Positions 1-64,000 are shown, counted from the stretch's first letter. The stretch: 64,000 bases of DNA from Spirochaetota bacterium (GCA_016934735.1 JAFGSG010000110.1:1457-65456), one strand, 5' to 3'. Translations and numbers: made by a program. Notes: a model not told the origin generated them from the letters alone.

Positions 1-1932
1 ATAATCTGTTATGCCGTCGACTTCGCCTCTGGCGTAGCAATTGTATATTGAACCAGATTCAACAGAGCCTGCAAAACCGCCCAACAGACCTCCGCCGAAT
101 ACATTGCCTGATGCAAAACATTGTTCAATAGCTCCGCTGGATATATGACCTGCAAGGCCGCCTCCCCACTGATTGGCAGCGGTTACCTTTCCTGTAGCAA
201 ATGAAAATGTAACAGAAGCAGAACCGCTGTTGAATCCCACGAGGCCTCCGGCAGAAGAATATCCCTCTACTATTCCGGTTGCATATGAATTATTTATAGT
301 ACCCCCTGAACCGTAGTTCCATCCGACCAGGCCGCCTGCGCAGTAATAACCATTAACGTTTCCAGTAGCATGACAATTATCTATAGTACCTATGTAATTC
401 CGCCCGACTAGCCCGCCGGCATGATTATGATTAGCCACTGCAGCGTTTATATTGCCGGTGGCATAAGAGTTGAGAATCGTGTCATAATTCTGTCCGGAAA
501 GGCCCCCGACATAAGTGGCAGTTGATGAAGATGCAGTAATTTCCGCAGCTGAGCTGCAGTTGTCTATTGTTCCTCCATTAAAACCGACAAGTCCTCCGAT
601 GTTTTCTGAACTTCCGGTGACAGTTCCGTAGCCGGGCAATGTAACTGTAACAGAGCATCCTTCTATAGTTCCGCTATTGTACCCTGCAACAGTGCCCAGA
701 TAACCTGTTCCATTAACATTGGGATCCAGCAGAATAAGATTTCTTACCATGCCGGAGACATTCCCGAAAAGGGCAAGATACCATGTTGAATCGGATACTG
801 TCATATTGCTTATTGTATGGCCGTTTCCTTCAAAATTGCCGGAGAAAACAATTATGTCATCTCCAATAGGAGGCCAGTCCCCTGAATTATAAGTGCTGAG
901 ATCAATGTCTGCCATAAGATAATAAGTATCGCTTATATCCCAGCCTGCATACACTCCTCCCCGGACGGCATTAAGGTCATCGGCTGTATAAATGAAATGG
1001 CCTGCTATGGTCGCGCTTGCAGGGGTGGTAATGCTGAGACTTATGCCGGGGGATGTGTTGGCCAGAGAATCCGTAACTATTATTGTGATATCATACGTTG
1101 TGCCGGGTGAAAGGCCTGAAATCGTATAGGTCAAATCTCCCGGAGATGCGTTATAATTACCGTTCGGCCCGCCGGTCCATGATATTTCTATAAAGTCGAA
1201 ACCGGCAACAGGATCGGTCCATGTTAAGGTGATTGCCGCTGAGCTGTCTGCAGTAAGCGAAGTTAAAGTAACATCGGGTAATGTGACCGGCGTGGTTGTT
1301 GTAAGAGTGGTTATAATTCCGGGGGATGTATTGCCGAAAGAATCAGTGACTGTTATTGTAATAGTATATGTTGTGCTGTCTGCAAGCCCGGTAATCGTGT
1401 AAGTCTGAACTGAGGGCATAGCCGTGTCAATCCATGAAAAAACGCCGTCAGTCCATGTAATCTCTATTACGTTAAATGCTGCCGCAGGATCTATCCAGTT
1501 CAGCACAATAAAATCATTGCCTGCAGTGTAGGTAATTGAATTAATATCAGGCAATGTAACAGGAGAAGTTGTTGTAATGGTTGCTGTGATTCCCGGGGAT
1601 GTATTGCCGGTTGAATCAGTTACTCTTACGATTAAAGTATAGGCAGTGCTTTCAGTAAGCCCGGTAATCGTGTAATTCTGAACCGAGGGCATGACCGTGT
1701 CAATCGATGACATAATGCCGTCAGTCCAGGTAATCTCTATTGCATCAAAAGATACTGCAGGATCAATCCAGCTCATCATAATAAATTCGTTGCCTGAGGA
1801 ATAGGTGGCTGAATTAACATCCGGTAATACCGGATTGTGATTCGAATATTTATTTTCCCATAAATCCTTCCGGTTGCACGCGCAGAAAATAGAAAAGAGT
1901 AATATTATCGCTGCTAAAATTCTTTTTTTCAT
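1..1932 (-). CDS. Surface lipoprotein with three FN3-like repeats followed by GLUG-motif repeats (partial, runs off window start)
   Basis: Not in the ORF track; translated by hand. ATG at 1932 gives MKKRILAAIILLFSIFCACNRKD (signal peptide + lipobox Cys). Three ~90-aa repeats follow (PV(T)LPDV...W.DP...I.W...YTI.GL...T.Y), then repeated GGLVG.N..GTI.N.YATG.V (GLUG-like). The frame is open to base 1. Confidence 0.85.
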   Translation of the reverse strand, partial: MKKRILAAIILLFSIFCACNRKDLWENKYSNHNPVLPDVNSATYSSGNEFIMMSWIDPAVSFDAIEITWTDGIMSSIDTVMPSVQNYTITGLTESTAYTLIVRVTDSTGNTSPGITATITTTSPVTLPDINSITYTAGNDFIVLNWIDPAAAFNVIEITWTDGVFSWIDTAMPSVQTYTITGLADSTTYTITITVTDSFGNTSPGIITTLTTTTPVTLPDVTLTSLTADSSAAITLTWTDPVAGFDFIEISWTGGPNGNYNASPGDLTYTISGLSPGTTYDITIIVTDSLANTSPGISLSITTPASATIAGHFIYTADDLNAVRGGVYAGWDISDTYYLMADIDLSTYNSGDWPPIGDDIIVFSGNFEGNGHTISNMTVSDSTWYLALFGNVSGMVRNLILLDPNVNGTGYLGTVAGYNSGTIEGCSVTVTLPGYGTVTGSSENIGGLVGFNGGTIDNCSSAAEITASSSTATYVGGLSGQNYDTILNSYATGNINAAVANHNHAGGLVGRNYIGTIDNCHATGNVNGYYCAGGLVGWNYGSGGTINNSYATGIVEGYSSAGGLVGFNSGSASVTFSFATGKVTAANQWGGGLAGHISSGAIEQCFASGNVFGGGLLGGFAGSVESGSIYNCYARGEVDGITDY

Positions 1933-2337
1933 AGAAAATCTTATAACCTTTTATGTGTATAGATGCGGCCTGTCGAAAATGCAAAGGACAGACTTCATTC
2001 ATAAATTCCCAATGGGAATCGATATGTTTTTTTTAATTTATGCTTGTTACAACAGTTTTTAAGATACGAATTAAGCCCGGTATAACATTAAATGCATACT
2101 TGTAAAGAGTGGTAAAAGGCATTATTTAGTGCCCAGTATAAATTATAAATATTTATTTAGATAGTCAACTATTTCGGATGAAAAATATGAAAATAATATT
2201 GATTTCCGGCAATTGCTGACTTATTTAACAAAGGCAAATCATCTGCTGCTATATGGATTTCTCATTGACAGGGATGTTGACAGTGTTAAGTATGTTTTTT
2301 CGATAATTTTATCTATTCTTATCTCATCTTTTTAATT

Positions 2338-5300
2338 ATGATCTTAAATCCGGTATCACAAATATTCGAAAAGGCCGGAGAAGCGGCAGAGCTTTTCAAA
2401 GATATTAAAAGCAATAAAAAGGTATCTATAGAAGGCATAACAGCTTCTTCGTTCTCTCTCATTATCTCAGCCGTTTACGGCAGACATCCTGAGCAGATGC
2501 TTGTAGTGGCAAAGAATCCGCAGACAATGCAGGAGGTGTACCTCGATCTTTCGTGTTATCTGGAACCCGACGACCTCGTCATGCTTCCTCCGTGGGAAAC
2601 ACTGCCTTACGAATTCGTTTCGCCATCGGAGCGTGTTGAGCGCGAGCGCATATCCGCGATCTATAAAATACTGAAAGGCGATCCGATCGTGGTGGTTACC
2701 ACGGTAGAGTCGCTTATACGTACAGTCCCCAATAAAGACTTCCTCTTAAAAAAAGGCATAACTCTGAAAGCAGGAGAAGAATATTCGTTTGATGATATTC
2801 TGGAGCTTCTTGTCAGCTACGGATATTCGCGCGAGTACAAGGTGGAATCATTCGGGCAGTTCTCGCAGAAAGGCGGCATCATTGACGTGTTCCTCTCATC
2901 ATACCAAAGCCCCTTAAGGCTCGATTTTTTCGGAGACACTCTTGAAACAATAAGGGAGTTCGATGTTGAGAGCCAGATATCATACTCGGGAATTGATTCG
3001 GCAACAATTTATCCCCGCAGGGAGCTTATACTTTTTAAAAGCGAAAGGGAATTGCTGTTAAATAAACTTTTGGAACTTAAAAAGAAAAAGCAGGAGATAC
3101 CTGACAGGGTGATTGAGTACCTGCAGAAAGGGGACAATATTGCGGAGATATCAGGGCTTGAGGATATCTTTCCTCTGGTAATTGAACCTGATACTATTTC
3201 ATCCTACTTTAATAAAACGCACAAAGTGTTTTATATCGAGACATTCGACTTGCTCACGGAGAAAGACCGCATTGCTCATATATTCAGCGAGCTGTATAAA
3301 AAGAAGTCCACGGAATTTTTTACTCTTGAACCGGGAAAGCTTCTCCATCAGCAGGCATTCGACGATGCGAGAAATGATTCAGTTGAGCTCAAGGTATTCA
3401 CAACTTCCGCTGATACGATCAGGATCAACATTAAGGGCATTCCCGGCTTTCACGGAAAGATAAAAAATGTCCGGGAGGAACTATCAAAAAAAATAGAAGA
3501 TAAATGGAAGATAATCATTTGTACGCAGTTCGAAGGTCAGGCAAGAAGGCTCTACGACCTGTTCGGGGAATTCGGGCCGAATGATAAATTTGAAGCAATG
3601 GTTCCTGATAATCCGCTGAATATTTTAATTACCCCGCTTAAGGCCGGATTTGAGATAGAATCGTTGAAGATACTCGTGTTGACAGACCATGATATTTTCG
3701 GCAAAGCGTACAGAAAGAAAAAGCAGTTCAAGAAGAAATCATCCAAACCGATCGCTTCGTTCCTGGATCTTAAGCCCGGGGACTATGTTGTGCACCTGAA
3801 TCACGGAATAGGTGTTTTCAAAGGCATTGAAAGAATGTCGGCAGGCGGTGTTGAAAGGGACTTCCTGATAATCAACTATGCGGACGAAGACAAGCTGTAC
3901 GTATCCCTTGACCAGATAAACATGGTTCAGCGCTATGTAGGGCTTGACGGCAAAACCCCGCGCCTGGACTCTCTTGGCAAAAAGTCGGCGTGGAACAGGA
4001 TACGCGATAAAGTTAAGGAGTCCGTAGAAGAGATCGCGAAGGATCTTATTGAGATATATTCAAAGAGGCAGGCGCTCCGCGGCTTTCCGTTCCCGCCTGA
4101 TACCATGTGGCAGGAGGAATTCGAGTCCAAGTTTGAGTACGAAGAGACGCAGGATCAGATTACAGCGATTGAGGATGTAAAGGACGACATGGAATCCCAG
4201 CAGCCCATGGAAAGGCTGATATGCGGAGACGTGGGATTCGGCAAAACCGAGGTCGCGATCCGGGCAGCTTTTAAGGCTGTAATGGCAGGCAAGCAGGTTG
4301 CTGTGCTGGTGCCCACAACCGTGCTTGCAATGCAGCACTTCAGGACCTTTAAAAAAAGATTTTCGGATTATCCGGTGAACATTGACCTGATCTCCAGGCT
4401 CAGGACAAGAACAGAGATCATCAATACAAAGGCCAGGCTCAGGGCCGGCGAAGTGGATATTGCGATAGGCACGCACGCGATTCTGGCAAAGGACATTCTG
4501 TTCAAGAACCTCGGCCTCCTTGTTATAGACGAAGAGCAGAGATTCGGGGTTCAGCACAAGGAGCGCCTTAAAAAGCTCCGCATGCTCGTGGATGTGCTCA
4601 CACTCTCTGCCACACCGATCCCGCGCACGCTTCACATGGCTCTCGCCGGCATACGAGAGCTTTCGATGATCACAACGCCGCCTGAGAACAGGCAGGCGAT
4701 CGACACGTACGTGCTGGAGGAGAATCCCGACATTACACGGATGGCCATCCTTAACGAGATAGAGCGCGGGGGGCAGGTCTTCTTTGTGCACAACCGGGTG
4801 CAGACGATCGAAGGAGTTGCAGAGAGCCTGCGCCTCCTGGTGCCGGAGGCGACATTCCGCACCGCGCACGGGCAGATGCACGAGCACGAGCTCGAGGACA
4901 TTATCATTGATTTTGTAGACGGCAAGTTCGACTGCCTTGTGAGCACATCCATAATCGAGTCCGGGCTCGATATGCCTAATGTGAATACCATTATCATCAA
5001 CAGGGCGGAAACCTTCGGGCTTTCCCAGCTTTACCAGCTGAAGGGCAGGGTAGGCCGCTCGAACGTAAAGGCCTATGCTTATCTCTTCTATCCAAGGCAT
5101 ATCCCGCTTACGGAGATACAGCAGAAGCGTTTGCAGGTAATCTCCGAGTATTCGGAGATCGGGAGCGGGTTCAAAATAGCGATGAAGGACCTCGAGATAC
5201 GCGGATCTGGAAACATACTCGGGCGCGAGCAGTCCGGGAACATCATGGAGGTCGGGTTCGACCTGTACTGCCAGATGCTGGAGGATTCAGTACGTAAGCT

Positions 5301-5781
5301 TAAAGGCCAGAAGCCGGTTTCATTATTCCGCACTCCTGTATTCTTAAAGACCAACTTTTATATTCCGGAATCATACATAACAGATGAAAAGCAGAAGATA
5401 GAATTTTACAAGAGATTCGAAGCATGCGAACTAGTCGAAGAGGTAGCTCAGCTTGAACAGGAGCTTCTGGACAGATTCGGCCCCCTGCCTGACGAAGTAA
5501 AGATACTGGTTGAGCTTGAAAAGATCCGTGCGCTTGCATCTTCGCTTGAAATTGAAGAGGTCATTGAAGATTCCAGGGCAATTAAAATAAGAATGTCGAA
5601 AAATACGCGAATTGATCCCGGGAAAATCGTTTCCATCATACAAAAAGACAAAAGGCTTTCTTTTGACCGCAAAGAAAAAGATATTTTAATCTTTAAACCA
5701 AAGGCAGATAAGGAAGAAAAAAGGCTCGAAGAAGTAAAAAAATGGTTGCAACAAATATCCGTGCCTAATAACACCAACTAA
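2338..5781 (+). CDS. mfd: Transcription-repair coupling factor
   Basis: 1147 aa. UvrB-like N-terminus (LPPWETLPYE, RVERERI), CarD/RID domain (GDYVVHLNHGIG), SF2 motifs GDVGFGKTEV, DEEQRFG, TLSATPIPRTL, QLKGRVGR and a C-terminal TRCF domain. Confidence 0.97.
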   Translation: MILNPVSQIFEKAGEAAELFKDIKSNKKVSIEGITASSFSLIISAVYGRHPEQMLVVAKNPQTMQEVYLDLSCYLEPDDLVMLPPWETLPYEFVSPSERVERERISAIYKILKGDPIVVVTTVESLIRTVPNKDFLLKKGITLKAGEEYSFDDILELLVSYGYSREYKVESFGQFSQKGGIIDVFLSSYQSPLRLDFFGDTLETIREFDVESQISYSGIDSATIYPRRELILFKSERELLLNKLLELKKKKQEIPDRVIEYLQKGDNIAEISGLEDIFPLVIEPDTISSYFNKTHKVFYIETFDLLTEKDRIAHIFSELYKKKSTEFFTLEPGKLLHQQAFDDARNDSVELKVFTTSADTIRINIKGIPGFHGKIKNVREELSKKIEDKWKIIICTQFEGQARRLYDLFGEFGPNDKFEAMVPDNPLNILITPLKAGFEIESLKILVLTDHDIFGKAYRKKKQFKKKSSKPIASFLDLKPGDYVVHLNHGIGVFKGIERMSAGGVERDFLIINYADEDKLYVSLDQINMVQRYVGLDGKTPRLDSLGKKSAWNRIRDKVKESVEEIAKDLIEIYSKRQALRGFPFPPDTMWQEEFESKFEYEETQDQITAIEDVKDDMESQQPMERLICGDVGFGKTEVAIRAAFKAVMAGKQVAVLVPTTVLAMQHFRTFKKRFSDYPVNIDLISRLRTRTEIINTKARLRAGEVDIAIGTHAILAKDILFKNLGLLVIDEEQRFGVQHKERLKKLRMLVDVLTLSATPIPRTLHMALAGIRELSMITTPPENRQAIDTYVLEENPDITRMAILNEIERGGQVFFVHNRVQTIEGVAESLRLLVPEATFRTAHGQMHEHELEDIIIDFVDGKFDCLVSTSIIESGLDMPNVNTIIINRAETFGLSQLYQLKGRVGRSNVKAYAYLFYPRHIPLTEIQQKRLQVISEYSEIGSGFKIAMKDLEIRGSGNILGREQSGNIMEVGFDLYCQMLEDSVRKLKGQKPVSLFRTPVFLKTNFYIPESYITDEKQKIEFYKRFEACELVEEVAQLEQELLDRFGPLPDEVKILVELEKIRALASSLEIEEVIEDSRAIKIRMSKNTRIDPGKIVSIIQKDKRLSFDRKEKDILIFKPKADKEEKRLEEVKKWLQQISVPNNTN

Positions 5782-5818
5782 AATCTGAAACTAAAATAAT
5801 ATTAAAGGATAGTGTGAA

Positions 5819-6502
5819 ATGAACATTAAAAAATATTCAATTGTGCTTTGTGTTGTTATTATTGCGGCTTTTATTATGTTGTCATGCGGCGGCGATGATA
5901 ATAAATGGATAGCCAAAATAAAAGGCGATGAAATTACCCTGGGTGAGTTGAACGCTCTTTATTATGCACAGCAGAAATCGATGTACAATGATGCTACAAA
6001 TGCTGAAATTGACAGACGCGCTGCAGATGCACAGGAAGTGGCGAAAAATCCGACTCTCGATAAAAAGGAATTTCTTGAAAACGTGGTCAGACAGAGGCTC
6101 GTTTATAATAAAGCTATTGAAGAGGGAGTCCATAAGAACAGGGAAGCCGAAGCGCTGATACAGATGGCAAAGGAAGCGGTTGTAGTAGGATACTTTATTA
6201 AAGAGAAATTCAAGGATCAGATTGAAGTAAGCGACCAGGAAATCGCGAAGATATATTCTGAGCAGAGAGCAAGATTTAAGGGCGCTCCTGTCGACGAAGC
6301 GGAAAAGTATATCCGCCAGCAGATGATGCAGCAGAAGCTTCAGGTGAAATTAAGGGAATTGGTCGAGACACTGAAAGAGGAAGGCGGCATTAAACGTAAT
6401 CTGGATTTACTGGAGAAAAAAGATGCTGCTAAAATGGATGAAAATGAGCCAGCTTCTGATAAAACGTCAAAAGAAGCCGTTAAAGCAGAATCCGGTAAAT
6501 AA
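5819..6502 (+). CDS. LipL31-like / SurA-N-terminal-like lipoprotein
   Basis: Lipobox MLSC, then W(I)AKIKGDEITLGEL and helical LVYNKAIEEG...AVVVGYFIKE. Its position right after mfd matches my recollection of Leptospira lipL31 synteny. Confidence 0.7.
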   Translation: MNIKKYSIVLCVVIIAAFIMLSCGGDDNKWIAKIKGDEITLGELNALYYAQQKSMYNDATNAEIDRRAADAQEVAKNPTLDKKEFLENVVRQRLVYNKAIEEGVHKNREAEALIQMAKEAVVVGYFIKEKFKDQIEVSDQEIAKIYSEQRARFKGAPVDEAEKYIRQQMMQQKLQVKLRELVETLKEEGGIKRNLDLLEKKDAAKMDENEPASDKTSKEAVKAESGK

Positions 6503-6520
6503 ATAAGTATAAAACCATAT

Positions 6521-6550
6521 AAAGGGCGGGCATATGTCTGCCCTTTTTTT
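6521..6550 (+). terminator. Rho-independent terminator after the mfd-lipoprotein operon
   Basis: AAAGGGCGGGC-ATAT-GTCTGCCCTTT stem (with G-U pairs) followed by a T run. Confidence 0.8.
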
Positions 6551-6562
6551 GTTTTCAAAGCC

Positions 6563-6610
6563 TTGAAACCTGATACCCCGCTTGCGCCGAAAGCGGAATC
6601 CGGCGCGGCA
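6563..6610. repeat. Short palindromic intergenic element, copy A (related to 50642-50670)
   Basis: TTGAAACCTGATACCCCGCTTGCGCCGAA matches 50642-50670 at 25/29 nt; internal GCGCCG...CGGCGC inverted repeat. Confidence 0.55.
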
Positions 6611-6649
6611 TGCACTTTAGAAAATCAATATTTTTAAAAATAACAATTT

Positions 6650-7327
6650 TTGATTGAAGAGAAATTAAATAATAATATTGAGTATATAGAAGAATGGGAC
6701 TGGGAAAAAGCTGTGCCAGCAGGCAGGGCAGTAGCCAGACACAAAGCCCATAAGGAAGGCATTGCCCATGAAGGAGTTCATCTGTGGGTGTTAAGATTGA
6801 CGGATAAACCCGAAATTCTGTTCCAGCACAGGGCAAAAACAAAGGATATGTATCCTGACTGCCTTGATATCACTGTTGGCGGACATGTTCCTTTCGGAAT
6901 TAAAGAGAATAAAATACAGAAAGAATCATTCGAAGAGATCGGCATATCTCCGCGCAATGACGAGCTTATAGATCTTGGTTATTACAGATATGAAGAAATA
7001 GCTGATGAACTGTACCATCGTGAGTTCCAGCATGTGTTTCTCTGTGTGGATAACAGGCCGCTGAATCAGTATAATTTTACGGACGGCGAAGTGGATGGTA
7101 TATTTGCAGTAAGATTAAAAGATCTCGAATTACTTATGCAAAGTGACATTTCATTTCCAATAGAAGGATATGAAGAAAAATCTCTCATTGAAAGAGAAGT
7201 TTCCAGAAAAGATTTTCATCCGCTTTTATTTGCGGAATCAATGAAAGAGTACATGAAAGTAATAATTCAGGCATGTAAAGAAATTGCCGTTAACGGCTCT
7301 GTAAGCACCAGGATGCCGGATTTATGA
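6650..7327 (+). CDS. Nudix hydrolase / type-1 IPP isomerase-like protein
   Basis: AHKEGIAHEGVHLW, ILFQHRAKTKDMYPDCLDITVGGHV, KESFEEIGI, HREFQHVF; TTG start. Confidence 0.8.
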   Translation: MIEEKLNNNIEYIEEWDWEKAVPAGRAVARHKAHKEGIAHEGVHLWVLRLTDKPEILFQHRAKTKDMYPDCLDITVGGHVPFGIKENKIQKESFEEIGISPRNDELIDLGYYRYEEIADELYHREFQHVFLCVDNRPLNQYNFTDGEVDGIFAVRLKDLELLMQSDISFPIEGYEEKSLIEREVSRKDFHPLLFAESMKEYMKVIIQACKEIAVNGSVSTRMPDL

Positions 7328-7360
7328 ATTACATTGCCGGCAAATGAATAAAAATATTTA

Positions 7361-7390
7361 TTGACTTTATGCTGATTTATCAACTATAGT
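7361..7390 (+). promoter_or_regulatory. Putative sigma70 promoter
   Basis: TTGACT-N18-TATAGT about 150 nt upstream of the 7541 start. Confidence 0.45.
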
Positions 7391-7540
7391 AAAAATCAAA
7401 AATCGATAGTATTAGCGGATCGATTTTTAGTAATAATGTTAATATCATTTTTCGGTAAATTGATTTAAATCAATTTTATAAAAAACTCAATCAACTTGAG
7501 TAATTTAGAAAACAGTAGTCCATATTCAGGAGGAATAAAG

Positions 7541-8119
7541 ATGAAAAAGCTTTCATTATTAATTTCACTCGCTGTTATAATTACGGCAATTTCAGCATGC
7601 GGCGGCGGAACTCAGTACAGGGATCCTTCAAAGGATAAGGGATCAATGGAATTCGGGCCTAAGGAAATTAAAATGACTGTCAATAAGATGGTCGGTTCAA
7701 TGTATGATTTTCTGAAAAATGAATGGAAACAGCCTGCTTTCCTGCAGGTCCAAAGATTCAGGAATAAAACATCAGAACATATTGATACTCAGATGATAAC
7801 GAATGAAATTGCGACCAATCTATTGAAAAAGAGAATTTATTTTATTGATGATACATTAACCCAGGAAGCATTAAAAGAAATGGAGCAGGGTATGACAGGG
7901 CTTATAGATCCTGATGCCGCCATACCCGTCGGCCAGGCAAAATCCCCGAATATGTATCTTTCCGGCGATATAATTGACAATGTCAGGACAGTTGGCGGAA
8001 AAAGACTTCAGTATATGGTCATTACTTTAAAATTATACAATCTTAAAACCAGAGTGGTGGAATGGCAGGAACAGCAGGAATTTCTTAAGGCCACATCAAA
8101 AAATAAATATTCTCTATAG
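7541..8119 (+). CDS. LpoB-family (PBP activator / CsgG-like) lipoprotein
   Basis: Start moved to ATG 7541 (AGGAGG RBS upstream). Lipobox ISAC; FRNKTSEHIDTQMITNEI, LSGDI, LKLYNLKTRVVEW. Confidence 0.75.
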   Translation: MKKLSLLISLAVIITAISACGGGTQYRDPSKDKGSMEFGPKEIKMTVNKMVGSMYDFLKNEWKQPAFLQVQRFRNKTSEHIDTQMITNEIATNLLKKRIYFIDDTLTQEALKEMEQGMTGLIDPDAAIPVGQAKSPNMYLSGDIIDNVRTVGGKRLQYMVITLKLYNLKTRVVEWQEQQEFLKATSKNKYSL

Positions 8120-8148
8120 GCAGAATATCATAGCAAAGGATCTTAATA

Positions 8149-9552
8149 ATGAGAAATCGTCTCTGCTCTATTATTGTCATTGCGTTTATATCATTAGTTA
8201 CCGCATGCACAACTGATTACAATACGCTTATAAAGGACTCTGAATCCGAATTCTATAAGAACAATTACATGTCAGCGGCAAAAAAGCTGCTTCCTTACAT
8301 CAATAAAGAAGACAAGAATCAGCTTCTTTTCATGATGGAGTGCGGACTAATGCTTCATGCAGCAGGCGAATATGAGAAAAGCAATACAATACTAATCGAT
8401 GCAGGGAAGCTGGCTGATAAAATTGCCACAAGCATAAGCAAGGAAGCCGCGGCTCTTCTGCTTAATGAAACGCAGACAAATTACAAGGGCGAAGATTTCG
8501 AACGCGTTTTAATACACATGTATACAGGAATAAACTTCCTAATGCTGAACAATCCCGACAACGCGCGTGTTTCTTTTAAGAAAGTGAATGACATGCTTAG
8601 AGAGATCAATGTCACCGGCGGTAAAACATACAAGCAGAACATTATGGCCAAGTACCTTACAGCGATTGCTTTTGAACTGACAGCTGACATGAATAAAGAT
8701 GAAAACGACACTGAATTTGCCTATATCGAATACAAGCAGATACATGAACTTGCTCCGAAACTGGAATTAGTATATGACGACCTGCAAAGACTGGCCTACA
8801 AACTCGGAGATAAAGAAGAATATAACAAATGGGTTTCGAAATTCGGGAAGAGGTACAATGTCCCGAAAAATTCCGGAGAACTTATTATTTTCTATCATGC
8901 AGGCAGAGGCGCTGTTAAAGCAAGCAGAGGAAATCTTTTAAAAGATTCAAAAATGAAAACAGGCATCACTGTTTCACTCGGATCCATGCCGTTAAAGACA
9001 GGAGTGACAGTAGGCGCAGCTTTAATCGCTCTTAATGTAGCCGAACATCCCATACCTGTATTTAAAAAACGGTCAAATAAAATCAGACAACTGGAAATTG
9101 ATATAAACGGAAAAAAAACAGCCGGTACAGTATTGCTGGAAGATATTGAAAATACTGCTGTTAAAAATATGGAGGAGCAGTATTCCGGGATGTACATGAA
9201 AGTGGCAGCCGGCATTGCTGTTAAAGCTGCCGCATCTGTTGCAACCGGATTGGCTGCCAGGCAGGTTGCAAAAAGTTCAGGAAAGCAGGTTGGCCAGTTT
9301 GCAGGCATAATAGGCGCTATTGCCGGTGCAACTACAGGCGCTGCTCTTGCTTCGCAAATTAAACCCGATCTCAGATGCTGGCATACTTTGCCTGCCAATC
9401 TCCAGATTGGCAGGATGTTTCTCATGCCCGGAGTGTACGATATCACTGTTAAATATATCAACAACAATGGTACTGTAAGCGAAACCAGAACGAGTAAAAT
9501 TGAAATAAAAAATGGCGTGAAAACGTTTTTAAATTACAGGACAATATATTAA
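8149..9552 (+). CDS. TPR-like lipoprotein (COG3014-type), the usual partner of LpoB-like genes
   Basis: Lipobox VTAC; LFMMECGLMLH, YKGEDFERVLIH, PDLRCWHTLPANLQI. Confidence 0.75.
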   Translation: MRNRLCSIIVIAFISLVTACTTDYNTLIKDSESEFYKNNYMSAAKKLLPYINKEDKNQLLFMMECGLMLHAAGEYEKSNTILIDAGKLADKIATSISKEAAALLLNETQTNYKGEDFERVLIHMYTGINFLMLNNPDNARVSFKKVNDMLREINVTGGKTYKQNIMAKYLTAIAFELTADMNKDENDTEFAYIEYKQIHELAPKLELVYDDLQRLAYKLGDKEEYNKWVSKFGKRYNVPKNSGELIIFYHAGRGAVKASRGNLLKDSKMKTGITVSLGSMPLKTGVTVGAALIALNVAEHPIPVFKKRSNKIRQLEIDINGKKTAGTVLLEDIENTAVKNMEEQYSGMYMKVAAGIAVKAAASVATGLAARQVAKSSGKQVGQFAGIIGAIAGATTGAALASQIKPDLRCWHTLPANLQIGRMFLMPGVYDITVKYINNNGTVSETRTSKIEIKNGVKTFLNYRTIY

Positions 9553-9565
9553 GTTTACATAAAAT

Positions 9566-9595
9566 AAAACGCCGGGAGAGAATGCCCGGCGTTTT
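9566..9595. terminator. Bidirectional terminator between convergent genes
   Basis: AAAACGCCGGG-AGAGAATG-CCCGGCGTTTT perfect 11-bp stem. Confidence 0.85.
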
Positions 9596-9622
9596 GAGTG
9601 GTACTTCGATGTTGGCTCATCG

Positions 9623-10471
9623 TTATTTTAATAATTGCAGTACAGTCTGCGCTTTTGTATTGGCCTGCGCTAACATTGCCGCCGCTGACTGGGTCAGTAT
9701 CTGATAACGTATAAATGAAGACATCTGCTCAGCCATATCAGTGTCTCTTATGCGGCTTTCGGAGGCCTGAACGTTCTCATAAGCGTTCATAAGTTCTTTT
9801 GCAGCATGTCCCAGCCTGTTATAGTAGGCTCCGAGATCCGCTCTTTGTTTTGCTATGATATCCAACGCATGATCAGTAAGTCCAATTACCGAATTAGCCT
9901 TTCCGGGAGTTGATATTGAAATGAAAGTAAGTACAACCGGGTTTCTTAAACCTAAAGCGCCTGTTGTCATGGTTCCGATAAAGACTCTTTCCCTTTGATG
10001 CATATTCGGACCCATATGGAACCACATTGACGCGCTTGGGTTGATCCTGGAAAACGCGCCCTGGAGAACTTTCATTTTATTGAATTCCGCCTGGGAAGAT
10101 ACCCTGTCTATTTCATCTATAAGAGCTGATACTTCTACCTGTACAAGCTGTCTGTCACCCGCTTCATAAATTCCGTTTGACGTCTGAACTGCAAGCACGC
10201 GGATCCTCTGGATGATATCATGCAGTCCCTGAAGATATCCTTCCGCAGTCTGGATAAAAGACATTCCGTCTTCGGTATTCCTTTCAGCCTGTCTCAGGCC
10301 GCCGATCTGGCTTCTCATTTTTTCAGATACTGCCAGTCCTGATGCATCGTCACCGGCCCGGTTTATCCTCATTCCCGAAGATAATTTCTCTATATCCTGA
10401 GTAATATTCCAGTCATGAAATTTTAATGTTCTGTGAGCAAATATGGCGCTTGTATTATGATTTATAATCAT
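9623..10471 (-). CDS. flaB: Periplasmic flagellar core protein FlaB
   Basis: 282 aa; [45 protein letters not shown]. Confidence 0.97.
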
Positions 10472-10472
10472 A

Positions 10473-10504
10473 ATTCCTCCTTGACACTATTGTCATCATC
10501 CCTG
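10473..10504 (-). promoter_or_regulatory. Putative CsrA-binding leader of flaB
   Basis: The minus strand reads CAGGGATG-ATGACAATAGTGTCA-AGGAGG-AATT-ATG. That is a CANGGAYG match, a TGACA/TGTCA hairpin and a GGA within the SD. Confidence 0.6.
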
Positions 10505-10912
10505 GTGGCAGAAAAGTTTAATTCTTAATAAAAAAATCAGCTAAGATTACGATAAGAATTATCGTTTATAATTATATATTTAAAATTCTATGTTTCTTTA
10601 TATTTACTCGACTTATTATTATGTTTGTTTAAGGGTTGTTATTGTCATTTATGATCGATTATTAGCGATTATTTGTTAATATAGCATTATTTATATAAAA
10701 TATCATTTATGTATATAATTATGATATTATTACCAGAAAAGCCTTATTTTTTTTTATTGCATTTTTAAATAATAATAAATAGTTCTGCTATACATCAGAA
10801 TTATGTTTTTAAATATATTCGGATGGCTAAATGATTTATCTATTGATACTTAGTGCTTTTATTAATATTAATTACGAAATCTGCAGCAAATCTAAAAAGA
10901 AAATAAGGTAAA

Positions 10913-13627
10913 ATGTTTAAAAAATATAATGGATTTGATTCGCGGTTTAAACGTCCAAATAAAAATGAAAAATCACCGGACACAATAAAAACTGAAAGAA
11001 AAGATCCTAAAGATAATAAAACTAAATTATCTTCCAGTCTCAAATTGCCGGATATTCATTCTCGAAAAGAATCTGATAATAAAAAAAAGACTACGATTGC
11101 CGGTTTTAATATTAAAAAGAAATTTTCATTTCCGGTTAATCTGTCCGGTTCTTTTAATCTCTCATTGATTTTTAGTAATGCCGGCAGTTTTGTAAAAAAT
11201 AAAATCCTCATTTATAAATCTATATTGATAGGCATCTCATTTGGCCTGGTTATTACTTTAATAATATTTTGTATAAGCACTATAATTACCAATTATAAAA
11301 AGGTTATTGCCCTTGCCGATTTTCAGCCCAATATAACAACAAATATCTACGACAAAAACGGACTGCTTGTATCGGAATTATTCAGGCACAAAAGAGAAGT
11401 TGTGCCTCTTTCGAAAATGCCGCCTGTACTCATAGATGCGTTTATCGCCCTTGAAGATAACGAATTTTACGATCATTACGGGCTTAATATCAAGGGTATT
11501 GTAAGGGCATTTTTTATTAATGTATTTTCGGGCAGAATCAAACAGGGCGGCAGCACTATAACCATGCAGCTTGCGAAGATCCTGTTAACAACCGCAGATA
11601 AAAGTTATCTCCGGAAAATTAAAGATATTATCATCGCCTTAATGATTGAGGTTGCCTATTCAAAAAATGAAATACTGGAGTTGTATCTTAATCAGATTTT
11701 CCTGGGACATGGAGTATATGGCGTGGAAAGCGCATCTTCATTATATTTCAGTAAACATGTCTGGCAGATTAATCTTGCCGAAGCAGCGCTTTTAGCGAGT
11801 CTTCCCTCGGCGCCTAACAAACTTTCTCCTATAAGACATACTAAACGATCCATAGAAAGGCACAGAATTGCACTTGCAAAAATGGCTGATTGCGGTTTTG
11901 TCAATATACCTGAAGCTGAAAAGGCTTATCTAGGCTTCTGGCCTGATTATCTCGCATATATTAATGATCTTCCGCCTTCCATTACATCATGGTCGAGTAA
12001 AATTGACAAGGCTCCCTGGTTTACGGAATACATACGACGAAAACTTGTTAATCAATTCGGTGCAGAAACAGTTTATAAGGACGGACTCTCTGTATATACA
12101 ACGCTGGATTTAAAGAAACAGCTTGCTGCACAAAAACAAATACAGGAAGGCATGGACAGGCAGGCAGCTGTTTCCGGTAATTTATCATTTAAGAATGAGG
12201 ACTATATCATTGAAAATTTTTCGGAAGTGACAGAGCTTTTTTCTCTATTGTTCAATACGGATCCGTACTATAAAAAAGGGACTCTTGAAGTTAAACAGAT
12301 CAATGACCGTTTGAAATCGGAAATTCTTGATGAGCTTGATATTCTTAATTTTCTGTCCGGTACTGAGTATGTATCCGATTTTATGAGCGATTATAGAGAA
12401 AATCTATCCGGAAATAAAACATCTCAGAAAGTTCAGGGGTGTCTGATTTCGATCGATCACAGAACCGGTTATATTGAGGCAATGGTAGGCGGCTCGGAAT
12501 TTTCAAGCATAAATCAATTAAACAGGGTTATGCAGTCAAAACGACAGGCTGGTTCCGCGATTAAAGGGCTTCTTTATTCTGCAGCAATAGAATCAAAAAT
12601 GTTTACCCCTGCAACGGCAATACTGGATTCTCCTGTAATGTACATCGATAGAGAAGGAGTGGATTGGATACCAGGGAATTATGATGAAAGATATTACGGT
12701 CTGGTCAGGCTGCGTACTGCGCTGGAGAAATCTCTCAATGTTATTTCAATTAAAATCGCTGAAAGATTGGGATTGGACAGGATACTGGAATATTACGCGA
12801 AGCTGTTAAAGCTCGAAAAGACTGAAGCTAAAAAACGTATACCGAGAAATCTTTCAATTGCTTTGGGAAGCATTGACGTTTCTCCATTTGAACTTGCCAG
12901 GGCATATGCGATAATCGCTAACGGGGGAAGGGATGTAATTCCTTTCAGCATTCGATATATAAAGGACAGAAATGGGGAAATAATCGATAATCCCGAATCT
13001 GACATCCGGGCGGACTTAAAAAATAAATCGGAAAACGGATCCTTGCAGATCATAAAAGCGGACACAGCCCAGATAATGATAAGTTTGTTAAGGTCTGTTA
13101 TGACATCAGGTACGGGATTATCTGCCGCTATGGGAAGGCCTGCGGGCGGGAAAACAGGTACATCAAGCTATCATAGGGATGCATGGTTTGTGGGCTTCAC
13201 GCCGCAGCTGACAACATGTATCTGGGCTGGTTATGATAACTCCAGCATTTCTTTGGGAGAAGGACAGACAGGCGGTGGTATAGTTGCTCCGATATGGCGC
13301 GAATATATGAAACAGGCATTGGAAAATGAGCCGTATCTGGAATTTCCGCATTATGCTTCTTTGGTTAGCCAGACTGTTTGTGCGATCTCCGGGCTCTTGC
13401 CTTCTCCTTATTGTAAAAAGACAGTGGATGAATTATTCGCAGAGGATACATTACCGGAATCCGAGTGTAATTTCTGCGAGGATTTAAAGTATAATATTGA
13501 TCCGCTAAAACCCACGCCAAAGGAAAACATTGCAGGAAGTCAGAGGGAATCGATACTTGAGAACATCATGGAAAATAAAGACAGTTCGTCTATATTAGAC
13601 AGGATTGGCAAAGATCTACTGGAGTAA
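10913..13627 (+). CDS. mrcA: Class A penicillin-binding protein (PBP1A family, transglycosylase-transpeptidase)
   Basis: EDNEFYDHYG, QGGSTITMQLAK, ELYLNQIFLG, SAIK (SxxK), SLN (SxN), KTGTS; basic N-terminal tail + TM. Confidence 0.92.
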   Translation: MFKKYNGFDSRFKRPNKNEKSPDTIKTERKDPKDNKTKLSSSLKLPDIHSRKESDNKKKTTIAGFNIKKKFSFPVNLSGSFNLSLIFSNAGSFVKNKILIYKSILIGISFGLVITLIIFCISTIITNYKKVIALADFQPNITTNIYDKNGLLVSELFRHKREVVPLSKMPPVLIDAFIALEDNEFYDHYGLNIKGIVRAFFINVFSGRIKQGGSTITMQLAKILLTTADKSYLRKIKDIIIALMIEVAYSKNEILELYLNQIFLGHGVYGVESASSLYFSKHVWQINLAEAALLASLPSAPNKLSPIRHTKRSIERHRIALAKMADCGFVNIPEAEKAYLGFWPDYLAYINDLPPSITSWSSKIDKAPWFTEYIRRKLVNQFGAETVYKDGLSVYTTLDLKKQLAAQKQIQEGMDRQAAVSGNLSFKNEDYIIENFSEVTELFSLLFNTDPYYKKGTLEVKQINDRLKSEILDELDILNFLSGTEYVSDFMSDYRENLSGNKTSQKVQGCLISIDHRTGYIEAMVGGSEFSSINQLNRVMQSKRQAGSAIKGLLYSAAIESKMFTPATAILDSPVMYIDREGVDWIPGNYDERYYGLVRLRTALEKSLNVISIKIAERLGLDRILEYYAKLLKLEKTEAKKRIPRNLSIALGSIDVSPFELARAYAIIANGGRDVIPFSIRYIKDRNGEIIDNPESDIRADLKNKSENGSLQIIKADTAQIMISLLRSVMTSGTGLSAAMGRPAGGKTGTSSYHRDAWFVGFTPQLTTCIWAGYDNSSISLGEGQTGGGIVAPIWREYMKQALENEPYLEFPHYASLVSQTVCAISGLLPSPYCKKTVDELFAEDTLPESECNFCEDLKYNIDPLKPTPKENIAGSQRESILENIMENKDSSSILDRIGKDLLE

Positions 13628-14374
13628 TGATCCCCAATCAATAACGCGTCCGTCAAAAGCAGGCCCGTCCACGCATGCTCTTTTTATTCCGGCGTTTGTT
13701 TCTACGGCACATCCGGAACATAAGCCGATGCCGCATCCGAAATAATTTTCGAGCGAGACTTCAATACGCGTATCAGGATTTTGGAATATTCTGACAATAC
13801 CGGCCATCATTATTGCAGGCCCGCAGGTATACACTATATCATATCCGGAACCGCCTGCTAATTCGCCGGAAATATCGCATGCGGTGCCTTTACGGCCGCC
13901 TGAGCCGTCGTCGGTTGCCAGATAAAATGTATTTGAAATCAACCTGTATTTATCCTCAAAAAAAATATAATCTTTTGATCTTGCTGCATAAAGGTAATTG
14001 ACGATATTATTTTTTGCCTTTAATTGTTTTGCAAGATAATAAAGCGGAGCATTGCCGACTCCTCCGCCGATCAACAGAGTGTTTTTATTTTCAGTTATGG
14101 AAAAACCCTGCCCCAGCGGTGCGATAACATCCAGATAACCGGCTTTGCAGATATTTTTTAAAATTTCCGTCCCTTTGCCCACAACCTTAAAAATAATCTC
14201 AATAATATTTTCTTTATGATCAAATATGGAAAACGGCCGCCTGAGAAGGGGATCATTTTTTCCGATTTTAATATTGGCAAATTGGCCGGGGTGTGATAAA
14301 CTTATCCCAATATCAATCTTTAACAGATAATGGTCCTTGCAGACTTCGAGAGGTTTATCGATGAGAGTTGCCAT
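13616..14374 (-). CDS. pyrK: Dihydroorotate dehydrogenase electron transfer subunit
   Basis: PLLRRPFSI, GGGVGNAP, CGPAIMM, CGIGLCSGC...C 2Fe-2S motif. The stop region overlaps the PBP1A 3' end by 12 bp. Confidence 0.88.
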   Translation of the reverse strand: MATLIDKPLEVCKDHYLLKIDIGISLSHPGQFANIKIGKNDPLLRRPFSIFDHKENIIEIIFKVVGKGTEILKNICKAGYLDVIAPLGQGFSITENKNTLLIGGGVGNAPLYYLAKQLKAKNNIVNYLYAARSKDYIFFEDKYRLISNTFYLATDDGSGGRKGTACDISGELAGGSGYDIVYTCGPAIMMAGIVRIFQNPDTRIEVSLENYFGCGIGLCSGCAVETNAGIKRACVDGPAFDGRVIDWGSLLQ

Positions 14375-14382
14375 AACAGCCT

Positions 14383-14955
14383 TTATTGTTCAGGACTAAA
14401 GTTAATTGACTGGATCTCGGTGTAAACAGGCCCTTCTTTTGTTAGAGTGGAAGAATACAGTGCTAATTTGTTGAACTTAGATTCGAAAAAAAATAATTCT
14501 TTATTCTCAACCAGATATTGTCTGATTTGTTCATTGAGTTTGCTGCCTTTACGGATTCTTGCAAGGGTGAGATGAGGCACAAATTTATTTTTTTCTTTTT
14601 TAAAGCCCAGATCCGAAGTAAAATTTTCAACAGATTGGCTTAATTTATTAATTGCAGTTTCATCGGTTTTAATGCCTGCCCATATTACGTTCGGATTTTT
14701 CAGATCCGGGAATACACCCAGTCCGAATAGAGTAAAAGAAATAATTTTCTTAATGTCTATTAAATTATCATTAAAATTGTCTTTTATTTTATTTGCTGTT
14801 TTTTCACTGCATTCACCCAGGAATTTGAGTGTAATGTGATAATTTTCCGGGGGAACGACTTTAAGTTCTTTATATTTGTTGAAGTAATTATAAATTTCAT
14901 TGGTTTTATCATTAATTATATTATTCACTGGAAGCGCGATAAAAAGCCTTGGCAT
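14383..14955 (-). CDS. thpR: RNA 2',3'-cyclic phosphodiesterase (2H family)
   Basis: RLFIAL, two HxT motifs (YHITLKFLG, PHLTLAR), GPVY. Confidence 0.92.
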   Translation of the reverse strand: MPRLFIALPVNNIINDKTNEIYNYFNKYKELKVVPPENYHITLKFLGECSEKTANKIKDNFNDNLIDIKKIISFTLFGLGVFPDLKNPNVIWAGIKTDETAINKLSQSVENFTSDLGFKKEKNKFVPHLTLARIRKGSKLNEQIRQYLVENKELFFFESKFNKLALYSSTLTKEGPVYTEIQSINFSPEQ

Positions 14956-14976
14956 ACATGGTCTCCAATTTTTAAA

Positions 14977-15678
14977 TTAAAAACTGATATCATCTTTTAC
15001 CGGTTTAATATAGTATTTGCCCGACTGCCTATATTCAAACCTTATCAGTTTGAAATCAATTATTTTTTTTATTATGTCGGATTTAATGACGATCGAAAGA
15101 TTGAATTTTCTTATTTGGACCGGTATCCAGTTAAACGCTATTATCTGAAATACCTTATCTCCGGATAAAATTGAGCCTTTGTATTTTACGAAATCGCCGG
15201 AAAAATCCATATCGTTATCGCACAATTCCCCGGTATCACTTTTGTATAAGGATAAAATGTCTCCGAATTTTAATCCGGCATAGGGCAGGGAGTTATATTT
15301 ATTCCTTAAATCATCTGCGTTCATTGGATTTATACTGATATTATTGTAATGTAATTTGATCTCTCCGATATTAAGCGGTATATTGCCTGTATTTTCTAAA
15401 GCAATTATAAAATAAATTAATTTAGGCATACGGCTGAATTTAGGGCTAATTTTTTTATCAATAAACCTGTCATTATTTAATATCGTTTGCAGCTGTTCTT
15501 CCTTTATTTCTTTTGACGCTAACATAATATTATTACTGATAATTAATGCACAATTATTATCAATAATTTGCGCCTGTAATGTTTCTACCGGAACAATATC
15601 TGTTGCTATTTTATTTACAGAGGAACATTTAAAGAGAGACAGAAACAGTAATATAATAATACCGGACTTGAGTTTCAT
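14977..15678 (-). CDS. Hypothetical lipoprotein
   Basis: 233 aa; hydrophobic N-terminus ending LFKC. Confidence 0.6.
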   Translation of the reverse strand: MKLKSGIIILLFLSLFKCSSVNKIATDIVPVETLQAQIIDNNCALIISNNIMLASKEIKEEQLQTILNNDRFIDKKISPKFSRMPKLIYFIIALENTGNIPLNIGEIKLHYNNISINPMNADDLRNKYNSLPYAGLKFGDILSLYKSDTGELCDNDMDFSGDFVKYKGSILSGDKVFQIIAFNWIPVQIRKFNLSIVIKSDIIKKIIDFKLIRFEYRQSGKYYIKPVKDDISF

Positions 15679-15909
15679 TGTTTATTATTATTTAAATTGT
15701 TATCAAAGCGAGCCTAAAGACACCTGACTTGTTGCCAACAATGATAATAAAATCGATTAAACTGCAAGTTATATTTAATTAAAAATTTCCATTAAAATAA
15801 ACTTGAGAAATATAAATTATTATTATAATATTTATAACGTAGGGAATCAATATTTCCGATAATTATTACAGCATGCTGTTTTAAAATGAAATTGCGATAA
15901 TAGAGACTT

Positions 15910-16878
15910 ATGAAAACAATACGATTAATATCGGTATTTATAATATTATTTAATTTTATACCCGTATGTGCTTTTGCAGTAAATAATATAAAGAACAGCC
16001 CTGCATTTGAAATTTTTATTAAGATGGAAAAACATACGTTTAATATTAATGAATCTCTTGTTTTGAACGTCAATATTAAGAATAAATCCGCAACCAGGAA
16101 GACATTTAAAATTTATGATGCAGTTTATACAAGCTTCAGGCCGGTTGTTTATGATATGAGCGGCCGGGAAGCTGAAACATTAGTTGCTTATCGCTTGAAA
16201 AATAAATCTATATCGGAAACAATTAAGAATAGCGGTTCAAGAGTCATTAACCTGGCGCAAAATGAAGCCTTTTCGCATTCTATTGATATTAAAAATATTT
16301 ATAGAATAGAACCGGAAAGGGAATACAGGGTTAAGGTTTTATTTTCTCCTGATGCAGAAGATCAAAATATACACGTAAGTACTAATCAATTGACATTCAT
16401 CATGTTGCAATCCGGTGACACTGGTAAAAGCGGGATATCGAGAATATCAAGTTTCACTTCACCTGCGAGAGAATTAACTCCTTTGGAGATTGTATTATTG
16501 TTTTTAAAAGCAGAAAAAGACAGAAATTGGGATAATTATTTTAAATATATGGATATTGAAAAATATATTAAAGCTTACCCCGATTATGTTAAAATATATG
16601 ACCAGGCAGTCACGGCAGATAATATTGAAAAAAAAGAGAATATAGTTATTGAATTTGTAAATTTTTTAAAAAAAGAACGCAGTGATTATATTATTTCTTA
16701 TTTAGTTCAAAATGAATTAAAGAGCTCTGAAAATAACAGTTATGTAGAAGTATTGGTAAAAAGATTTGCAGTGCGTAGTCCTGTGTATTATAATTACAGG
16801 TACTTATTGGAAAAATATGATAATTTATGGCTTATTACCGATGTTCAAGTCACAGTAGCTAAGGGGCAAAGATTATGA
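15910..16878 (+). CDS. Hypothetical exported protein, coupled to fliM
   Basis: Signal-peptide-like start (AFA). The stop overlaps the fliM ATG (ATGA). Confidence 0.7.
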   Translation: MKTIRLISVFIILFNFIPVCAFAVNNIKNSPAFEIFIKMEKHTFNINESLVLNVNIKNKSATRKTFKIYDAVYTSFRPVVYDMSGREAETLVAYRLKNKSISETIKNSGSRVINLAQNEAFSHSIDIKNIYRIEPEREYRVKVLFSPDAEDQNIHVSTNQLTFIMLQSGDTGKSGISRISSFTSPARELTPLEIVLLFLKAEKDRNWDNYFKYMDIEKYIKAYPDYVKIYDQAVTADNIEKKENIVIEFVNFLKKERSDYIISYLVQNELKSSENNSYVEVLVKRFAVRSPVYYNYRYLLEKYDNLWLITDVQVTVAKGQRL

Positions 16879-17900
16879 CAGAAATTCTATCTCAGGATGA
16901 AATAGATGCGCTGTTAACCGCGATTTCGACTGGTGAGGTCGACACTACTGAGTATTCAGCGACTCAGGAGCAGCGTAAAGTAAAGATATATGATTTCAGG
17001 CGACCTGATAAATTTTCAAAAGATCAGATCAGGACGCTTCAAATGATGCATGAAACATTTGCCCGTTTAACAACAACAGCGCTGTCCGCACAGCTGAGAG
17101 CGCTTGTAAGCGTACACGTCGCATCTGTCGACCAGCTGACTTACGAAGAATTTGTTCGATCAATCCCGAATCCCACTACGCTTGCCGTTATTAATATGGA
17201 TCCCCTTAAAGGTTCCGGCGTTCTTGAAATTGATCCTTCGATCACTTTTACTATCATAGATAAACTGTTCGGCGGCATTGGAGAATCATCGCGAATAACA
17301 CGTGAACTTACTGATATTGAACTTTCCGTAATGGAAGGCATAATAGTCAGAATACTCGGCAACCTAAGGGAAGCCTGGTCAAACGTAATTGACCTGAGGC
17401 CCAGACTTGGCAATATAGAAACAAATCCGCAGTTTGCCCAGATAGTACCTCCCAATGACATGGTTGTTCTTATAACACTTGAAACAAAGGTTGGTGAAGT
17501 TGAAGGTATGACTAACCTGTGTATACCTTACATAACAATTGAGCCAATTATATCAAAGCTATCGGCGCAATACTGGTATTCAAGCATCAGAAAGGGGACA
17601 ACAGACGAAAACCTGGCAATAATTCAGGGAAGACTTGAAAACGTTGAACTCCAGGTGGTTGCTGAAATCGGTGAAGTCTCAATAACAATGGCGGAAGTAC
17701 TTGATCTTAAGGTAGGCGATGTTATTAAGCTTCCTGATACTAAAGTCAATTCTGATATGGTTCTTCGCGTGGGCGGCAGAAAGAAATATAAGTGCAGGCC
17801 GGGAGTCATTGGAAGCAGGGTAGCTGTTCAAATCGGTGAAAATATTATAGACATTCCTGATGAGCTATTAATTACACGAAGAAGTGAAGACGAAATATAG
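16875..17900 (+). CDS. fliM: Flagellar motor switch protein FliM
   Basis: ILSQDEIDALL, YDFRRPDKFSKDQ, C-terminal SpoA domain. Confidence 0.97.
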   Translation: MTEILSQDEIDALLTAISTGEVDTTEYSATQEQRKVKIYDFRRPDKFSKDQIRTLQMMHETFARLTTTALSAQLRALVSVHVASVDQLTYEEFVRSIPNPTTLAVINMDPLKGSGVLEIDPSITFTIIDKLFGGIGESSRITRELTDIELSVMEGIIVRILGNLREAWSNVIDLRPRLGNIETNPQFAQIVPPNDMVVLITLETKVGEVEGMTNLCIPYITIEPIISKLSAQYWYSSIRKGTTDENLAIIQGRLENVELQVVAEIGEVSITMAEVLDLKVGDVIKLPDTKVNSDMVLRVGGRKKYKCRPGVIGSRVAVQIGENIIDIPDELLITRRSEDEI

Positions 17901-17999
17901 CTATTTATTGAGCCATTTGCAGCGGTTTTAATATAAGTCGATTCAAGATTAAGTGATACAAACGAAAAATTAAAATATATTATAAATACTGGATATGAG

Positions 18000-19034
18000 T
18001 TATTGAGGAATTTTATTTAAATAGGGGACTGGATCAACATATTCTGTGCCTATCTTTATTTGATAATAGCATAAATGTTTTGAAGTTTTTCCTGTTCTGC
18101 CTACATATCCGATTATCTCGCCTTTGGCCACTTCCTGATCCACCTCAACTAATATTTTTTGACAGTTGGAATAAACAGTAGTAAATCCGTATTTATGTTT
18201 TATCGCTGCTGTAAGTCCGAGTTTTGAATTCCATTGTATATTTTCTACTTTTCCGGGAGCAGTTGCCCTGATTTCAGCTCCAGGAAAAGCTGAAATTTCA
18301 ATACCGGAATGAAATTCATTTATATTTTTATAAGAAGAACTGTTATAACCGAATTTTGAAATGATATATCCTTCTACCGGCCATAAGGAGGGCGTATTTT
18401 CTATTATTTTTTTTCGTGCATTTAAAAATTTTTTTATTTTAAGAAGTACATCACGGGAAGTTTTAAGTTCATGTTCAATTTCTTTAATGTTTAATTCTTC
18501 TATTGAGGGCGACAAATGATCGGGAACGGAATTATCAGAATTCGGGTTTGGTACCCCGCCTTTTGCCCATAAAGAATCAACATCTTTCTCGTTTGTGAGA
18601 GAGTATAAATATGTGAGTTCAGGTTTAAACTTTTGAAATATATCATATAGCTTGTTTATTTCATCTTTATATTTGGATATTTGAATTTTTGAATTAGAGC
18701 CATACATTTTTAATTTTGAAACGTCTTTAATTGTTGATGCATGGTTTACAACAGAAATAGAAGTGATAGTAATTATAATTAAAATCGCTGAAATAATAAG
18801 GGTTATTGCATATATGGGAACATGAAAATTTATTATTCTTTTTTCCGAATGAGGAATCAGCATTATTGTTAAACGCTCTTTTGCTTTTTTGAGAAAAACA
18901 CTCCATTCGGATTGAATAAATTCCCGGATAAAACCGAAATTATCAGAAAAAATTTTTTTTATAAATTTTAACAGAATTTCCAGGTCAGCGTCTTTAAACG
19001 GGTTTAAACTGTTTTTTATATTTGGTATAGGCAT
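18000..19034 (-). CDS. M23-family peptidase with N-terminal TM/coiled coil
   Basis: PSLWPVEG, HSGIEI, IRATAPGKV, FTTVY, GYVGRTG, YVDP. The second metal-ligand HxH looks altered (HLC). Confidence 0.8.
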   Translation of the reverse strand: MPIPNIKNSLNPFKDADLEILLKFIKKIFSDNFGFIREFIQSEWSVFLKKAKERLTIMLIPHSEKRIINFHVPIYAITLIISAILIIITITSISVVNHASTIKDVSKLKMYGSNSKIQISKYKDEINKLYDIFQKFKPELTYLYSLTNEKDVDSLWAKGGVPNPNSDNSVPDHLSPSIEELNIKEIEHELKTSRDVLLKIKKFLNARKKIIENTPSLWPVEGYIISKFGYNSSSYKNINEFHSGIEISAFPGAEIRATAPGKVENIQWNSKLGLTAAIKHKYGFTTVYSNCQKILVEVDQEVAKGEIIGYVGRTGKTSKHLCYYQIKIGTEYVDPVPYLNKIPQ

Positions 19035-19309
19035 AAAATAAATATTATATTTAAGAAGCTTCTATGAATTTATAATAAAAAACATATTTATAATTGAATA
19101 TAAAGTTATTACTTTTAAGTAGTTTAATATTTCTAATAATATTAAATTATTCTGTCAGTTTTATAATTAAACTTTTTGTTTGTCAAGCTTTATATTATTA
19201 TCGGGAATTAATAGAAGGAGAGTAAATTAAAATTCAGCTAAATTCTACTAGAAATATAGTTTTTATCACCATAACCAAGCAAGAATTATGCAAAAAATTA
19301 AAAAAGTTC

Positions 19310-19336
19310 TAATTTGAAAATTTATTATGCCGAAAT
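19310..19336 (+). promoter_or_regulatory. Candidate sigma28 (FliA) promoter for the second flaB
   Basis: TAAT-N15-GCCGAAAT vs consensus TAAA-N15-GCCGATAA. An alternative TAAA-N16-TCCGAGAA lies at 19447-19474. Confidence 0.5.
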
Positions 19337-19658
19337 GAATAATAAGTAAAGATATGTAAAAATCAGATATATGATAATAATAAGTATATTTTAATCATAT
19401 TTTCAATTAAATTCTTATAAATGCCTTTAAACGTCTATAACTGACATAAATTTCGGGTATATGCTTTCCGAGAATGAAAGCAGAGTATACAATAATAAAA
19501 ATCAGACACTATCAATAATCGATTTAGTTAATAAAGTAAAAGGTAGTGTGAGATCTTTGAAAACTGAAGAATTTTACTGCAAGCATTTTAAAATGCGGAG
19601 GGTTTAATGGTTGCAGTAAACTAAAGGTATTCCCTGTACTTTTGCAGCCAATATTTTC

Positions 19659-19696
19659 AACCTGATATGGAGATCAGGTTATATTAAACAAAGGAG
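19659..19696 (+). promoter_or_regulatory. Putative CsrA-binding hairpin in the flaB leader
   Basis: Perfect stem AACCTGAT/ATCAGGTT with loop ATGGAG, then AAAGGAG SD. Confidence 0.65.
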
Positions 19697-19704
19697 TGTT
19701 TAAG

Positions 19705-20556
19705 ATGATTATCAATAATAATATGAGTGCTATCAATGCAAACAGGGTACTCAAGTTTAAACATTGGGATGTTAACAGCTCAATGGAAAAACTCGCATCC
19801 GGAATGCGTATAAACAGAGCTGGTGATGATGCCTCAGGACTGGCTGTTTCTGAAAAAATGAGAACTCAGATTCAGGGCTTAAGACAAGCCGAAAGAAATA
19901 CCGAAGACGGTATGTCTTTTATCCAGACAACTGAAGGATATCTGCATCAGACATCCGGAATTCTACAGAGGATAAGAGTCCTTGGCGTTCAATCATCGAA
20001 CGGTATCTACTCTCAGGAAGACAGACAGCTTATTCAAGTGGAAGTTTCTGCTCTTGTTGATGAAGTGGACAGGATCGCATCACAGGCTGAGTTTAACAGA
20101 TTTAAACTTCTGCTTGGCGAATACTCAAGGATAAATCCGAAGGCAAGTATGTGGTTCCATATGGGTCCGAATATGCATCAGAGAGAGAGAGTATATATTG
20201 GAACAATGACTGCCGAAGGATTAAATCTTGTAGACAGAACACACAGACTGATTGCAAACGTAAGTACAGCGGATAACTCAAACAGGACCATTGGTTTGGT
20301 TGATGATGCCCTTCAGAAAATAGCTAAACAGAGAGCTGACCTTGGCGCATATTATAACAGACTTGATTTTGCTGCCAAAGGTTTGATGAATGCTTATGAA
20401 AACACACAGGCGTCAGAGAGCAGAATAAGAGATGCTGATATGGCTGAAACGATGGTATCCTTTACCAAGGATCAGATCCTTGTACAAAGTGGTACTGCTA
20501 TGTTGGCTCAGGCAAACATGAAAACGAGAACAGTTCTACAGCTTCTGGGAGGGTAA
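19705..20556 (+). CDS. flaB: Periplasmic flagellar core protein FlaB (second paralog)
   Basis: [42 protein letters not shown] 19705 is preferred over GTG 19696 because of RBS spacing and the MIIN start. Confidence 0.97.
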
Positions 20557-20603
20557 AATATAAATTACTAGAAGATTATAATTCAAGAGGGAATACCGGC
20601 AAT

Positions 20604-20642
20604 AAAAAAATAACCCGCTTTTTAAGCGGGTTATTTTTTTTT
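20604..20642. terminator. Bidirectional terminator
   Basis: AAAAAAATAACCCGCTT-TTT-AAGCGGGTTATTTTTTT. Confidence 0.88.
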
Positions 20643-20663
20643 AAAAGGTATCAGCGGGAATTA

Positions 20664-20960
20664 TTAAGCGAAAGCTTCAAAAATTGAGCCTGGAATAGAT
20701 TTATCGGAAAAATTAATAAGATTACCACTAGAGCTGTATCCGGCAGTTGTGAGTGAATTAACGTTGTTAATGTTGCCGGTTAAACCTGATGATGAACGTT
20801 TGATATAATTAAATGCGGACTCAGCCCTTTCATGAACTGCCGGAACCTTTACAACTTTTCCGGCATTATATTCCGGCCATAAATATGCTTTTTTAAGCAA
20901 TATCTTGCCAGGGAGCTGGGTCTGATAAATTACCTGTGATATACTTGATGATATATTCAT
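20664..20960 (-). CDS. Small hypothetical protein
   Basis: 98-aa ORF ending at the terminator; C-terminal GSIFEAFA. Confidence 0.55.
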   Translation of the reverse strand: MNISSSISQVIYQTQLPGKILLKKAYLWPEYNAGKVVKVPAVHERAESAFNYIKRSSSGLTGNINNVNSLTTAGYSSSGNLINFSDKSIPGSIFEAFA

Positions 20961-21111
20961 AGCGTTAAATTTGTCGGTGTAATCATGAGAAAACTTAAAT
21001 ACTTTTTTGGGTTTTTTTTACTTGAAATATAGTTTTTTCTAATGTTTTAAGTATTTTAATTTGTAATATAATAGTCTTGTTGCGAAACTAAGATTTTTTA
21101 AGAATAATTTT

Positions 21112-21540
21112 ATGGGACAAACATACAGAAACCCGGTACCGACAGTAGATATTATAATTGAAATTACGGATCACAATAATTATAATTTATCGGGAACAAA
21201 AATTGTTATAATCCGCAGGAAGAATCCTCCGTATGGATGGGCTTTACCCGGAGGTTTTGTGGATTATGGCGAATCCCTTGAGAATGCAGCCATAAGAGAG
21301 GCGAAAGAAGAAACTTCACTCAATGTTGAACTGATAAAACAATTCCATACTTATTCTGAGCCGGGGAGAGACCCTAGACAGCATACTATCTCGACAGTGT
21401 ATATTGCAAAGGCTTTCGGTATTCCTGTCGGTATGGATGATGCCGTGGAAGCAAAATTGATTGATAGAAATTCTATTCCGGATGATATGGCCTTTGATCA
21501 CGGAATAATTATAAAAGATTATTTTAACAATAAATATTAG
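21112..21540 (+). CDS. Nudix hydrolase (ADP-ribose pyrophosphatase-like)
   Basis: Full Nudix box [24 protein letters not shown]; [15 protein letters not shown]. Confidence 0.92.
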
Positions 21541-21576
21541 TATAGCGTCCCATTTAATAATATGGGTTGATAAAAT

Positions 21577-21708
21577 CAATAGATTAAAATACATTACAAA
21601 ATTTTCTGCGGAATCAGGCCTTCCTTGATTGATTTTTAGTTTTTAAAAGTATTTGCATCAGGCCTGAAAAGCGTCCTCAAAAATTTTGTAATGTATTTTA
21701 ATCTATTG
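21577..21708. repeat. 132-bp element with perfect 29-bp terminal inverted repeats
   Basis: 21577-21605 CAATAGATTAAAATACATTACAAAATTTT is the exact reverse complement of 21680-21708. Confidence 0.9.
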
Positions 21709-21785
21709 TATGTTCAATTTGTTTTTGAGATGACTTGTAAATAATTTATTTTAGTTAAAATCTTCCTTACAAAATATATTACAAT

Positions 21786-23954
21786 ATGGAAAGATCGCAA
21801 CTTCTTTATAAAATAACAACTATAGCGCTTAGGGCGCTTATTAAAGCCACAAATGCTGAGATCAGGATCCATGGTAAAGAAAATATAATTGATCAGCCTG
21901 TTCTTTATGTTATCAATCATTTTACCCGGATGGAAACATTTTTCCTGCCCTATATAATACATCAATTAACAAAAACTGAAATACTATCACTCGCAGCCAG
22001 TGAATTTTTCGGCGGAGGGTTCGGAAATTATCTGGAGAGACTCGGAGCAGTTTCTACAAATTCCCCTGACAGAGACCGTATTATGACCTCAGCCCTTCTT
22101 AAAAAAGATATGTCATGTCTGGTTTTCCCTGAAGGGCAGATGATCAAGGATAAGAAGATAATAGAAAAGGGAAAATACATGGTTTATAATTCGGGCATAA
22201 GAAGACCGCCGCATACAGGCGCTGCGGTTCTTGCACTAAGAGCGGAATTTTACAGGCAGAAATTAGCTCATTTCAGGGATACTAAATTTAATGAAGGAAT
22301 TAAAACTTACAGCGAATTTTTTGATATAGATTCAAAAGAAAAATTAAATGAAGTAATTAAGGCGCAGACCCATATTATTCCTGTTAATGTAACGTATTAT
22401 CCGGTAAGAGCAAGAAAAAATCTGATCAATAAAATTGCGTCAAAGCTGGTCGGCAATGTTCCTGAAAGACTCGAAGAGGAACTTGCTGTAGAAGGTTCCA
22501 TGCTTATTGACGGCGTGGATATTGATATCAATTTCGGTAAAGCAATTGTCGTGCGGCCATTTCTTCAAAAAGAAAAAATCAGGAAAATGATACAGAGTAC
22601 AAATACATTTATTGAAAAAGAGGAGATAAAAAATAAACTAAGGTTTAAAATTGAAAGCAGAAAATTAATGTATAATTATATGAAATCCATTTACAGTATG
22701 ACCACTGTAAATCATGATCATATATTATCATATATTTTATCGAAATATAAAAAAAATAAAATATCAAAAAAAGATTTAAGGAACAGGGCATTCCTTGCTA
22801 TCAGCATGATGAAGGATCAGCTTGAATATAACCATTCTTTTATTGACCGCAAACAGAATTCCCTGTTGATAGACGAAGACAATGATAAGATGCAGAATTT
22901 TATAAAGGCGCTGGAAGAAGATTCATTGATATATACGGATAAAAATTATATTTATAAGAAAAAAGAAAGATTTTCAAGGATTCATCAATTTCATACAATA
23001 AGAAAAGACAACATAGCCGAAGTGCTGAAAAATGAAATTGAACCGCTCTGCAGCCTGGTTAAATCACTTAATAATATTATGAGAGTGCCGGAATTTTTAA
23101 TTCGTAAAAAAATAAGAGATAAATTTTTAAAATGGGATTTGGAGCTTTTTGAGCGCGATTATAAAAAGTATTATTATAAAAAGCAAAGCAAACCGAAAAA
23201 TATCGGCCAGCCGTTTTTCTTAAAAAAGCCTTTCAGCAAAAAAGGTATTTTACTTATTCACGGATACATGGCCGCGCCGGAAGAAGTAAAGGAACTTGCC
23301 CGTTTTTTGCATAGGTCAGGGTATAGCGTTTATGGAGTCAGGTTGCGCGGACACGGCACTTCACCAGAGGATCTTGCTGCCAGAACATGGCAGGATTGGC
23401 TTAAGTCCGTAAGAAGAGGCTATGTAATTCTGGCAAATTCCGTAAGGGATATGGCAATCGGGGGATTCTCAACCGGGGCTGGTCTGGCCCTTCTGCATGC
23501 GAGAACACAGGAAGATTATAATTGCGTAATCTCTATCTGCGCTCCGTTAAAGCTTGCAAATATTGCATCGAATTTTGCCTCGACTGTTGTAAGGTGGAAT
23601 CAATTTCTTAAGAAGATTAACATAAAAAAAGGGAAGATGGAATTTGTTCAAAATAATCCGAAGAATCCTCATATCAATTATTTTAAAAATCCTGTGAGCG
23701 GCTTATGGGAGCTTGAAAAGCTAATGAAAATTGTAAATACTAATCTTAAAGACATAAAGATACCGGCGCTTGTGATACAGGGCAGTAATGATCCGGTAGT
23801 CAATCCTGAAAGCGGAAGGGATGTTTTTGAGAAGATCGGGTCTGAGAACAAGGAATATGTTACCATAAACAGCAATAACCATATTATAATTATGGGCGAA
23901 GATACAAAAAAAGTATTTCCGCAGATTCAAAAATTTTTAAGGGAATTTTTGTAA
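21786..23954 (+). CDS. Fusion: PlsC-like acyltransferase + alpha/beta-hydrolase (carboxylesterase)
   Basis: N-terminal NHFTRME (HxxxD-like) and VFPEG; C-terminal LLIHG, GVRLRGHG, GFSTG nucleophile elbow, QGSNDPVV, HII. Confidence 0.85.
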   Translation: MERSQLLYKITTIALRALIKATNAEIRIHGKENIIDQPVLYVINHFTRMETFFLPYIIHQLTKTEILSLAASEFFGGGFGNYLERLGAVSTNSPDRDRIMTSALLKKDMSCLVFPEGQMIKDKKIIEKGKYMVYNSGIRRPPHTGAAVLALRAEFYRQKLAHFRDTKFNEGIKTYSEFFDIDSKEKLNEVIKAQTHIIPVNVTYYPVRARKNLINKIASKLVGNVPERLEEELAVEGSMLIDGVDIDINFGKAIVVRPFLQKEKIRKMIQSTNTFIEKEEIKNKLRFKIESRKLMYNYMKSIYSMTTVNHDHILSYILSKYKKNKISKKDLRNRAFLAISMMKDQLEYNHSFIDRKQNSLLIDEDNDKMQNFIKALEEDSLIYTDKNYIYKKKERFSRIHQFHTIRKDNIAEVLKNEIEPLCSLVKSLNNIMRVPEFLIRKKIRDKFLKWDLELFERDYKKYYYKKQSKPKNIGQPFFLKKPFSKKGILLIHGYMAAPEEVKELARFLHRSGYSVYGVRLRGHGTSPEDLAARTWQDWLKSVRRGYVILANSVRDMAIGGFSTGAGLALLHARTQEDYNCVISICAPLKLANIASNFASTVVRWNQFLKKINIKKGKMEFVQNNPKNPHINYFKNPVSGLWELEKLMKIVNTNLKDIKIPALVIQGSNDPVVNPESGRDVFEKIGSENKEYVTINSNNHIIIMGEDTKKVFPQIQKFLREFL

Positions 23955-24026
23955 AAAAAATAACTTGCTATTTTTTATACTTTGTATGTTTATTAATTAA
24001 AATAATAATTTTTAGGAGGAGTTTTT

Positions 24027-24653
24027 ATGAAGTTAAAAATAATGTCAGTACTGGCTGCTTTTGCAATGGTAGCTGCTTTTTCGCTAAATGCCGATGCTCA
24101 ATATATGACCCAGGATGTCATATTTGTAAAAGCAGGATATATTCCGGTTTATACTGTTACATTTGATGAAGACTTTGAGGATGATGAACTTGAATTCAGA
24201 GGATTTGCCTTACAGGGCGAATATAACCTGAATTTTGACGGATTCTGGCTTGGGTTCGGGCTGGAGTATCAATACACTAAACTGGATGTAGAAGGGGAGA
24301 AAAATTTAGCAAATCAATTTATTCTGCCTATGGCATCAATAAAGATTGCCGCAGTTGGAGGATTATATGTGGGTGGAGGTGTATCTGCAAAATATCTGAT
24401 TGCTACAGAAAAGTGGTCTGACGGGTCAGAAGCTAAAAAGAAGGTGGACTTATGGGCAAACGGTATTCTCGGGTATCACATGCCGATTGGAGAAGGGCTG
24501 TTCCTGGATCTGGAAGGCAGATTCGGATGGAACCTTACTAATAAGCAGTTTTCCGAATACGAAAATGTATCAGAAACGTATAAGATGAAAAATGCTTACG
24601 ACATCGCTTTCTATGCCGGTATAGGCTTCAGGGCGCTCGGGTCAAATTATTAA
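24027..24653 (+). CDS. Outer-membrane beta-barrel protein
   Basis: Signal peptide (ADA) and alternating amphipathic strands (FWLGFGLEYQY, FLDLEGRFGW, IAFYAGIGF). Confidence 0.75.
   Translation: MKLKIMSVLAAFAMVAAFSLNADAQYMTQDVIFVKAGYIPVYTVTFDEDFEDDELEFRGFALQGEYNLNFDGFWLGFGLEYQYTKLDVEGEKNLANQFILPMASIKIAAVGGLYVGGGVSAKYLIATEKWSDGSEAKKKVDLWANGILGYHMPIGEGLFLDLEGRFGWNLTNKQFSEYENVSETYKMKNAYDIAFYAGIGFRALGSNY
24561..24653 (+). repeat. Direct repeat, copy 1 (3' end of the beta-barrel gene)
   Basis: 86/93 identical to 30133-30225 by manual alignment. Confidence 0.92.
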
Positions 24654-24671
24654 AAATTGTATTAAAAAAAA

Positions 24672-24710
24672 TACAGCGCGTTCCCGGCAGTTGCCGAAGA
24701 ACGCGCTGTA
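24672..24710. terminator. Terminator hairpin between convergent genes
   Basis: TACAGCGCGTTC...GAACGCGCTGTA 12-bp stem with an inner CGGCA/TGCCG stem; A run on the left. Confidence 0.8.
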
Positions 24711-24736
24711 ATGCAGTACATAAAACACATTTCTTT

Positions 24737-25363
24737 TTAAACACCCGCCGTAGCACGCATTGAAACAGATGCTGAAACTCCTTCAGCCGATGCATATTCA
24801 CTGTTTGCCAGTATTGCGTAAACAAAATATTCCGCTCCGGGCTCAAGTCCGGTTATGGTAAACTGGGAAGCCGGATTAAGGTCTGCTTTATAAGTCCGTA
24901 TGTCATCCGTCACGTTTTCGTCCAGAATTCTTTGAACAAAGAATACAATATACCTTGCGCCGGAATTTTCAGGTAAGGACAGAGAGCAAACGATCTCACC
25001 TGCAGAAGCGTTTCCTTCTACGCTTACAGTTAAAAGCTCATCTACACCGCTTTTTTTAAAAAGCTCAAGCGCTTCACCGTCAAGAACCCGCGCAGAATTA
25101 GCTTTAATGAAAGCGTTGAATCCTGTCATGTTCATATCCTTCGCGTACGAATTCCATGAAGCATGCATTGCGTTTGCCATGTTTTTCCATATTGAAACCA
25201 GAAGGGCGAACGCATTTCTTATTTCAACCTGTCTTTCGCTGTTTCCCCTTGAATAGTTAGTGTATTCCCTAACGTAGTTGGTATCTTTCCATTTAGAGAA
25301 AACAACATTACCCAGCCTGTTCCTTACATCTGCTACTAAAGTACTTAATCTTACTTTTGCCAT
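24737..25363 (-). CDS. Hypothetical protein (DUF6266-like N-terminus, FN3-like C-terminus)
   Basis: GNVVFSKWKDTNYVR...RQVEIRNAF...W...TGFNAFIKAN pattern; ends FTITGLEPGAEYFVY; AAGGAG RBS. Confidence 0.6.
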   Translation of the reverse strand: MAKVRLSTLVADVRNRLGNVVFSKWKDTNYVREYTNYSRGNSERQVEIRNAFALLVSIWKNMANAMHASWNSYAKDMNMTGFNAFIKANSARVLDGEALELFKKSGVDELLTVSVEGNASAGEIVCSLSLPENSGARYIVFFVQRILDENVTDDIRTYKADLNPASQFTITGLEPGAEYFVYAILANSEYASAEGVSASVSMRATAGV

Positions 25364-25757
25364 TTTATTTCTCCTTTTAAAAAATTATTTTTCAAAGTAA
25401 ATATTCAAATAAGCTCACGCCTTTCATAGAACAAGTTCCCGGGATTTCCTTTCCGAAACTAAAACCGTATTAATGTAAAGAACCCGGATTTTAAGTAATA
25501 CGGAAAGAAACAGGTTTTAAGAATCGGCAGAAACCATATTTAAAATTTCCCTTTGCCTATATATACGAAAACAGGTAACATTTTAATTAAACAGCAGCAG
25601 CTAATCTTGGTTTTTAAAAACACCGGCTTTAGAACACAACTTAGAATTTGAAGCGGTTATGAAGCGGATAAAATTTATTATTTTAATTCTACTATTGCGG
25701 TTTAAATCTGAATTAGTACATTCATCTGGCTTCAAGTATGTTCAGCCAGCAAAAAGG

Positions 25758-25814
25758 CCGCATCCTGAGAGGCTTGAACTGAGCGAGCGAAGCCGAAGTA
25801 AGTCGAAGGGTGCG
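25758..25814. repeat. REP-like palindrome, TTCGAC..GCTCAG family
   Basis: Reverse complement CGCACCCTTCGACTTAC...GCTCAG...CTCAGGATGCGG shares CCTTCGA and CTCAGGATGCGG with 45759-45829. Confidence 0.65.
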
Positions 25815-26171
25815 ATATGTATTAAGCATTTCGTAAACTGTAATAATTCAAAATTTTTAATTTTTTTAATGAAAATTTAACTTTTTTTGCTTAAGCACTT
25901 TCCGTTTGCAAATTGTTTTCATATATTTAAATAACCTGCTCTTTATTTCTTTTTTAATAATCAATTTAGTACTACAAATTATTATAATTGCGCTGCGGTA
26001 TTCGCATGTCACGGTGTTTTTCCGGTTACGTGATTTGATTTTTATCTGAATTCGGGGCGGTTGAGGCCGGAACATAAAGCCCGAATCCAATAGTTTCTAT
26101 GGGTAAATTTTCAGGTTAGGGCAGGATTGCGAAAGAATAGTCTAAAATAATATATTATAACGAGGCTTTAT

Positions 26172-26765
26172 ATGAAAAATTTAAAAGAAACAGACAAAAC
26201 AATATCACAGGGAATTATAGACGGCAGCAGGCAGGCTTACGCCGACTTCAGCGAGAGATTTTCCGGGTTGATTTACAATGAATGCATGAAATACTGCACT
26301 GAGAGCGAAGATACCGAAGAATTGCTTAACGAAGTCCTTATACATCTTGTTATTAAAATGGGACGGTTTAATCCCGAAAAAGGAAGCCTTGTGACCTGGA
26401 TTTTAGCAGTGACAAAAAATTTTCTCAGGGATTATTACAGAAAAAAATCCACTGAAGCTGAACTGGTGCTTTTAGAGGAATTTTATCTCGATTTTTATCC
26501 CGCTAAACAGGAAAAATATAATTTAGAACAGGAAGAAAGCGGTAATTCTACTGCTGATAACAGATTGCAGGATGCTTTGTCTGTATTAAGCGAAAGAGAC
26601 AGAAATATTCTTCAATACAGGGCTGAAGGCTTTAGTTACAAAACAATCAGCGAATTTCTTCACATTAAAGCGAAAACGGCAAAAATGGCCTATAGCAGGG
26701 CTGTGAAGAAGGTTAGGGTGATGTATTATAAAGCTGAAAGCCTTAGTGCAGATAAAATTATCTGA
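26172..26765 (+). CDS. ECF-type sigma-70 factor
   Basis: Region 2 (EELLNEVLIHL, FNPEKGSLVTWILAVTKNFLRDYYR) and region 4 (LSERDRNILQYRAEGFSYKTISEFL...YSRA). Confidence 0.88.
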   Translation: MKNLKETDKTISQGIIDGSRQAYADFSERFSGLIYNECMKYCTESEDTEELLNEVLIHLVIKMGRFNPEKGSLVTWILAVTKNFLRDYYRKKSTEAELVLLEEFYLDFYPAKQEKYNLEQEESGNSTADNRLQDALSVLSERDRNILQYRAEGFSYKTISEFLHIKAKTAKMAYSRAVKKVRVMYYKAESLSADKII

Positions 26766-27031
26766 TGTAAAGGTAATTTTGATCTAAAAAATAATTTAAA
26801 AATCTGTATTGACAAACTTATACTTATTTATAAAAGTTTTAATAATAATTTTTAATTAACACATTTGCTAAACAACAAATCTAAGAAATGCAGATAATTC
26901 AATAGGAGACGGAAACCCTAATCCGGAACACATCGCGCTCAGCATGGTTGGCAGTATAAAAGTAACCGTGAATAAATAAAAATATAAAGATCCGGTTTTT
27001 AGACCATTCTAATCTCAAATTAAGAACTCGC

Positions 27032-28045
27032 GTGAAAAATATATCAGCTTTTATTGTTATAATCTGTTTTCTTTTATTTTCCTGTTCAAACAGTAAGGAA
27101 TATAAAGAAAGCAGATCGATGCTGGGGACAACTATAAACATTACCCTTATAACAGACAGTGAAGAGCAGGCAAATAAGACATTTGATGATGTATTCAGAG
27201 AAATTAATCGTATTGAAAATCTTTTGAGCTATTACATGAAGGATTCGGAAATCACTAAGATCAATAAAAACAGCGGAAACCCGACAGTTGTAAGTGATGA
27301 AACATTTTATTTAATCAATAAATGCAATGAATTATCCGAGCTTTCAGACGGCGCTTTTGACATATCATTCTCTGCCGTAGGAAAGCTTTGGAAATTCGGC
27401 GGAAATTTCATGCCCCCGTCCGATGCTCTTATAAAAACAAAATTAAAATTTGTTAATTACAAAAATATACTTCTTGATTCGCAAAATAAAACAGTAACTC
27501 TTAAACTTAAGGGAATGGCGATTGGCCTGGGTTCCATCGGAAAAAGATACGCGATCGGGCGGGCCGCTAAAAAAATAAAATTCAGAAATATTGATGATGC
27601 GATTGTCCAGACAGGCGGTGATATGCAGGTTTTTGGCACAAAATTTGGAAAAAACTGGACTATCGGGGTAGAAAATCCCCGCGGTGAAGGACTTTTGTAC
27701 AGCTTTGAAGCAAGATCCGGGGAGACTATATCTTCTTCAGGAGATTATAAGAGATGCCAGATCTATAAGGGAAAACGCTATCATCATATTTTCGACCCAC
27801 GGACAGGGTATCCTACAAATACTTTTGCCTCAGTTACGGTCATTACAGAAATTCCGGATAATGCGGACGGTTTGTCGACAGCTATTTTCGTGATGGGGAA
27901 AGATAAATACAGAAAATTGCTGAAACATTTCGCTAAAACATATTTGATACTTATCGATCAGGAGATGAAGATTTATATATCAAAAGAACTTAAAGACAGA
28001 ATAAAGCCGTTGGTGAAAGAAGCTGAAGTGATCAATTGGATATGA
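27032..28045 (+). CDS. apbE: FAD:protein FMN transferase (lipoprotein)
   Basis: Lipobox LFSC; SMLGT, SDGAFDI, LGSIGK, TGGD, SSSGDY, YHHIFDPRTGYP, ADGLSTAIFVMG. Confidence 0.92.
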   Translation: MKNISAFIVIICFLLFSCSNSKEYKESRSMLGTTINITLITDSEEQANKTFDDVFREINRIENLLSYYMKDSEITKINKNSGNPTVVSDETFYLINKCNELSELSDGAFDISFSAVGKLWKFGGNFMPPSDALIKTKLKFVNYKNILLDSQNKTVTLKLKGMAIGLGSIGKRYAIGRAAKKIKFRNIDDAIVQTGGDMQVFGTKFGKNWTIGVENPRGEGLLYSFEARSGETISSSGDYKRCQIYKGKRYHHIFDPRTGYPTNTFASVTVITEIPDNADGLSTAIFVMGKDKYRKLLKHFAKTYLILIDQEMKIYISKELKDRIKPLVKEAEVINWI

Positions 28046-28227
28046 ATATTTAAAAGCGTTTCGGAAACTGTAACTCAATAGCACTACTACTTTAATGATT
28101 TTGAAAAATCAAGATAAGTTTATATCATTTGAAAATTTTTTTGTATTGAAATATTTTGAAAAATTGCTAATGTATGTTTTTTTGCAGGTAAAAATCAGTT
28201 AATATTTAATCATAAAATTAAAAATAT

Positions 28228-28520
28228 TTATTTAACATAATATTTTTTCCAAAATTTTGCGATCTCCTTTGGAAGTACATGCCAATAATTGCCTTTGTAT
28301 TTTTCTTTGTTATATAATAATAATTCCTTAAATAATTTAACAGGATACTCCTTGAATTTCATTTCGTTTTGAAAATTTATATAGTCCGGATGACTGATAA
28401 ATAAAACCATATTCTTGTTTTTGGTTATCCAATCAACCTTTTTCTTCCAGATTGCAATATCTTTTTCGGTTAAGTATAAGAACAACGTTGAATCCTGCGG
28501 AAGAATGTAAGGTAATTTAA
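28228..28520 (-). pseudogene. 3' remnant of a polysaccharide-deacetylase-family gene
   Basis: LPYILPQDSTLF...IWKKKVDWI...LFISHPDY...YWHVLPKEIAKFW matches the C-terminus of NodB-like glycan-locus proteins. No 5' part remains; the junction coordinate is approximate. Confidence 0.65.
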
Positions 28521-28601
28521 ATGGTAAACCGGGGCTGTCTCAGAAAGCGGCCCCTATATTTTTCAATATGTAAAGTCAGGTAGATAGAATAATTAACTAA
28601 C

Positions 28602-29966
28602 TCATTTTGATTGACTTTTCAGGCTGCCAAAAGCAGCCGAGATAGTTCTTTGGAAACTGAATTTTGATTTGGCAACTCTTTAAGATACTGAGCTGTGTCA
28701 TTCCAGATTATAGTTCTAAGAATATTTTGAAGGTTTCTTATAGATACAGAAGCCTTTTGATTCTTATATTCTTTTTCACATGTGCCTTTTATTGCAATGT
28801 GGGTCAGAAGAGCATAGGCAAAACAGACAAGATGCAGGTGTGTAACTGCAGCTTTATATGAACGATTTCGATAACGCCCAAGCCCTAAAAGCTGTTTAGC
28901 ATCTTTGAAGAATACTTCAATATTCCAGCGAATATTATAGGATCTGATTATAACCACAGCTTTAAGTCGCGGATGATCCGTAACCAAAGCAAGAATATTC
29001 CGTTCAGAGTTCTTTCTTGAAAATATTATATGTGACAGCCCAATTTTACTTACTTCAATCCAGCCTGCGTCTATAAATTTATAACTGGCTATTCCATGTC
29101 CTTTCGATATTTTCATTTCTAATTTTTCTTTACTCTTGAAACAATAACTACCATAAAAACCGGATTTGAGCTTTTTACCCCTTTTCTTAAGGTTTCTGCT
29201 GGATTTCAGTACTGAAATAAAATGAAATTTCTTTTCTTTACATGCTTTTGTTACAACCGGACACAGATAATATGCATCAAATAAAACTAACACTTTGATA
29301 TCTTTCGGAGCAACAAACTACCTGATGATTTCAGCAGCAAGCTCAGTTACCTTGCGAAAAAGTATCTCAAGTTTCAGACTATCCTTATCTTTGACATAGA
29401 GTCTAACGGCAAAAGGAATTGTAAGGCCACGGGTATATACAGTTGCTTTAATATATTGGTGCCCCCAAACATATTTTTTACTGACTGGATCATGCACTCA
29501 ACCGACAGCGTCCATCTCTTTTCCTCTTTTGTCTTTCTTCGAATCATCAAGGATTAAGTATATTGTTTCTCCTGCTCTGAGACTGAGAGATTCGAGTGAT
29601 TCATAAGCTTTGTTTGCTAATAATTTCTCCGGTTCCCATCTCGCTATATTCATAAAGTTGTTATAGCGTGTCCTGTGGGGGAAATGATCCTTATCAAGAA
29701 ATTTATGCAGCGATGAAATATTTCGGTCTTCCCAAGATACGGCTATTAAAAGTACGAGCACCCGGAAATATTCAAAATGTCCAAATCTGAATTCAGTTTT
29801 CAAAGAGCGAAAAAAATTATCTATTTTGGAGGGAAAACGGACGATTCTGAACATAAAGGCAATTAACTCCTCTGAAAAATGGTTTTGTCACCTCTTTCAT
29901 CGGGCGTTTTGCTTTTTTTTATTTGTCCTTTTCTTCCCTCCTATGTTAAAAAGTCAGTCAAAATGA
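28602..29966 (-). mobile_element. Insertion sequence, IS701-like / IS4 superfamily, with 18-bp TIRs
   Basis: TCATTTTGATTGACTTTT (28602-28619) vs AAAAGTCAGTCAAAATGA (29949-29966): 17/18 inverted match, enclosing the transposase. Confidence 0.85.
28619..29854 (-). pseudogene. DDE transposase with two in-frame nonsense codons
   Basis: One frame: ILDDSKKDKR...AVG*VHDP (TGA 29498-29500)...IIR*FVAP (TAG 29318-29320)...LFDAYY...RWNIEVFFKDAKQLLG. Confidence 0.88.
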
Positions 29967-30132
29967 TTAATTTACAAAACAGCAAAATAAAATAGTTACT
30001 ATCGAAATTTTATATATTTTGCAAAAACATGTTATTATAGAAATATTATTGACTTATTATAATTATTTATTAATCATACTTAGAAATAAATTAATTAATA
30101 GCTGATTGTAATATTTTAATTTAATCCGGGAA

Positions 30133-30225
30133 GAAAATGTATCAGAAACATATAAGATGAAAAATTCATATGACATCGCTTTCTATGCCGGTATAGGCTT
30201 CAGGGCGCTTTGGTCGAATTATTAA
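30133..30225 (+). repeat. Direct repeat, copy 2: orphan 3' end of the beta-barrel gene
   Basis: 7 mismatches vs 24561-24653; similarity stops exactly at the TAA. Confidence 0.92.
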
Positions 30226-30324
30226 GATTATCAAATCAATATATCAAATTTATAGGACATAAGCGATTTTTAAGATGACCAATGATAATTTATTAATTTT
30301 ATTAAAGGAGATTATATATACAAA

Positions 30325-31269
30325 ATGAAAATTCTTGTGACAGGCGGTGCCGGTTTTATTGGGAGTCACCTTTGCGACGAATTACTTAATAAAGCAAATT
30401 CAGTTGTTGTGGTAGACAATCTTTCCCTAGGGAAAATAGATAATATAAAACATTTAACAGGAGAGGTCAGTTTCAAATTTTATAGAGAAGATCTGTTGAA
30501 TTATAAAAAAATAGTAAAAATTTTTCGCAATGAACAGCCGGATATCGTTTTTCATATGGCCGCGAACTCTGATATCGCCAGTAGCATAAAGAATCCTGAA
30601 ATTGATCTAAATAATACGTATCTTTCGACATTTAACGTATTAAATGTAATGAGAGAACTTGGAATAAGTAAATTATTTTTTGCGTCTTCATCTGCAATAT
30701 ACGGTGATACCTTTTCAAATCTGACGGAAAATTTCGGTCCTTTGCTTCCGATATCTCATTACGGAGCCGGCAAACTTGCGTCAGAAGCTTTTATATCATC
30801 TTTTTCGGCATGTTATGACATACAATCCTGGATCGTTAGATTCCCGAATGTGGTCGGAGAAAGAGCCACCCATGGCGTAATTTATGACTTTATAAATAAA
30901 TTAAAGTCAAATCCGGGAAAACTGGAAGTCCTTGGAGATGGGGAGCAATATAAGCCTTATCTTTATGTTAAGGACCTTGTTGATGCAATGCTTTTCATAT
31001 GGAACAAAAGCTCTGACAGATTTAACGTATTCAACATCGGTGTGGAAAGTAGAACCAAAGTTAGAACGATAGCCCTTATGGTTGTTGAGGAAATGGGCCT
31101 TAACACTGAAATTAAATATTCAGGCGGTTCCCGCGGATGGGTGGGCGATGTGCCTGTATTTAATTACAATCTTTCGAAATTGCATAACCTTGGCTGGAAA
31201 GCAAAAATCACGTCTGACGAAGCGGTAAAAAAATCTATTCGATATATACTTGGCAAAACTGACGAATGA
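30325..31269 (+). CDS. NAD-dependent epimerase/dehydratase (extended SDR)
   Basis: GGAGFIG, HMAA, SSSAIYG, YGAGK (YxxxK), RFPNVVG. Confidence 0.92.
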   Translation: MKILVTGGAGFIGSHLCDELLNKANSVVVVDNLSLGKIDNIKHLTGEVSFKFYREDLLNYKKIVKIFRNEQPDIVFHMAANSDIASSIKNPEIDLNNTYLSTFNVLNVMRELGISKLFFASSSAIYGDTFSNLTENFGPLLPISHYGAGKLASEAFISSFSACYDIQSWIVRFPNVVGERATHGVIYDFINKLKSNPGKLEVLGDGEQYKPYLYVKDLVDAMLFIWNKSSDRFNVFNIGVESRTKVRTIALMVVEEMGLNTEIKYSGGSRGWVGDVPVFNYNLSKLHNLGWKAKITSDEAVKKSIRYILGKTDE

Positions 31270-33143
31270 AATTAGCAATACTCGCCGGGGGAAAAGGCAC
31301 AAGACTCGGCTTCAGGGACATTCCTAAACCCTTAGTGAGTGTCGCAGGGAAACCTATTCTGGAGCATCAGATACTACTTGCCAGAAAATTCGACATTAAA
31401 GAAATATTCATTCTTTCAGGTTATATGGCTGATAAAATTAAAGAATATTTTGGCGATGGGAGTTCATTCGGCCTTAGGATAAAACATATTGTTGAGAATA
31501 AACCACTTGGCACTGCCGGAGCTGTTAAGCTGCTTGAAGGAGAAGTGGACGAAAGATTTATGATTTTTTACGGTGATGTAATAATGGACTTTAATGTTGA
31601 TTCCTTTATTGCATTTGACAGGAAAAATAATTCCATCGCTTCCATTCTGATACATCCTAACGATCATCCGTATGACAGCGATTTGGTAGAAGTAGACAGG
31701 AATAATCGGGTAATCGCTTTCCATTCAAAGCCTCATAAAGAGGGTGTATATTATTCAAACCTGGTTAATGCGGCGGTATATATATTGAGTCCTCAGATAT
31801 TTAATTTTATCCGCACGAATGAATTCTCCGACTTCGGTCGGGACATATTTCCGGATATTTTAAGAACCGATGAAAGCATATATGCCTATAACACTCCTGA
31901 ATATATAAAGGATATGGGCACTCCTGATCGATTAAGAAATGTTGAACAGGATGTGATAAGCGGTAAAATTGCGAGGAAGAATATTGGCAATAAACAAAAG
32001 GCAATCTTCCTTGATAGGGACGGGGTTTTGAACTATGATGACGGATTTATTATAAACACTGATAAATTCGTATTAATGCCTGGGGTTACTGAAGCTTTGC
32101 GGAAAATTAATAAATCCGGATTTCTTGCAGTGCTTGTTACAAATCAACCTGGTATAGCAAAAGGATTTCTGTCGGAAGACCAATTGAAAGAAATACATAA
32201 AAAACTGGAATATACTCTTGGACTTCAAGGAGCATATTTAGACAGAATATATTACTGCCCCCATCACCCGGATAGTGGTTTCCCAGGGGAAAGGATAGAA
32301 TATAAAATAGTGTGTAGTTGCAGAAAGCCTAATACGGGTATGATAGAAGAAGCGAAAAAGGATTTAAACATTGATTGTAATCAATCTTATATAATCGGGG
32401 ATTCATTCCGCGATATAATATGCGGCAGGAACTCGGGACTCACTGCTGTAGCGGTACGCACGGGTAAAGGATTAAAAGATAAATATGTGGAACCGGATTA
32501 TTTTTTTGAAAATATTTCCGACGCAGTTGATTTTATAGTTGATGATCCCTTTTTAGATCAATATCTGAAAATAAAAGAATTATTTTTAAAAGATCAAATC
32601 AACGGTAAATCTTTTGTCATTTCAATAGGAGGATTGACCCGCTCGGGCAAAACAACCCTGTCTGCTTACCTTAAGAAAAAATTCATGGATGATGGAATTA
32701 TGTCCTCGGTTATTTCTTTGGACAACTGGTTACTGTCTAAGAATGAAAGAACGTCCGGTTCTGATATATATGACAGATTTCAATTTGAACGGATTAATAG
32801 TGATTTCGATGATTTTTTTAAAGGCAAAGAAATAGAAATCGATCGATACTCACCATTAGACAGGATAAAGATGGATACAAAAGTAGTATATAAGGTCAAC
32901 AACCCATTAATTATTATTGATGGCATTATAGCTTTAAGCTCGGAAATTATACGTAATAATTCAAATATAAAAATTTTTTGTGATCTTAATGATGATTTAT
33001 TATATAGAAGGTTCAAGCAATTTTATAAATGGAAGAATCTGCATGATGATGATATAAATAAAATTTTTGAGCAGAGAATTTCTGAAGAATATTCTCTGAT
33101 TAGAAATGATAGAAATTATGCGGATATAATAATAAATACTTAA
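31266..33143 (+). CDS. Three-domain fusion: HddC-like nucleotidyltransferase + GmhB heptose-bisphosphate phosphatase + uridine-kinase-like P-loop domain
   Basis: ILAGGKGTRL...PKPL, GTAGAV, YGD; FLDRDGVL, TNQP, CPHHP...CSCRKP, IGDSFRD; GGLTRSGKTT, LDNW, IIIDG. Confidence 0.88.
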   Translation: MKLAILAGGKGTRLGFRDIPKPLVSVAGKPILEHQILLARKFDIKEIFILSGYMADKIKEYFGDGSSFGLRIKHIVENKPLGTAGAVKLLEGEVDERFMIFYGDVIMDFNVDSFIAFDRKNNSIASILIHPNDHPYDSDLVEVDRNNRVIAFHSKPHKEGVYYSNLVNAAVYILSPQIFNFIRTNEFSDFGRDIFPDILRTDESIYAYNTPEYIKDMGTPDRLRNVEQDVISGKIARKNIGNKQKAIFLDRDGVLNYDDGFIINTDKFVLMPGVTEALRKINKSGFLAVLVTNQPGIAKGFLSEDQLKEIHKKLEYTLGLQGAYLDRIYYCPHHPDSGFPGERIEYKIVCSCRKPNTGMIEEAKKDLNIDCNQSYIIGDSFRDIICGRNSGLTAVAVRTGKGLKDKYVEPDYFFENISDAVDFIVDDPFLDQYLKIKELFLKDQINGKSFVISIGGLTRSGKTTLSAYLKKKFMDDGIMSSVISLDNWLLSKNERTSGSDIYDRFQFERINSDFDDFFKGKEIEIDRYSPLDRIKMDTKVVYKVNNPLIIIDGIIALSSEIIRNNSNIKIFCDLNDDLLYRRFKQFYKWKNLHDDDINKIFEQRISEEYSLIRNDRNYADIIINT

Positions 33144-33152
33144 GGATATTTC

Positions 33153-34136
33153 ATGATTATCACAAAAACTCCCTTTAGAATAAGCTTTGTGGGAGGGGGA
33201 TCAGATTTAGAATCATTCTACTCCCAGTATATAGGCGCAGTATTCAGCACTACCATTAATAGATATATGTATATATCGTCGCATAATTTTTTTGATATTG
33301 ATAAAATACGGTTAAAATATTCAAAAACAGAGACCGTTGATGATGTTTCTAAAATCGAGCATCCCATAGTTAAAGAGGTATTGAAAAAATTTTCAATTAA
33401 TGGGGCTCTCGAAATCAGTTCCAATGCCGATGTTCCGGCCGGCACAGGAGTAGGCTCTTCTTCGTCATTTACAGTGGGACTTTTGCACAATCTTTACACT
33501 CGTTCAAACTTGTTCGTTACAAAAGAAAAATTAGCCGAAGAGGCATGCGATATTGAAATAAATAAACTCAAAGAACCCATTGGAAAACAGGATCAGTATG
33601 CAGCCGCATTTGGCGGACTTAATATAATAAAATTTAACCCAGAGGGAACGGTCAATGTTGAAATCATTCATCTATCTTCTGAAATATATCAGTCTTTACA
33701 GGAAAATCTAATCATATTTTATACAGGTATGCAGAGAGCTACTTCGGAAATACTTACTGAACAAAAAGCGAATATGACATCAAGAAATAAGTCCGATATT
33801 TTACGGGAAATGGTCAGTCTGGTCTGGGATGTCAGAGACGCTCTTTACGGTAATGATTTAGAAAGGTTCGGGAAAATACTTCATCATAACTGGCTTCTTA
33901 AACAGCAGCTAGCTTCAAAAATATCCAATAGCGATATTGACGATCTCTATGCGATCGGCTTAAAAAACGGAGCTGTTGGGGGAAAACTCCTGGGAGCTGG
34001 CGGTGGGGGATTCCTGCTTTTCTATTGCGATAAGGAAAAGCAGAATAAACTCAGGGAAGCCATGAAAGGCCTCCAGGAATTGAAATTTAGATTCGAATCA
34101 GAGGGATCAAAAGTGATCTATATCGGAGATGAATAG
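33153..34136 (+). CDS. hddA: D-glycero-alpha-D-manno-heptose-7-phosphate kinase (GHMP)
   Basis: TPFRISFVGGGSD, PAGTGVGSSS, GKQDQYAAAFGG, KLLGAGGGG. Confidence 0.88.
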   Translation: MIITKTPFRISFVGGGSDLESFYSQYIGAVFSTTINRYMYISSHNFFDIDKIRLKYSKTETVDDVSKIEHPIVKEVLKKFSINGALEISSNADVPAGTGVGSSSSFTVGLLHNLYTRSNLFVTKEKLAEEACDIEINKLKEPIGKQDQYAAAFGGLNIIKFNPEGTVNVEIIHLSSEIYQSLQENLIIFYTGMQRATSEILTEQKANMTSRNKSDILREMVSLVWDVRDALYGNDLERFGKILHHNWLLKQQLASKISNSDIDDLYAIGLKNGAVGGKLLGAGGGGFLLFYCDKEKQNKLREAMKGLQELKFRFESEGSKVIYIGDE

Positions 34137-34233
34137 TAATTAGTCATTATTTTTTTTATTCATCTACACATTGAGTATATATTTTAATGGGTTTTAAAAA
34201 ATTTTGTCATTGTTGACATATGAGGGAAAAATA

Positions 34234-34806
34234 ATGGATTTTACAAAAGAAATAAATGAATATTTAACTAATTTAAAAAAAACAATAGAGAATTTAGATG
34301 TAATGGAAATTGACTCTGTGGCCAATGTTCTTTTGGATGCTTATAACAGGGGAGCAAATATTTTTGTTTGCGGAAACGGCGGGAGTGCGCTAACGGCCTC
34401 TCATTTCGCTTGTGATTTCAACAAGGGCGTAAGTTACGGTCTTGAGAAAAGATTCAGGATTATCCCTCTGACCGACAATATCGGAACAATAATGGCTTAT
34501 TCAAATGACGTTGATTATGAATGCATTTTTTTGGAACAAATGAAAAATTTTTTTTACAGCAGTGATGTGGTAATAGGCATTTCAGGAAGCGGTAATTCCA
34601 AAAATGTGTTAAAAGCTGTCGAATACGCCAATGAGAAAGGCGGCATTTCAATTGGGCTGACAGGTTACAACGGAGGGGAGCTCAAACGGTTGGCAAAATA
34701 CAGCATAAACGCCAACATAAATGATATGCAGATATCGGAAGATATACACATGATAATGAATCATTTACTGATGAAAGTTTTTGATATTGTGGTTAAAGAT
34801 AAATAA
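34234..34806 (+). CDS. gmhA: Sedoheptulose-7-phosphate isomerase (SIS)
   Basis: CGNGGS, ASHFACD, AYSND, ISGSGNSKNV, MQISEDIH; ATG 34234 after GAGGG. Confidence 0.9.
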   Translation: MDFTKEINEYLTNLKKTIENLDVMEIDSVANVLLDAYNRGANIFVCGNGGSALTASHFACDFNKGVSYGLEKRFRIIPLTDNIGTIMAYSNDVDYECIFLEQMKNFFYSSDVVIGISGSGNSKNVLKAVEYANEKGGISIGLTGYNGGELKRLAKYSINANINDMQISEDIHMIMNHLLMKVFDIVVKDK

Positions 34807-34891
34807 AAGTGTTTTATATAATTGAATAATAGTTTGTTACATATGTAACAAATTTCGATTTGCAATATACTAAAAGGATATATTCATAGAA

Positions 34892-35869
34892 ATGAATAAA
34901 TTCAATATCCGGAAATTATTTTTTCTTTATATTATTATTTTTTTAGCACCTAAATTATATGTCTGCTCCTCTGAATCCGGTGTTAATCACTTATCAGCTC
35001 GGTTTGATGCCGATATGCTTTACGCAGGGACCGATCTTAAAGGCTGGGAACTGAATGAAACCAATACAGGACTAAAAGGTGATTATTCAAAACTCACAGA
35101 ATTTAATGTTTCATTGGGGAAATTGGCAAGCTCCGGAGGGCCTTTGTATCTGCCGGCAGGAATAAAAATATCGGATAAAATTTTGCGTTATCAGCTTTTT
35201 CTTGATGCAGGAGGAATTACAATAGAACGATGTCTGATCCGGCCTGTCGGTGTCGGAAAGGGAATGCCGCTGGTTACGGCGGGAAACGCAATAATCAGAG
35301 ATTCTGAAATTGATGGAAGTTTAATACCTGATGAACGAATCGTATATAGTATCGCATATTCAGGTCATGGTATTATTGAGAGGTGCAATATACATCATGC
35401 AGCCACTGGCATTTTCATAAACAATACAGGTTCTAAAATCTCAGTTGCTCAAGGAAATTTTATTCATAATCTAAGATGGATTTCTCCCGCGCACATGGAT
35501 GGTATCACAGTACGCAGAAGTGACGGAAAAGGTTTGATAATCCGTAATAACCGAAGTATTTGTGACTCTGTTAGAGGCAGTACCGGAGCATTATTCATTC
35601 AACCTTATCAGGGTTTTATTGATAATGTTCTTATTGAGGGGAACCTTTTAGAGGGTTATGGATATAATTTATATCTTGAATATAGAGGGCATCGTTACGG
35701 TTCCAATATTAGAGTGATTAACAATCGATTTAATGCCTATTCCGGAAGTGCCCGTACTGTCGGTGTTGATGGCGGACCAGGCTGGCATGAATGGAGTGAA
35801 AATTATATTTATAAAAAGGACGCAAGTGACGGCAGAGGGAAAGCCGTAACTTTAAAAAAGCGTAAATAG
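34892..35869 (+). CDS. Secreted right-handed beta-helix (pectin-lyase-fold-like) protein, paralog 1
   Basis: Hydrophobic N-terminus; repeated I.NN / I.GN rungs; KGWELNETNTGL, PAHMDG, NNRFNAY, GGPGWHEWSENY. Confidence 0.7.
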   Translation: MNKFNIRKLFFLYIIIFLAPKLYVCSSESGVNHLSARFDADMLYAGTDLKGWELNETNTGLKGDYSKLTEFNVSLGKLASSGGPLYLPAGIKISDKILRYQLFLDAGGITIERCLIRPVGVGKGMPLVTAGNAIIRDSEIDGSLIPDERIVYSIAYSGHGIIERCNIHHAATGIFINNTGSKISVAQGNFIHNLRWISPAHMDGITVRRSDGKGLIIRNNRSICDSVRGSTGALFIQPYQGFIDNVLIEGNLLEGYGYNLYLEYRGHRYGSNIRVINNRFNAYSGSARTVGVDGGPGWHEWSENYIYKKDASDGRGKAVTLKKRK

Positions 35870-35882
35870 TATAAACGAATCA

Positions 35883-37751
35883 TTAATAATAGATTCTCAG
35901 CCATTCCTCAAAGACAGCAATACTGAATAAAATTTTATAATTATCCTGTTGATTGTTTCTGTGCGATTTCAGTAGAGACTGAACGGATGCGTAATTAAAA
36001 TATTGATACATCAATGATTGAGGATCTGTAATATAGCTGTTTAATTTTCCGTCCACTGAATTCCGGAACCATCCATCGACAACATTTATTCCGAATGCTC
36101 TTTTCTTTCTGTTGATTATCTCCTTAGGCAGGTAATTTTTGCAGACCTGTTTATGGATCCATTTGCGTTTTCCCAGCCTTATTTTATATGAAGCAGGAAG
36201 CTTTTCTGCATATTCCACTATCTCTTTATCAAGATAGGGAACCCTTAGCTCAAGACTGTGGGCCATTGAAAGTTTATCGGCGTACATTAGGAGTTCATCC
36301 GGAAGGGAATACCGAATCTCTATAAACTGCAGTCCGCCGAGTTCATCTGTATATTCCATCAGATCGCCTAATTCCTTCCAGCATTCAAGCGCTTTATTGC
36401 CCGTGTTTTTATTAATAAGCCCTTCCTTAAATAATCCATCAATTGTTTGTGATGGATTAATAGAAAAGACATTCTGGTATCTGTTCATTCTTTCAGGGAT
36501 ATCAAGAGAATAAATGCCTCTTTTTAGGGTTCCGGACCTTGGTAAGGCATTAATTATTGATTTTACCGGAGATCGCAATATAGAGGGCATTGATCTCCAA
36601 TAGGAACCGTATCTAACGCCCAGATGGCGGTTGTAGCCTCCGAAAAGCTCATCCGGGCCCTGACCAATTAAGGCGACCTTTACGTCTTCTCTCGCTCTCT
36701 GACAGACATAATACATCGGGATTATTGAAGCTGAGGCGATCGGTTCTTCAAGACAGGAGATAATGTTTGAAAAATTACTCTCAAAGATTTTTTTGTTTAT
36801 ATTAATTTGATAATTCGGGCTTTTTAATATACCAGCTGTTCCGGCTGCATCGGAAAGCTCGTCATCAGCATAATCCTTGCCATATCCAACAGTAAAAGTT
36901 TTCCATGAATCTCCGGACTCTTTCATAAGGGCAAGCAACATTGCTGAATCAACACCGCCGCTTAATAATAGACCCACAGGGACATCACTGAGCAGATGTC
37001 TTTTCATGGATTTTTTATATAACTCCAGTAATTGATCCGCTGCTTCATTGAATCCTGGTACAGTTTCAAAAGGTTCCGGTTTGTAATTCCACCAGCGTTT
37101 TATTGTAAAATATCCTTTTTCAACAATCATGCATGTGCCGGGTGCGAGTTTATGAATATTTCTAAAAATTGTGTACGGTGATGGTGTGTACCGGTGTCTT
37201 AAAAACATGTAAAGAGATTCATTGTCAACTTCAGGTTTTTTATTGTCTTTAGCTGTTATAGCCCTGATTTCAGAACCGAATGTTAATGTTTCTTTATCCG
37301 CATGATAATAGACAAGTTTGATTCCCATACGATCTCTTGAAATTACCAGTCTTTTTTTTATATTGTCCCATATGGCTATCCCGAACATTCCGTTTAAGTG
37401 ATTGAAGACATCAACTCCCCATTGTTTGTAACCGTATATTATTACTTCTGTGTCGGAACGCGTTTGAAATTTATAACCGTAAGATTCAAGTTCTTTTTTT
37501 AATTCCGGAAAGTTATAAATTTCGCCGTTAAAAACAATCCAAATGTTTTGTTCAGTATCAGACATGGGCTGATGTCCGCCTGCAAGATCAATAATGGACA
37601 GACGTCTGAATCCCAATCCGATTGATCCGGAAAAATAATATCCCTCATCATCCGGACCGCGATGCGTTATTGAAGCGGTCATTCTTTTTATTGTCTCTTT
37701 GTCGACCGCAATATTGTTTTTATAATTAAATTGTCCGCAAATGCCGCACAT
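35883..37751 (-). CDS. asnB: Asparagine-synthase-like glutamine amidotransferase (glycan amidation type)
   Basis: MCGICG, HRGPDD, RRLSIID, FNGEIYN, LLSGGVDS, GQGPDELFGGY, LELRVPYLD. Confidence 0.9.
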   Translation of the reverse strand: MCGICGQFNYKNNIAVDKETIKRMTASITHRGPDDEGYYFSGSIGLGFRRLSIIDLAGGHQPMSDTEQNIWIVFNGEIYNFPELKKELESYGYKFQTRSDTEVIIYGYKQWGVDVFNHLNGMFGIAIWDNIKKRLVISRDRMGIKLVYYHADKETLTFGSEIRAITAKDNKKPEVDNESLYMFLRHRYTPSPYTIFRNIHKLAPGTCMIVEKGYFTIKRWWNYKPEPFETVPGFNEAADQLLELYKKSMKRHLLSDVPVGLLLSGGVDSAMLLALMKESGDSWKTFTVGYGKDYADDELSDAAGTAGILKSPNYQININKKIFESNFSNIISCLEEPIASASIIPMYYVCQRAREDVKVALIGQGPDELFGGYNRHLGVRYGSYWRSMPSILRSPVKSIINALPRSGTLKRGIYSLDIPERMNRYQNVFSINPSQTIDGLFKEGLINKNTGNKALECWKELGDLMEYTDELGGLQFIEIRYSLPDELLMYADKLSMAHSLELRVPYLDKEIVEYAEKLPASYKIRLGKRKWIHKQVCKNYLPKEIINRKKRAFGINVVDGWFRNSVDGKLNSYITDPQSLMYQYFNYASVQSLLKSHRNNQQDNYKILFSIAVFEEWLRIYY

Positions 37752-37753
37752 TT

Positions 37754-38635
37754 TTATTGTCCAGTGTTTAGTTTTAATCTCTGAATTTGTTCTTTTCGTA
37801 AAAATACAATTACATCCGGAGGCAAAATAATTTTTTCTTTTCTGATATAACAGAGAAAAAAACTTAATAATTCAACAATAGCTCCGATAATGTACGGCCT
37901 GTCAATCGATCTGTAAAGGCATCTTACGATCTGAAACAGAGGGTGATATCCAAGCTGATAAAACATGATTCCTTTATTATATTTCGCTTTTAAAGGATGG
38001 CCGCTGCCTTTTCCTACATATCCGTAGTGCATCACTGGCAGTTCCGGAAAAGTCTGTACTTCCCATGAGTTCATTCTGGCCCGGATCTCCATTGCCGCGT
38101 CTTCTCCGCCATATTTAAGAGGAAGGAAATCTCCAAGTTTTTCAAAGCATTCATATCTGAATAACTGCACTGCTCCGGCAACACTGTTTAAGCTGATATT
38201 TTGTCTTAATTTTTTATTATTATAAATTTCATAAACAATTCCGCCTCCAATGCCTAATATTGGATTTTTTTCAAATCTGTCAATAAGCTCTTCAAAATAA
38301 TCCGACTGAAATGAAATATCTGCATCAAGAATGCCAATATAGTCGCAGGAAGACGCGTCAATTTGTTTTTTCGCTAAATTAATTGTTTTTACTTTTGATC
38401 CGAAATTATGGAATTTATCGCCTAAAGACCTGAAAAATTTAATAAAATTATGTTTTTTTTGATAGGATTGTATTATATTATCAGTATTATCGGTTGAACC
38501 GTCGCTTATTATTATCCATTGAATTGGCTTTATTGTCTGTTGAATTACCGATTTTAATGTTTTTTCAATATTTTTTTCTTCATTCCTTGCGGCTGTTAAC
38601 AAAATATATTTTTTATTATTTTTAGTTTTCTTCAT
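37754..38635 (-). CDS. Glycosyltransferase family 2
   Basis: TAARNEE, ISDGSTD, ILDAD (DxD), GGED. Confidence 0.9.
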   Translation of the reverse strand: MKKTKNNKKYILLTAARNEEKNIEKTLKSVIQQTIKPIQWIIISDGSTDNTDNIIQSYQKKHNFIKFFRSLGDKFHNFGSKVKTINLAKKQIDASSCDYIGILDADISFQSDYFEELIDRFEKNPILGIGGGIVYEIYNNKKLRQNISLNSVAGAVQLFRYECFEKLGDFLPLKYGGEDAAMEIRARMNSWEVQTFPELPVMHYGYVGKGSGHPLKAKYNKGIMFYQLGYHPLFQIVRCLYRSIDRPYIIGAIVELLSFFLCYIRKEKIILPPDVIVFLRKEQIQRLKLNTGQ

Positions 38636-38995
38636 AATTACCTGAAGATAAATAATTTGTCATATATGTCAATATTTATAATAAAATAAAAGAGATATAA
38701 TTTACTTTTTTAGACTGTTATTGTCCGGCAATGTGAGTCTTTACTTTTAAATTGAATCAATAATATTTGAATCATATATATTAACATCGATAATAATTAC
38801 AAAGTATCTGTATTAATAAACATTTCATAAAAAAAATTTTAATTATTAATAATATTTTTATATGATTTATTTAGTTGACTGATTTTTTCTTATTTGAAAA
38901 GTAGATAAATAATTATACTTGGTCTGAAGAAACTTTAAAAGCAGTAAATATTGCTTTTTTAAATTTAGTTTCTCAGGAGAAAAGAATCACATAAA

Positions 38996-39997
38996 ATGAT
39001 ATGTTTGAAAGTCAGCTGGAGAAATGTTGTGAAAATTAAAAATTTGTATATATTTCTTATTATTTTATCAATATTGGGAATGCCATGCTGTAATTGCAGT
39101 ATGGAAACAGAAAGAATAGATTTAGGTACGCTTTACCCGGATATGGGAGAGTATAAAGGCTGGGAGATTGAGCTCAATGGAAGCAATACGGGATTAAATG
39201 GTGATTATTCAAATTTAACCAACATAACTCCGTCCGATGTCGGGTATTTAAACGCTGGTGTTCTGTATGTTACTGCAAGCAATATAACAATTTCAGATAA
39301 ACAAATAGAATATCCTGTAATTATGCAAAACAGTATGGGAGTAATATTCGATAAATGCCGTATTCAACCCACTTCCTGTGGAGTCGGTTCGCCAATCGTT
39401 CAGGCAGTAAACACAAATACTACTTTCAGGGATTGCGAGCTTGATTTTAACAATATACCGCTAAATCAGGTGTATATGAGTATTGGTGTAGTAATTGTAA
39501 ACGGCATTATTGAAAGATGCAATGTCTATGGTTCTTCTACCGGGATTTCAATTCATAATACTTCAAATACAATGGCTTCAATCGCGGAAGGGAATTTCGT
39601 TCATGATCTAAGATATCAATCTCCTGCACATATTGATGGTGTAACTATCAGAAAGTGTTGGGGGATGGGTTCAATAATTAGAAATAACAGGATCATCACT
39701 GATTCTATTTCGGGAACAACAGGAGCATGTTTTATACAGCCGCTGGAAGGTTACATAAATAATGTACTAATCCAGGGAAATCTTTTTGAGGGTTATGGCT
39801 ATAATTTATGGGTTGAAAACAGCGGATCCCACTATGGTGCTAATATGGTTTCAATAGATAACCGTTTTAATGCTTATCAGGGTTGGTACACATATGTTGA
39901 CGGCGGTCCCGGATGGTACGAATGGAGTGAAAATTACATTGATGACCCTCTGGTAGAAGATCATAAGGGAGCAGTTATTCCTAAACCTAATCCCTAA
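38996..39997 (+). CDS. Secreted/lipoprotein beta-helix protein, paralog 2
   Basis: KGWEIELNGSNTGL, PAHIDG, TTGACFIQ, DNRFNAY, GGPGWYEWSENY. The true start may be GTG a few codons in. Confidence 0.7.
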   Translation: MICLKVSWRNVVKIKNLYIFLIILSILGMPCCNCSMETERIDLGTLYPDMGEYKGWEIELNGSNTGLNGDYSNLTNITPSDVGYLNAGVLYVTASNITISDKQIEYPVIMQNSMGVIFDKCRIQPTSCGVGSPIVQAVNTNTTFRDCELDFNNIPLNQVYMSIGVVIVNGIIERCNVYGSSTGISIHNTSNTMASIAEGNFVHDLRYQSPAHIDGVTIRKCWGMGSIIRNNRIITDSISGTTGACFIQPLEGYINNVLIQGNLFEGYGYNLWVENSGSHYGANMVSIDNRFNAYQGWYTYVDGGPGWYEWSENYIDDPLVEDHKGAVIPKPNP

Positions 39998-40178
39998 AAT
40001 TTACAATAATACGTGATTAGTTTTTAATTTCAATATTAAAATTATTGACTAATTTATTATAAACAGTAGATGTTTTCATTCCTTTTAAATTTCAATCTAA
40101 TTTTATTAAATGTGTTTTTAATAGATAACTTTTATTCATTAATGCTTTGCTAAAATATTGCATAGACCGCATTTTATT

Positions 40179-40946
40179 ATGAGAAATAAAATTTTTATTA
40201 CTACTCTTGGCTTGCTGCTGATTGTATCCTGTATATTAAATATATTTTTATTCACATATTCTATAAATATTTACCGTCAGCAAAAAATATATCATATTGA
40301 TCCGTTAAGTTCTTTACAGCATCCGAATTCTAATAAATACATAAGTAAAAAAAGCAGGGAGCAGGCAAGGGTAATTTTATTCGGAGATTCCCGTATATAT
40401 CAATGGGATCCTTTTCCGGAGTTCACTGCATGCGAGATAATCAATCGCGGTATCCCGGGAGAAACAACATCACAGTTGCTGCTGCATATTGAACGGGATG
40501 TGATTTCTCTGGTACCTGACATTGCGGTTGTCCAGTCAGGTGTGAATGACTGCATCGCAATAGGTGTTCATCCCGAACTTGAGACATATATAATAGAATC
40601 TGCTAAAAATAATATTAAAGAGATAAGTAAAATTTTAAATAGTAAAGGGATCCGGACTCTTATCCTGACTGTATTTCCTGTGGCTTCAGTACCTCTATAC
40701 AGGCGCTTCTTCTGGTCTGAAAAAACCAGAGTAGCGGTGATGGAAATAAATGAATATATTCTTAAATTTAATTCGTCCAATGCAAAGGTTCTTGATTGTG
40801 ATAGATTTTTTCTCGAGAAAAATGAAATGAAAAAAGAATATGCAAATGACATGCTTCATCTTAACCATGCCGCTTATATGAAATTGAATGAACACGTAAT
40901 ACCGCTTATTGAAAAATTTATAAAAGATATAAAACCGGGTTATTAG
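40179..40946 (+). CDS. SGNH/GDSL-family esterase / acyltransferase
   Basis: N-terminal TM; FGDS, NRGIPGETT, SGVND, DMLH. Confidence 0.85.
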   Translation: MRNKIFITTLGLLLIVSCILNIFLFTYSINIYRQQKIYHIDPLSSLQHPNSNKYISKKSREQARVILFGDSRIYQWDPFPEFTACEIINRGIPGETTSQLLLHIERDVISLVPDIAVVQSGVNDCIAIGVHPELETYIIESAKNNIKEISKILNSKGIRTLILTVFPVASVPLYRRFFWSEKTRVAVMEINEYILKFNSSNAKVLDCDRFFLEKNEMKKEYANDMLHLNHAAYMKLNEHVIPLIEKFIKDIKPGY

Positions 40947-40949
40947 ACA

Positions 40950-42620
40950 ATGCAATTCAATACGTATTCATTTGCATTATTTTTTATTTGCTTTTTAATT
41001 GTTTATCATTTATCGAGAAAAAAAATACGCTTGCAGAATATAACTCTGCTTCTGGCAAGTTATGTCTTTTATTCAGTATGGGATCCACGATTTTTATTTA
41101 TACTCATTGTTCCGACCGTACTGGATTATTTATTTGCAAAGACGATACAACATGGTCATGTGGGAACCGGACTGAGGCTTAAATTATCCGGGATTTTGAT
41201 TTTATCTTTTTTTGTATTGGTTTTTGTGAGGCATGAAGCTTTTTCTTTACATATATCCTCTTTCCCTGATTGCTTTACGGTAGATTGGCCAAACATTATT
41301 AACTCTTACGGCTGGAAGCTTTTAGCGCTCATTTTAATTGTATTGTGTTTGATAAATATTCTGTTCCCGGTTACACGTAAATGGGATCACAGAAGACGAA
41401 GCAAACTTTTCGTAACTCTTAGTATAATTTTCAGTCTCTCTTTGCTCGGATTTTTCAAATATTTTAATTTTTTCACAGAGAGTTTCATTCTGCTGGCTAA
41501 AAATTTGTTTGGAATCACCGGCGATCCGAATATTTTAAAAATTTTATTACCAATCGGGATATCTTTTTATATTTTTAAAACAATAAGTTATGTAGTTGAT
41601 GTATACAGAAGTAATATCAAATGTTCGGAGAGCCTTCTCGATTTTGCCGTTTATCTTGCGTTTTTTCCGCAGCTTCTCGCAGGCCCTATTGACAGGGCGG
41701 GAAATCTTCTCCCTCAAATACAGAATCCCAGGCCGGGTTTAACGTTCGGGAGCGTACGCGAAGGTGTCTGGCTTTTTATGTGGGGATTGTTTAAAAAAGT
41801 TGTAGTTGCCGATAATATCGCAATTATTGTGAATGAAATTTTCGGACCGTATAATATCCCTGTATCTCCTGTTGTTATTCCTGAAGACGGATTACGGATG
41901 CTAGTGGGTATATATGCTTTTACAATACAGATATATGCCGATTTTTCAGGTTATACGGATATGTCCCGCGGTATTGCCAGACTGCTTGGTTTTAATACCA
42001 TGCTGAATTTTAATCTCCCATATTTTTCCATTACACCCGGTGTTTTCTGGAGACGCTGGCACATTAGCCTTTCGACATGGCTTCGGGATTATCTTTATAT
42101 TCCTCTTGGCGGGAACCGCTGCTCGGAGTTAAAGATATATCGCAATACAATGATAACTATGCTGTTGGGAGGATTATGGCATGGGGCCTCATGGACCTTT
42201 GTTCTATGGGGCGGCTATCACGGTATATTAATGGTCATATTTAGATTTCTAGGTATAGAAAAAAATCATAAAGAATATATCTTATGGAAAAAAGTAATTA
42301 CCGGATTCATTACCTTTAATTTAATTGCTTTCGGATGGTTGCTTTTCAGGTCAGAAAATATTACAACAGTTATGGTCTTCATTAAATCAATATTTTTAAG
42401 TCCTTCCGGTTCTATCGAAGCATGGGAATATTTTATCTCGATTTTAAATTTTTCATGGTTCCTGGTGCTTTTTCAAATAATCCAGGCATGGACGAAAAAA
42501 CTTGATCCTTTGTCTATTTATAATTGGTTCGTAAGGCTTAATGTGTGGATTTATCTTATATTTGCATTAATGATGATAACGCCTGTAAAAAAACCTGAAT
42601 TTATATATTTTGCATTCTAA
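40950..42620 (+). CDS. MBOAT O-acyltransferase (AlgI/PatA-like)
   Basis: GFFKYFNFF, LPIGISFY, FFPQLLAGPI, YADFSGYTD, NFNLPY, FWRRWHISLSTWLRDYLYIPLGG, GLWHGA. Confidence 0.93.
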   Translation: MQFNTYSFALFFICFLIVYHLSRKKIRLQNITLLLASYVFYSVWDPRFLFILIVPTVLDYLFAKTIQHGHVGTGLRLKLSGILILSFFVLVFVRHEAFSLHISSFPDCFTVDWPNIINSYGWKLLALILIVLCLINILFPVTRKWDHRRRSKLFVTLSIIFSLSLLGFFKYFNFFTESFILLAKNLFGITGDPNILKILLPIGISFYIFKTISYVVDVYRSNIKCSESLLDFAVYLAFFPQLLAGPIDRAGNLLPQIQNPRPGLTFGSVREGVWLFMWGLFKKVVVADNIAIIVNEIFGPYNIPVSPVVIPEDGLRMLVGIYAFTIQIYADFSGYTDMSRGIARLLGFNTMLNFNLPYFSITPGVFWRRWHISLSTWLRDYLYIPLGGNRCSELKIYRNTMITMLLGGLWHGASWTFVLWGGYHGILMVIFRFLGIEKNHKEYILWKKVITGFITFNLIAFGWLLFRSENITTVMVFIKSIFLSPSGSIEAWEYFISILNFSWFLVLFQIIQAWTKKLDPLSIYNWFVRLNVWIYLIFALMMITPVKKPEFIYFAF

Positions 42621-43719
42621 TATAGAAAGAAAAATGAAATTACAAAAAGTAATTACTGAATCGGTCTGGTTTAAAATAATAATCTGCATATTATATTCCA
42701 TTTTTGCGTTTGAGATATTATTCAGATATATCTCACCCGTACCGATTATTCCCCGATATGTTACCGGTACATCGTTTGGGATCAGAGGGAATATGCCAAA
42801 TATGAATTACTGGCATAAATCAGCCGATTTTAAAATTAATATCAGAACTAATTTAAAGGGTATCAGAGCGGATGAAGAAATTACGTATCTGAAACCACGG
42901 GGAGTAAAGCGTATAGTGGTTCTTGGAGACTCGTTCGGAATGGGATATGAAGTAAATCTTGAAGATTCATTTCTAGAAAGAATGAAAGAATATCTTTTAA
43001 AATCAGGGAAGAAAGTTCAAATTGTCAATTTAAGCGTATCGGGGCATGGTAACGCAGAGCAGCTAATAATGTTAAAAAATGAAGGAGTTAAATATCTACC
43101 GGATATCGTTTTGCTATGCTGGCATGGAGGGACGGACCTTGATGATAACCCAAGATCAAATCTCTATATTTTAGAGAATGGAATTTTAAAAAGGAATGCG
43201 GAAACATATTTACCTGGAATTAAAATAAGTGACAGATTATATAAAATTCCATTATTTATACCAATTTCGGAAAACAGCCATATTTATAACTGGGCACGCG
43301 ATGAAGCAGGCAGGAAAATAAAAATATTATTTTCGGAATTTCGAAATTTACAAACAAAATTTGCAGTAAAAAGACCAAAAGCAGAAAGCAATATCAAAAA
43401 CCGTGATGACTATTCTGAAAAATTGACAATCGCTCTTCTTAAAAAAATGGAAGAAGAATGTAAAAAGATTCACTCAAAATTCGTTGTTTTCGATATACCA
43501 AATCAAAAAGAAAGATTTAAATTTTATTCCGTTTTTCCCAAAAAGAATAATAATTTCCCAATAGAACACATTGTCAGTCCAATCCAAATATTCCATAAAA
43601 ATATTGTTAAAAGAGAGCTTTTAATCAATGAACGTTCGCATTTTCATTTTACACCCAAAGCGTGCAGGCTTGCCGGACAAGTACTGTCGGAATATATTAT
43701 AAATAATAACCTGCTTTAA
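42610..43719 (+). CDS. SGNH-superfamily periplasmic protein (AlgJ/PatB-like partner)
   Basis: N-terminal TM; VLGDSFG, NLSVSGHG, ERSHF. Confidence 0.75.
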   Translation: MHSNIERKMKLQKVITESVWFKIIICILYSIFAFEILFRYISPVPIIPRYVTGTSFGIRGNMPNMNYWHKSADFKINIRTNLKGIRADEEITYLKPRGVKRIVVLGDSFGMGYEVNLEDSFLERMKEYLLKSGKKVQIVNLSVSGHGNAEQLIMLKNEGVKYLPDIVLLCWHGGTDLDDNPRSNLYILENGILKRNAETYLPGIKISDRLYKIPLFIPISENSHIYNWARDEAGRKIKILFSEFRNLQTKFAVKRPKAESNIKNRDDYSEKLTIALLKKMEEECKKIHSKFVVFDIPNQKERFKFYSVFPKKNNNFPIEHIVSPIQIFHKNIVKRELLINERSHFHFTPKACRLAGQVLSEYIINNNLL

Positions 43720-43844
43720 ACATTCCTTGTTTAACAAAGCGTACGTCCCAAAACCAATAGCTAAATGGAAAATCCGTCTTACTACTGACAATTATTATTC
43801 ATAAAGAGCCAAATCAATACTATCTATAATTTCCTGCGGAATTA

Positions 43845-43913
43845 GGGCTTAGCCCATCGTCTTCGGATCAGGTGCAAACGGGCATCCTGTCCTCACCTGA
43901 CACTAAGGCATCC
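43845..43913. repeat. Degenerate REP-like palindrome
   Basis: TCAGGTG/CACCTGA stem (43868-43900) and GGCATCC twice (43881, 43907). Confidence 0.4.
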
Positions 43914-44273
43914 ATTACTGTCGCCTCAGACAATACTCGAAAATCATAGATAGTATTAATTTGATCATATATTGCCTGTTGTTTTAAATAGGTTTTGGTT
44001 TGCAACCAAAACCATCAACATCAATTCCTTGCATAAACATATAATTTAATTAATTTTTTGTAAAAAAATTTTTTCAAAAGTTGACGTTTTAAACTTCTTT
44101 TATTATATTCCATTGATTTGCATGCGGGCTTTACCGGTTTGCATGTAATTCTCAAGCTGCAACTTGAGATAACTTTAGGGGTGTTTCTGGTTTGACTGTC
44201 GACATACTAAATAGCATTTTAATAAGTGCCGTTAGGAATTCTTTTAGCCATATTATAGTTCGGTTGAATAGAA

Positions 44274-45716
44274 ATGCCCTTCAAAATTTTATTAATAGGA
44301 GCATTTGCTATGGATACAACAACCAGACTATCAACAGAATTATACGGTTTAAAATTAAAAATTCCTGACATTTTAACCAAATCATTATCTTATCTGTTAA
44401 ACATTTTTAAAAAAATCATTAATTTTAATGTATGTGCTGTTCTTATTTCCATACTATTATGTATAACATTGATTATATTTTCAGGCTGCAGTATGGAGAA
44501 TGTTGAAACATATTCATCTGAAACAGGTTCATTGCAGTTAGAAATTACTGAATCTAAAAATAATAACTTAAATGAAGAAGATGAAGAATCAACTGTATCA
44601 TCATATAAAATTGATCTGGAAGGCCCTGAAAAGGAGATTATAAATACAGATACGGATAAAGAAGGGAGAATTGGGATAGATAATTTGAATCCTGGTTTTT
44701 GGTTTGTAAATATTAATGCAATGAATAGAAGACGTGTAACAATAGGGTCAAAAAGAGTAAATGTTCGAATAATCAAATATAAAAAAGTAATTCATGAAGT
44801 AAATATAACGATCGGTGAACCCGATCCGACTCCAGATCCAGATCCAGATCCAGATCCGGATCCTCAACCGGATCCTCAAACCGGAATTAAGGGATGGGAA
44901 CTTAATCTGACTAATACAGGTCTGGGCGGCAACTATAATAATCTTACAGCCATAAATCCTTCATCGGTTGGGCGTCTTTCCGACGGCGTTTTATATGTTA
45001 CTATTTCGAATGTAACTATTGAAGATAAATTAATATCAAACCAAATCAATGTGGAATCCGCAAGCAATGTGAATTTTTTCAGATGTTTAATAAAACCGTG
45101 TGGTGTCGGCTCAGGAATGCCGGCTATAAGCGATCCAAACGGAGCGCTTACTTTAATTGATTGTGAAATAGACGGCAGCGATATTTCAAATTCGCAGGTA
45201 ACATATTGTATAGGTTATTCCGGATTTGGCAGTATTATAAGATGCAATATTCATCATGTAGCTTCCGGATTGAAAATCGGGAATAAAAATTCAGTTCAGT
45301 CCGTTGCTGAACAAAACTATATACACGATCTCAGATGGATTTCCCCGGCTCATATGGACGGAATAACTATCCGTCAAAGCAACGGTTCCGGTGGATGTTT
45401 GATAAAAAATAATAGAGCTATAACAGGATCTGCTGCAGGGAGTACGGGGGCATGCTTTATTCAAGCTCAAACTTATGTCAATAATGTAATCGTAGAAGGT
45501 AATTTATGGGAAGGCTACGGGACAAATTTAGCACTTGAGGCAAACAGCGGTGGATACGGGAACAACATGATTGCCAGGAATAACAGATTCAATGCATACA
45601 CAAGCAATGGAGAAGTGTATGTCAGCGGAGGAGGCGGATGGTCAGAGTGGACTGAAAATTATATAAATGATCCGTCTGCTGTGGATAATAAAGGAGCTGT
45701 TGTTAATATCAGGTAA
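44274..45716 (+). CDS. Lipoprotein: Ig-like domain + Pro-Asp linker + beta-helix domain, paralog 3
   Basis: Lipobox FSGC; PDPTPDPDPDPDPDPQPDPQ; KGWELNLTNTGL, PAHMDG, STGACFIQ, NNRFNAY, GWSEWTENY. The real start is probably downstream of 44274. Confidence 0.7.
   Translation: MPFKILLIGAFAMDTTTRLSTELYGLKLKIPDILTKSLSYLLNIFKKIINFNVCAVLISILLCITLIIFSGCSMENVETYSSETGSLQLEITESKNNNLNEEDEESTVSSYKIDLEGPEKEIINTDTDKEGRIGIDNLNPGFWFVNINAMNRRRVTIGSKRVNVRIIKYKKVIHEVNITIGEPDPTPDPDPDPDPDPQPDPQTGIKGWELNLTNTGLGGNYNNLTAINPSSVGRLSDGVLYVTISNVTIEDKLISNQINVESASNVNFFRCLIKPCGVGSGMPAISDPNGALTLIDCEIDGSDISNSQVTYCIGYSGFGSIIRCNIHHVASGLKIGNKNSVQSVAEQNYIHDLRWISPAHMDGITIRQSNGSGGCLIKNNRAITGSAAGSTGACFIQAQTYVNNVIVEGNLWEGYGTNLALEANSGGYGNNMIARNNRFNAYTSNGEVYVSGGGGWSEWTENYINDPSAVDNKGAVVNIR
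44820..44879 (+). repeat. 6-bp tandem repeat (CCAGAT-type) encoding the Pro-Asp linker
   Basis: Four perfect CCAGAT units at 44832-44855 with degenerate flanking units. Confidence 0.9.
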
Positions 45717-45758
45717 TTTGATTTTTATAGCAGTTAACGAAATACTTGGTACAATAAT

Positions 45759-45829
45759 GCATCCTTCGATTCTGCTCAGGATGCGGCATTTCCGCTGGTT
45801 GAGCTTAGTCGAAACCAGCGGAAAGTGCT
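45759..45829. repeat. Inverted pair of REP-like palindromes, TTCGAC..GCTCA family
   Basis: GCATCCT-TCGATTCTGCTC-AGGATGC, then TTTCCGCTGGTT-GAGCTTAGTCGA-AACCAGCGGAAA (the loop reads TTCGACTAAGCTCA on the minus strand). Confidence 0.75.
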
Positions 45830-45884
45830 AATTCAATCGTTAATAGCTCTAATTGATAATTAGCAGCAAACATTTTAATTTTTC

Positions 45885-45928
45885 TGAATCAATCCAATCC
45901 GATTAAACAACGCGATTGGATTGATTCA
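45885..45928. terminator. Long hairpin, possible terminator
   Basis: TGAATCAATCCAATC / GATTGGATTGATTCA perfect 15-bp stem. Confidence 0.55.
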
Positions 45929-46146
45929 TTTATTATTCTGCATCAGAGAAGATTTTTATTGGCCTCTCGAACGAAAGAATGGATTTATATAAAAATATTT
46001 TTAAATAAATTCTCAAATTATTTTACTCGACTATTTTTATATCTTCTTATAATTTACTCCACAAGTATATATAACATTATTTTTAAAAGTGAATTCAAAA
46101 ACCTTATATTAACATAAAACAATAATTTTTTTAAAGGTGATTCATT

Positions 46147-47097
46147 ATGATAGATGTTTCGATTGTAATCGTAAACTGGAATACTCAAGATCTGCTTGTA
46201 GACTGTATAAAATCTTTAAAAAAAGAAACCAAATTATGCAAAATTGAGATTATTGTAGTGGACAATGCTTCATCGGATGAATCGGTTAAAAAAGTAAAGA
46301 AATTATTTCCGGAAGTTATTATAATTGAAAATAAAAACAATCTCGGATTCGCTAAAGCAAACAACCAGGGAATTAATAGATATAAAGGTAAATATGTAAT
46401 CCTTTCGAATACCGATATTGTTGCGCTGGATAATGTTGTTGATAGGATGTTTTTATATATGGAAAAGAATGAAGGAATCGGCGCAATGCTTCCCATGTGC
46501 GTAAATAAAGAAAAGGAAATTGATCTTTGTTGCAGACGATTCCCATCTCTGCGCCTGCAGATTAATGAAGCATTATATTTTGATAAACTTATTTCAAAAA
46601 TAAAATTTTTTCAGGGGAGAGCTCTGCCTAAGTCATTTTATAATTCAACCTGCGACGTGGATTCGGTTCCGTGCTGTTTTATAATGGCAAGCAGGACAGC
46701 GATAGATGATGTAGGATTGTTAGATGAACGTTTTTTTATATACTCGGAAGACATAGACTGGTGTAAAAGATTTCATCAAAAAGGATGGAGAGTTGTTTAT
46801 TTCTCAGATGCAAAGATCATTCATTACGGAGGATCGAGCTCAAAAATCGCTCAGGCAAAATTTCTAATTGAAAAGCATAAATCCGAGCTGCAATACTGGG
46901 AAAAACATCATGGATATTTTAATAAATTTTTATTCAGGTCAATTCTTGTTCTGCATTATTTAATCAGAATAATCGGTTATTGTATTCTTTATTATGTTAA
47001 ACCGGATAAAAAAAAATTATACTCAGAGATAATTAACAATTATTATAAATGTATTATATTTTTAATGTTTAATCGGGAATTAAAGACTAAAAAGTAA
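46147..47097 (+). CDS. Glycosyltransferase family 2 (rhamnosyltransferase-like)
   Basis: SIVIVNWN, VVDNASSD, NLGFAKANNQG, LSNTD, YSEDIDWC. Confidence 0.9.
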   Translation: MIDVSIVIVNWNTQDLLVDCIKSLKKETKLCKIEIIVVDNASSDESVKKVKKLFPEVIIIENKNNLGFAKANNQGINRYKGKYVILSNTDIVALDNVVDRMFLYMEKNEGIGAMLPMCVNKEKEIDLCCRRFPSLRLQINEALYFDKLISKIKFFQGRALPKSFYNSTCDVDSVPCCFIMASRTAIDDVGLLDERFFIYSEDIDWCKRFHQKGWRVVYFSDAKIIHYGGSSSKIAQAKFLIEKHKSELQYWEKHHGYFNKFLFRSILVLHYLIRIIGYCILYYVKPDKKKLYSEIINNYYKCIIFLMFNRELKTKK

Positions 47098-47211
47098 CAT
47101 ATAAAAATCTGATTTACCAGCAGTTTTTTAACTTAAAAAATTCCCATTTGTGCTGAAAAGCTACAAATTCAATAACTAAATATTTGTTATTTGAATTTTT
47201 CAGGTGATTAC

Positions 47212-48711
47212 TCAGTTTGAAAAATTTTTTCGAAAAGAAATTCTATCCAAGCCCTCTCTGCATATTTCCATAAATACCGTGAGCTTGAATAATCTGCACA
47301 ACCCAATATAGACCGCACCACCAACGATTATTTGCGATAATAATAATGACCAGACATTTGGAAATGGCAGCAGACTGACTAAATAAACGCAAACTCCCAT
47401 TAAAAGAGAGACACTTATATATGGCAATAAATCGAATATTTGTTCGATAATACTGTAATTCAATAATTTTTTGCTATAATAACTGTTCAAATAATAGCTG
47501 ATAACAGAGGTAATTATCATACCGTAAATCATTGCTGAAATTCCCCAGCGCCATGTAATAGCAATATTGATTACAATTAATATTTTTTTAATAACTTCTA
47601 ACCGAAAAAACAAATTTGATTTGCCCAATGCTTCCAACGCGTTCAGGTTTATTAGATGCATAGGTAATAATAATCCTAAAAAACAAAGCAATTGTAAGTA
47701 TGGAATGGACTCACTCCATTTTTCACCAAATAGCACAATTATCAATGGACGTGAAACCAGGGAGAGACCAAGCATTACGGGAATATTTATAAAAGAAAGA
47801 CTGGTTAATGCTTTTTTCATAACCCTTTTTAATCTTTCACGATCATCCTGAAGCGTTGAGAACACAGGAAATGTGACCCTGCTTACCATACTGCCCAGAG
47901 TTTGAGAAGGCACATCCTGCAAGGTAGATGCACGTGTAAAATAACCCAAATCGGAAGCTGAAAATAATTTACCTATAACTAAAAGATAAATATTATTAAA
48001 AATCTGATTAAGCAATCCCGAAGCAAGCATTCTGGAACCAAATGTAAAAAGAAGACTAAGGGATTTTAAATTAAAAATGGCAGATGGGCGCCATGTATTG
48101 AATATCCATAATAATAGCGTACTTAAAAAAGCTCTTGAAATCTGCTGTATGGCCAGACTCCATACCCCGAAACCATTCAGGGCCATTACAATTCCTATGA
48201 TGCCTGAAACAATACTTGAAACAATATTCGCTTTTGTCAGGATCTTGAAATTGATCTCTTTCGTAACAATAGTAGTCTGTATTAAACCAAATGAATTAAT
48301 TACCAGTACCAGCGAAAGCAAACGTGTAAGCGGGGTGAGAACGGGCTGTTTATAAAAGTCGGCAATCCATGGAGCAGCAAAACATAATAAGGCTGCAAAA
48401 GCGATGCCAACTACAATATTAAAGTAAAAAACCGAGCAAATATCCGTCTGGGTGGCATCGCATTTCTGAATGAGCGCAGAACCGAATCCGCTGTTCAGGA
48501 ATGTCTGGGAGACTGCTATAAAAATTGTCAGCATTCCGATAAGGCCGAATTGTGCCGGGAGCAGCAGCCTGGCTAATATTATACTTATAATGAATTGGAC
48601 TGTCTGCATGCCGATGGTTTCAATAAAACTCCATGAAAGGGCATTAATAGTACTTTTTTTTAGGTTATCTTTCAATATATTACCAAGATATATGTTAAAT
48701 TTTTCATTCAA
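47212..48711 (-). CDS. wzx: Wzx-type flippase (WzxC-like)
   Basis: LARLLLPAQFGLIG, SGFGSALIQK, LGYFTRA, RVTFPVFS, many TM helices. Confidence 0.88.
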   Translation of the reverse strand: MNEKFNIYLGNILKDNLKKSTINALSWSFIETIGMQTVQFIISIILARLLLPAQFGLIGMLTIFIAVSQTFLNSGFGSALIQKCDATQTDICSVFYFNIVVGIAFAALLCFAAPWIADFYKQPVLTPLTRLLSLVLVINSFGLIQTTIVTKEINFKILTKANIVSSIVSGIIGIVMALNGFGVWSLAIQQISRAFLSTLLLWIFNTWRPSAIFNLKSLSLLFTFGSRMLASGLLNQIFNNIYLLVIGKLFSASDLGYFTRASTLQDVPSQTLGSMVSRVTFPVFSTLQDDRERLKRVMKKALTSLSFINIPVMLGLSLVSRPLIIVLFGEKWSESIPYLQLLCFLGLLLPMHLINLNALEALGKSNLFFRLEVIKKILIVINIAITWRWGISAMIYGMIITSVISYYLNSYYSKKLLNYSIIEQIFDLLPYISVSLLMGVCVYLVSLLPFPNVWSLLLSQIIVGGAVYIGLCRLFKLTVFMEICREGLDRISFRKNFSN

Positions 48712-49310
48712 ATAGTTTTTATTTATAATTTTTTAATAATTGCTGATTCAATGATATTTTTATTTATATTCACCTCTGCGACAATGAAATAAAATATTAG
48801 ATATAAAAGATATAATCATTGTATGAAAAATAAATAAACATTGTCAGTTTTAAATTTTTATTGTTCATAGAATTATCCGATGGAATATAATTTACGCTCA
48901 TATGATGTGAAATAAAAAAATTGGAATAAAAGTGGAAAAATTTTTTTAATTTAAAATATTTCTTGAATATTTTCCAACGGATCGATTATATGCATAAATT
49001 ATGTAAAAAAGTTATATTTACTATTATATAACTGGTCTAATTTTCATAAAAATAAATAATTTATTAAGACAAAACATTCTATGGAATAATGTCAAGCTCT
49101 TTGTTATTATAATTTTGTGAGTAAGACAGAATTATTAAGGCATATTATAATTGCCGTATCTAAAGGTGCTGAGAAAAAAATATTTGCATATTTTAATCAT
49201 CAGTTAAAGTTGTTCTATGTTATGTAATTTATGCAGAGTAATTTTATAATAAGCCTATGCTTTAGAAATTTATCGTTATTATTACTATAATTTAAATAAA
49301 CTCAGGAGGA

Positions 49311-50453
49311 TTGATTATCAAACCATTTAAAGAACCAATATATGTAACCAGGCCGTTTTTACCTCCATTGAATGAATATGCTGATGGACTAAAGGAAATT
49401 TGGGATAGCAAATGGCTGACAAATAACGGTCCGGTTCTGAACCGTTTCAGCAAAGAGTTATGCGATTACTTTGAAACGGAAAATGTTTGTTTGTTTAATA
49501 ACGGTACGCTGGCCCTTCAGATAGCATTACAAGGTATGGGGATTTCCGGCGAGGTTATAACCACGCCATTCACCTTTGTCGCAACAACACACGCATTGAC
49601 ATGGAATAAAATAAGGCCGGTTTTTGTAGATATTGAACCGGATTACTATACGATCGATCCTGAGAAAGTCGAGGCTGCCATTACTCCGTGGACTACCGCA
49701 ATTCTTGCTGTCCATGTTTACGGCCATCCGTGCATGCTTGACGCTTTAACAGATATTGCGCGAAGATATAATATTAAATTAATATATGATGCAGCGCATG
49801 CCTTTGGAACAAAGGTCGGCCTTAAATCAATTGCCCACTTCGGCGATATGAGTATGTTCAGTTTTCACTCAACCAAGCTTTTCCATTCAATAGAAGGCGG
49901 CATGCTGATCTTTCCGGAAACAGGTTTTAAAAGTACATTCAACTATTTGAAAAATTTCGGTTTTAAGAATGAAGTGGAAGTTGTTATGCCCGGAACAAAT
50001 GCTAAAATGAATGAAATGCAGGCATTAATGGGAATACAGGTATTAAAATATATCAATGAAATAATTGAAAAGCGATCAAAGATAACCAAAATGTACCGCG
50101 ATTGCCTTAAAAATATTCCGGGTATAATACTTCCGCCTCCTTTACCGGCACATATAGAGAATAATCATGCATATATACCTATAGAAGTAATTGAAAAAGA
50201 ATTCGGGATGAGCAGGGATGCGTTGTATGAAAAATTGAAGCTTTATAATGTGTTCTCCCGTCGCTATTTTTTCCCTTTGATATGCGATTTTGCGTGTTAC
50301 CAGGGTTTTCCCGTAGTTGATCCCTTGGATGTAGCTCGTGGAGTCGCAAATCGCATATTATGTCTTCCTATTTATGACGGACTAGATTTGAATGATGTAA
50401 AAATGATATGCGAAATAATTAGAGAATTCCAAACAGGTAAAAATTTATTATAA
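49311..50453 (+). CDS. vioA: DegT/DnrJ aminotransferase, VioA-like (dTDP-4-amino-4,6-dideoxyhexose)
   Basis: YVTRPFLP, WLTNNGP, TTPFTFVAT, YDAAHAFG, SFHSTK (PLP Lys), GTNAKMNE, RRYF. Confidence 0.8.
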   Translation: MIIKPFKEPIYVTRPFLPPLNEYADGLKEIWDSKWLTNNGPVLNRFSKELCDYFETENVCLFNNGTLALQIALQGMGISGEVITTPFTFVATTHALTWNKIRPVFVDIEPDYYTIDPEKVEAAITPWTTAILAVHVYGHPCMLDALTDIARRYNIKLIYDAAHAFGTKVGLKSIAHFGDMSMFSFHSTKLFHSIEGGMLIFPETGFKSTFNYLKNFGFKNEVEVVMPGTNAKMNEMQALMGIQVLKYINEIIEKRSKITKMYRDCLKNIPGIILPPPLPAHIENNHAYIPIEVIEKEFGMSRDALYEKLKLYNVFSRRYFFPLICDFACYQGFPVVDPLDVARGVANRILCLPIYDGLDLNDVKMICEIIREFQTGKNLL

Positions 50454-50599
50454 ATTGCAAAAAAATATTCCACTTTATTGACAAATATTTATAATTATTA
50501 TATCTTATAAAGATTGATTGGATATTTTGTTTTAAAAAATATCGATTATGCTTTGTAGATAGATTAATTTGAATAAGCACTTTGTTCCAAGATATAACA

Positions 50600-50712
50600 C
50601 CTCGATGCTTGCGTCGAAGATGTAAGCAAATCGATAACCTTTTGAAACATAATACCCCGCTGACGCCGAAGACAGAAGTTGGTACAATAGTGCCGAGGGT
50701 TTGCCCCGGGGG
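50600..50712. repeat. Cluster of short GC-rich hairpins, copy B (related to 6563-6591)
   Basis: CCTCGATGCTTGCGTCGAAG; TTGAAACATAATACCCCGCTGACGCCGAA; GCCGAGGGTTTGCCCCGGGGG. Confidence 0.5.
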
Positions 50713-50885
50713 ATTTTATTTAAGTATAATTTGTTAAATCATTTTTTACAATAATTCATCTATAGTATCAGTTTATGACGTACTCGAATAATAATTTCTC
50801 AATCCAATCTCTTATATCTTTTACATTCATAAATTAATATTGGGTTTTTCACTTTAAGATTATTGTTAAAATCAATTAATAATAA

Positions 50886-51554
50886 ATGGGGATAAATATG
50901 GTGTTAGGTATATTTTGTGCCGGAGGTTTTGGAGGAGTTGTCTACGAATTGGCTCGGGAATTGAACCAGAAAAATACCAGATGGGAAAAAATATATTTCA
51001 TTGATGATGTAACCAATGAAGCAGTGGTTCGTGGTACTTCGGTATTCCGTTATAAGGATTTTTGTAATAAGTTTAGCAACAAAGAATCAGAGATAACAAT
51101 TGCCTCAGGGGAACCGTATGGCAGAAATAATATTTATAAAATCATAAAAGCAGAAGGCTATCAACTTGCTTCATTAATTCATCCGGATTCATATGTTTCC
51201 TCTAATATTGAAATAGGAGAAGGTATTATTGTGTTATGGGGGGCATCTTTGACTCCAAGCAATTTAACAGTCGGGAAGAATGTTGTTGTTATGTCACATG
51301 CGCATTTATCTCATGACTGTTTGATTGGAGATCATAGTGTTATAGCTTCATCTGCTGTAATCTCTGGAAACTGTAAACTAGGTAAATGTACTTATATTGG
51401 GATAAATGCCTCTATCAGGGAAGAAATAATCATTGGAGAATATTCAATTGTAGGTATGGGTGCAGTTGTTGTTAAGAATGTCCCTGATAATACGGTAGTA
51501 GTAGGAAATCCGGCAAAAGTAATTAATAATAATAAGAGAAGTGTCTTTAATTGA
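50886..51554 (+). CDS. NeuD/PglD-like hexapeptide acyltransferase
   Basis: AGGFGG, IASGEP..R, LIHP, SHDC, hexapeptide repeats, VVGNPAK. Confidence 0.88.
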   Translation: MGINMVLGIFCAGGFGGVVYELARELNQKNTRWEKIYFIDDVTNEAVVRGTSVFRYKDFCNKFSNKESEITIASGEPYGRNNIYKIIKAEGYQLASLIHPDSYVSSNIEIGEGIIVLWGASLTPSNLTVGKNVVVMSHAHLSHDCLIGDHSVIASSAVISGNCKLGKCTYIGINASIREEIIIGEYSIVGMGAVVVKNVPDNTVVVGNPAKVINNNKRSVFN

Positions 51555-51775
51555 TTTTATTATAATTATTAAGAAAATTTTTACACTGTTATAATTTATC
51601 AGACGATATATAATAATTGACTAATCAAGCTTATTAAACACATTATTATCACTTATTTTGTATCTCTTGGAATTTTCCCTCGCTCGCATTTAGGGGGTAG
51701 GGGGGGCTAATAAATTTTACTCTTTATAATAATTACACCGCAAAATGGAAATCTCCTGAATGAGTTAAAAAATAT

Positions 51776-52678
51776 ATGAATGATTTTTTAGGGTACACAG
51801 ATCAAAACTACGCTTATTCCTTAAGTGAATTCGGTCAGCCGCAGGAATTACCAAATTGCAAAGGGTGGATTCTTATAAGAGAAATTCCCGATACATCCTT
51901 AAAAGATGCCATGGGATGTTATCCCATTTTTACCTGCAAGAATTGGTTTAAGCTTCACGAAGATTTATCTCTTATTGATAAGAATGTCATATCACTTTCT
52001 CTTATAATTGATCCATTAGCAGATATCGGTATACAATATTTAAAACAGCATTTTCATCTTGTCAGGCCGTTTAAAAGTCATTTTATAGCTGATTTAAATC
52101 AACCATTACAAAAATTTGTAAGTAAGAGTCACATGAAAAATGTACGCAAGTCACTTAAAAAAATTGATGTTGAAATCTGTACGGAACTGGCTCAGTATCA
52201 TGAAGATTGGATTAGATTATATGATGTTTTAAAAAAAAGGCATAATATAAACGGGATTAATGCTTTTTCACACAGGAGTTTTAAGATTCAACTTAATATA
52301 CCTGGAATGATTATGTTTATTGCAAGACAGCAAGGAAATATCATTGGTGCATTGTTATTGCTTGTTAATGATAATGTCGGATACATCCATTTATCTGCTT
52401 TCAGTGATGAAGGATATGAAATTAAAGCTTCGTATGGTATTACATGGAAGGCACTTGAATACTTACAGGAGAAAGGGATTCATTTTGCACTTCTGGGGAG
52501 TATGGCTGGAATAAAAAATAATCTTCAAGACGGATTGGCATTATTTAAGAAAGGCTGGTCAAATGAAATTCGTCAAAATTATCTATGCGGGTATATTTTT
52601 GATCAACAAAAATATGAATCTCTCTGTCATAGAAACAGAATTAATAACACAGATTATTTTCCGGCGTATAGAGGATAA
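51776..52678 (+). CDS. GNAT/FemAB-like acyltransferase
   Basis: DAMGCYP, KSHFIADL, H.KNVRKSLKK, YIHLSAF, LFKKGWS. Confidence 0.7.
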   Translation: MNDFLGYTDQNYAYSLSEFGQPQELPNCKGWILIREIPDTSLKDAMGCYPIFTCKNWFKLHEDLSLIDKNVISLSLIIDPLADIGIQYLKQHFHLVRPFKSHFIADLNQPLQKFVSKSHMKNVRKSLKKIDVEICTELAQYHEDWIRLYDVLKKRHNINGINAFSHRSFKIQLNIPGMIMFIARQQGNIIGALLLLVNDNVGYIHLSAFSDEGYEIKASYGITWKALEYLQEKGIHFALLGSMAGIKNNLQDGLALFKKGWSNEIRQNYLCGYIFDQQKYESLCHRNRINNTDYFPAYRG

Positions 52679-52680
52679 AT

Positions 52681-53832
52681 TTATGAGATATTAATCCTTT
52701 TTAAATGTTTAGTAACTGATTTTAAATAATTTGTTGAATTTTCAAAATCTTTCATCTGACTTTTATAAATATTATCTAATTCATTATACCAGCAGGATGA
52801 AAATGGTTTATTTCCTGGCAATAAAGCAGTAAATAGTTTTATAAATCTATTACATAATCTAAATTTAAAAAAATCAATTCCCCAACCAAAATCAATATAG
52901 GAAATAAAATTTGTAATATTTTGTCTAATACATTCATCTAATAATAAAATACCCGGAGAAATTTGTTTAAAATTGGTGTCGTAAGCTGTATCGTAAAAAT
53001 AAACATGATTTTTAAAATAAATGCTTGTGAGAAAAGCAATGTTTGAATCATTTATCTGCAGATAGCTGACTTTTGATTTAAAATGTGAATATAATTTACG
53101 TATAAATTCATTCTTATATATAGTTGAATAATTATTTTCTATATGATTTTTTTTATTATGCTTGAAATCTGATAAACGTTTTAATTCTTCAAAATCATTT
53201 TCTTCCATTTCTTTATTAATGAAGTTAAACCTGTAACCGGACTTTCTTATTCTATTATTACATAAGTTCAGCATCTCTATTATTTTTTTTGGATAATAAA
53301 TTTTTTTGTATTCATCGTAATTCTGGCTTGATGTAAAAAAGGCTACTGATGAATATGTCTCCGGATATACATGTTGATAAAAAATAGTATTTTTATTTGG
53401 AGAAAATTCCGGTATATGATTCAATGAGACTAAATGAAATTGTTCTGTTGCATAAAGCCAGTTTAAGACAAATTGATGAGCTTCGTTATCAATTCCATTA
53501 GTGATAATGTCAGAATAAGTTGCCCCCATCTGCTGGCCTATGAATTCGATCGATGTTACTTTTAAAAATTTTTTTCTTTTTCTTATAATTTTGCAAAAAG
53601 GATATATTGCTATTAATACCCCGTTTTTATATAAGAATATTACTAATAATTCGCGAGCTATTCCCAATTCATTTTTTTTCCCTTTAGAAAAGCTTTGCCA
53701 GAAAGTTAATATATAGTAATAGCTGAAGGTGAATTTAAGATTGATTATATTTTCTTCGAATGCTAACCATTCATTTCCCCGCGTTATCAATCCTTCTGAG
53801 TTTTTCAACACCTCTACTCTATAGTTCATCAT
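52681..53832 (-). CDS. CelD/BcsL-like GNAT acyltransferase
   Basis: LIAIYPF, TYSDI, LNLCNNRIRK, YDTAYD..FKQISPGILL, DFGWG...KFR. Confidence 0.75.
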   Translation of the reverse strand: MMNYRVEVLKNSEGLITRGNEWLAFEENIINLKFTFSYYYILTFWQSFSKGKKNELGIARELLVIFLYKNGVLIAIYPFCKIIRKRKKFLKVTSIEFIGQQMGATYSDIITNGIDNEAHQFVLNWLYATEQFHLVSLNHIPEFSPNKNTIFYQHVYPETYSSVAFFTSSQNYDEYKKIYYPKKIIEMLNLCNNRIRKSGYRFNFINKEMEENDFEELKRLSDFKHNKKNHIENNYSTIYKNEFIRKLYSHFKSKVSYLQINDSNIAFLTSIYFKNHVYFYDTAYDTNFKQISPGILLLDECIRQNITNFISYIDFGWGIDFFKFRLCNRFIKLFTALLPGNKPFSSCWYNELDNIYKSQMKDFENSTNYLKSVTKHLKRINIS

Positions 53833-54035
53833 GATATTTGCTCATTTTGATTGTTATTAAATCATTGGGACATTACAAGGGAAAAGAAAAAGAAAATCAA
53901 TATTATTTTAAAACTGAAAATATTTTTATTGATTCAATATGGGGTTTATGATGAACTGATGAGGTACCCGATAAGTAAATATTTTTATCGAAAAATGTTA
54001 AGAAAAGCCCACAGCTTGCTGCTGGGAGATGCATT

Positions 54036-55157
54036 ATGACAGATAATTATGATTATAGAATTAAAATAATTCATGATTTTAAAGAATTTCTTTCTTTAGA
54101 AAAAAGATGGGATGACCTCCTTGATTCAATAGAATTTCCGCTTCTTTTTTCAAGTCACGCATGGTTACGTACCTGGATAGAAGACTCTTCAAAAAAAAAT
54201 TCATTATTTATTTTGACAATCTGGGATAAAGACAGGTTAGCCGGGATACTGCCATTAGAACGAAAAACTTTCAGGACTTGCAAAATATTGAAGTTTTACG
54301 GCTTCCATTCATTGAGTGATCCTCGTATGTGTGCAGCTTTTAATATTATTTGTTCAGTTAAAGAAATGGATAAAATTATTAATACACTTAAAATATATTT
54401 TCGATTAAATCGCAGCTGGGGGAGAATTGAGTTAAATTTTGTTCCTTATGATTTTAGAACAGTTGAAAAATTGTATAATCAATTTAATGATCAACATTTT
54501 ATAGCTACAATAGAACCTTATAATGGTTCATACTATATAGACATTAATGGAGATTTTGATACATTCTTTAATAAATTAGGTAGTAATTTCCGTAGAAAAA
54601 TACGAGTGAGGAATAAAAGAGTAGCAGAATTGGGAGAAATCAAATTTGAAGTTTTAACAACATTTGATATAAAAGAGTTAAACCGATTCTATAAAGTTGA
54701 AGATACAGGATGGAAACATGATAACGGCCAGCCTATAAAAAAATCAGAGGATTTATTAGTTTTTTATAATAAAATAGCTGAAATTTTTTCAAGCAACCAT
54801 CAATTCATTTTGGCAAATTTATTAATAGACAACCAACTTATTGCTTCTGAATATGCCATAGTTTTTAATAATGTTCTTTATCTTATTAAAATTGGAGTAA
54901 ATTATTCTTATCCGGGATCCAAGGAGTTGTCATTCGGGCATCTGATAATTTATCATTTGATCAAATATGCGTTTGATAATTATATAAATAAGATTGATTT
55001 TTATGGCCCGATATATGAATATGAGAGCCATTGGACCAAAGCAATTAATCAGAAATATACAATCAATATTTTCAACAGTCATAATTCAATCGCTCTAATA
55101 TATCTGTTTATAAAATTTTTAAAAAATTTTTATAGAAATATCATTGGCAGATTTTAA
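54036..55157 (+). CDS. CelD/BcsL-like GNAT acyltransferase
   Basis: RWDDLL, SHAWLRTW, LAGILPL, NFRRKIR...KR, SFGHL, DFYG. Confidence 0.78.
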   Translation: MTDNYDYRIKIIHDFKEFLSLEKRWDDLLDSIEFPLLFSSHAWLRTWIEDSSKKNSLFILTIWDKDRLAGILPLERKTFRTCKILKFYGFHSLSDPRMCAAFNIICSVKEMDKIINTLKIYFRLNRSWGRIELNFVPYDFRTVEKLYNQFNDQHFIATIEPYNGSYYIDINGDFDTFFNKLGSNFRRKIRVRNKRVAELGEIKFEVLTTFDIKELNRFYKVEDTGWKHDNGQPIKKSEDLLVFYNKIAEIFSSNHQFILANLLIDNQLIASEYAIVFNNVLYLIKIGVNYSYPGSKELSFGHLIIYHLIKYAFDNYINKIDFYGPIYEYESHWTKAINQKYTINIFNSHNSIALIYLFIKFLKNFYRNIIGRF

Positions 55158-55507
55158 AACTAGAATAATATTGTGTAAATTATAAAACACTTGATAGAAT
55201 TAATTTGAAAGATTCATTAAAACAAAGAATATTAAATGCCCTTTCCTTAGGTTTTATTAAAACAATACGCTTGCATAGTATTCAATTTATTGTCGGAATC
55301 ATAATTAATGAATTTCTTCAGGAATATTTGTTTAGTGATCAATTTTATAATGGTTTTATTAGCAATTAACCGGTTTTATATTACGTTAAAATTTGTATTT
55401 CAACAGAATGCTTAATAGCTAATGCATTTTATAAATAGCTGTAACTATAGTGATTCTTAATAGTAAGCTACTGCATTTATTGCTGGAATCAAGGAGGTTG
55501 TTATATA

Positions 55508-56170
55508 ATGGAAAAAGTAATATTGTTTGGAAATCAAGCTATGGCAAAGGAAGCTTATTTTTGTTTTAAATATCATTCAAAGTATCAAGTTGTTGGTTTT
55601 ACAGTAGACAAAGAATACTTGGAATCAGATACATTTCTTCAATTACCAGTTGTGCCGTTTAACGATGTTGATAAAATATTTCCTCCCAGTGAATATAAAA
55701 TGTATATAGCCGTTGGCTATGTCCAGAATAATAAAATAAAAAAAGACAGATATTACCGTTCAAAACAAATGGGTTATGAATTGATTAATTTTATCAGTCC
55801 TCATTCAATTATTTATCCGGAAATCATCGAAGGGGATAATGTTTTTATTGGCCATTATGTTATGCTCTCTCCGGGATCAAAGGTGGGTAATAATGTGAGT
55901 ATCGGCGGTGGTTCAACAATCGGTCATGATGTAATAATCGGAGATCATTGTTTCTTTTCAAATGGTGTTTCTATTGCCGGCAGCGTAACTATCGATTCAT
56001 GTTGTTATTTCGGTACAAATTCAACAGTAAGGAATAAAGTAACTATCGGAAAAGAATGCGTGATTGGCGCTGGAGCTGTTTTGCTTGAAAATGCACGGGA
56101 TAGAAGCGTATATCTGTGCGAGCCTGGAAAATTACTTCCAATTTCAAGTGATAAATTACCTCTGGGATAG
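55508..56170 (+). CDS. NeuD-like hexapeptide acyltransferase
   Basis: LFGN, VGFTVD, LPVVPF, IAVGY, TIGHD, hexapeptide repeats. Confidence 0.85.
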   Translation: MEKVILFGNQAMAKEAYFCFKYHSKYQVVGFTVDKEYLESDTFLQLPVVPFNDVDKIFPPSEYKMYIAVGYVQNNKIKKDRYYRSKQMGYELINFISPHSIIYPEIIEGDNVFIGHYVMLSPGSKVGNNVSIGGGSTIGHDVIIGDHCFFSNGVSIAGSVTIDSCCYFGTNSTVRNKVTIGKECVIGAGAVLLENARDRSVYLCEPGKLLPISSDKLPLG

Positions 56171-56249
56171 AGTAGTTCGGTCATGAAGAATTTAATGTAA
56201 CTTCTGCGTTTGAAGTGCTGCATTATAAATATTAATAAGGAGATTCGAT

Positions 56250-59200
56250 ATGTCAGAAAACTTTGAGTCATATCCTCTGACACCCCTGCAGGAAGGAATG
56301 CTGTTTCATACCCTTTCCTATCCTGGAAGCGGTGTAGACATAATGCAGGTTGTATGTACTATAAAAGAACCTTTAAATAATGTTACCTTTAAGGACGCTT
56401 GGGCAAAGGTAATAGAGAGACATTCTATACTAAGAACGAGGTTTAAATGGGAAGGATTGGAAAAACCCATACAAACGGTTATTGAACGGATCGATACACC
56501 TCTTGTGTTCTATGACCTACAGGGGATAGATTCATTTTTGCAAGATTTGGAAATAAGAAAATATATAAAAGATGATCGCGCAAAAGGCATAAATATGCAG
56601 GAAGCGCCTATGATGCGTCTATCAGTATTTATAATAAATCCATCAGAATTTTCTTTTATTTGGACATTCCATCACGCAATAGTTGATGGAAGATCACATG
56701 AAATTATTTTAGAAGAATTCTTTTTACTTTACGATATTTTCAATGAAGGGAAACAGATTGAACTCAGTAAACCAAAACCATATAGTGAATTTGCAGAATG
56801 GATGCATAATCAGAATTTTGACTACAGTGAATTATATTGGCGTGACACTTTGAAAGGTTTTGATTCTGCAACGCCAGTTCCCTTTACAAATCAAATTGGA
56901 ATTGCTCCTAATTTAGATGAAATTGGTGTTTTAGAATCATCCATTCCTTCAGATATTAAATTAAAACTAAAATCATTCGCAAGTATAAACGGGGTTACAC
57001 TGAATACTTTAATTCAAGGCGCATGGGCTTTGCTATTGTACCATTATAGTCAAAAACATGACATTATGTTTGGCATTACCCGTTCTTGCCGCTATTCGGG
57101 TATTAAAGACGAAGAAGAGATGGTTGGGCTGTTTATCAATACACTGCCTTTATGTATCAGAATTAACACAAAGCAAACACTACTAGACTTTCTCAAGGAT
57201 ATAAGAGAACAAAATATAACACTGAGGCAATATGAAAACACGCCTTTGTATAATATTAATAAATGGAGCGGTTTTCCACCTAATTCATCTCTATTTGAGA
57301 CCCTTATAGTATTTGAAAAAGGTTCTCTAAACCATAAATTACGTTCCAGAGGTAAAAAATGGCTTAAACGACACTTTATGAGGTACCAGAAAACCGGATA
57401 CTTGATCAGTCTGATTGTTTATGACGATGAAGATTTAACTATTCGTATTGAATATGACGGACATCTTTTAAAAACCAAAGATATTGAACGGATTAGCACT
57501 CATATTTCTAAATTACTTATATCAATGCCGTCACATTTACAGGAACCAGCTGTAAAAGTACCATACATGCATAAAGAAGAGATTAATGAAATATTATTTA
57601 GCCGGAATAATACATATAGGGATTACCCCACTAATGTTACGCTAGTGGTATTGTTTGAATCTCAGGCAGCAAGAACACCTGACTCAGTAGCCTTGGAATT
57701 CGAAGGATCAACAGTATCATACCGTGAATTGAATCAGCGTTCAAATCAACTCGCTCATCATTTGAGACGTGTCGGAGTGGGGCCGGAGGTGCCTGTCGGG
57801 ATACTTATGGATCGGTCTGTTGAAATGGTCATTGCTATCTACGGCATAATCAAGGCTGGCGGTGCATATATGCCTATGGACCCACAATATCCTGATGAAA
57901 GGCTTGAATTTATGATTGAGGATGCGAATGTTCCCGTTGTACTTACCCAGAAACGTTTTGTAAAAAGGATTCCCGTGAATGCGGTCAGGGCGATTTGTCT
58001 TGATGATGAAAGGGGACTGTTGGAGTCTGAAAGCATCTTAAATCCGGGCGGAGGGGCTTGTCCGGAAAATATGGCATATATTATTTATACATCAGGTTCA
58101 ACAGGTAAACCAAAAGGCGTAATTAATGAACATCGCGGTATTGTAAACCGTCTTTTATGGATGCAGGAAGCATATCAATTAAGTCATTCCGACCGGATAT
58201 TGCAAAAAACTCCTTACACATTTGACGTTTCCGTATGGGAGTTTTTCTGGCCATTACAGGTCGGTGCGCGGCTTGTCATTGCGATTCCTGAAGGGCATAA
58301 GGATAGCGCTTATCTTGTACGTCTCATCAGAGAAAAAGAAATTACTACAGTTCACTTTGTTCCGTCCATGCTTCAATTATTTCTTGAGGAAGAGGAAGTT
58401 GAGAAATGTGTTAGCATTAAACGCGTGATTTGCAGCGGTGAGGCATTAAGAATTGAGCATAAACAGAGATTTTTTGAACGTTTAAATGCGGAACTTCATA
58501 ATCTTTACGGGCCTACAGAAGCCGCAGTAGATGTGACATTCTGGCAATGCAGGAAAGACGATGGACTTAAGGTTATACCAATAGGTTTCCCAGTAGCAAA
58601 TACTCAGATATACATTCTTGATCCTGATCTTCAGCCCGTACCTTCGGGATGTGTCGGAGAGCTTCATATAGGCGGAATACAGGTAGCGCGCGGTTACCTT
58701 AACCGTCCTGAGTTAACATTAGAGAAATTTATACCGGATCCGTTCAGCAGAATGCCGGGAGCAAGGCTCTATAAAACCGGAGATCTTGCGAAATATTTAC
58801 CGGACGGAAGTATTGAATACCTTGGACGTATTGACTTTCAGGTCAAGATACGCGGATTACGGGTTGAACTTGGAGAGATAGAAACCAGAATAGACGAATT
58901 CGATGGGATTGCTCAGAATGTCGTCATAGTTTCGGAGGATTCTTCAGGGAACCAAACACTGGTCGCGTATTATACTGAAATTCCGCATGGAAATGTCGAT
59001 GTCGCGAAACTGCGTAAATATCTGCAGGATAGTTTGCCTGAATATATGGTCCCACAGCACTTTATAAAACTGAATAGGATACCATTGTCATCTAATGGGA
59101 AAACAGACAGGAAAGCTCTGCCCCCAATTAAGTTTGAGAGGAGAACGGAGGCAATATATATCGAACCAAGAAACAGCGAAGAAAAAATTGTTGCTGATGT

Positions 59201-59489
59201 CTGGAAAGACCTTCTTAAATTGGATAAAGTTGGTATCGATGATTCATTTTTTGACCTAGGTGGTCATTCACTGCTTTTAATCAGAATGCTTGGTAAGCTT
59301 AAATCGCATTTTAAAAAAGAATTGAAAATAATTGATTTTTTCCAATATCCATCTATCAGAAAACTTGTTGAATATCTGACAGATAATAAAAAAGATGAAA
59401 CTATTGCCGTGAAAGTCTCGAATATTGCAAGTAGACAGAAAGAATTTATGAAAAAACAAAAAAAGATAGCTACAAAGGGAAGGGAATAA
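56250..59489 (+). CDS. Single-module NRPS, C-A(Ser)-PCP
   Basis: C: YPLTPLQEGMLFH, HHAIVDG. A: YTSGSTGKPKG, NLYGPTE, YKTGDL, GRIDFQVKIRGLRVELGEIE, NGKTDRK. Hand-read specificity code DVWHISLVDK (Ser type). PCP: FFDLGGHSL. Confidence 0.93.
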   Translation: MSENFESYPLTPLQEGMLFHTLSYPGSGVDIMQVVCTIKEPLNNVTFKDAWAKVIERHSILRTRFKWEGLEKPIQTVIERIDTPLVFYDLQGIDSFLQDLEIRKYIKDDRAKGINMQEAPMMRLSVFIINPSEFSFIWTFHHAIVDGRSHEIILEEFFLLYDIFNEGKQIELSKPKPYSEFAEWMHNQNFDYSELYWRDTLKGFDSATPVPFTNQIGIAPNLDEIGVLESSIPSDIKLKLKSFASINGVTLNTLIQGAWALLLYHYSQKHDIMFGITRSCRYSGIKDEEEMVGLFINTLPLCIRINTKQTLLDFLKDIREQNITLRQYENTPLYNINKWSGFPPNSSLFETLIVFEKGSLNHKLRSRGKKWLKRHFMRYQKTGYLISLIVYDDEDLTIRIEYDGHLLKTKDIERISTHISKLLISMPSHLQEPAVKVPYMHKEEINEILFSRNNTYRDYPTNVTLVVLFESQAARTPDSVALEFEGSTVSYRELNQRSNQLAHHLRRVGVGPEVPVGILMDRSVEMVIAIYGIIKAGGAYMPMDPQYPDERLEFMIEDANVPVVLTQKRFVKRIPVNAVRAICLDDERGLLESESILNPGGGACPENMAYIIYTSGSTGKPKGVINEHRGIVNRLLWMQEAYQLSHSDRILQKTPYTFDVSVWEFFWPLQVGARLVIAIPEGHKDSAYLVRLIREKEITTVHFVPSMLQLFLEEEEVEKCVSIKRVICSGEALRIEHKQRFFERLNAELHNLYGPTEAAVDVTFWQCRKDDGLKVIPIGFPVANTQIYILDPDLQPVPSGCVGELHIGGIQVARGYLNRPELTLEKFIPDPFSRMPGARLYKTGDLAKYLPDGSIEYLGRIDFQVKIRGLRVELGEIETRIDEFDGIAQNVVIVSEDSSGNQTLVAYYTEIPHGNVDVAKLRKYLQDSLPEYMVPQHFIKLNRIPLSSNGKTDRKALPPIKFERRTEAIYIEPRNSEEKIVADVWKDLLKLDKVGIDDSFFDLGGHSLLLIRMLGKLKSHFKKELKIIDFFQYPSIRKLVEYLTDNKKDETIAVKVSNIASRQKEFMKKQKKIATKGRE

Positions 59490-59490
59490 A

Positions 59491-62400
59491 ATGCCGGAGC
59501 AGGATAATTTATTAGAGGATGATATTGAACGAATCGCTATAATCGGAATGGCGGTACGTTTTCCCGGAGCAAATAATATTGATGAATTCTGGCAGAACAT
59601 CAGAAGCGGTATTGAGTCTATAACTAATTTTAGCGATGATGAATTAAGAGCTTATGGGGTACCTGAAGACTGGCTGTCTGCACCAAATTTTGTCAAAAAC
59701 GGGACCATATTAAACGATGTTGATAAGTTTGATGCAGCGTTTTTCGGCTATAGCCCAAGGGAAGTTATATTCATGGATCCACAGCATAGGCTGTTTATTG
59801 AATCGGCATGGGAAGCTCTTGAAAACGCGGGTTATATGCCAGAAAACAATAATAATTCGATAGGTGTTTTTGCTGGTTCCGGCCCTAATGAATATTCAAG
59901 CTTTTTATCCGATTTCAATGATAATACAAATCCAGCCGCTCAAATGGAACAACTAATTGGAAATGAAAGGGATTTTTTATCGACACGTGTGTCATATAAG
60001 TTGAATCTGAAAGGACCGAGTATGACGGTTCAGACCGCCTGTTCAACATCATTAATCGCTGTACATCTGGCATGCCAGAGCCTGCTTAGTTATCAATGTT
60101 CACTATCGCTGGCGGGCGCAATTAGTATAAATGTAACAAGAAGCAAGGGTTATTTTTATCAAGACGGAACAATTGTATCGCCTGATGGCCATTGTCGTGC
60201 ATTCGACGCAAAGGCAAACGGAACAGTTGGAGGGCAGGGTGTTGGAATAGTTGTTCTTAAGCGTTTATCCGAGGCAATTGCTGATGGCGATCATGTCTAC
60301 GCTGTTATCCGAGGAAGTTCCATCAACAACGATGGAGGGATGAAAATCGGATATACAGCCCCGAGTGTTCAGGGCCAGGCAGAAGTAATAGCCATGGCGC
60401 AGGCAATAAGTGATACTCCTCCGGACTCAATAGGTTATATCGAGGCACACGGTACCGGGACAAAGCTGGGTGATCCGATTGAAATTGAAGCACTCACTCA
60501 GGCTTTCAGGATTGGTACAGCTAAGAAACAGTTTTGCGCTATAGGATCGGTAAAAAGTAACATCGGACATGCAGATAGCGCAGCAGGCATTGCTGGTTTA
60601 ATTAAGACGGCTTTAATGCTAAAATACAAGGAGATTCCGCCAAGCATTAACTATAATGAACCCAATCCGTCAATCGATTTTAATAATAGCCCGTTTTATG
60701 TATCGACCCGGCTTTTGGAATGGAAAACTGATGGAGCCCCCAGGAGAGCCGGTGTGAGTTCATTCGGCATAGGCGGCACTAATGCTCATGCAATTCTGGA
60801 AGAGGCTAAACCGGCAATACCGTCTGTTATATCCGGACCATACCGATTAATGATGATCTCCGCCAGATCCTCACAGGCATTAAATAAAGCATGTATTAAT
60901 CTGGCAGAATTTATTGAAAAAAAACCGGATATTAATCTGGCTGATGCTGCTTTTACACTTCAGGTCGGGCGAAGAATCTTCGATCATCGCCGGGTAATTT
61001 TATGCCGGGATAGTAAAGAAGTAATTACTAAATTGAAAGGAAGTGACCAGAACGGAGTACTTTCAGGAAATGAACCGAAATCCGCACCTTTGGTTGCATT
61101 TATGTTTTCAGGGCAGGGATCACAATATGCCGGAATGGGATCCGAGCTCTATAAAAAAGAGGGCGTATTTAGGGAACATGTTGATAGATGTTTAGACACT
61201 CTTTCTTCCACGCATTCGATTCATCTTCGCAATATAATTTTCCCGGCTAAAGGCATTCCTGATGAAGCGCAGAAGAAAATAATCCGTACCGATATTGCGC
61301 AGGCATCATTGTTTGTCTTGGAATATGCTCTTGCGCAGCTTTGGATTTCGTGGGGAATAAAACCCAAGGCAATGGTCGGTCACAGTATCGGAGAGTATGT
61401 GGCCGCATGTTTATCCGGTGTTTTTTCTCTGGATACTGCTCTTTCACTTGTAACTGCAAGGGGAACCCTGATGCAGCAGGCAATGCCTGGGGCTATGCTC
61501 GCGGTAAGCCTGCCGGAAGCTGAAGTAAGAGATCTGACAGGCGATGGCCTTTCATTGGCGGCTGTTAATGCTCCTATGAGCTGTGTCGTCTCCGGTGATT
61601 TCCTGCTGATTGAAGCTTTTGAGAAACGGCTTGAAAAACAGAAAACAGGATTTCGCCGGCTGCATACTTCGCATGCTTTTCACTCCGCGATGATGGATCC
61701 GGTCCTTTCCATGTTCAGAAAAGAAGTAAGCAGGCACAAATTCAGCCCTCCTCAGATACCATATCTATCTAATCTTACCGGCGACTGGATTACGGCAGAA
61801 CAGGCCACAAATCATGAATACTGGGTGGAGCATCTACGCAATACGGTTATGTTTTCAGAATGCGCAAAAAAGCTACTGGATAACGAGAACATGATTCTGC
61901 TTGAACTCGGGCCAGGGAATACTCTTTGTTCCCTGGCTATGCAACAGTCCGCCAAAGCAGCCGGCAGCAGGATTTTTTATTCTGTCCGAAGACACGATGA
62001 AAAAAGATCCGATGAAGAATTTATTCTGACAGTTCTTGGCAGGCTGTGGCTTCTGGGCATAAATCCTGATTGGCACGGATTTTATAAGGATGAGAAGCGG
62101 CAGCGCGTACCATTGCCCACATATCCGTTTGAGCGGGAAAGATACTGGCCGGATTATAAAATTTACAAAGAAAATGTAGACAAACAAAAGATTATGCCTG
62201 TTCAGATGATCTCTGATTTGATGGCCACAAATGATGAAAAGAACACTATAAGCAAAAATAAAAATGAGGAAATATTATATCCATCTAAAATTGAGGATAA
62301 AGTATTGGCTATTTGGCAGGAATTATTACAAATTAAAAACATAAAGCCGGATAGTAATTTTTTTGAGTTGGGCGGAAATTCGCTTATAGGCGCTAATCTT

Positions 62401-62583
62401 ATTGTAATGATCAATCGTATTTTTGGGATCGAGCTGACAGTGGATTCAATCTTTTATTCGCCGACCGTATTACAAATGGCTAAACTAATTGAAGAGACAA
62501 AAACCGGCGATCGTAAACAGAATAATTTGAATGTAAAGAATACGATAGGGGATGCAATAAAAATGCTCGGTTTAACTGATTGA
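59491..62583 (+). CDS. Single-module type I PKS, KS-AT-ACP
   Basis: KS triad TACS, EAHGTGT, NIGH; AT GQGSQY, GHSIG, HAFHS (malonyl type); post-AT LPTYPFER; ACP FFELGGNSL; no KR/DH/TE. Confidence 0.93.
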   Translation: MPEQDNLLEDDIERIAIIGMAVRFPGANNIDEFWQNIRSGIESITNFSDDELRAYGVPEDWLSAPNFVKNGTILNDVDKFDAAFFGYSPREVIFMDPQHRLFIESAWEALENAGYMPENNNNSIGVFAGSGPNEYSSFLSDFNDNTNPAAQMEQLIGNERDFLSTRVSYKLNLKGPSMTVQTACSTSLIAVHLACQSLLSYQCSLSLAGAISINVTRSKGYFYQDGTIVSPDGHCRAFDAKANGTVGGQGVGIVVLKRLSEAIADGDHVYAVIRGSSINNDGGMKIGYTAPSVQGQAEVIAMAQAISDTPPDSIGYIEAHGTGTKLGDPIEIEALTQAFRIGTAKKQFCAIGSVKSNIGHADSAAGIAGLIKTALMLKYKEIPPSINYNEPNPSIDFNNSPFYVSTRLLEWKTDGAPRRAGVSSFGIGGTNAHAILEEAKPAIPSVISGPYRLMMISARSSQALNKACINLAEFIEKKPDINLADAAFTLQVGRRIFDHRRVILCRDSKEVITKLKGSDQNGVLSGNEPKSAPLVAFMFSGQGSQYAGMGSELYKKEGVFREHVDRCLDTLSSTHSIHLRNIIFPAKGIPDEAQKKIIRTDIAQASLFVLEYALAQLWISWGIKPKAMVGHSIGEYVAACLSGVFSLDTALSLVTARGTLMQQAMPGAMLAVSLPEAEVRDLTGDGLSLAAVNAPMSCVVSGDFLLIEAFEKRLEKQKTGFRRLHTSHAFHSAMMDPVLSMFRKEVSRHKFSPPQIPYLSNLTGDWITAEQATNHEYWVEHLRNTVMFSECAKKLLDNENMILLELGPGNTLCSLAMQQSAKAAGSRIFYSVRRHDEKRSDEEFILTVLGRLWLLGINPDWHGFYKDEKRQRVPLPTYPFERERYWPDYKIYKENVDKQKIMPVQMISDLMATNDEKNTISKNKNEEILYPSKIEDKVLAIWQELLQIKNIKPDSNFFELGGNSLIGANLIVMINRIFGIELTVDSIFYSPTVLQMAKLIEETKTGDRKQNNLNVKNTIGDAIKMLGLTD

Positions 62584-62742
62584 TCAATAAATATTTAAAT
62601 TTGTTTTAAAAAACCGATAGTATTTAACTAATGATATATTTTAATAATTCTAAAAATTTATGTGAATTATTGTATCTATCTTTTTTATTACTATAATGAT
62701 ATAAGTAAAGATTGAAAAAATCTTAGATTTTATTTTAATAAT

Positions 62743-63483
62743 ATGGAGGGAACTATGGGGAAAGGAGACGTTTTCATTAAATCTAAAAATGTTTTAATTT
62801 TTTTTATGTTTGTAACGGCACTTTTATTAATTGCTCATTTAACAGTAAATGTTATTCGTATTACAACAGGACATAGCGGATTGTTTGGTCTTGGTACAAT
62901 GTTTAACTTTTTCTATGAGAGGAATTTTCCAACATATTTTTCTTTATTTCTTTTATTATTTTCTTCATGTTTGCTGTCTATAATTTTTTATATAAAATTT
63001 AATAATTTTGATAAATTCCGTTTTCATTGGGGTTTTTTGGCATTAATTTTTTTATATTTATCATTCGATGAAGGTATGGAAATACATGAACAATTATCGG
63101 AACCGGTGCAAAGAATGCTCAATATCTTGCCCGGTTCTCTGGAATATTGGGGATGGATTATTCCGTTCAGCATACTTGCGCTGATTTTTGCATTGTGCTA
63201 TATACCCTTTTTCTTTCATTTAAACAAGAGATTTCGAATTTATTTTTTTCTATCTGCATTGATATATATATTTGGAACAATTGGTTTTGAATTTATAGAG
63301 GGATTTTACAGTATTCCATTTGCTGATAAACATGACTTAAATTATATAATTAACAGTACCCCATTTTTTATTTTGGTCACCATTGAAGAGTTACTTGAGA
63401 TGGGGGGAATTATCTTTTTTGTTTATACGCTTATCGAATATATAAAGTCAATACCATTCGAAATACAAATAAAATTTGATTAA
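62743..63483 (+). CDS. Polytopic membrane protein of unknown function
   Basis: About 6 TM helices; ERNFPTYFS, SFDEGMEIHE, WGWIIP, IEELLEMGG. Confidence 0.7.
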   Translation: MEGTMGKGDVFIKSKNVLIFFMFVTALLLIAHLTVNVIRITTGHSGLFGLGTMFNFFYERNFPTYFSLFLLLFSSCLLSIIFYIKFNNFDKFRFHWGFLALIFLYLSFDEGMEIHEQLSEPVQRMLNILPGSLEYWGWIIPFSILALIFALCYIPFFFHLNKRFRIYFFLSALIYIFGTIGFEFIEGFYSIPFADKHDLNYIINSTPFFILVTIEELLEMGGIIFFVYTLIEYIKSIPFEIQIKFD

Positions 63484-63545
63484 TTTGGAAAGAATAATTA
63501 GAATAATAAGTAAGTATGAATTTCTCAGGAATAAGGAGGTTCCAG

Positions 63546-64000
63546 TTGAGGAAAGCAGTTTTAATGAATATGTTTATTATAGTAATTATAAATTTTTTCG
63601 CTTGTTCGAAATTTTTTCGTTCATCAACGAACGTAAAGTACAAACAATTTTTTATAAATACGTCTAAAAATCCGCCATTGCTTGACGGTGTCGAGTTAGG
63701 TTATGGCAGAAATGATGGAACCCTGCGGATATACACGCCGAGAGATGCGGAAAAATCTTCCGGGTATGAATATTCTTTCACTAATAATAAATGGAGCTCT
63801 TTAACAAATTTTAATTCGACGGTTCTCTGCGTCTCTCCCGTTATAACAGATTTAAAAAAGGATGGGTCTAATTCTCTTTTTTTGGGCGGATGGAACGATC
63901 TGGGCGTAATCACTATGAAATACAGCAATGCCTGGCCGGAACCGTCGGTTCTTCCAAGGAGTTCAGGGAAAGGCATAATTCTGGCAATGAATGCAGGCAA
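63546..64000 (+). CDS. Lipoprotein with FG-GAP/VCBS-like repeats (partial, runs off window end)
   Basis: Not in the track; translated by hand. AAGGAGG RBS then TTG; MRKAVLMNMFIIVIINFFAC (lipobox), LGYGRNDGTLRIY, TDLKKDGSNSLFLG; open to 64000. Confidence 0.7.
   Translation, partial: MRKAVLMNMFIIVIINFFACSKFFRSSTNVKYKQFFINTSKNPPLLDGVELGYGRNDGTLRIYTPRDAEKSSGYEYSFTNNKWSSLTNFNSTVLCVSPVITDLKKDGSNSLFLGGWNDLGVITMKYSNAWPEPSVLPRSSGKGIILAMNAG

Follow-up and report, generated by a model that had tools for sequence, protein, structure and literature searches.

An uncultured Leptospirales bacterium encodes a two-module assembly line for serine and malonate within a surface-polysaccharide gene cluster. We read it, at about even odds, as a glycan-tailoring thiotemplate pathway, in which a beta-ketoacyl-ACP would be relieved of its chain by a 220-aa hexapeptide acyltransferase (LbH220) that transfers it onto an amine made, likely, by a DegT-type sugar aminotransferase. 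Judged from its genes, the system would be a form of carrier-protein-fed sugar N-acylation. The features of the analysed stretch of 64,000 nt (hereafter the window) are collected in Table 1.

Table 1. Features around the NRPS-PKS pair, with positions counted from the first letter of the window.
Feature	Position	Strand	Evidence or remark
GDSL/SGNH protein (262 aa), MBOAT (556 aa), SGNH-like protein (369 aa)	40158-43719	+	Pfam Lipase_GDSL_2, MBOAT
Wzx-type flippase	47212-48711	-	Pfam Polysacc_synt_3, E 8e-96
DegT/DnrJ/EryC1 sugar aminotransferase	49311-50453	+	Pfam, E 1e-90
Second NeuD/PglD-family hexapeptide transferase, 222 aa	50886-51554	+	TIGR03570 189.7 bits (cut-off 160.8), PglD_N
FemAB/Acetyltransf_6-like GNAT-fold protein, 300 aa	51776-52678	+	weak Pfam FemAB and Acetyltransf_6 matches
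Acetyltransf_6 GNAT-fold protein, 383 aa	52681-53832	-	Pfam, E 9e-13
Acetyltransf_6 GNAT-fold protein, 373 aa	54036-55157	+	Pfam, E 2e-15
wzx remnant, N-terminal ~90 codons	55205-55432	+	tblastn with the window's Wzx: 35% over 89 aa, E 4e-6
LbH220, 220-aa NeuD/PglD/VioB-family hexapeptide acyltransferase	55508-56170	+	TIGR03570 166.4 bits (cut-off 160.8)
NRPS module C-A-PCP, 1079 aa	56250-59489	+	Pfam and all core motifs
NRPS sub-domains	C about 56268-57593; A about 57654-59102; PCP about 59190-59378	+	
Type I PKS module KS-AT-ACP, 1030 aa	59491-62583	+	Pfam and motifs
PKS sub-domains	KS about 59527-60654; AT about 61099-61953; ACP about 62296-62490	+	
246-aa polytopic membrane protein	62743-63483	+	orthologs after the pair or, in L003, between its two genes
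381-aa lipoprotein-like repeat protein, start	63516-64000	+	leaves the window; complete in L001 14026-15171

As claimed in the first-pass annotation, the pair is intact, with both ORFs open, every catalytic motif found and 1 nt between the NRPS stop TAA and the PKS ATG (junction TAAAATG). Pfam detects Condensation (E 3e-79), AMP-binding (6.5e-94), AMP-binding_C and PP-binding in the NRPS, which carries the motifs HHAIVDG (residue 141), AYIIYTSGSTGKPKG, FDVS, NLYGPTE, YKTGD, GRIDFQVKIRG, NGKTDRK and GGHS (1003). The PKS combines N- and C-terminal ketoacyl-synt domains, a KS-AT linker, Acyl_transf_1 (5e-52) and PP-binding, with TACSTS, EAHGTG and KSNIGH in the KS, GHSIG and HAFH in the AT and GGNS in the ACP. 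The specificity proposed earlier, serine and malonyl, agrees at the motif level with the extracted A-domain code DVWHISLVDK (Ser-type) and with HAFH (malonyl type). Among 56 stand-alone C-A-PCP relatives, 48 share the code DVWH[I/F]SLVDK and most retain HHxxxDG. The C domain is closest to McyB, PvdL-C1, TycB1 and SrfA-C, and the best solved match to the PKS is a 1029-aa PKS likewise of KS-AT-ACP build (8xju, E 2e-245), which may be ClbI. By Pfam, neither ORF contains a KR, DH, ER or TE, in line with the earlier statement that the pair lacks KR and cis release domain. A short conserved tail follows the PKS ACP, and K-[ML]-[LI]-G is common to bare PKSs, i.e., those ending in the ACP.

The flanks could be followed further on the source contig L001, which matches the window without a difference over 14,510 nt, and on MAG contig L007 (97-99% identical), where the PKS is succeeded by the 246-aa membrane protein, the 381-aa lipoprotein-like protein, a GT2, a GT8-like protein, a methyltransferase and a GH16. 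Neither a TE or KR nor an additional module occurs within 7 kb downstream of the pair, and the flank after the PKS contains no efflux pump; the conceivable continuation of the line past 64 kb is absent from both contigs. The 246-aa protein represents a family of 22 members without Pfam domain, whose AF2 model (pLDDT 88.7) has no fold match in the PDB; orthologs occur in L002 (58%), L003 (50%, between NRPS and PKS) and L007 (92%), and a further family member in locus L065 together with FkbH-ACP-MBOAT. For the 381-aa protein, orthologs were found in L002, L003, L004 and L007 (55-91%), while a PDB sequence search gave no match and the only domain hit is a faint one to FG-GAP.

The view that the pair is dedicated to a glycan pathway was borne out by its distribution. 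In all ten examined lineages with NRPS homologs of at least 48% identity (48-70%), it lies within a polysaccharide locus, surrounded by genes for Wzx, Wzy, Wza, Wzz, GT, DegT, deacetylase or exosortase. These lineages (window/L007, L002-L006, L008, L010, L011 and L063) are mostly metagenomic and span Leptospirales, Nitrospirota, Acidobacteriota and metagenome contigs. NRPS relatives at 46% identity are ordinary cyanobacterial multimodular lines. Since homologous PKSs carry a C-terminal TE, and since in Aulosira (L064) a PKS module comes after the homologous Ser module within a long line of modules, the order of the two modules is read as colinear, NRPS then PKS. Similarity also extends to the neighbourhood, as the Nitrospirae locus L010 matches the window in DegT (76%), LbH220 (72%), Wzx (62%), GT2 (53%), NRPS (51%) and PKS (55%), and a Wzx ortholog likewise stands beside the cassette in L011 (65%). 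In the window itself, the wzx, GT2, three GNAT and two NeuD-like neighbours described before were recovered by Pfam/NCBIfam. The DegT protein scores best against the DesI-type 4-aminotransferase model of NCBIfam, under that model's cut-off; its orthologs lie directly upstream of the transferase-NRPS-PKS block in L004 (64%) and adjoin transferase relatives in L021-L025 and L032 (62-74%). The 222-aa hexapeptide transferase shares only 28% identity with LbH220 and is probably an ordinary sugar N-acetyltransferase.

LbH220, whose gene lies 80 nt upstream of the NRPS, had earlier been listed simply among the NeuD-like neighbours; it is the component that co-varies with the bare ACP terminus. By alignment, it is a member of the sugar-nucleotide N-acyltransferase family, with the catalytic histidine (His140) aligned to that of the PglD “IEHE” motif; among solved structures, it is nearest to PglD (E 1e-19), PerB and VioB, followed by LpxA and LpxD. 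Every bare KS-AT-ACP PKS (window, L002, L004, L010 and L011) adjoins an LbH220 ortholog (75% in L002, 72% in L010 and L011, 45% in L004). No ortholog is present in L005, L006, L008 and L063, whose PKSs have a TE or an extra domain at the C-terminus, and in L003, with a TE-fused PKS, a 48-codon remnant is left upstream of the NRPS. The glycan-type loci hold exactly one release device each, namely LbH220, a PKS-fused TE or a PKS-fused C-terminal domain of ~330 aa. These data suggest that product transfer to an amino sugar is carried out by the PglD-like LbH220 rather than by a TE or a GNAT. In an LbH220-seeded metagenome scan, the orthologs of at least 64% identity adjoin an NRPS-PKS or an A-PCP protein in all loci with an informative flank (L011, L013, L015 and L016). 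Relatives at 38-46% directly follow an A-PCP didomain (L017, L019, L020, L046 and L058) or a DegT ortholog. The family is not uniformly carrier-linked, since the relatives following DegT in L023-L025 (40-41%) have no adenylating enzyme or carrier protein inside 6-9 kb.

In the proposed pathway, the A domain would load L-serine onto the PCP. The C domain at the N-terminus keeps its catalytic motif throughout the clade and probably acylates the serine nitrogen with an acyl-CoA or acyl-ACP that could come from primary metabolism. The KS would then join the (acyl-)seryl unit to malonyl-ACP loaded by the HAFH-type AT. From the domain order without KR, the terminal ACP is predicted to carry a 4-(acyl)amino-5-hydroxy-3-oxopentanoyl thioester. 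Release would be non-hydrolytic, with LbH220 using the ACP-bound chain as acyl donor, similar to LpxA/LpxD with acyl-ACP, and forming an amide with the amino group placed by DegT on an NDP-sugar, as comparative genomics suggests. The GT2s could subsequently build the decorated sugar into a repeat unit for flipping by Wzx, and sister loci would employ another release step, i.e., the TE or C-terminal domain fused to the PKS.

Other fates of the product have to be considered. A release as small molecule or lipid beside the polysaccharide, e.g., as signal, surfactant, membrane anchor or exosortase-related acceptor, appears rather unlikely; an N-acyl-serine-derived beta-keto acid, an aminoketone or a tetramic acid could in this case be freed by spontaneous cyclisation or a hydrolase. 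Such a fate is in line with the TE ending many close PKS homologs, including those of the glycan-embedded loci L003 and L063, with the conserved C domain at the starter position, which suggests lipo-initiation, with the exosortase adjoining the pair in L005 and L006 and with the Microcoleus homolog L009, an ordinary FAAL-primed lipopeptide-type cluster. The window, however, has no hydrolase, exporter or exosortase and its operon runs straight into glycosyltransferases, while the single release device per locus and the co-conserved DegT-transferase pair argue for transfer in the bare-ACP subtype. It is distinctly improbable that the same acyl-ACP is instead used by an Acetyltransf_6/FemAB-like GNAT (51776-55157) for transfer to the NDP-amino sugar, leaving LbH220 as a mere N-acetyltransferase. 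Three GNAT-fold genes do lie between DegT and the pair, Acetyltransf_6/FemAB proteins occur near it in L004, L005, L006 and L063, homologs of the 300-aa GNAT (39-49%) recur beside LbH220 relatives (L002, L019-L021, L034 and L038), and the terminal domain of some sister PKSs has a faint Acetyltransf_9 match, one being labelled “GNAT family” at NCBI. Yet this fused domain shows no relation to the window's GNATs by BLAST or hhalign (probability 0.1%), L010 has no Acetyltransf_6 gene although its flanks are complete, and FemAB-type enzymes classically use aminoacyl-tRNA. Off-loading by a GNAT, as originally put forward, is further left unsupported by the 373-aa and 383-aa proteins lacking orthologs beside the pair in the bare-PKS loci L002, L010 and L011; the former shows just 23% similarity to one L006 protein.

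The GDSL/SGNH-MBOAT genes form a set for extracytoplasmic O-acylation and could offer the ACP-bound acyl group an alternative, Dlt-like route via MBOAT and SGNH partners, by which it would be esterified to the polysaccharide on the outer side of the cytoplasmic membrane; we regard this route as very unlikely. Two SGNH/GDSL proteins flank the MBOAT (40950-42620), for which DltB is the best NCBIfam model, the L065 locus couples a 246-aa family member with FkbH-ACP-MBOAT, and in L004, where the pair is flanked by both an LbH220 ortholog and an MBOAT, the latter (41% identical) begins 10 nt past the PKS. Nevertheless, the DltB score of 164 bits is far under the cut-off of 375, the gene lies 14 kb upstream of the pair in a separate sub-cluster, L002, L003, L010 and L011 have no MBOAT near the pair, and MBOAT-SGNH sets are frequent O-acetylation modules of polysaccharide loci. 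That the pair was acquired horizontally and survives only as a relic, non-functional for want of a PPTase, is scarcely credible. No PPTase was found in 67 kb of sequence around the locus, whereas in six sister loci a PPTase gene adjoins the pair. The A, KS and AT segments reach 43-47% GC vs. 26-35% in adjacent genes, and the wzx remnant beside the block, where L010, L011 and L016 keep an intact wzx next to the transferase, indicates rearrangement. A PPTase gene may, however, sit anywhere in the genome, both 1000-aa ORFs are open with all motifs intact, the NRPS is under purifying selection (dN/dS 0.17 vs. L007), a second strain (run X2) keeps both genes without coding indels, and two metatranscriptome contigs (100% identical) map inside the NRPS gene.

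The proposed carrier-fed N-acylation by LbH220 has partial counterparts in known systems. PglD, PerB and VioB share the NeuD/PglB/VioB family with it (above the TIGR03570 cut-off) but use acetyl-CoA; to our knowledge, no characterised enzyme of the NeuD/PglD family uses a carrier-protein-bound donor, acyl-CoA being employed instead. LpxA and LpxD are left-handed beta-helix transferases able to use acyl-ACP on UDP-sugars, although they form a separate sub-family and receive fatty acyl-ACP from FAS rather than from a PKS module. In the Dlt system (DltA, DltC, DltB and DltD), an A domain likewise charges a carrier protein with an amino acid, D-alanine goes from DltC via DltB, and a surface polymer is decorated without a thioesterase; the window, too, encodes an MBOAT and SGNH-type proteins. 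Dlt differs in having no C/KS chemistry, in its teichoic acid target and in esterifying outside the membrane, and the window's MBOAT is far from the pair and well under the DltB cut-off. Minimal NRPS-PKS pairs, in which one malonate extends an N-acylated or aminoacyl unit, are found in reutericyclin-type C-A-T + KS-(AT)-T-TE lines, and ClbH/ClbI of colibactin is a comparable NRPS-then-PKS pair with one malonate extension; these lines yield free small molecules, with a TE or further modules, outside glycan loci.

A genetic tie of lipo-amino-acid biosynthesis to exopolysaccharide has been described for N-acyl amino acid synthases linked to PEP-CTERM/exosortase EPS loci (PMC4897644), reminiscent of the exosortase next to the pair in L005 and L006. 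These synthases are, however, single GNAT-related enzymes using acyl-ACP and free amino acids, and the window has no exosortase. The O-antigen cluster of Vibrio cholerae O1 also contains an adenylating ligase (RfbL) and a carrier protein (RfbK), which activate tetronate for the N-acylation of perosamine, a 4-amino sugar (PMC12208996). It has a single ligase and ACP, without condensation or ketosynthase chemistry; the LbH220 relatives beside A-PCP didomains (L017, L019 and L058) are nearer to this layout than the window. The O-polysaccharide pathway of Flavobacterium psychrophilum (wfpC-G) concerns 3,5-dihydroxyhexanoyl on UDP-Qui2NAc4N, and the PglD homolog WfpG is predicted to transfer the ketide-type acyl group, bound to an acyl carrier protein specific to the locus, to the sugar amine (PMC6519341). 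Each of the two glycan loci has a PglD homolog as well as a sugar 4-aminotransferase, and the transfer is a prediction in either case. The Flavobacterium system relies on discrete type II enzymes (two KS, KR and ACP) that join acetate units only into a reduced acyl group, whereas the window encodes a modular type I NRPS and PKS that would include an amino acid and keep the beta-keto group.

The two synthase genes, an NRPS (C-A-PCP) and a PKS (KS-AT-ACP), are separated by a single nucleotide between the stop codon of the former and the start codon of the latter, and every motif named for them in the first-pass annotation is present in the sequence. In the NRPS, the condensation domain (Pfam, E 3e-79) carries the active site HHAIVDG at residue 141, the A domain possesses all core motifs from A3 to A10 and the carrier domain displays the attachment motif GGHS at residue 1003. 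The PKS features a complete KS Cys-His-His triad (TACSTS, EAHGTG, KSNIGH), an AT with GHSIG at 630 and HAFH at 728, and GGNS in the ACP. Both substrate assignments made earlier agree with these readings, as HAFH is of the malonyl type and the ten-position code DVWHISLVDK, read from the A4, A5 and A10 landmarks, is of the Ser type, matching Ser-type codes such as the EntF-like DVWHFSLVDK. Pfam searches of the PKS detected no KR, DH, ER or TE, the protein ends 30 aa past the ACP, and a cis-acting release domain (TE or R) is absent; a TE was found neither elsewhere in the window nor in the 7 kb downstream. A K-[ML]-[LI]-G tail following the ACP (alignment; C-terminal 12 residues of the window PKS) is common to the bare PKSs of the clade, i.e., those without a fused TE or C-terminal domain, and may represent a docking motif for a trans-acting partner.

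Features of the window and of compared loci (window coordinates unless a locus is named)
Feature	Position	Strand	Remarks
FlaB-type flagellins (two, about 285 aa) and fliM	9623-10471; 16875-17900; 19696-20556	-; +; +	10-40 kb from glycan locus
722-aa fusion	21786-23954	+	PlsC-type acyltransferase and alpha/beta-hydrolase (Hydrolase_4) domains
Truncated DDE transposase ORF	28619-29293	-	~1 kb before first sugar gene (30325)
625-aa fusion	31266-33143	+	sugar-1-phosphate nucleotidyltransferase, GmhB-type HAD phosphatase, uridine-kinase-like P-loop
DegT sugar aminotransferase	49311-50453		
wzx remnant	55205-55432	+	between last GNAT and 220-aa transferase; 35% identity to own Wzx N-terminus
220-aa hexapeptide transferase	55508-56170	+	
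NRPS, 1079 aa	56250-59489	+	Pfam Condensation, AMP-binding, AMP-binding_C, PP-binding
Metatranscriptome matches	56842-57023; 58583-58735		inside NRPS gene
PKS, 1030 aa	59491-62583	+	Pfam KS, KS-AT linker, AT, PP-binding
246-aa polytopic membrane protein	62743-63483		22-member unnamed family, no Pfam domain
Transferase remnant, L003	9728-9871		48 codons, 73% identity, 5' of NRPS
Conserved protein, about 380 aa	L005 7674-8840; L006 7727-8890; L008 5575-6708; L063 17227-18411		no Pfam match
BKACE gene, L010	15422-16261		two genes past KS-AT-ACP
PPTase to transferase ortholog, L016	3135-10663		

Database searches with the NRPS retrieved a clade of C-A-PCP proteins that stand alone, measure about 1080 aa and are 44-70% identical; 45 of its 56 members carry DVWHISLVDK and 3 more DVWHFSLVDK, and HHxxxDG is kept in most of these relatives. 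Among the observations that the first-pass annotation had named as speaking against its reading were homologs usually occurring without glycan genes, and further modules with a thioesterase or transporter just beyond the 64 kb. On the first point the opposite was found, since the pair is set in a polysaccharide locus in 10/10 lineages (nine loci and the window, all on independent contigs), all carriers being MAGs or metagenome contigs. By the measure of conserved synteny, the glycan context is not accidental and shows the pair to be dedicated to glycan synthesis. On the second, none of the three was present downstream of the PKS in L001, the same contig as recovered from a public sediment-metagenome assembly, which is identical over 14,510 nt and extends 3 kb further, or in L007, a contig of an "uncultured Leptospirales bacterium" MAG with 97-99% protein identity that reaches 7 kb past the PKS. 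Here, the gene for the 246-aa membrane protein comes first after the PKS, then one for a lipoprotein-like repeat protein of 381 aa, and these are followed by genes for a GT2, a GT8-like protein, a methyltransferase and a GH16 enzyme.

Loci carrying homologs of the pair
Locus	Identity to window	Accompanying genes
L002	NRPS 70%	Wzz, Wza
L003	NRPS 64%	Wzz, Wza, WbqC, GT2
L004	NRPS 54%	GT2, two DegT, Wzx, GT4, MBOAT
L005	NRPS 52%	Bac_transf, exosortase EpsH/EpsI, deacetylases
L006	NRPS 50%	exosortase, GT4, deacetylase
L008 (Nitrospirota)	NRPS 48%	Wzz/GNVR
L010 (Nitrospirae)	NRPS 51%	GT4, two DegT, Wzx, GT2s
L011	A domain 65%; NRPS cut by contig end	Wzx
L063 (Acidobacteriia)	NRPS 48%	AsnB, Wzy, Wzx, GT4

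The close homologs of the PKS (48-65% identity) fall into three builds, i.e., the bare KS-AT-ACP (about 1028 aa), KS-AT-ACP-TE (about 1290 aa) and KS-AT-ACP with a C-terminal domain lacking a family match (1261-1370 aa in total). When all loci were labelled with one common reference set, exactly one release device was scored per locus. An ortholog of the 220-aa transferase directly adjoins the pair in every bare-PKS locus (window/L007, L002, L004, L010 and L011) and is absent from L063, which has a TE, and from L005, L006 and L008, which have the C-terminal domain. L003 encodes a PKS with TE and retains a remnant of the transferase gene, as if one release device had been exchanged for another in evolution, its PKS having acquired the TE. 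The orthologs are 75% (L002), 72% (L010), 72% (L011) and 45% (L004) identical to the window protein, compared to only 28% identity with the other PglD-like transferase of the same loci. When Leptospirales are compared with Nitrospirae, conservation is higher for the transferase (72%) and DegT (76%) than for the NRPS (51%) and the PKS (55%).

With 166.4 bits against the TIGR03570 cut-off of 160.8 (residues 3-208), the 220-aa transferase classifies as a bona fide member of the NeuD/PglD/VioB family. Among proteins of solved structure, the 4-amino-sugar N-acetyltransferases PglD, PerB and VioB are closest to it, followed by LpxA and LpxD, which depend on acyl-ACP. His140 ("IGHD") aligns with the "IEHE" of the PglD structures 2npo, 2vhe and 3bss, where the catalytic His of the beta-helix is His125, and the position is invariant in six aligned hexapeptide proteins. 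From gene neighbourhood only, we propose that the enzyme takes an ACP-bound donor rather than acyl-CoA. A metagenome scan seeded with an alignment of four transferase orthologs returned 52 loci. Orthologs of at least 64% identity adjoin an NRPS-PKS (L011, L013, L015) or, in L016, a PPTase and an interrupted-A-PCP-PCP protein; relatives of 38-46% identity lie immediately after A-PCP didomain proteins (L017, L019, L020, L046 and L058; Pfam-verified) or follow a DegT ortholog (L021-L025, L032). In L016, genes for the PPTase, an acyl-CoA dehydrogenase and a 1105-aa protein with an interrupted A domain (~430-aa insert), two PCPs and no KS precede a 64% transferase ortholog, so that with this protein the same transferase clade appears to have a carrier-bound acyl supply of another kind.

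The neighbours reported earlier were also recovered, and one glycan locus holds DegT, the PCP and ACP domains, the 220-aa transferase, the flippase Wzx and three GT2s, together with a GmhA/HddA/GmhB/HddC-like heptose set and an epimerase/dehydratase. DegT is closest to DesI-type 4-aminotransferases, yet scores under all curated cut-offs. Two NeuD/PglB/VioB-family hexapeptide transferases are present, both exceeding the TIGR03570 cut-off, and three Acetyltransf_6/FemAB-like GNAT-fold proteins are encoded in the neighbourhood of the pair. Upstream lie the GDP-heptose-like sugar activation set, in which a GHMP kinase and then a SIS isomerase follow the 625-aa fusion gene, an AsnB-type amidotransferase (474 bits vs. 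the TIGR03108 cut-off of 817) and a GDSL-MBOAT-SGNH trio. The compact GDP-heptose-like pathway may supply the acceptor sugar via the adjacent epimerase/dehydratase. On its left, the polysaccharide locus is bounded by the DDE transposase remnant; further to the left, a PlsC-hydrolase fusion is encoded. Orthologous loci feature an intact wzx beside the transferase, where the window has only the wzx remnant, so that the cassette was rearranged here. Neither a Wzy polymerase nor an initiating phosphoglycosyl transferase was recognised among the window ORFs scanned; in sister loci, Wzy_C occurs in L063, Bac_transf in L005 and Wza/Wzz in L002 and L003. An exosortase (EpsH/XrtA) gave no match in 67 kb and, among the loci, is present only in the sisters L005 and L006. 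The flagellin genes and fliM fit a spirochaete (Leptospirales) origin, and no link between them and the glycan genes was found.

Several further proteins accompany the pair. The 246-aa and 381-aa proteins are kept with it in L002, L003 and L007, their genes lying between NRPS and PKS in L003. L004 encodes a homolog of the 381-aa protein only, as part of a 702-aa protein; its 250-aa and 425-aa gene products were considered as counterparts of the two and rejected as not homologous. The 246-aa family has the invariant residues D105, E106, H111, E112, E179, E212 and E215 (family alignment), and its confident AF2 model (pLDDT 88.7) gave no fold match in the PDB (best E 1.6). The 381-aa protein gave no more than faint matches to FG-GAP and DUF7304, and none in a PDB sequence search. 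It is solely in the exosortase/TE/C-terminal-domain subtype that the conserved ~380-aa protein goes with the pair; with its motif SQLLWAARGRTPHFY...PWGMTIPTWAG it gives, by eye, the impression of a nitroreductase/SagB-like protein, and a relation to the window GNATs was rejected. Of the C-terminal domains fused to sister PKSs, that of the L005/L008/P0129 group measures about 330 aa; L006 has one of about 200 aa that is unrelated by BLAST. The ~330-aa domain has no match in Pfam or NCBIfam or in a PDB sequence search, showed no relation to the window GNATs in either BLAST or hhalign, and yielded an AF2 model of only pLDDT 44; a faint precomputed Acetyltransf_9 match and a PGAP name exist for the fused domain.

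That the pair is in decay is argued against by the intact motifs and by sequence constraint. The dN/dS of the NRPS versus L007 is 0.17, and both genes lack coding indels in a divergent strain from a bioreactor metagenome. The apparently broken NRPS in L007 was rejected as such, the ORF split being a scaffold gap of Ns without frameshift. Two metatranscriptome contigs from the sediment of the source study match the NRPS gene with 100% identity, a slight hint at transcription in situ. No PPTase was found in the 67 kb available, and six sister loci have one adjoining the pair. A promoter and terminator scan gave counts not clearly above shuffles, with no terminator-like sites between the genes of the proposed operon. 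The genes of the pair look functional.

Regarding their origin, the coding segments for A, KS and AT have a GC content of 43-47% versus 26-35% in the flanking GNAT, hexapeptide-transferase and membrane-protein genes, in line with either a horizontal transfer from a donor of higher GC or a strong constraint on the amino acids. At the clade boundary, the Aulosira protein (L064, 46% identity) is a Ser module internal to an ordinary multimodular line, with a KS-AT-KR-ACP module next in order, and therefore the glycan-embedded pair resembles a Ser module and a PKS module cut out of an assembly line of the cyanobacterial type; the GC of these segments is consistent with such an excision. A PKS homolog of Microcoleus (L009) belongs to a small FAAL-primed, TE-terminated cluster without glycan genes.

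In the mechanism we propose, the PCP would be loaded with serine, and the conserved C domain would N-acylate it from a CoA- or ACP-bound donor. This domain is most similar to DCL-type domains and PvdL-C1, whereas the classical starter C domains are distant from it, and neither a FAAL nor a free ACP as candidate donor source was found nearby. The KS would then extend the chain by malonate with the beta-keto group remaining, the hexapeptide transferase would shift the ACP-bound chain to the DegT-made amine on an NDP-sugar, and the decorated sugar would be handled by the GT2s and Wzx. The domain chemistry follows from motifs and colinearity, and off-loading by the 220-aa transferase is suggested by co-variation and family membership. 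We consider the chances of this five-step scheme as a whole to be even. Only tentatively do we extend it to an undescribed class of multi-phylum glycan-tailoring lines, in which a Ser-specific NRPS module and a malonyl PKS module would build an amino-acid/ketide hybrid acyl chain, to be handed straight to a nucleotide-activated amino sugar by a dedicated PglD-like enzyme of the left-handed beta-helix type. Since a beta-keto acyl group is the product predicted, the BKACE (beta-keto acid cleavage enzyme) gene in L010 deserves notice.

Other routes for the chain have been considered. The first-pass annotation assigned off-loading to a GNAT of the locus, a proposal consistent with the position of these genes between DegT and the pair and now weakened, as no orthologs of the 373-aa and 383-aa GNATs exist in L002, L010 or L011, and L010 contains no Acetyltransf_6 gene at all. 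The 300-aa FemAB-like protein recurs beside relatives of the 220-aa transferase and consequently may still act in some additional tailoring step. A Dlt-like relay of the ACP-bound product by an MBOAT is suggested by L004, the only locus where an MBOAT adjoins the carrier protein, starting 10 nt past the PKS, and by the FkbH-ACP-MBOAT set of L065, a GT2-rich locus with a member of the 246-aa family. The window MBOAT, however, lies 14 kb from the ACP and scores far under the cut-off for DltB-type proteins (TIGR04091, 164.5 vs. 375 bits). Release of a free lipo-amino-acid or tetramic-acid-like compound is plausible for the TE-bearing sisters, with N-acyl amino acid synthases tied to exosortase loci as precedent (PMC4897644), but would leave the co-conservation of transferase and DegT unaccounted for.

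Transfer by the hexapeptide enzyme, if true, would be the first thiotemplate-to-nucleotide-sugar hand-off and would imply surface polysaccharides bearing (N-acyl)seryl-acetyl beta-keto-amide side chains, with the TE-fused and unknown-domain-fused sister lines as alternative release solutions. A modular NRPS-PKS feeding a nucleotide sugar would join two separately studied biosynthetic fields, define a release mechanism without need for a thioesterase and account for "orphan" NRPS-T1PKS genome-mining calls in saccharide loci of Leptospirales, Nitrospirota and Acidobacteriota. As a tool to couple thiotemplate products to sugars, the transferase family would also become a candidate.

Where amino sugars carry unusual N-acyl groups, these influence how antigenic a bacterial surface glycan is and which physical properties it has; the known routes to such groups employ acyl-CoA, sets of a single ligase with an ACP, or type II enzymes. 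Amino sugars N-acylated from a carrier protein are already known or predicted elsewhere: in V. cholerae O1, the ligase RfbL and the carrier RfbK serve the perosamine acyl group (PMC12208996), and for Flavobacterium psychrophilum the prediction is that a PglD homolog transfers a 3,5-dihydroxyhexanoyl group, which type II KS and KR enzymes make and an ACP carries (PMC6519341). Like the RfbK/L and Wfp types of these organisms, the window unites an aminotransferase, a carrier protein and an adjacent acyltransferase. A full-text literature search returned no account of a polysaccharide locus with an NRPS-PKS in it, which does not prove that there is none. Compared to the known systems, what is new is the supply line, a type I modular NRPS and PKS incorporating an amino acid. 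As judged from gene content, a distinct conserved hexapeptide transferase clade tied to carrier-protein synthetases is a further novelty, as is the apparent interchangeability of transferase, TE and unassigned domain as predicted release devices.
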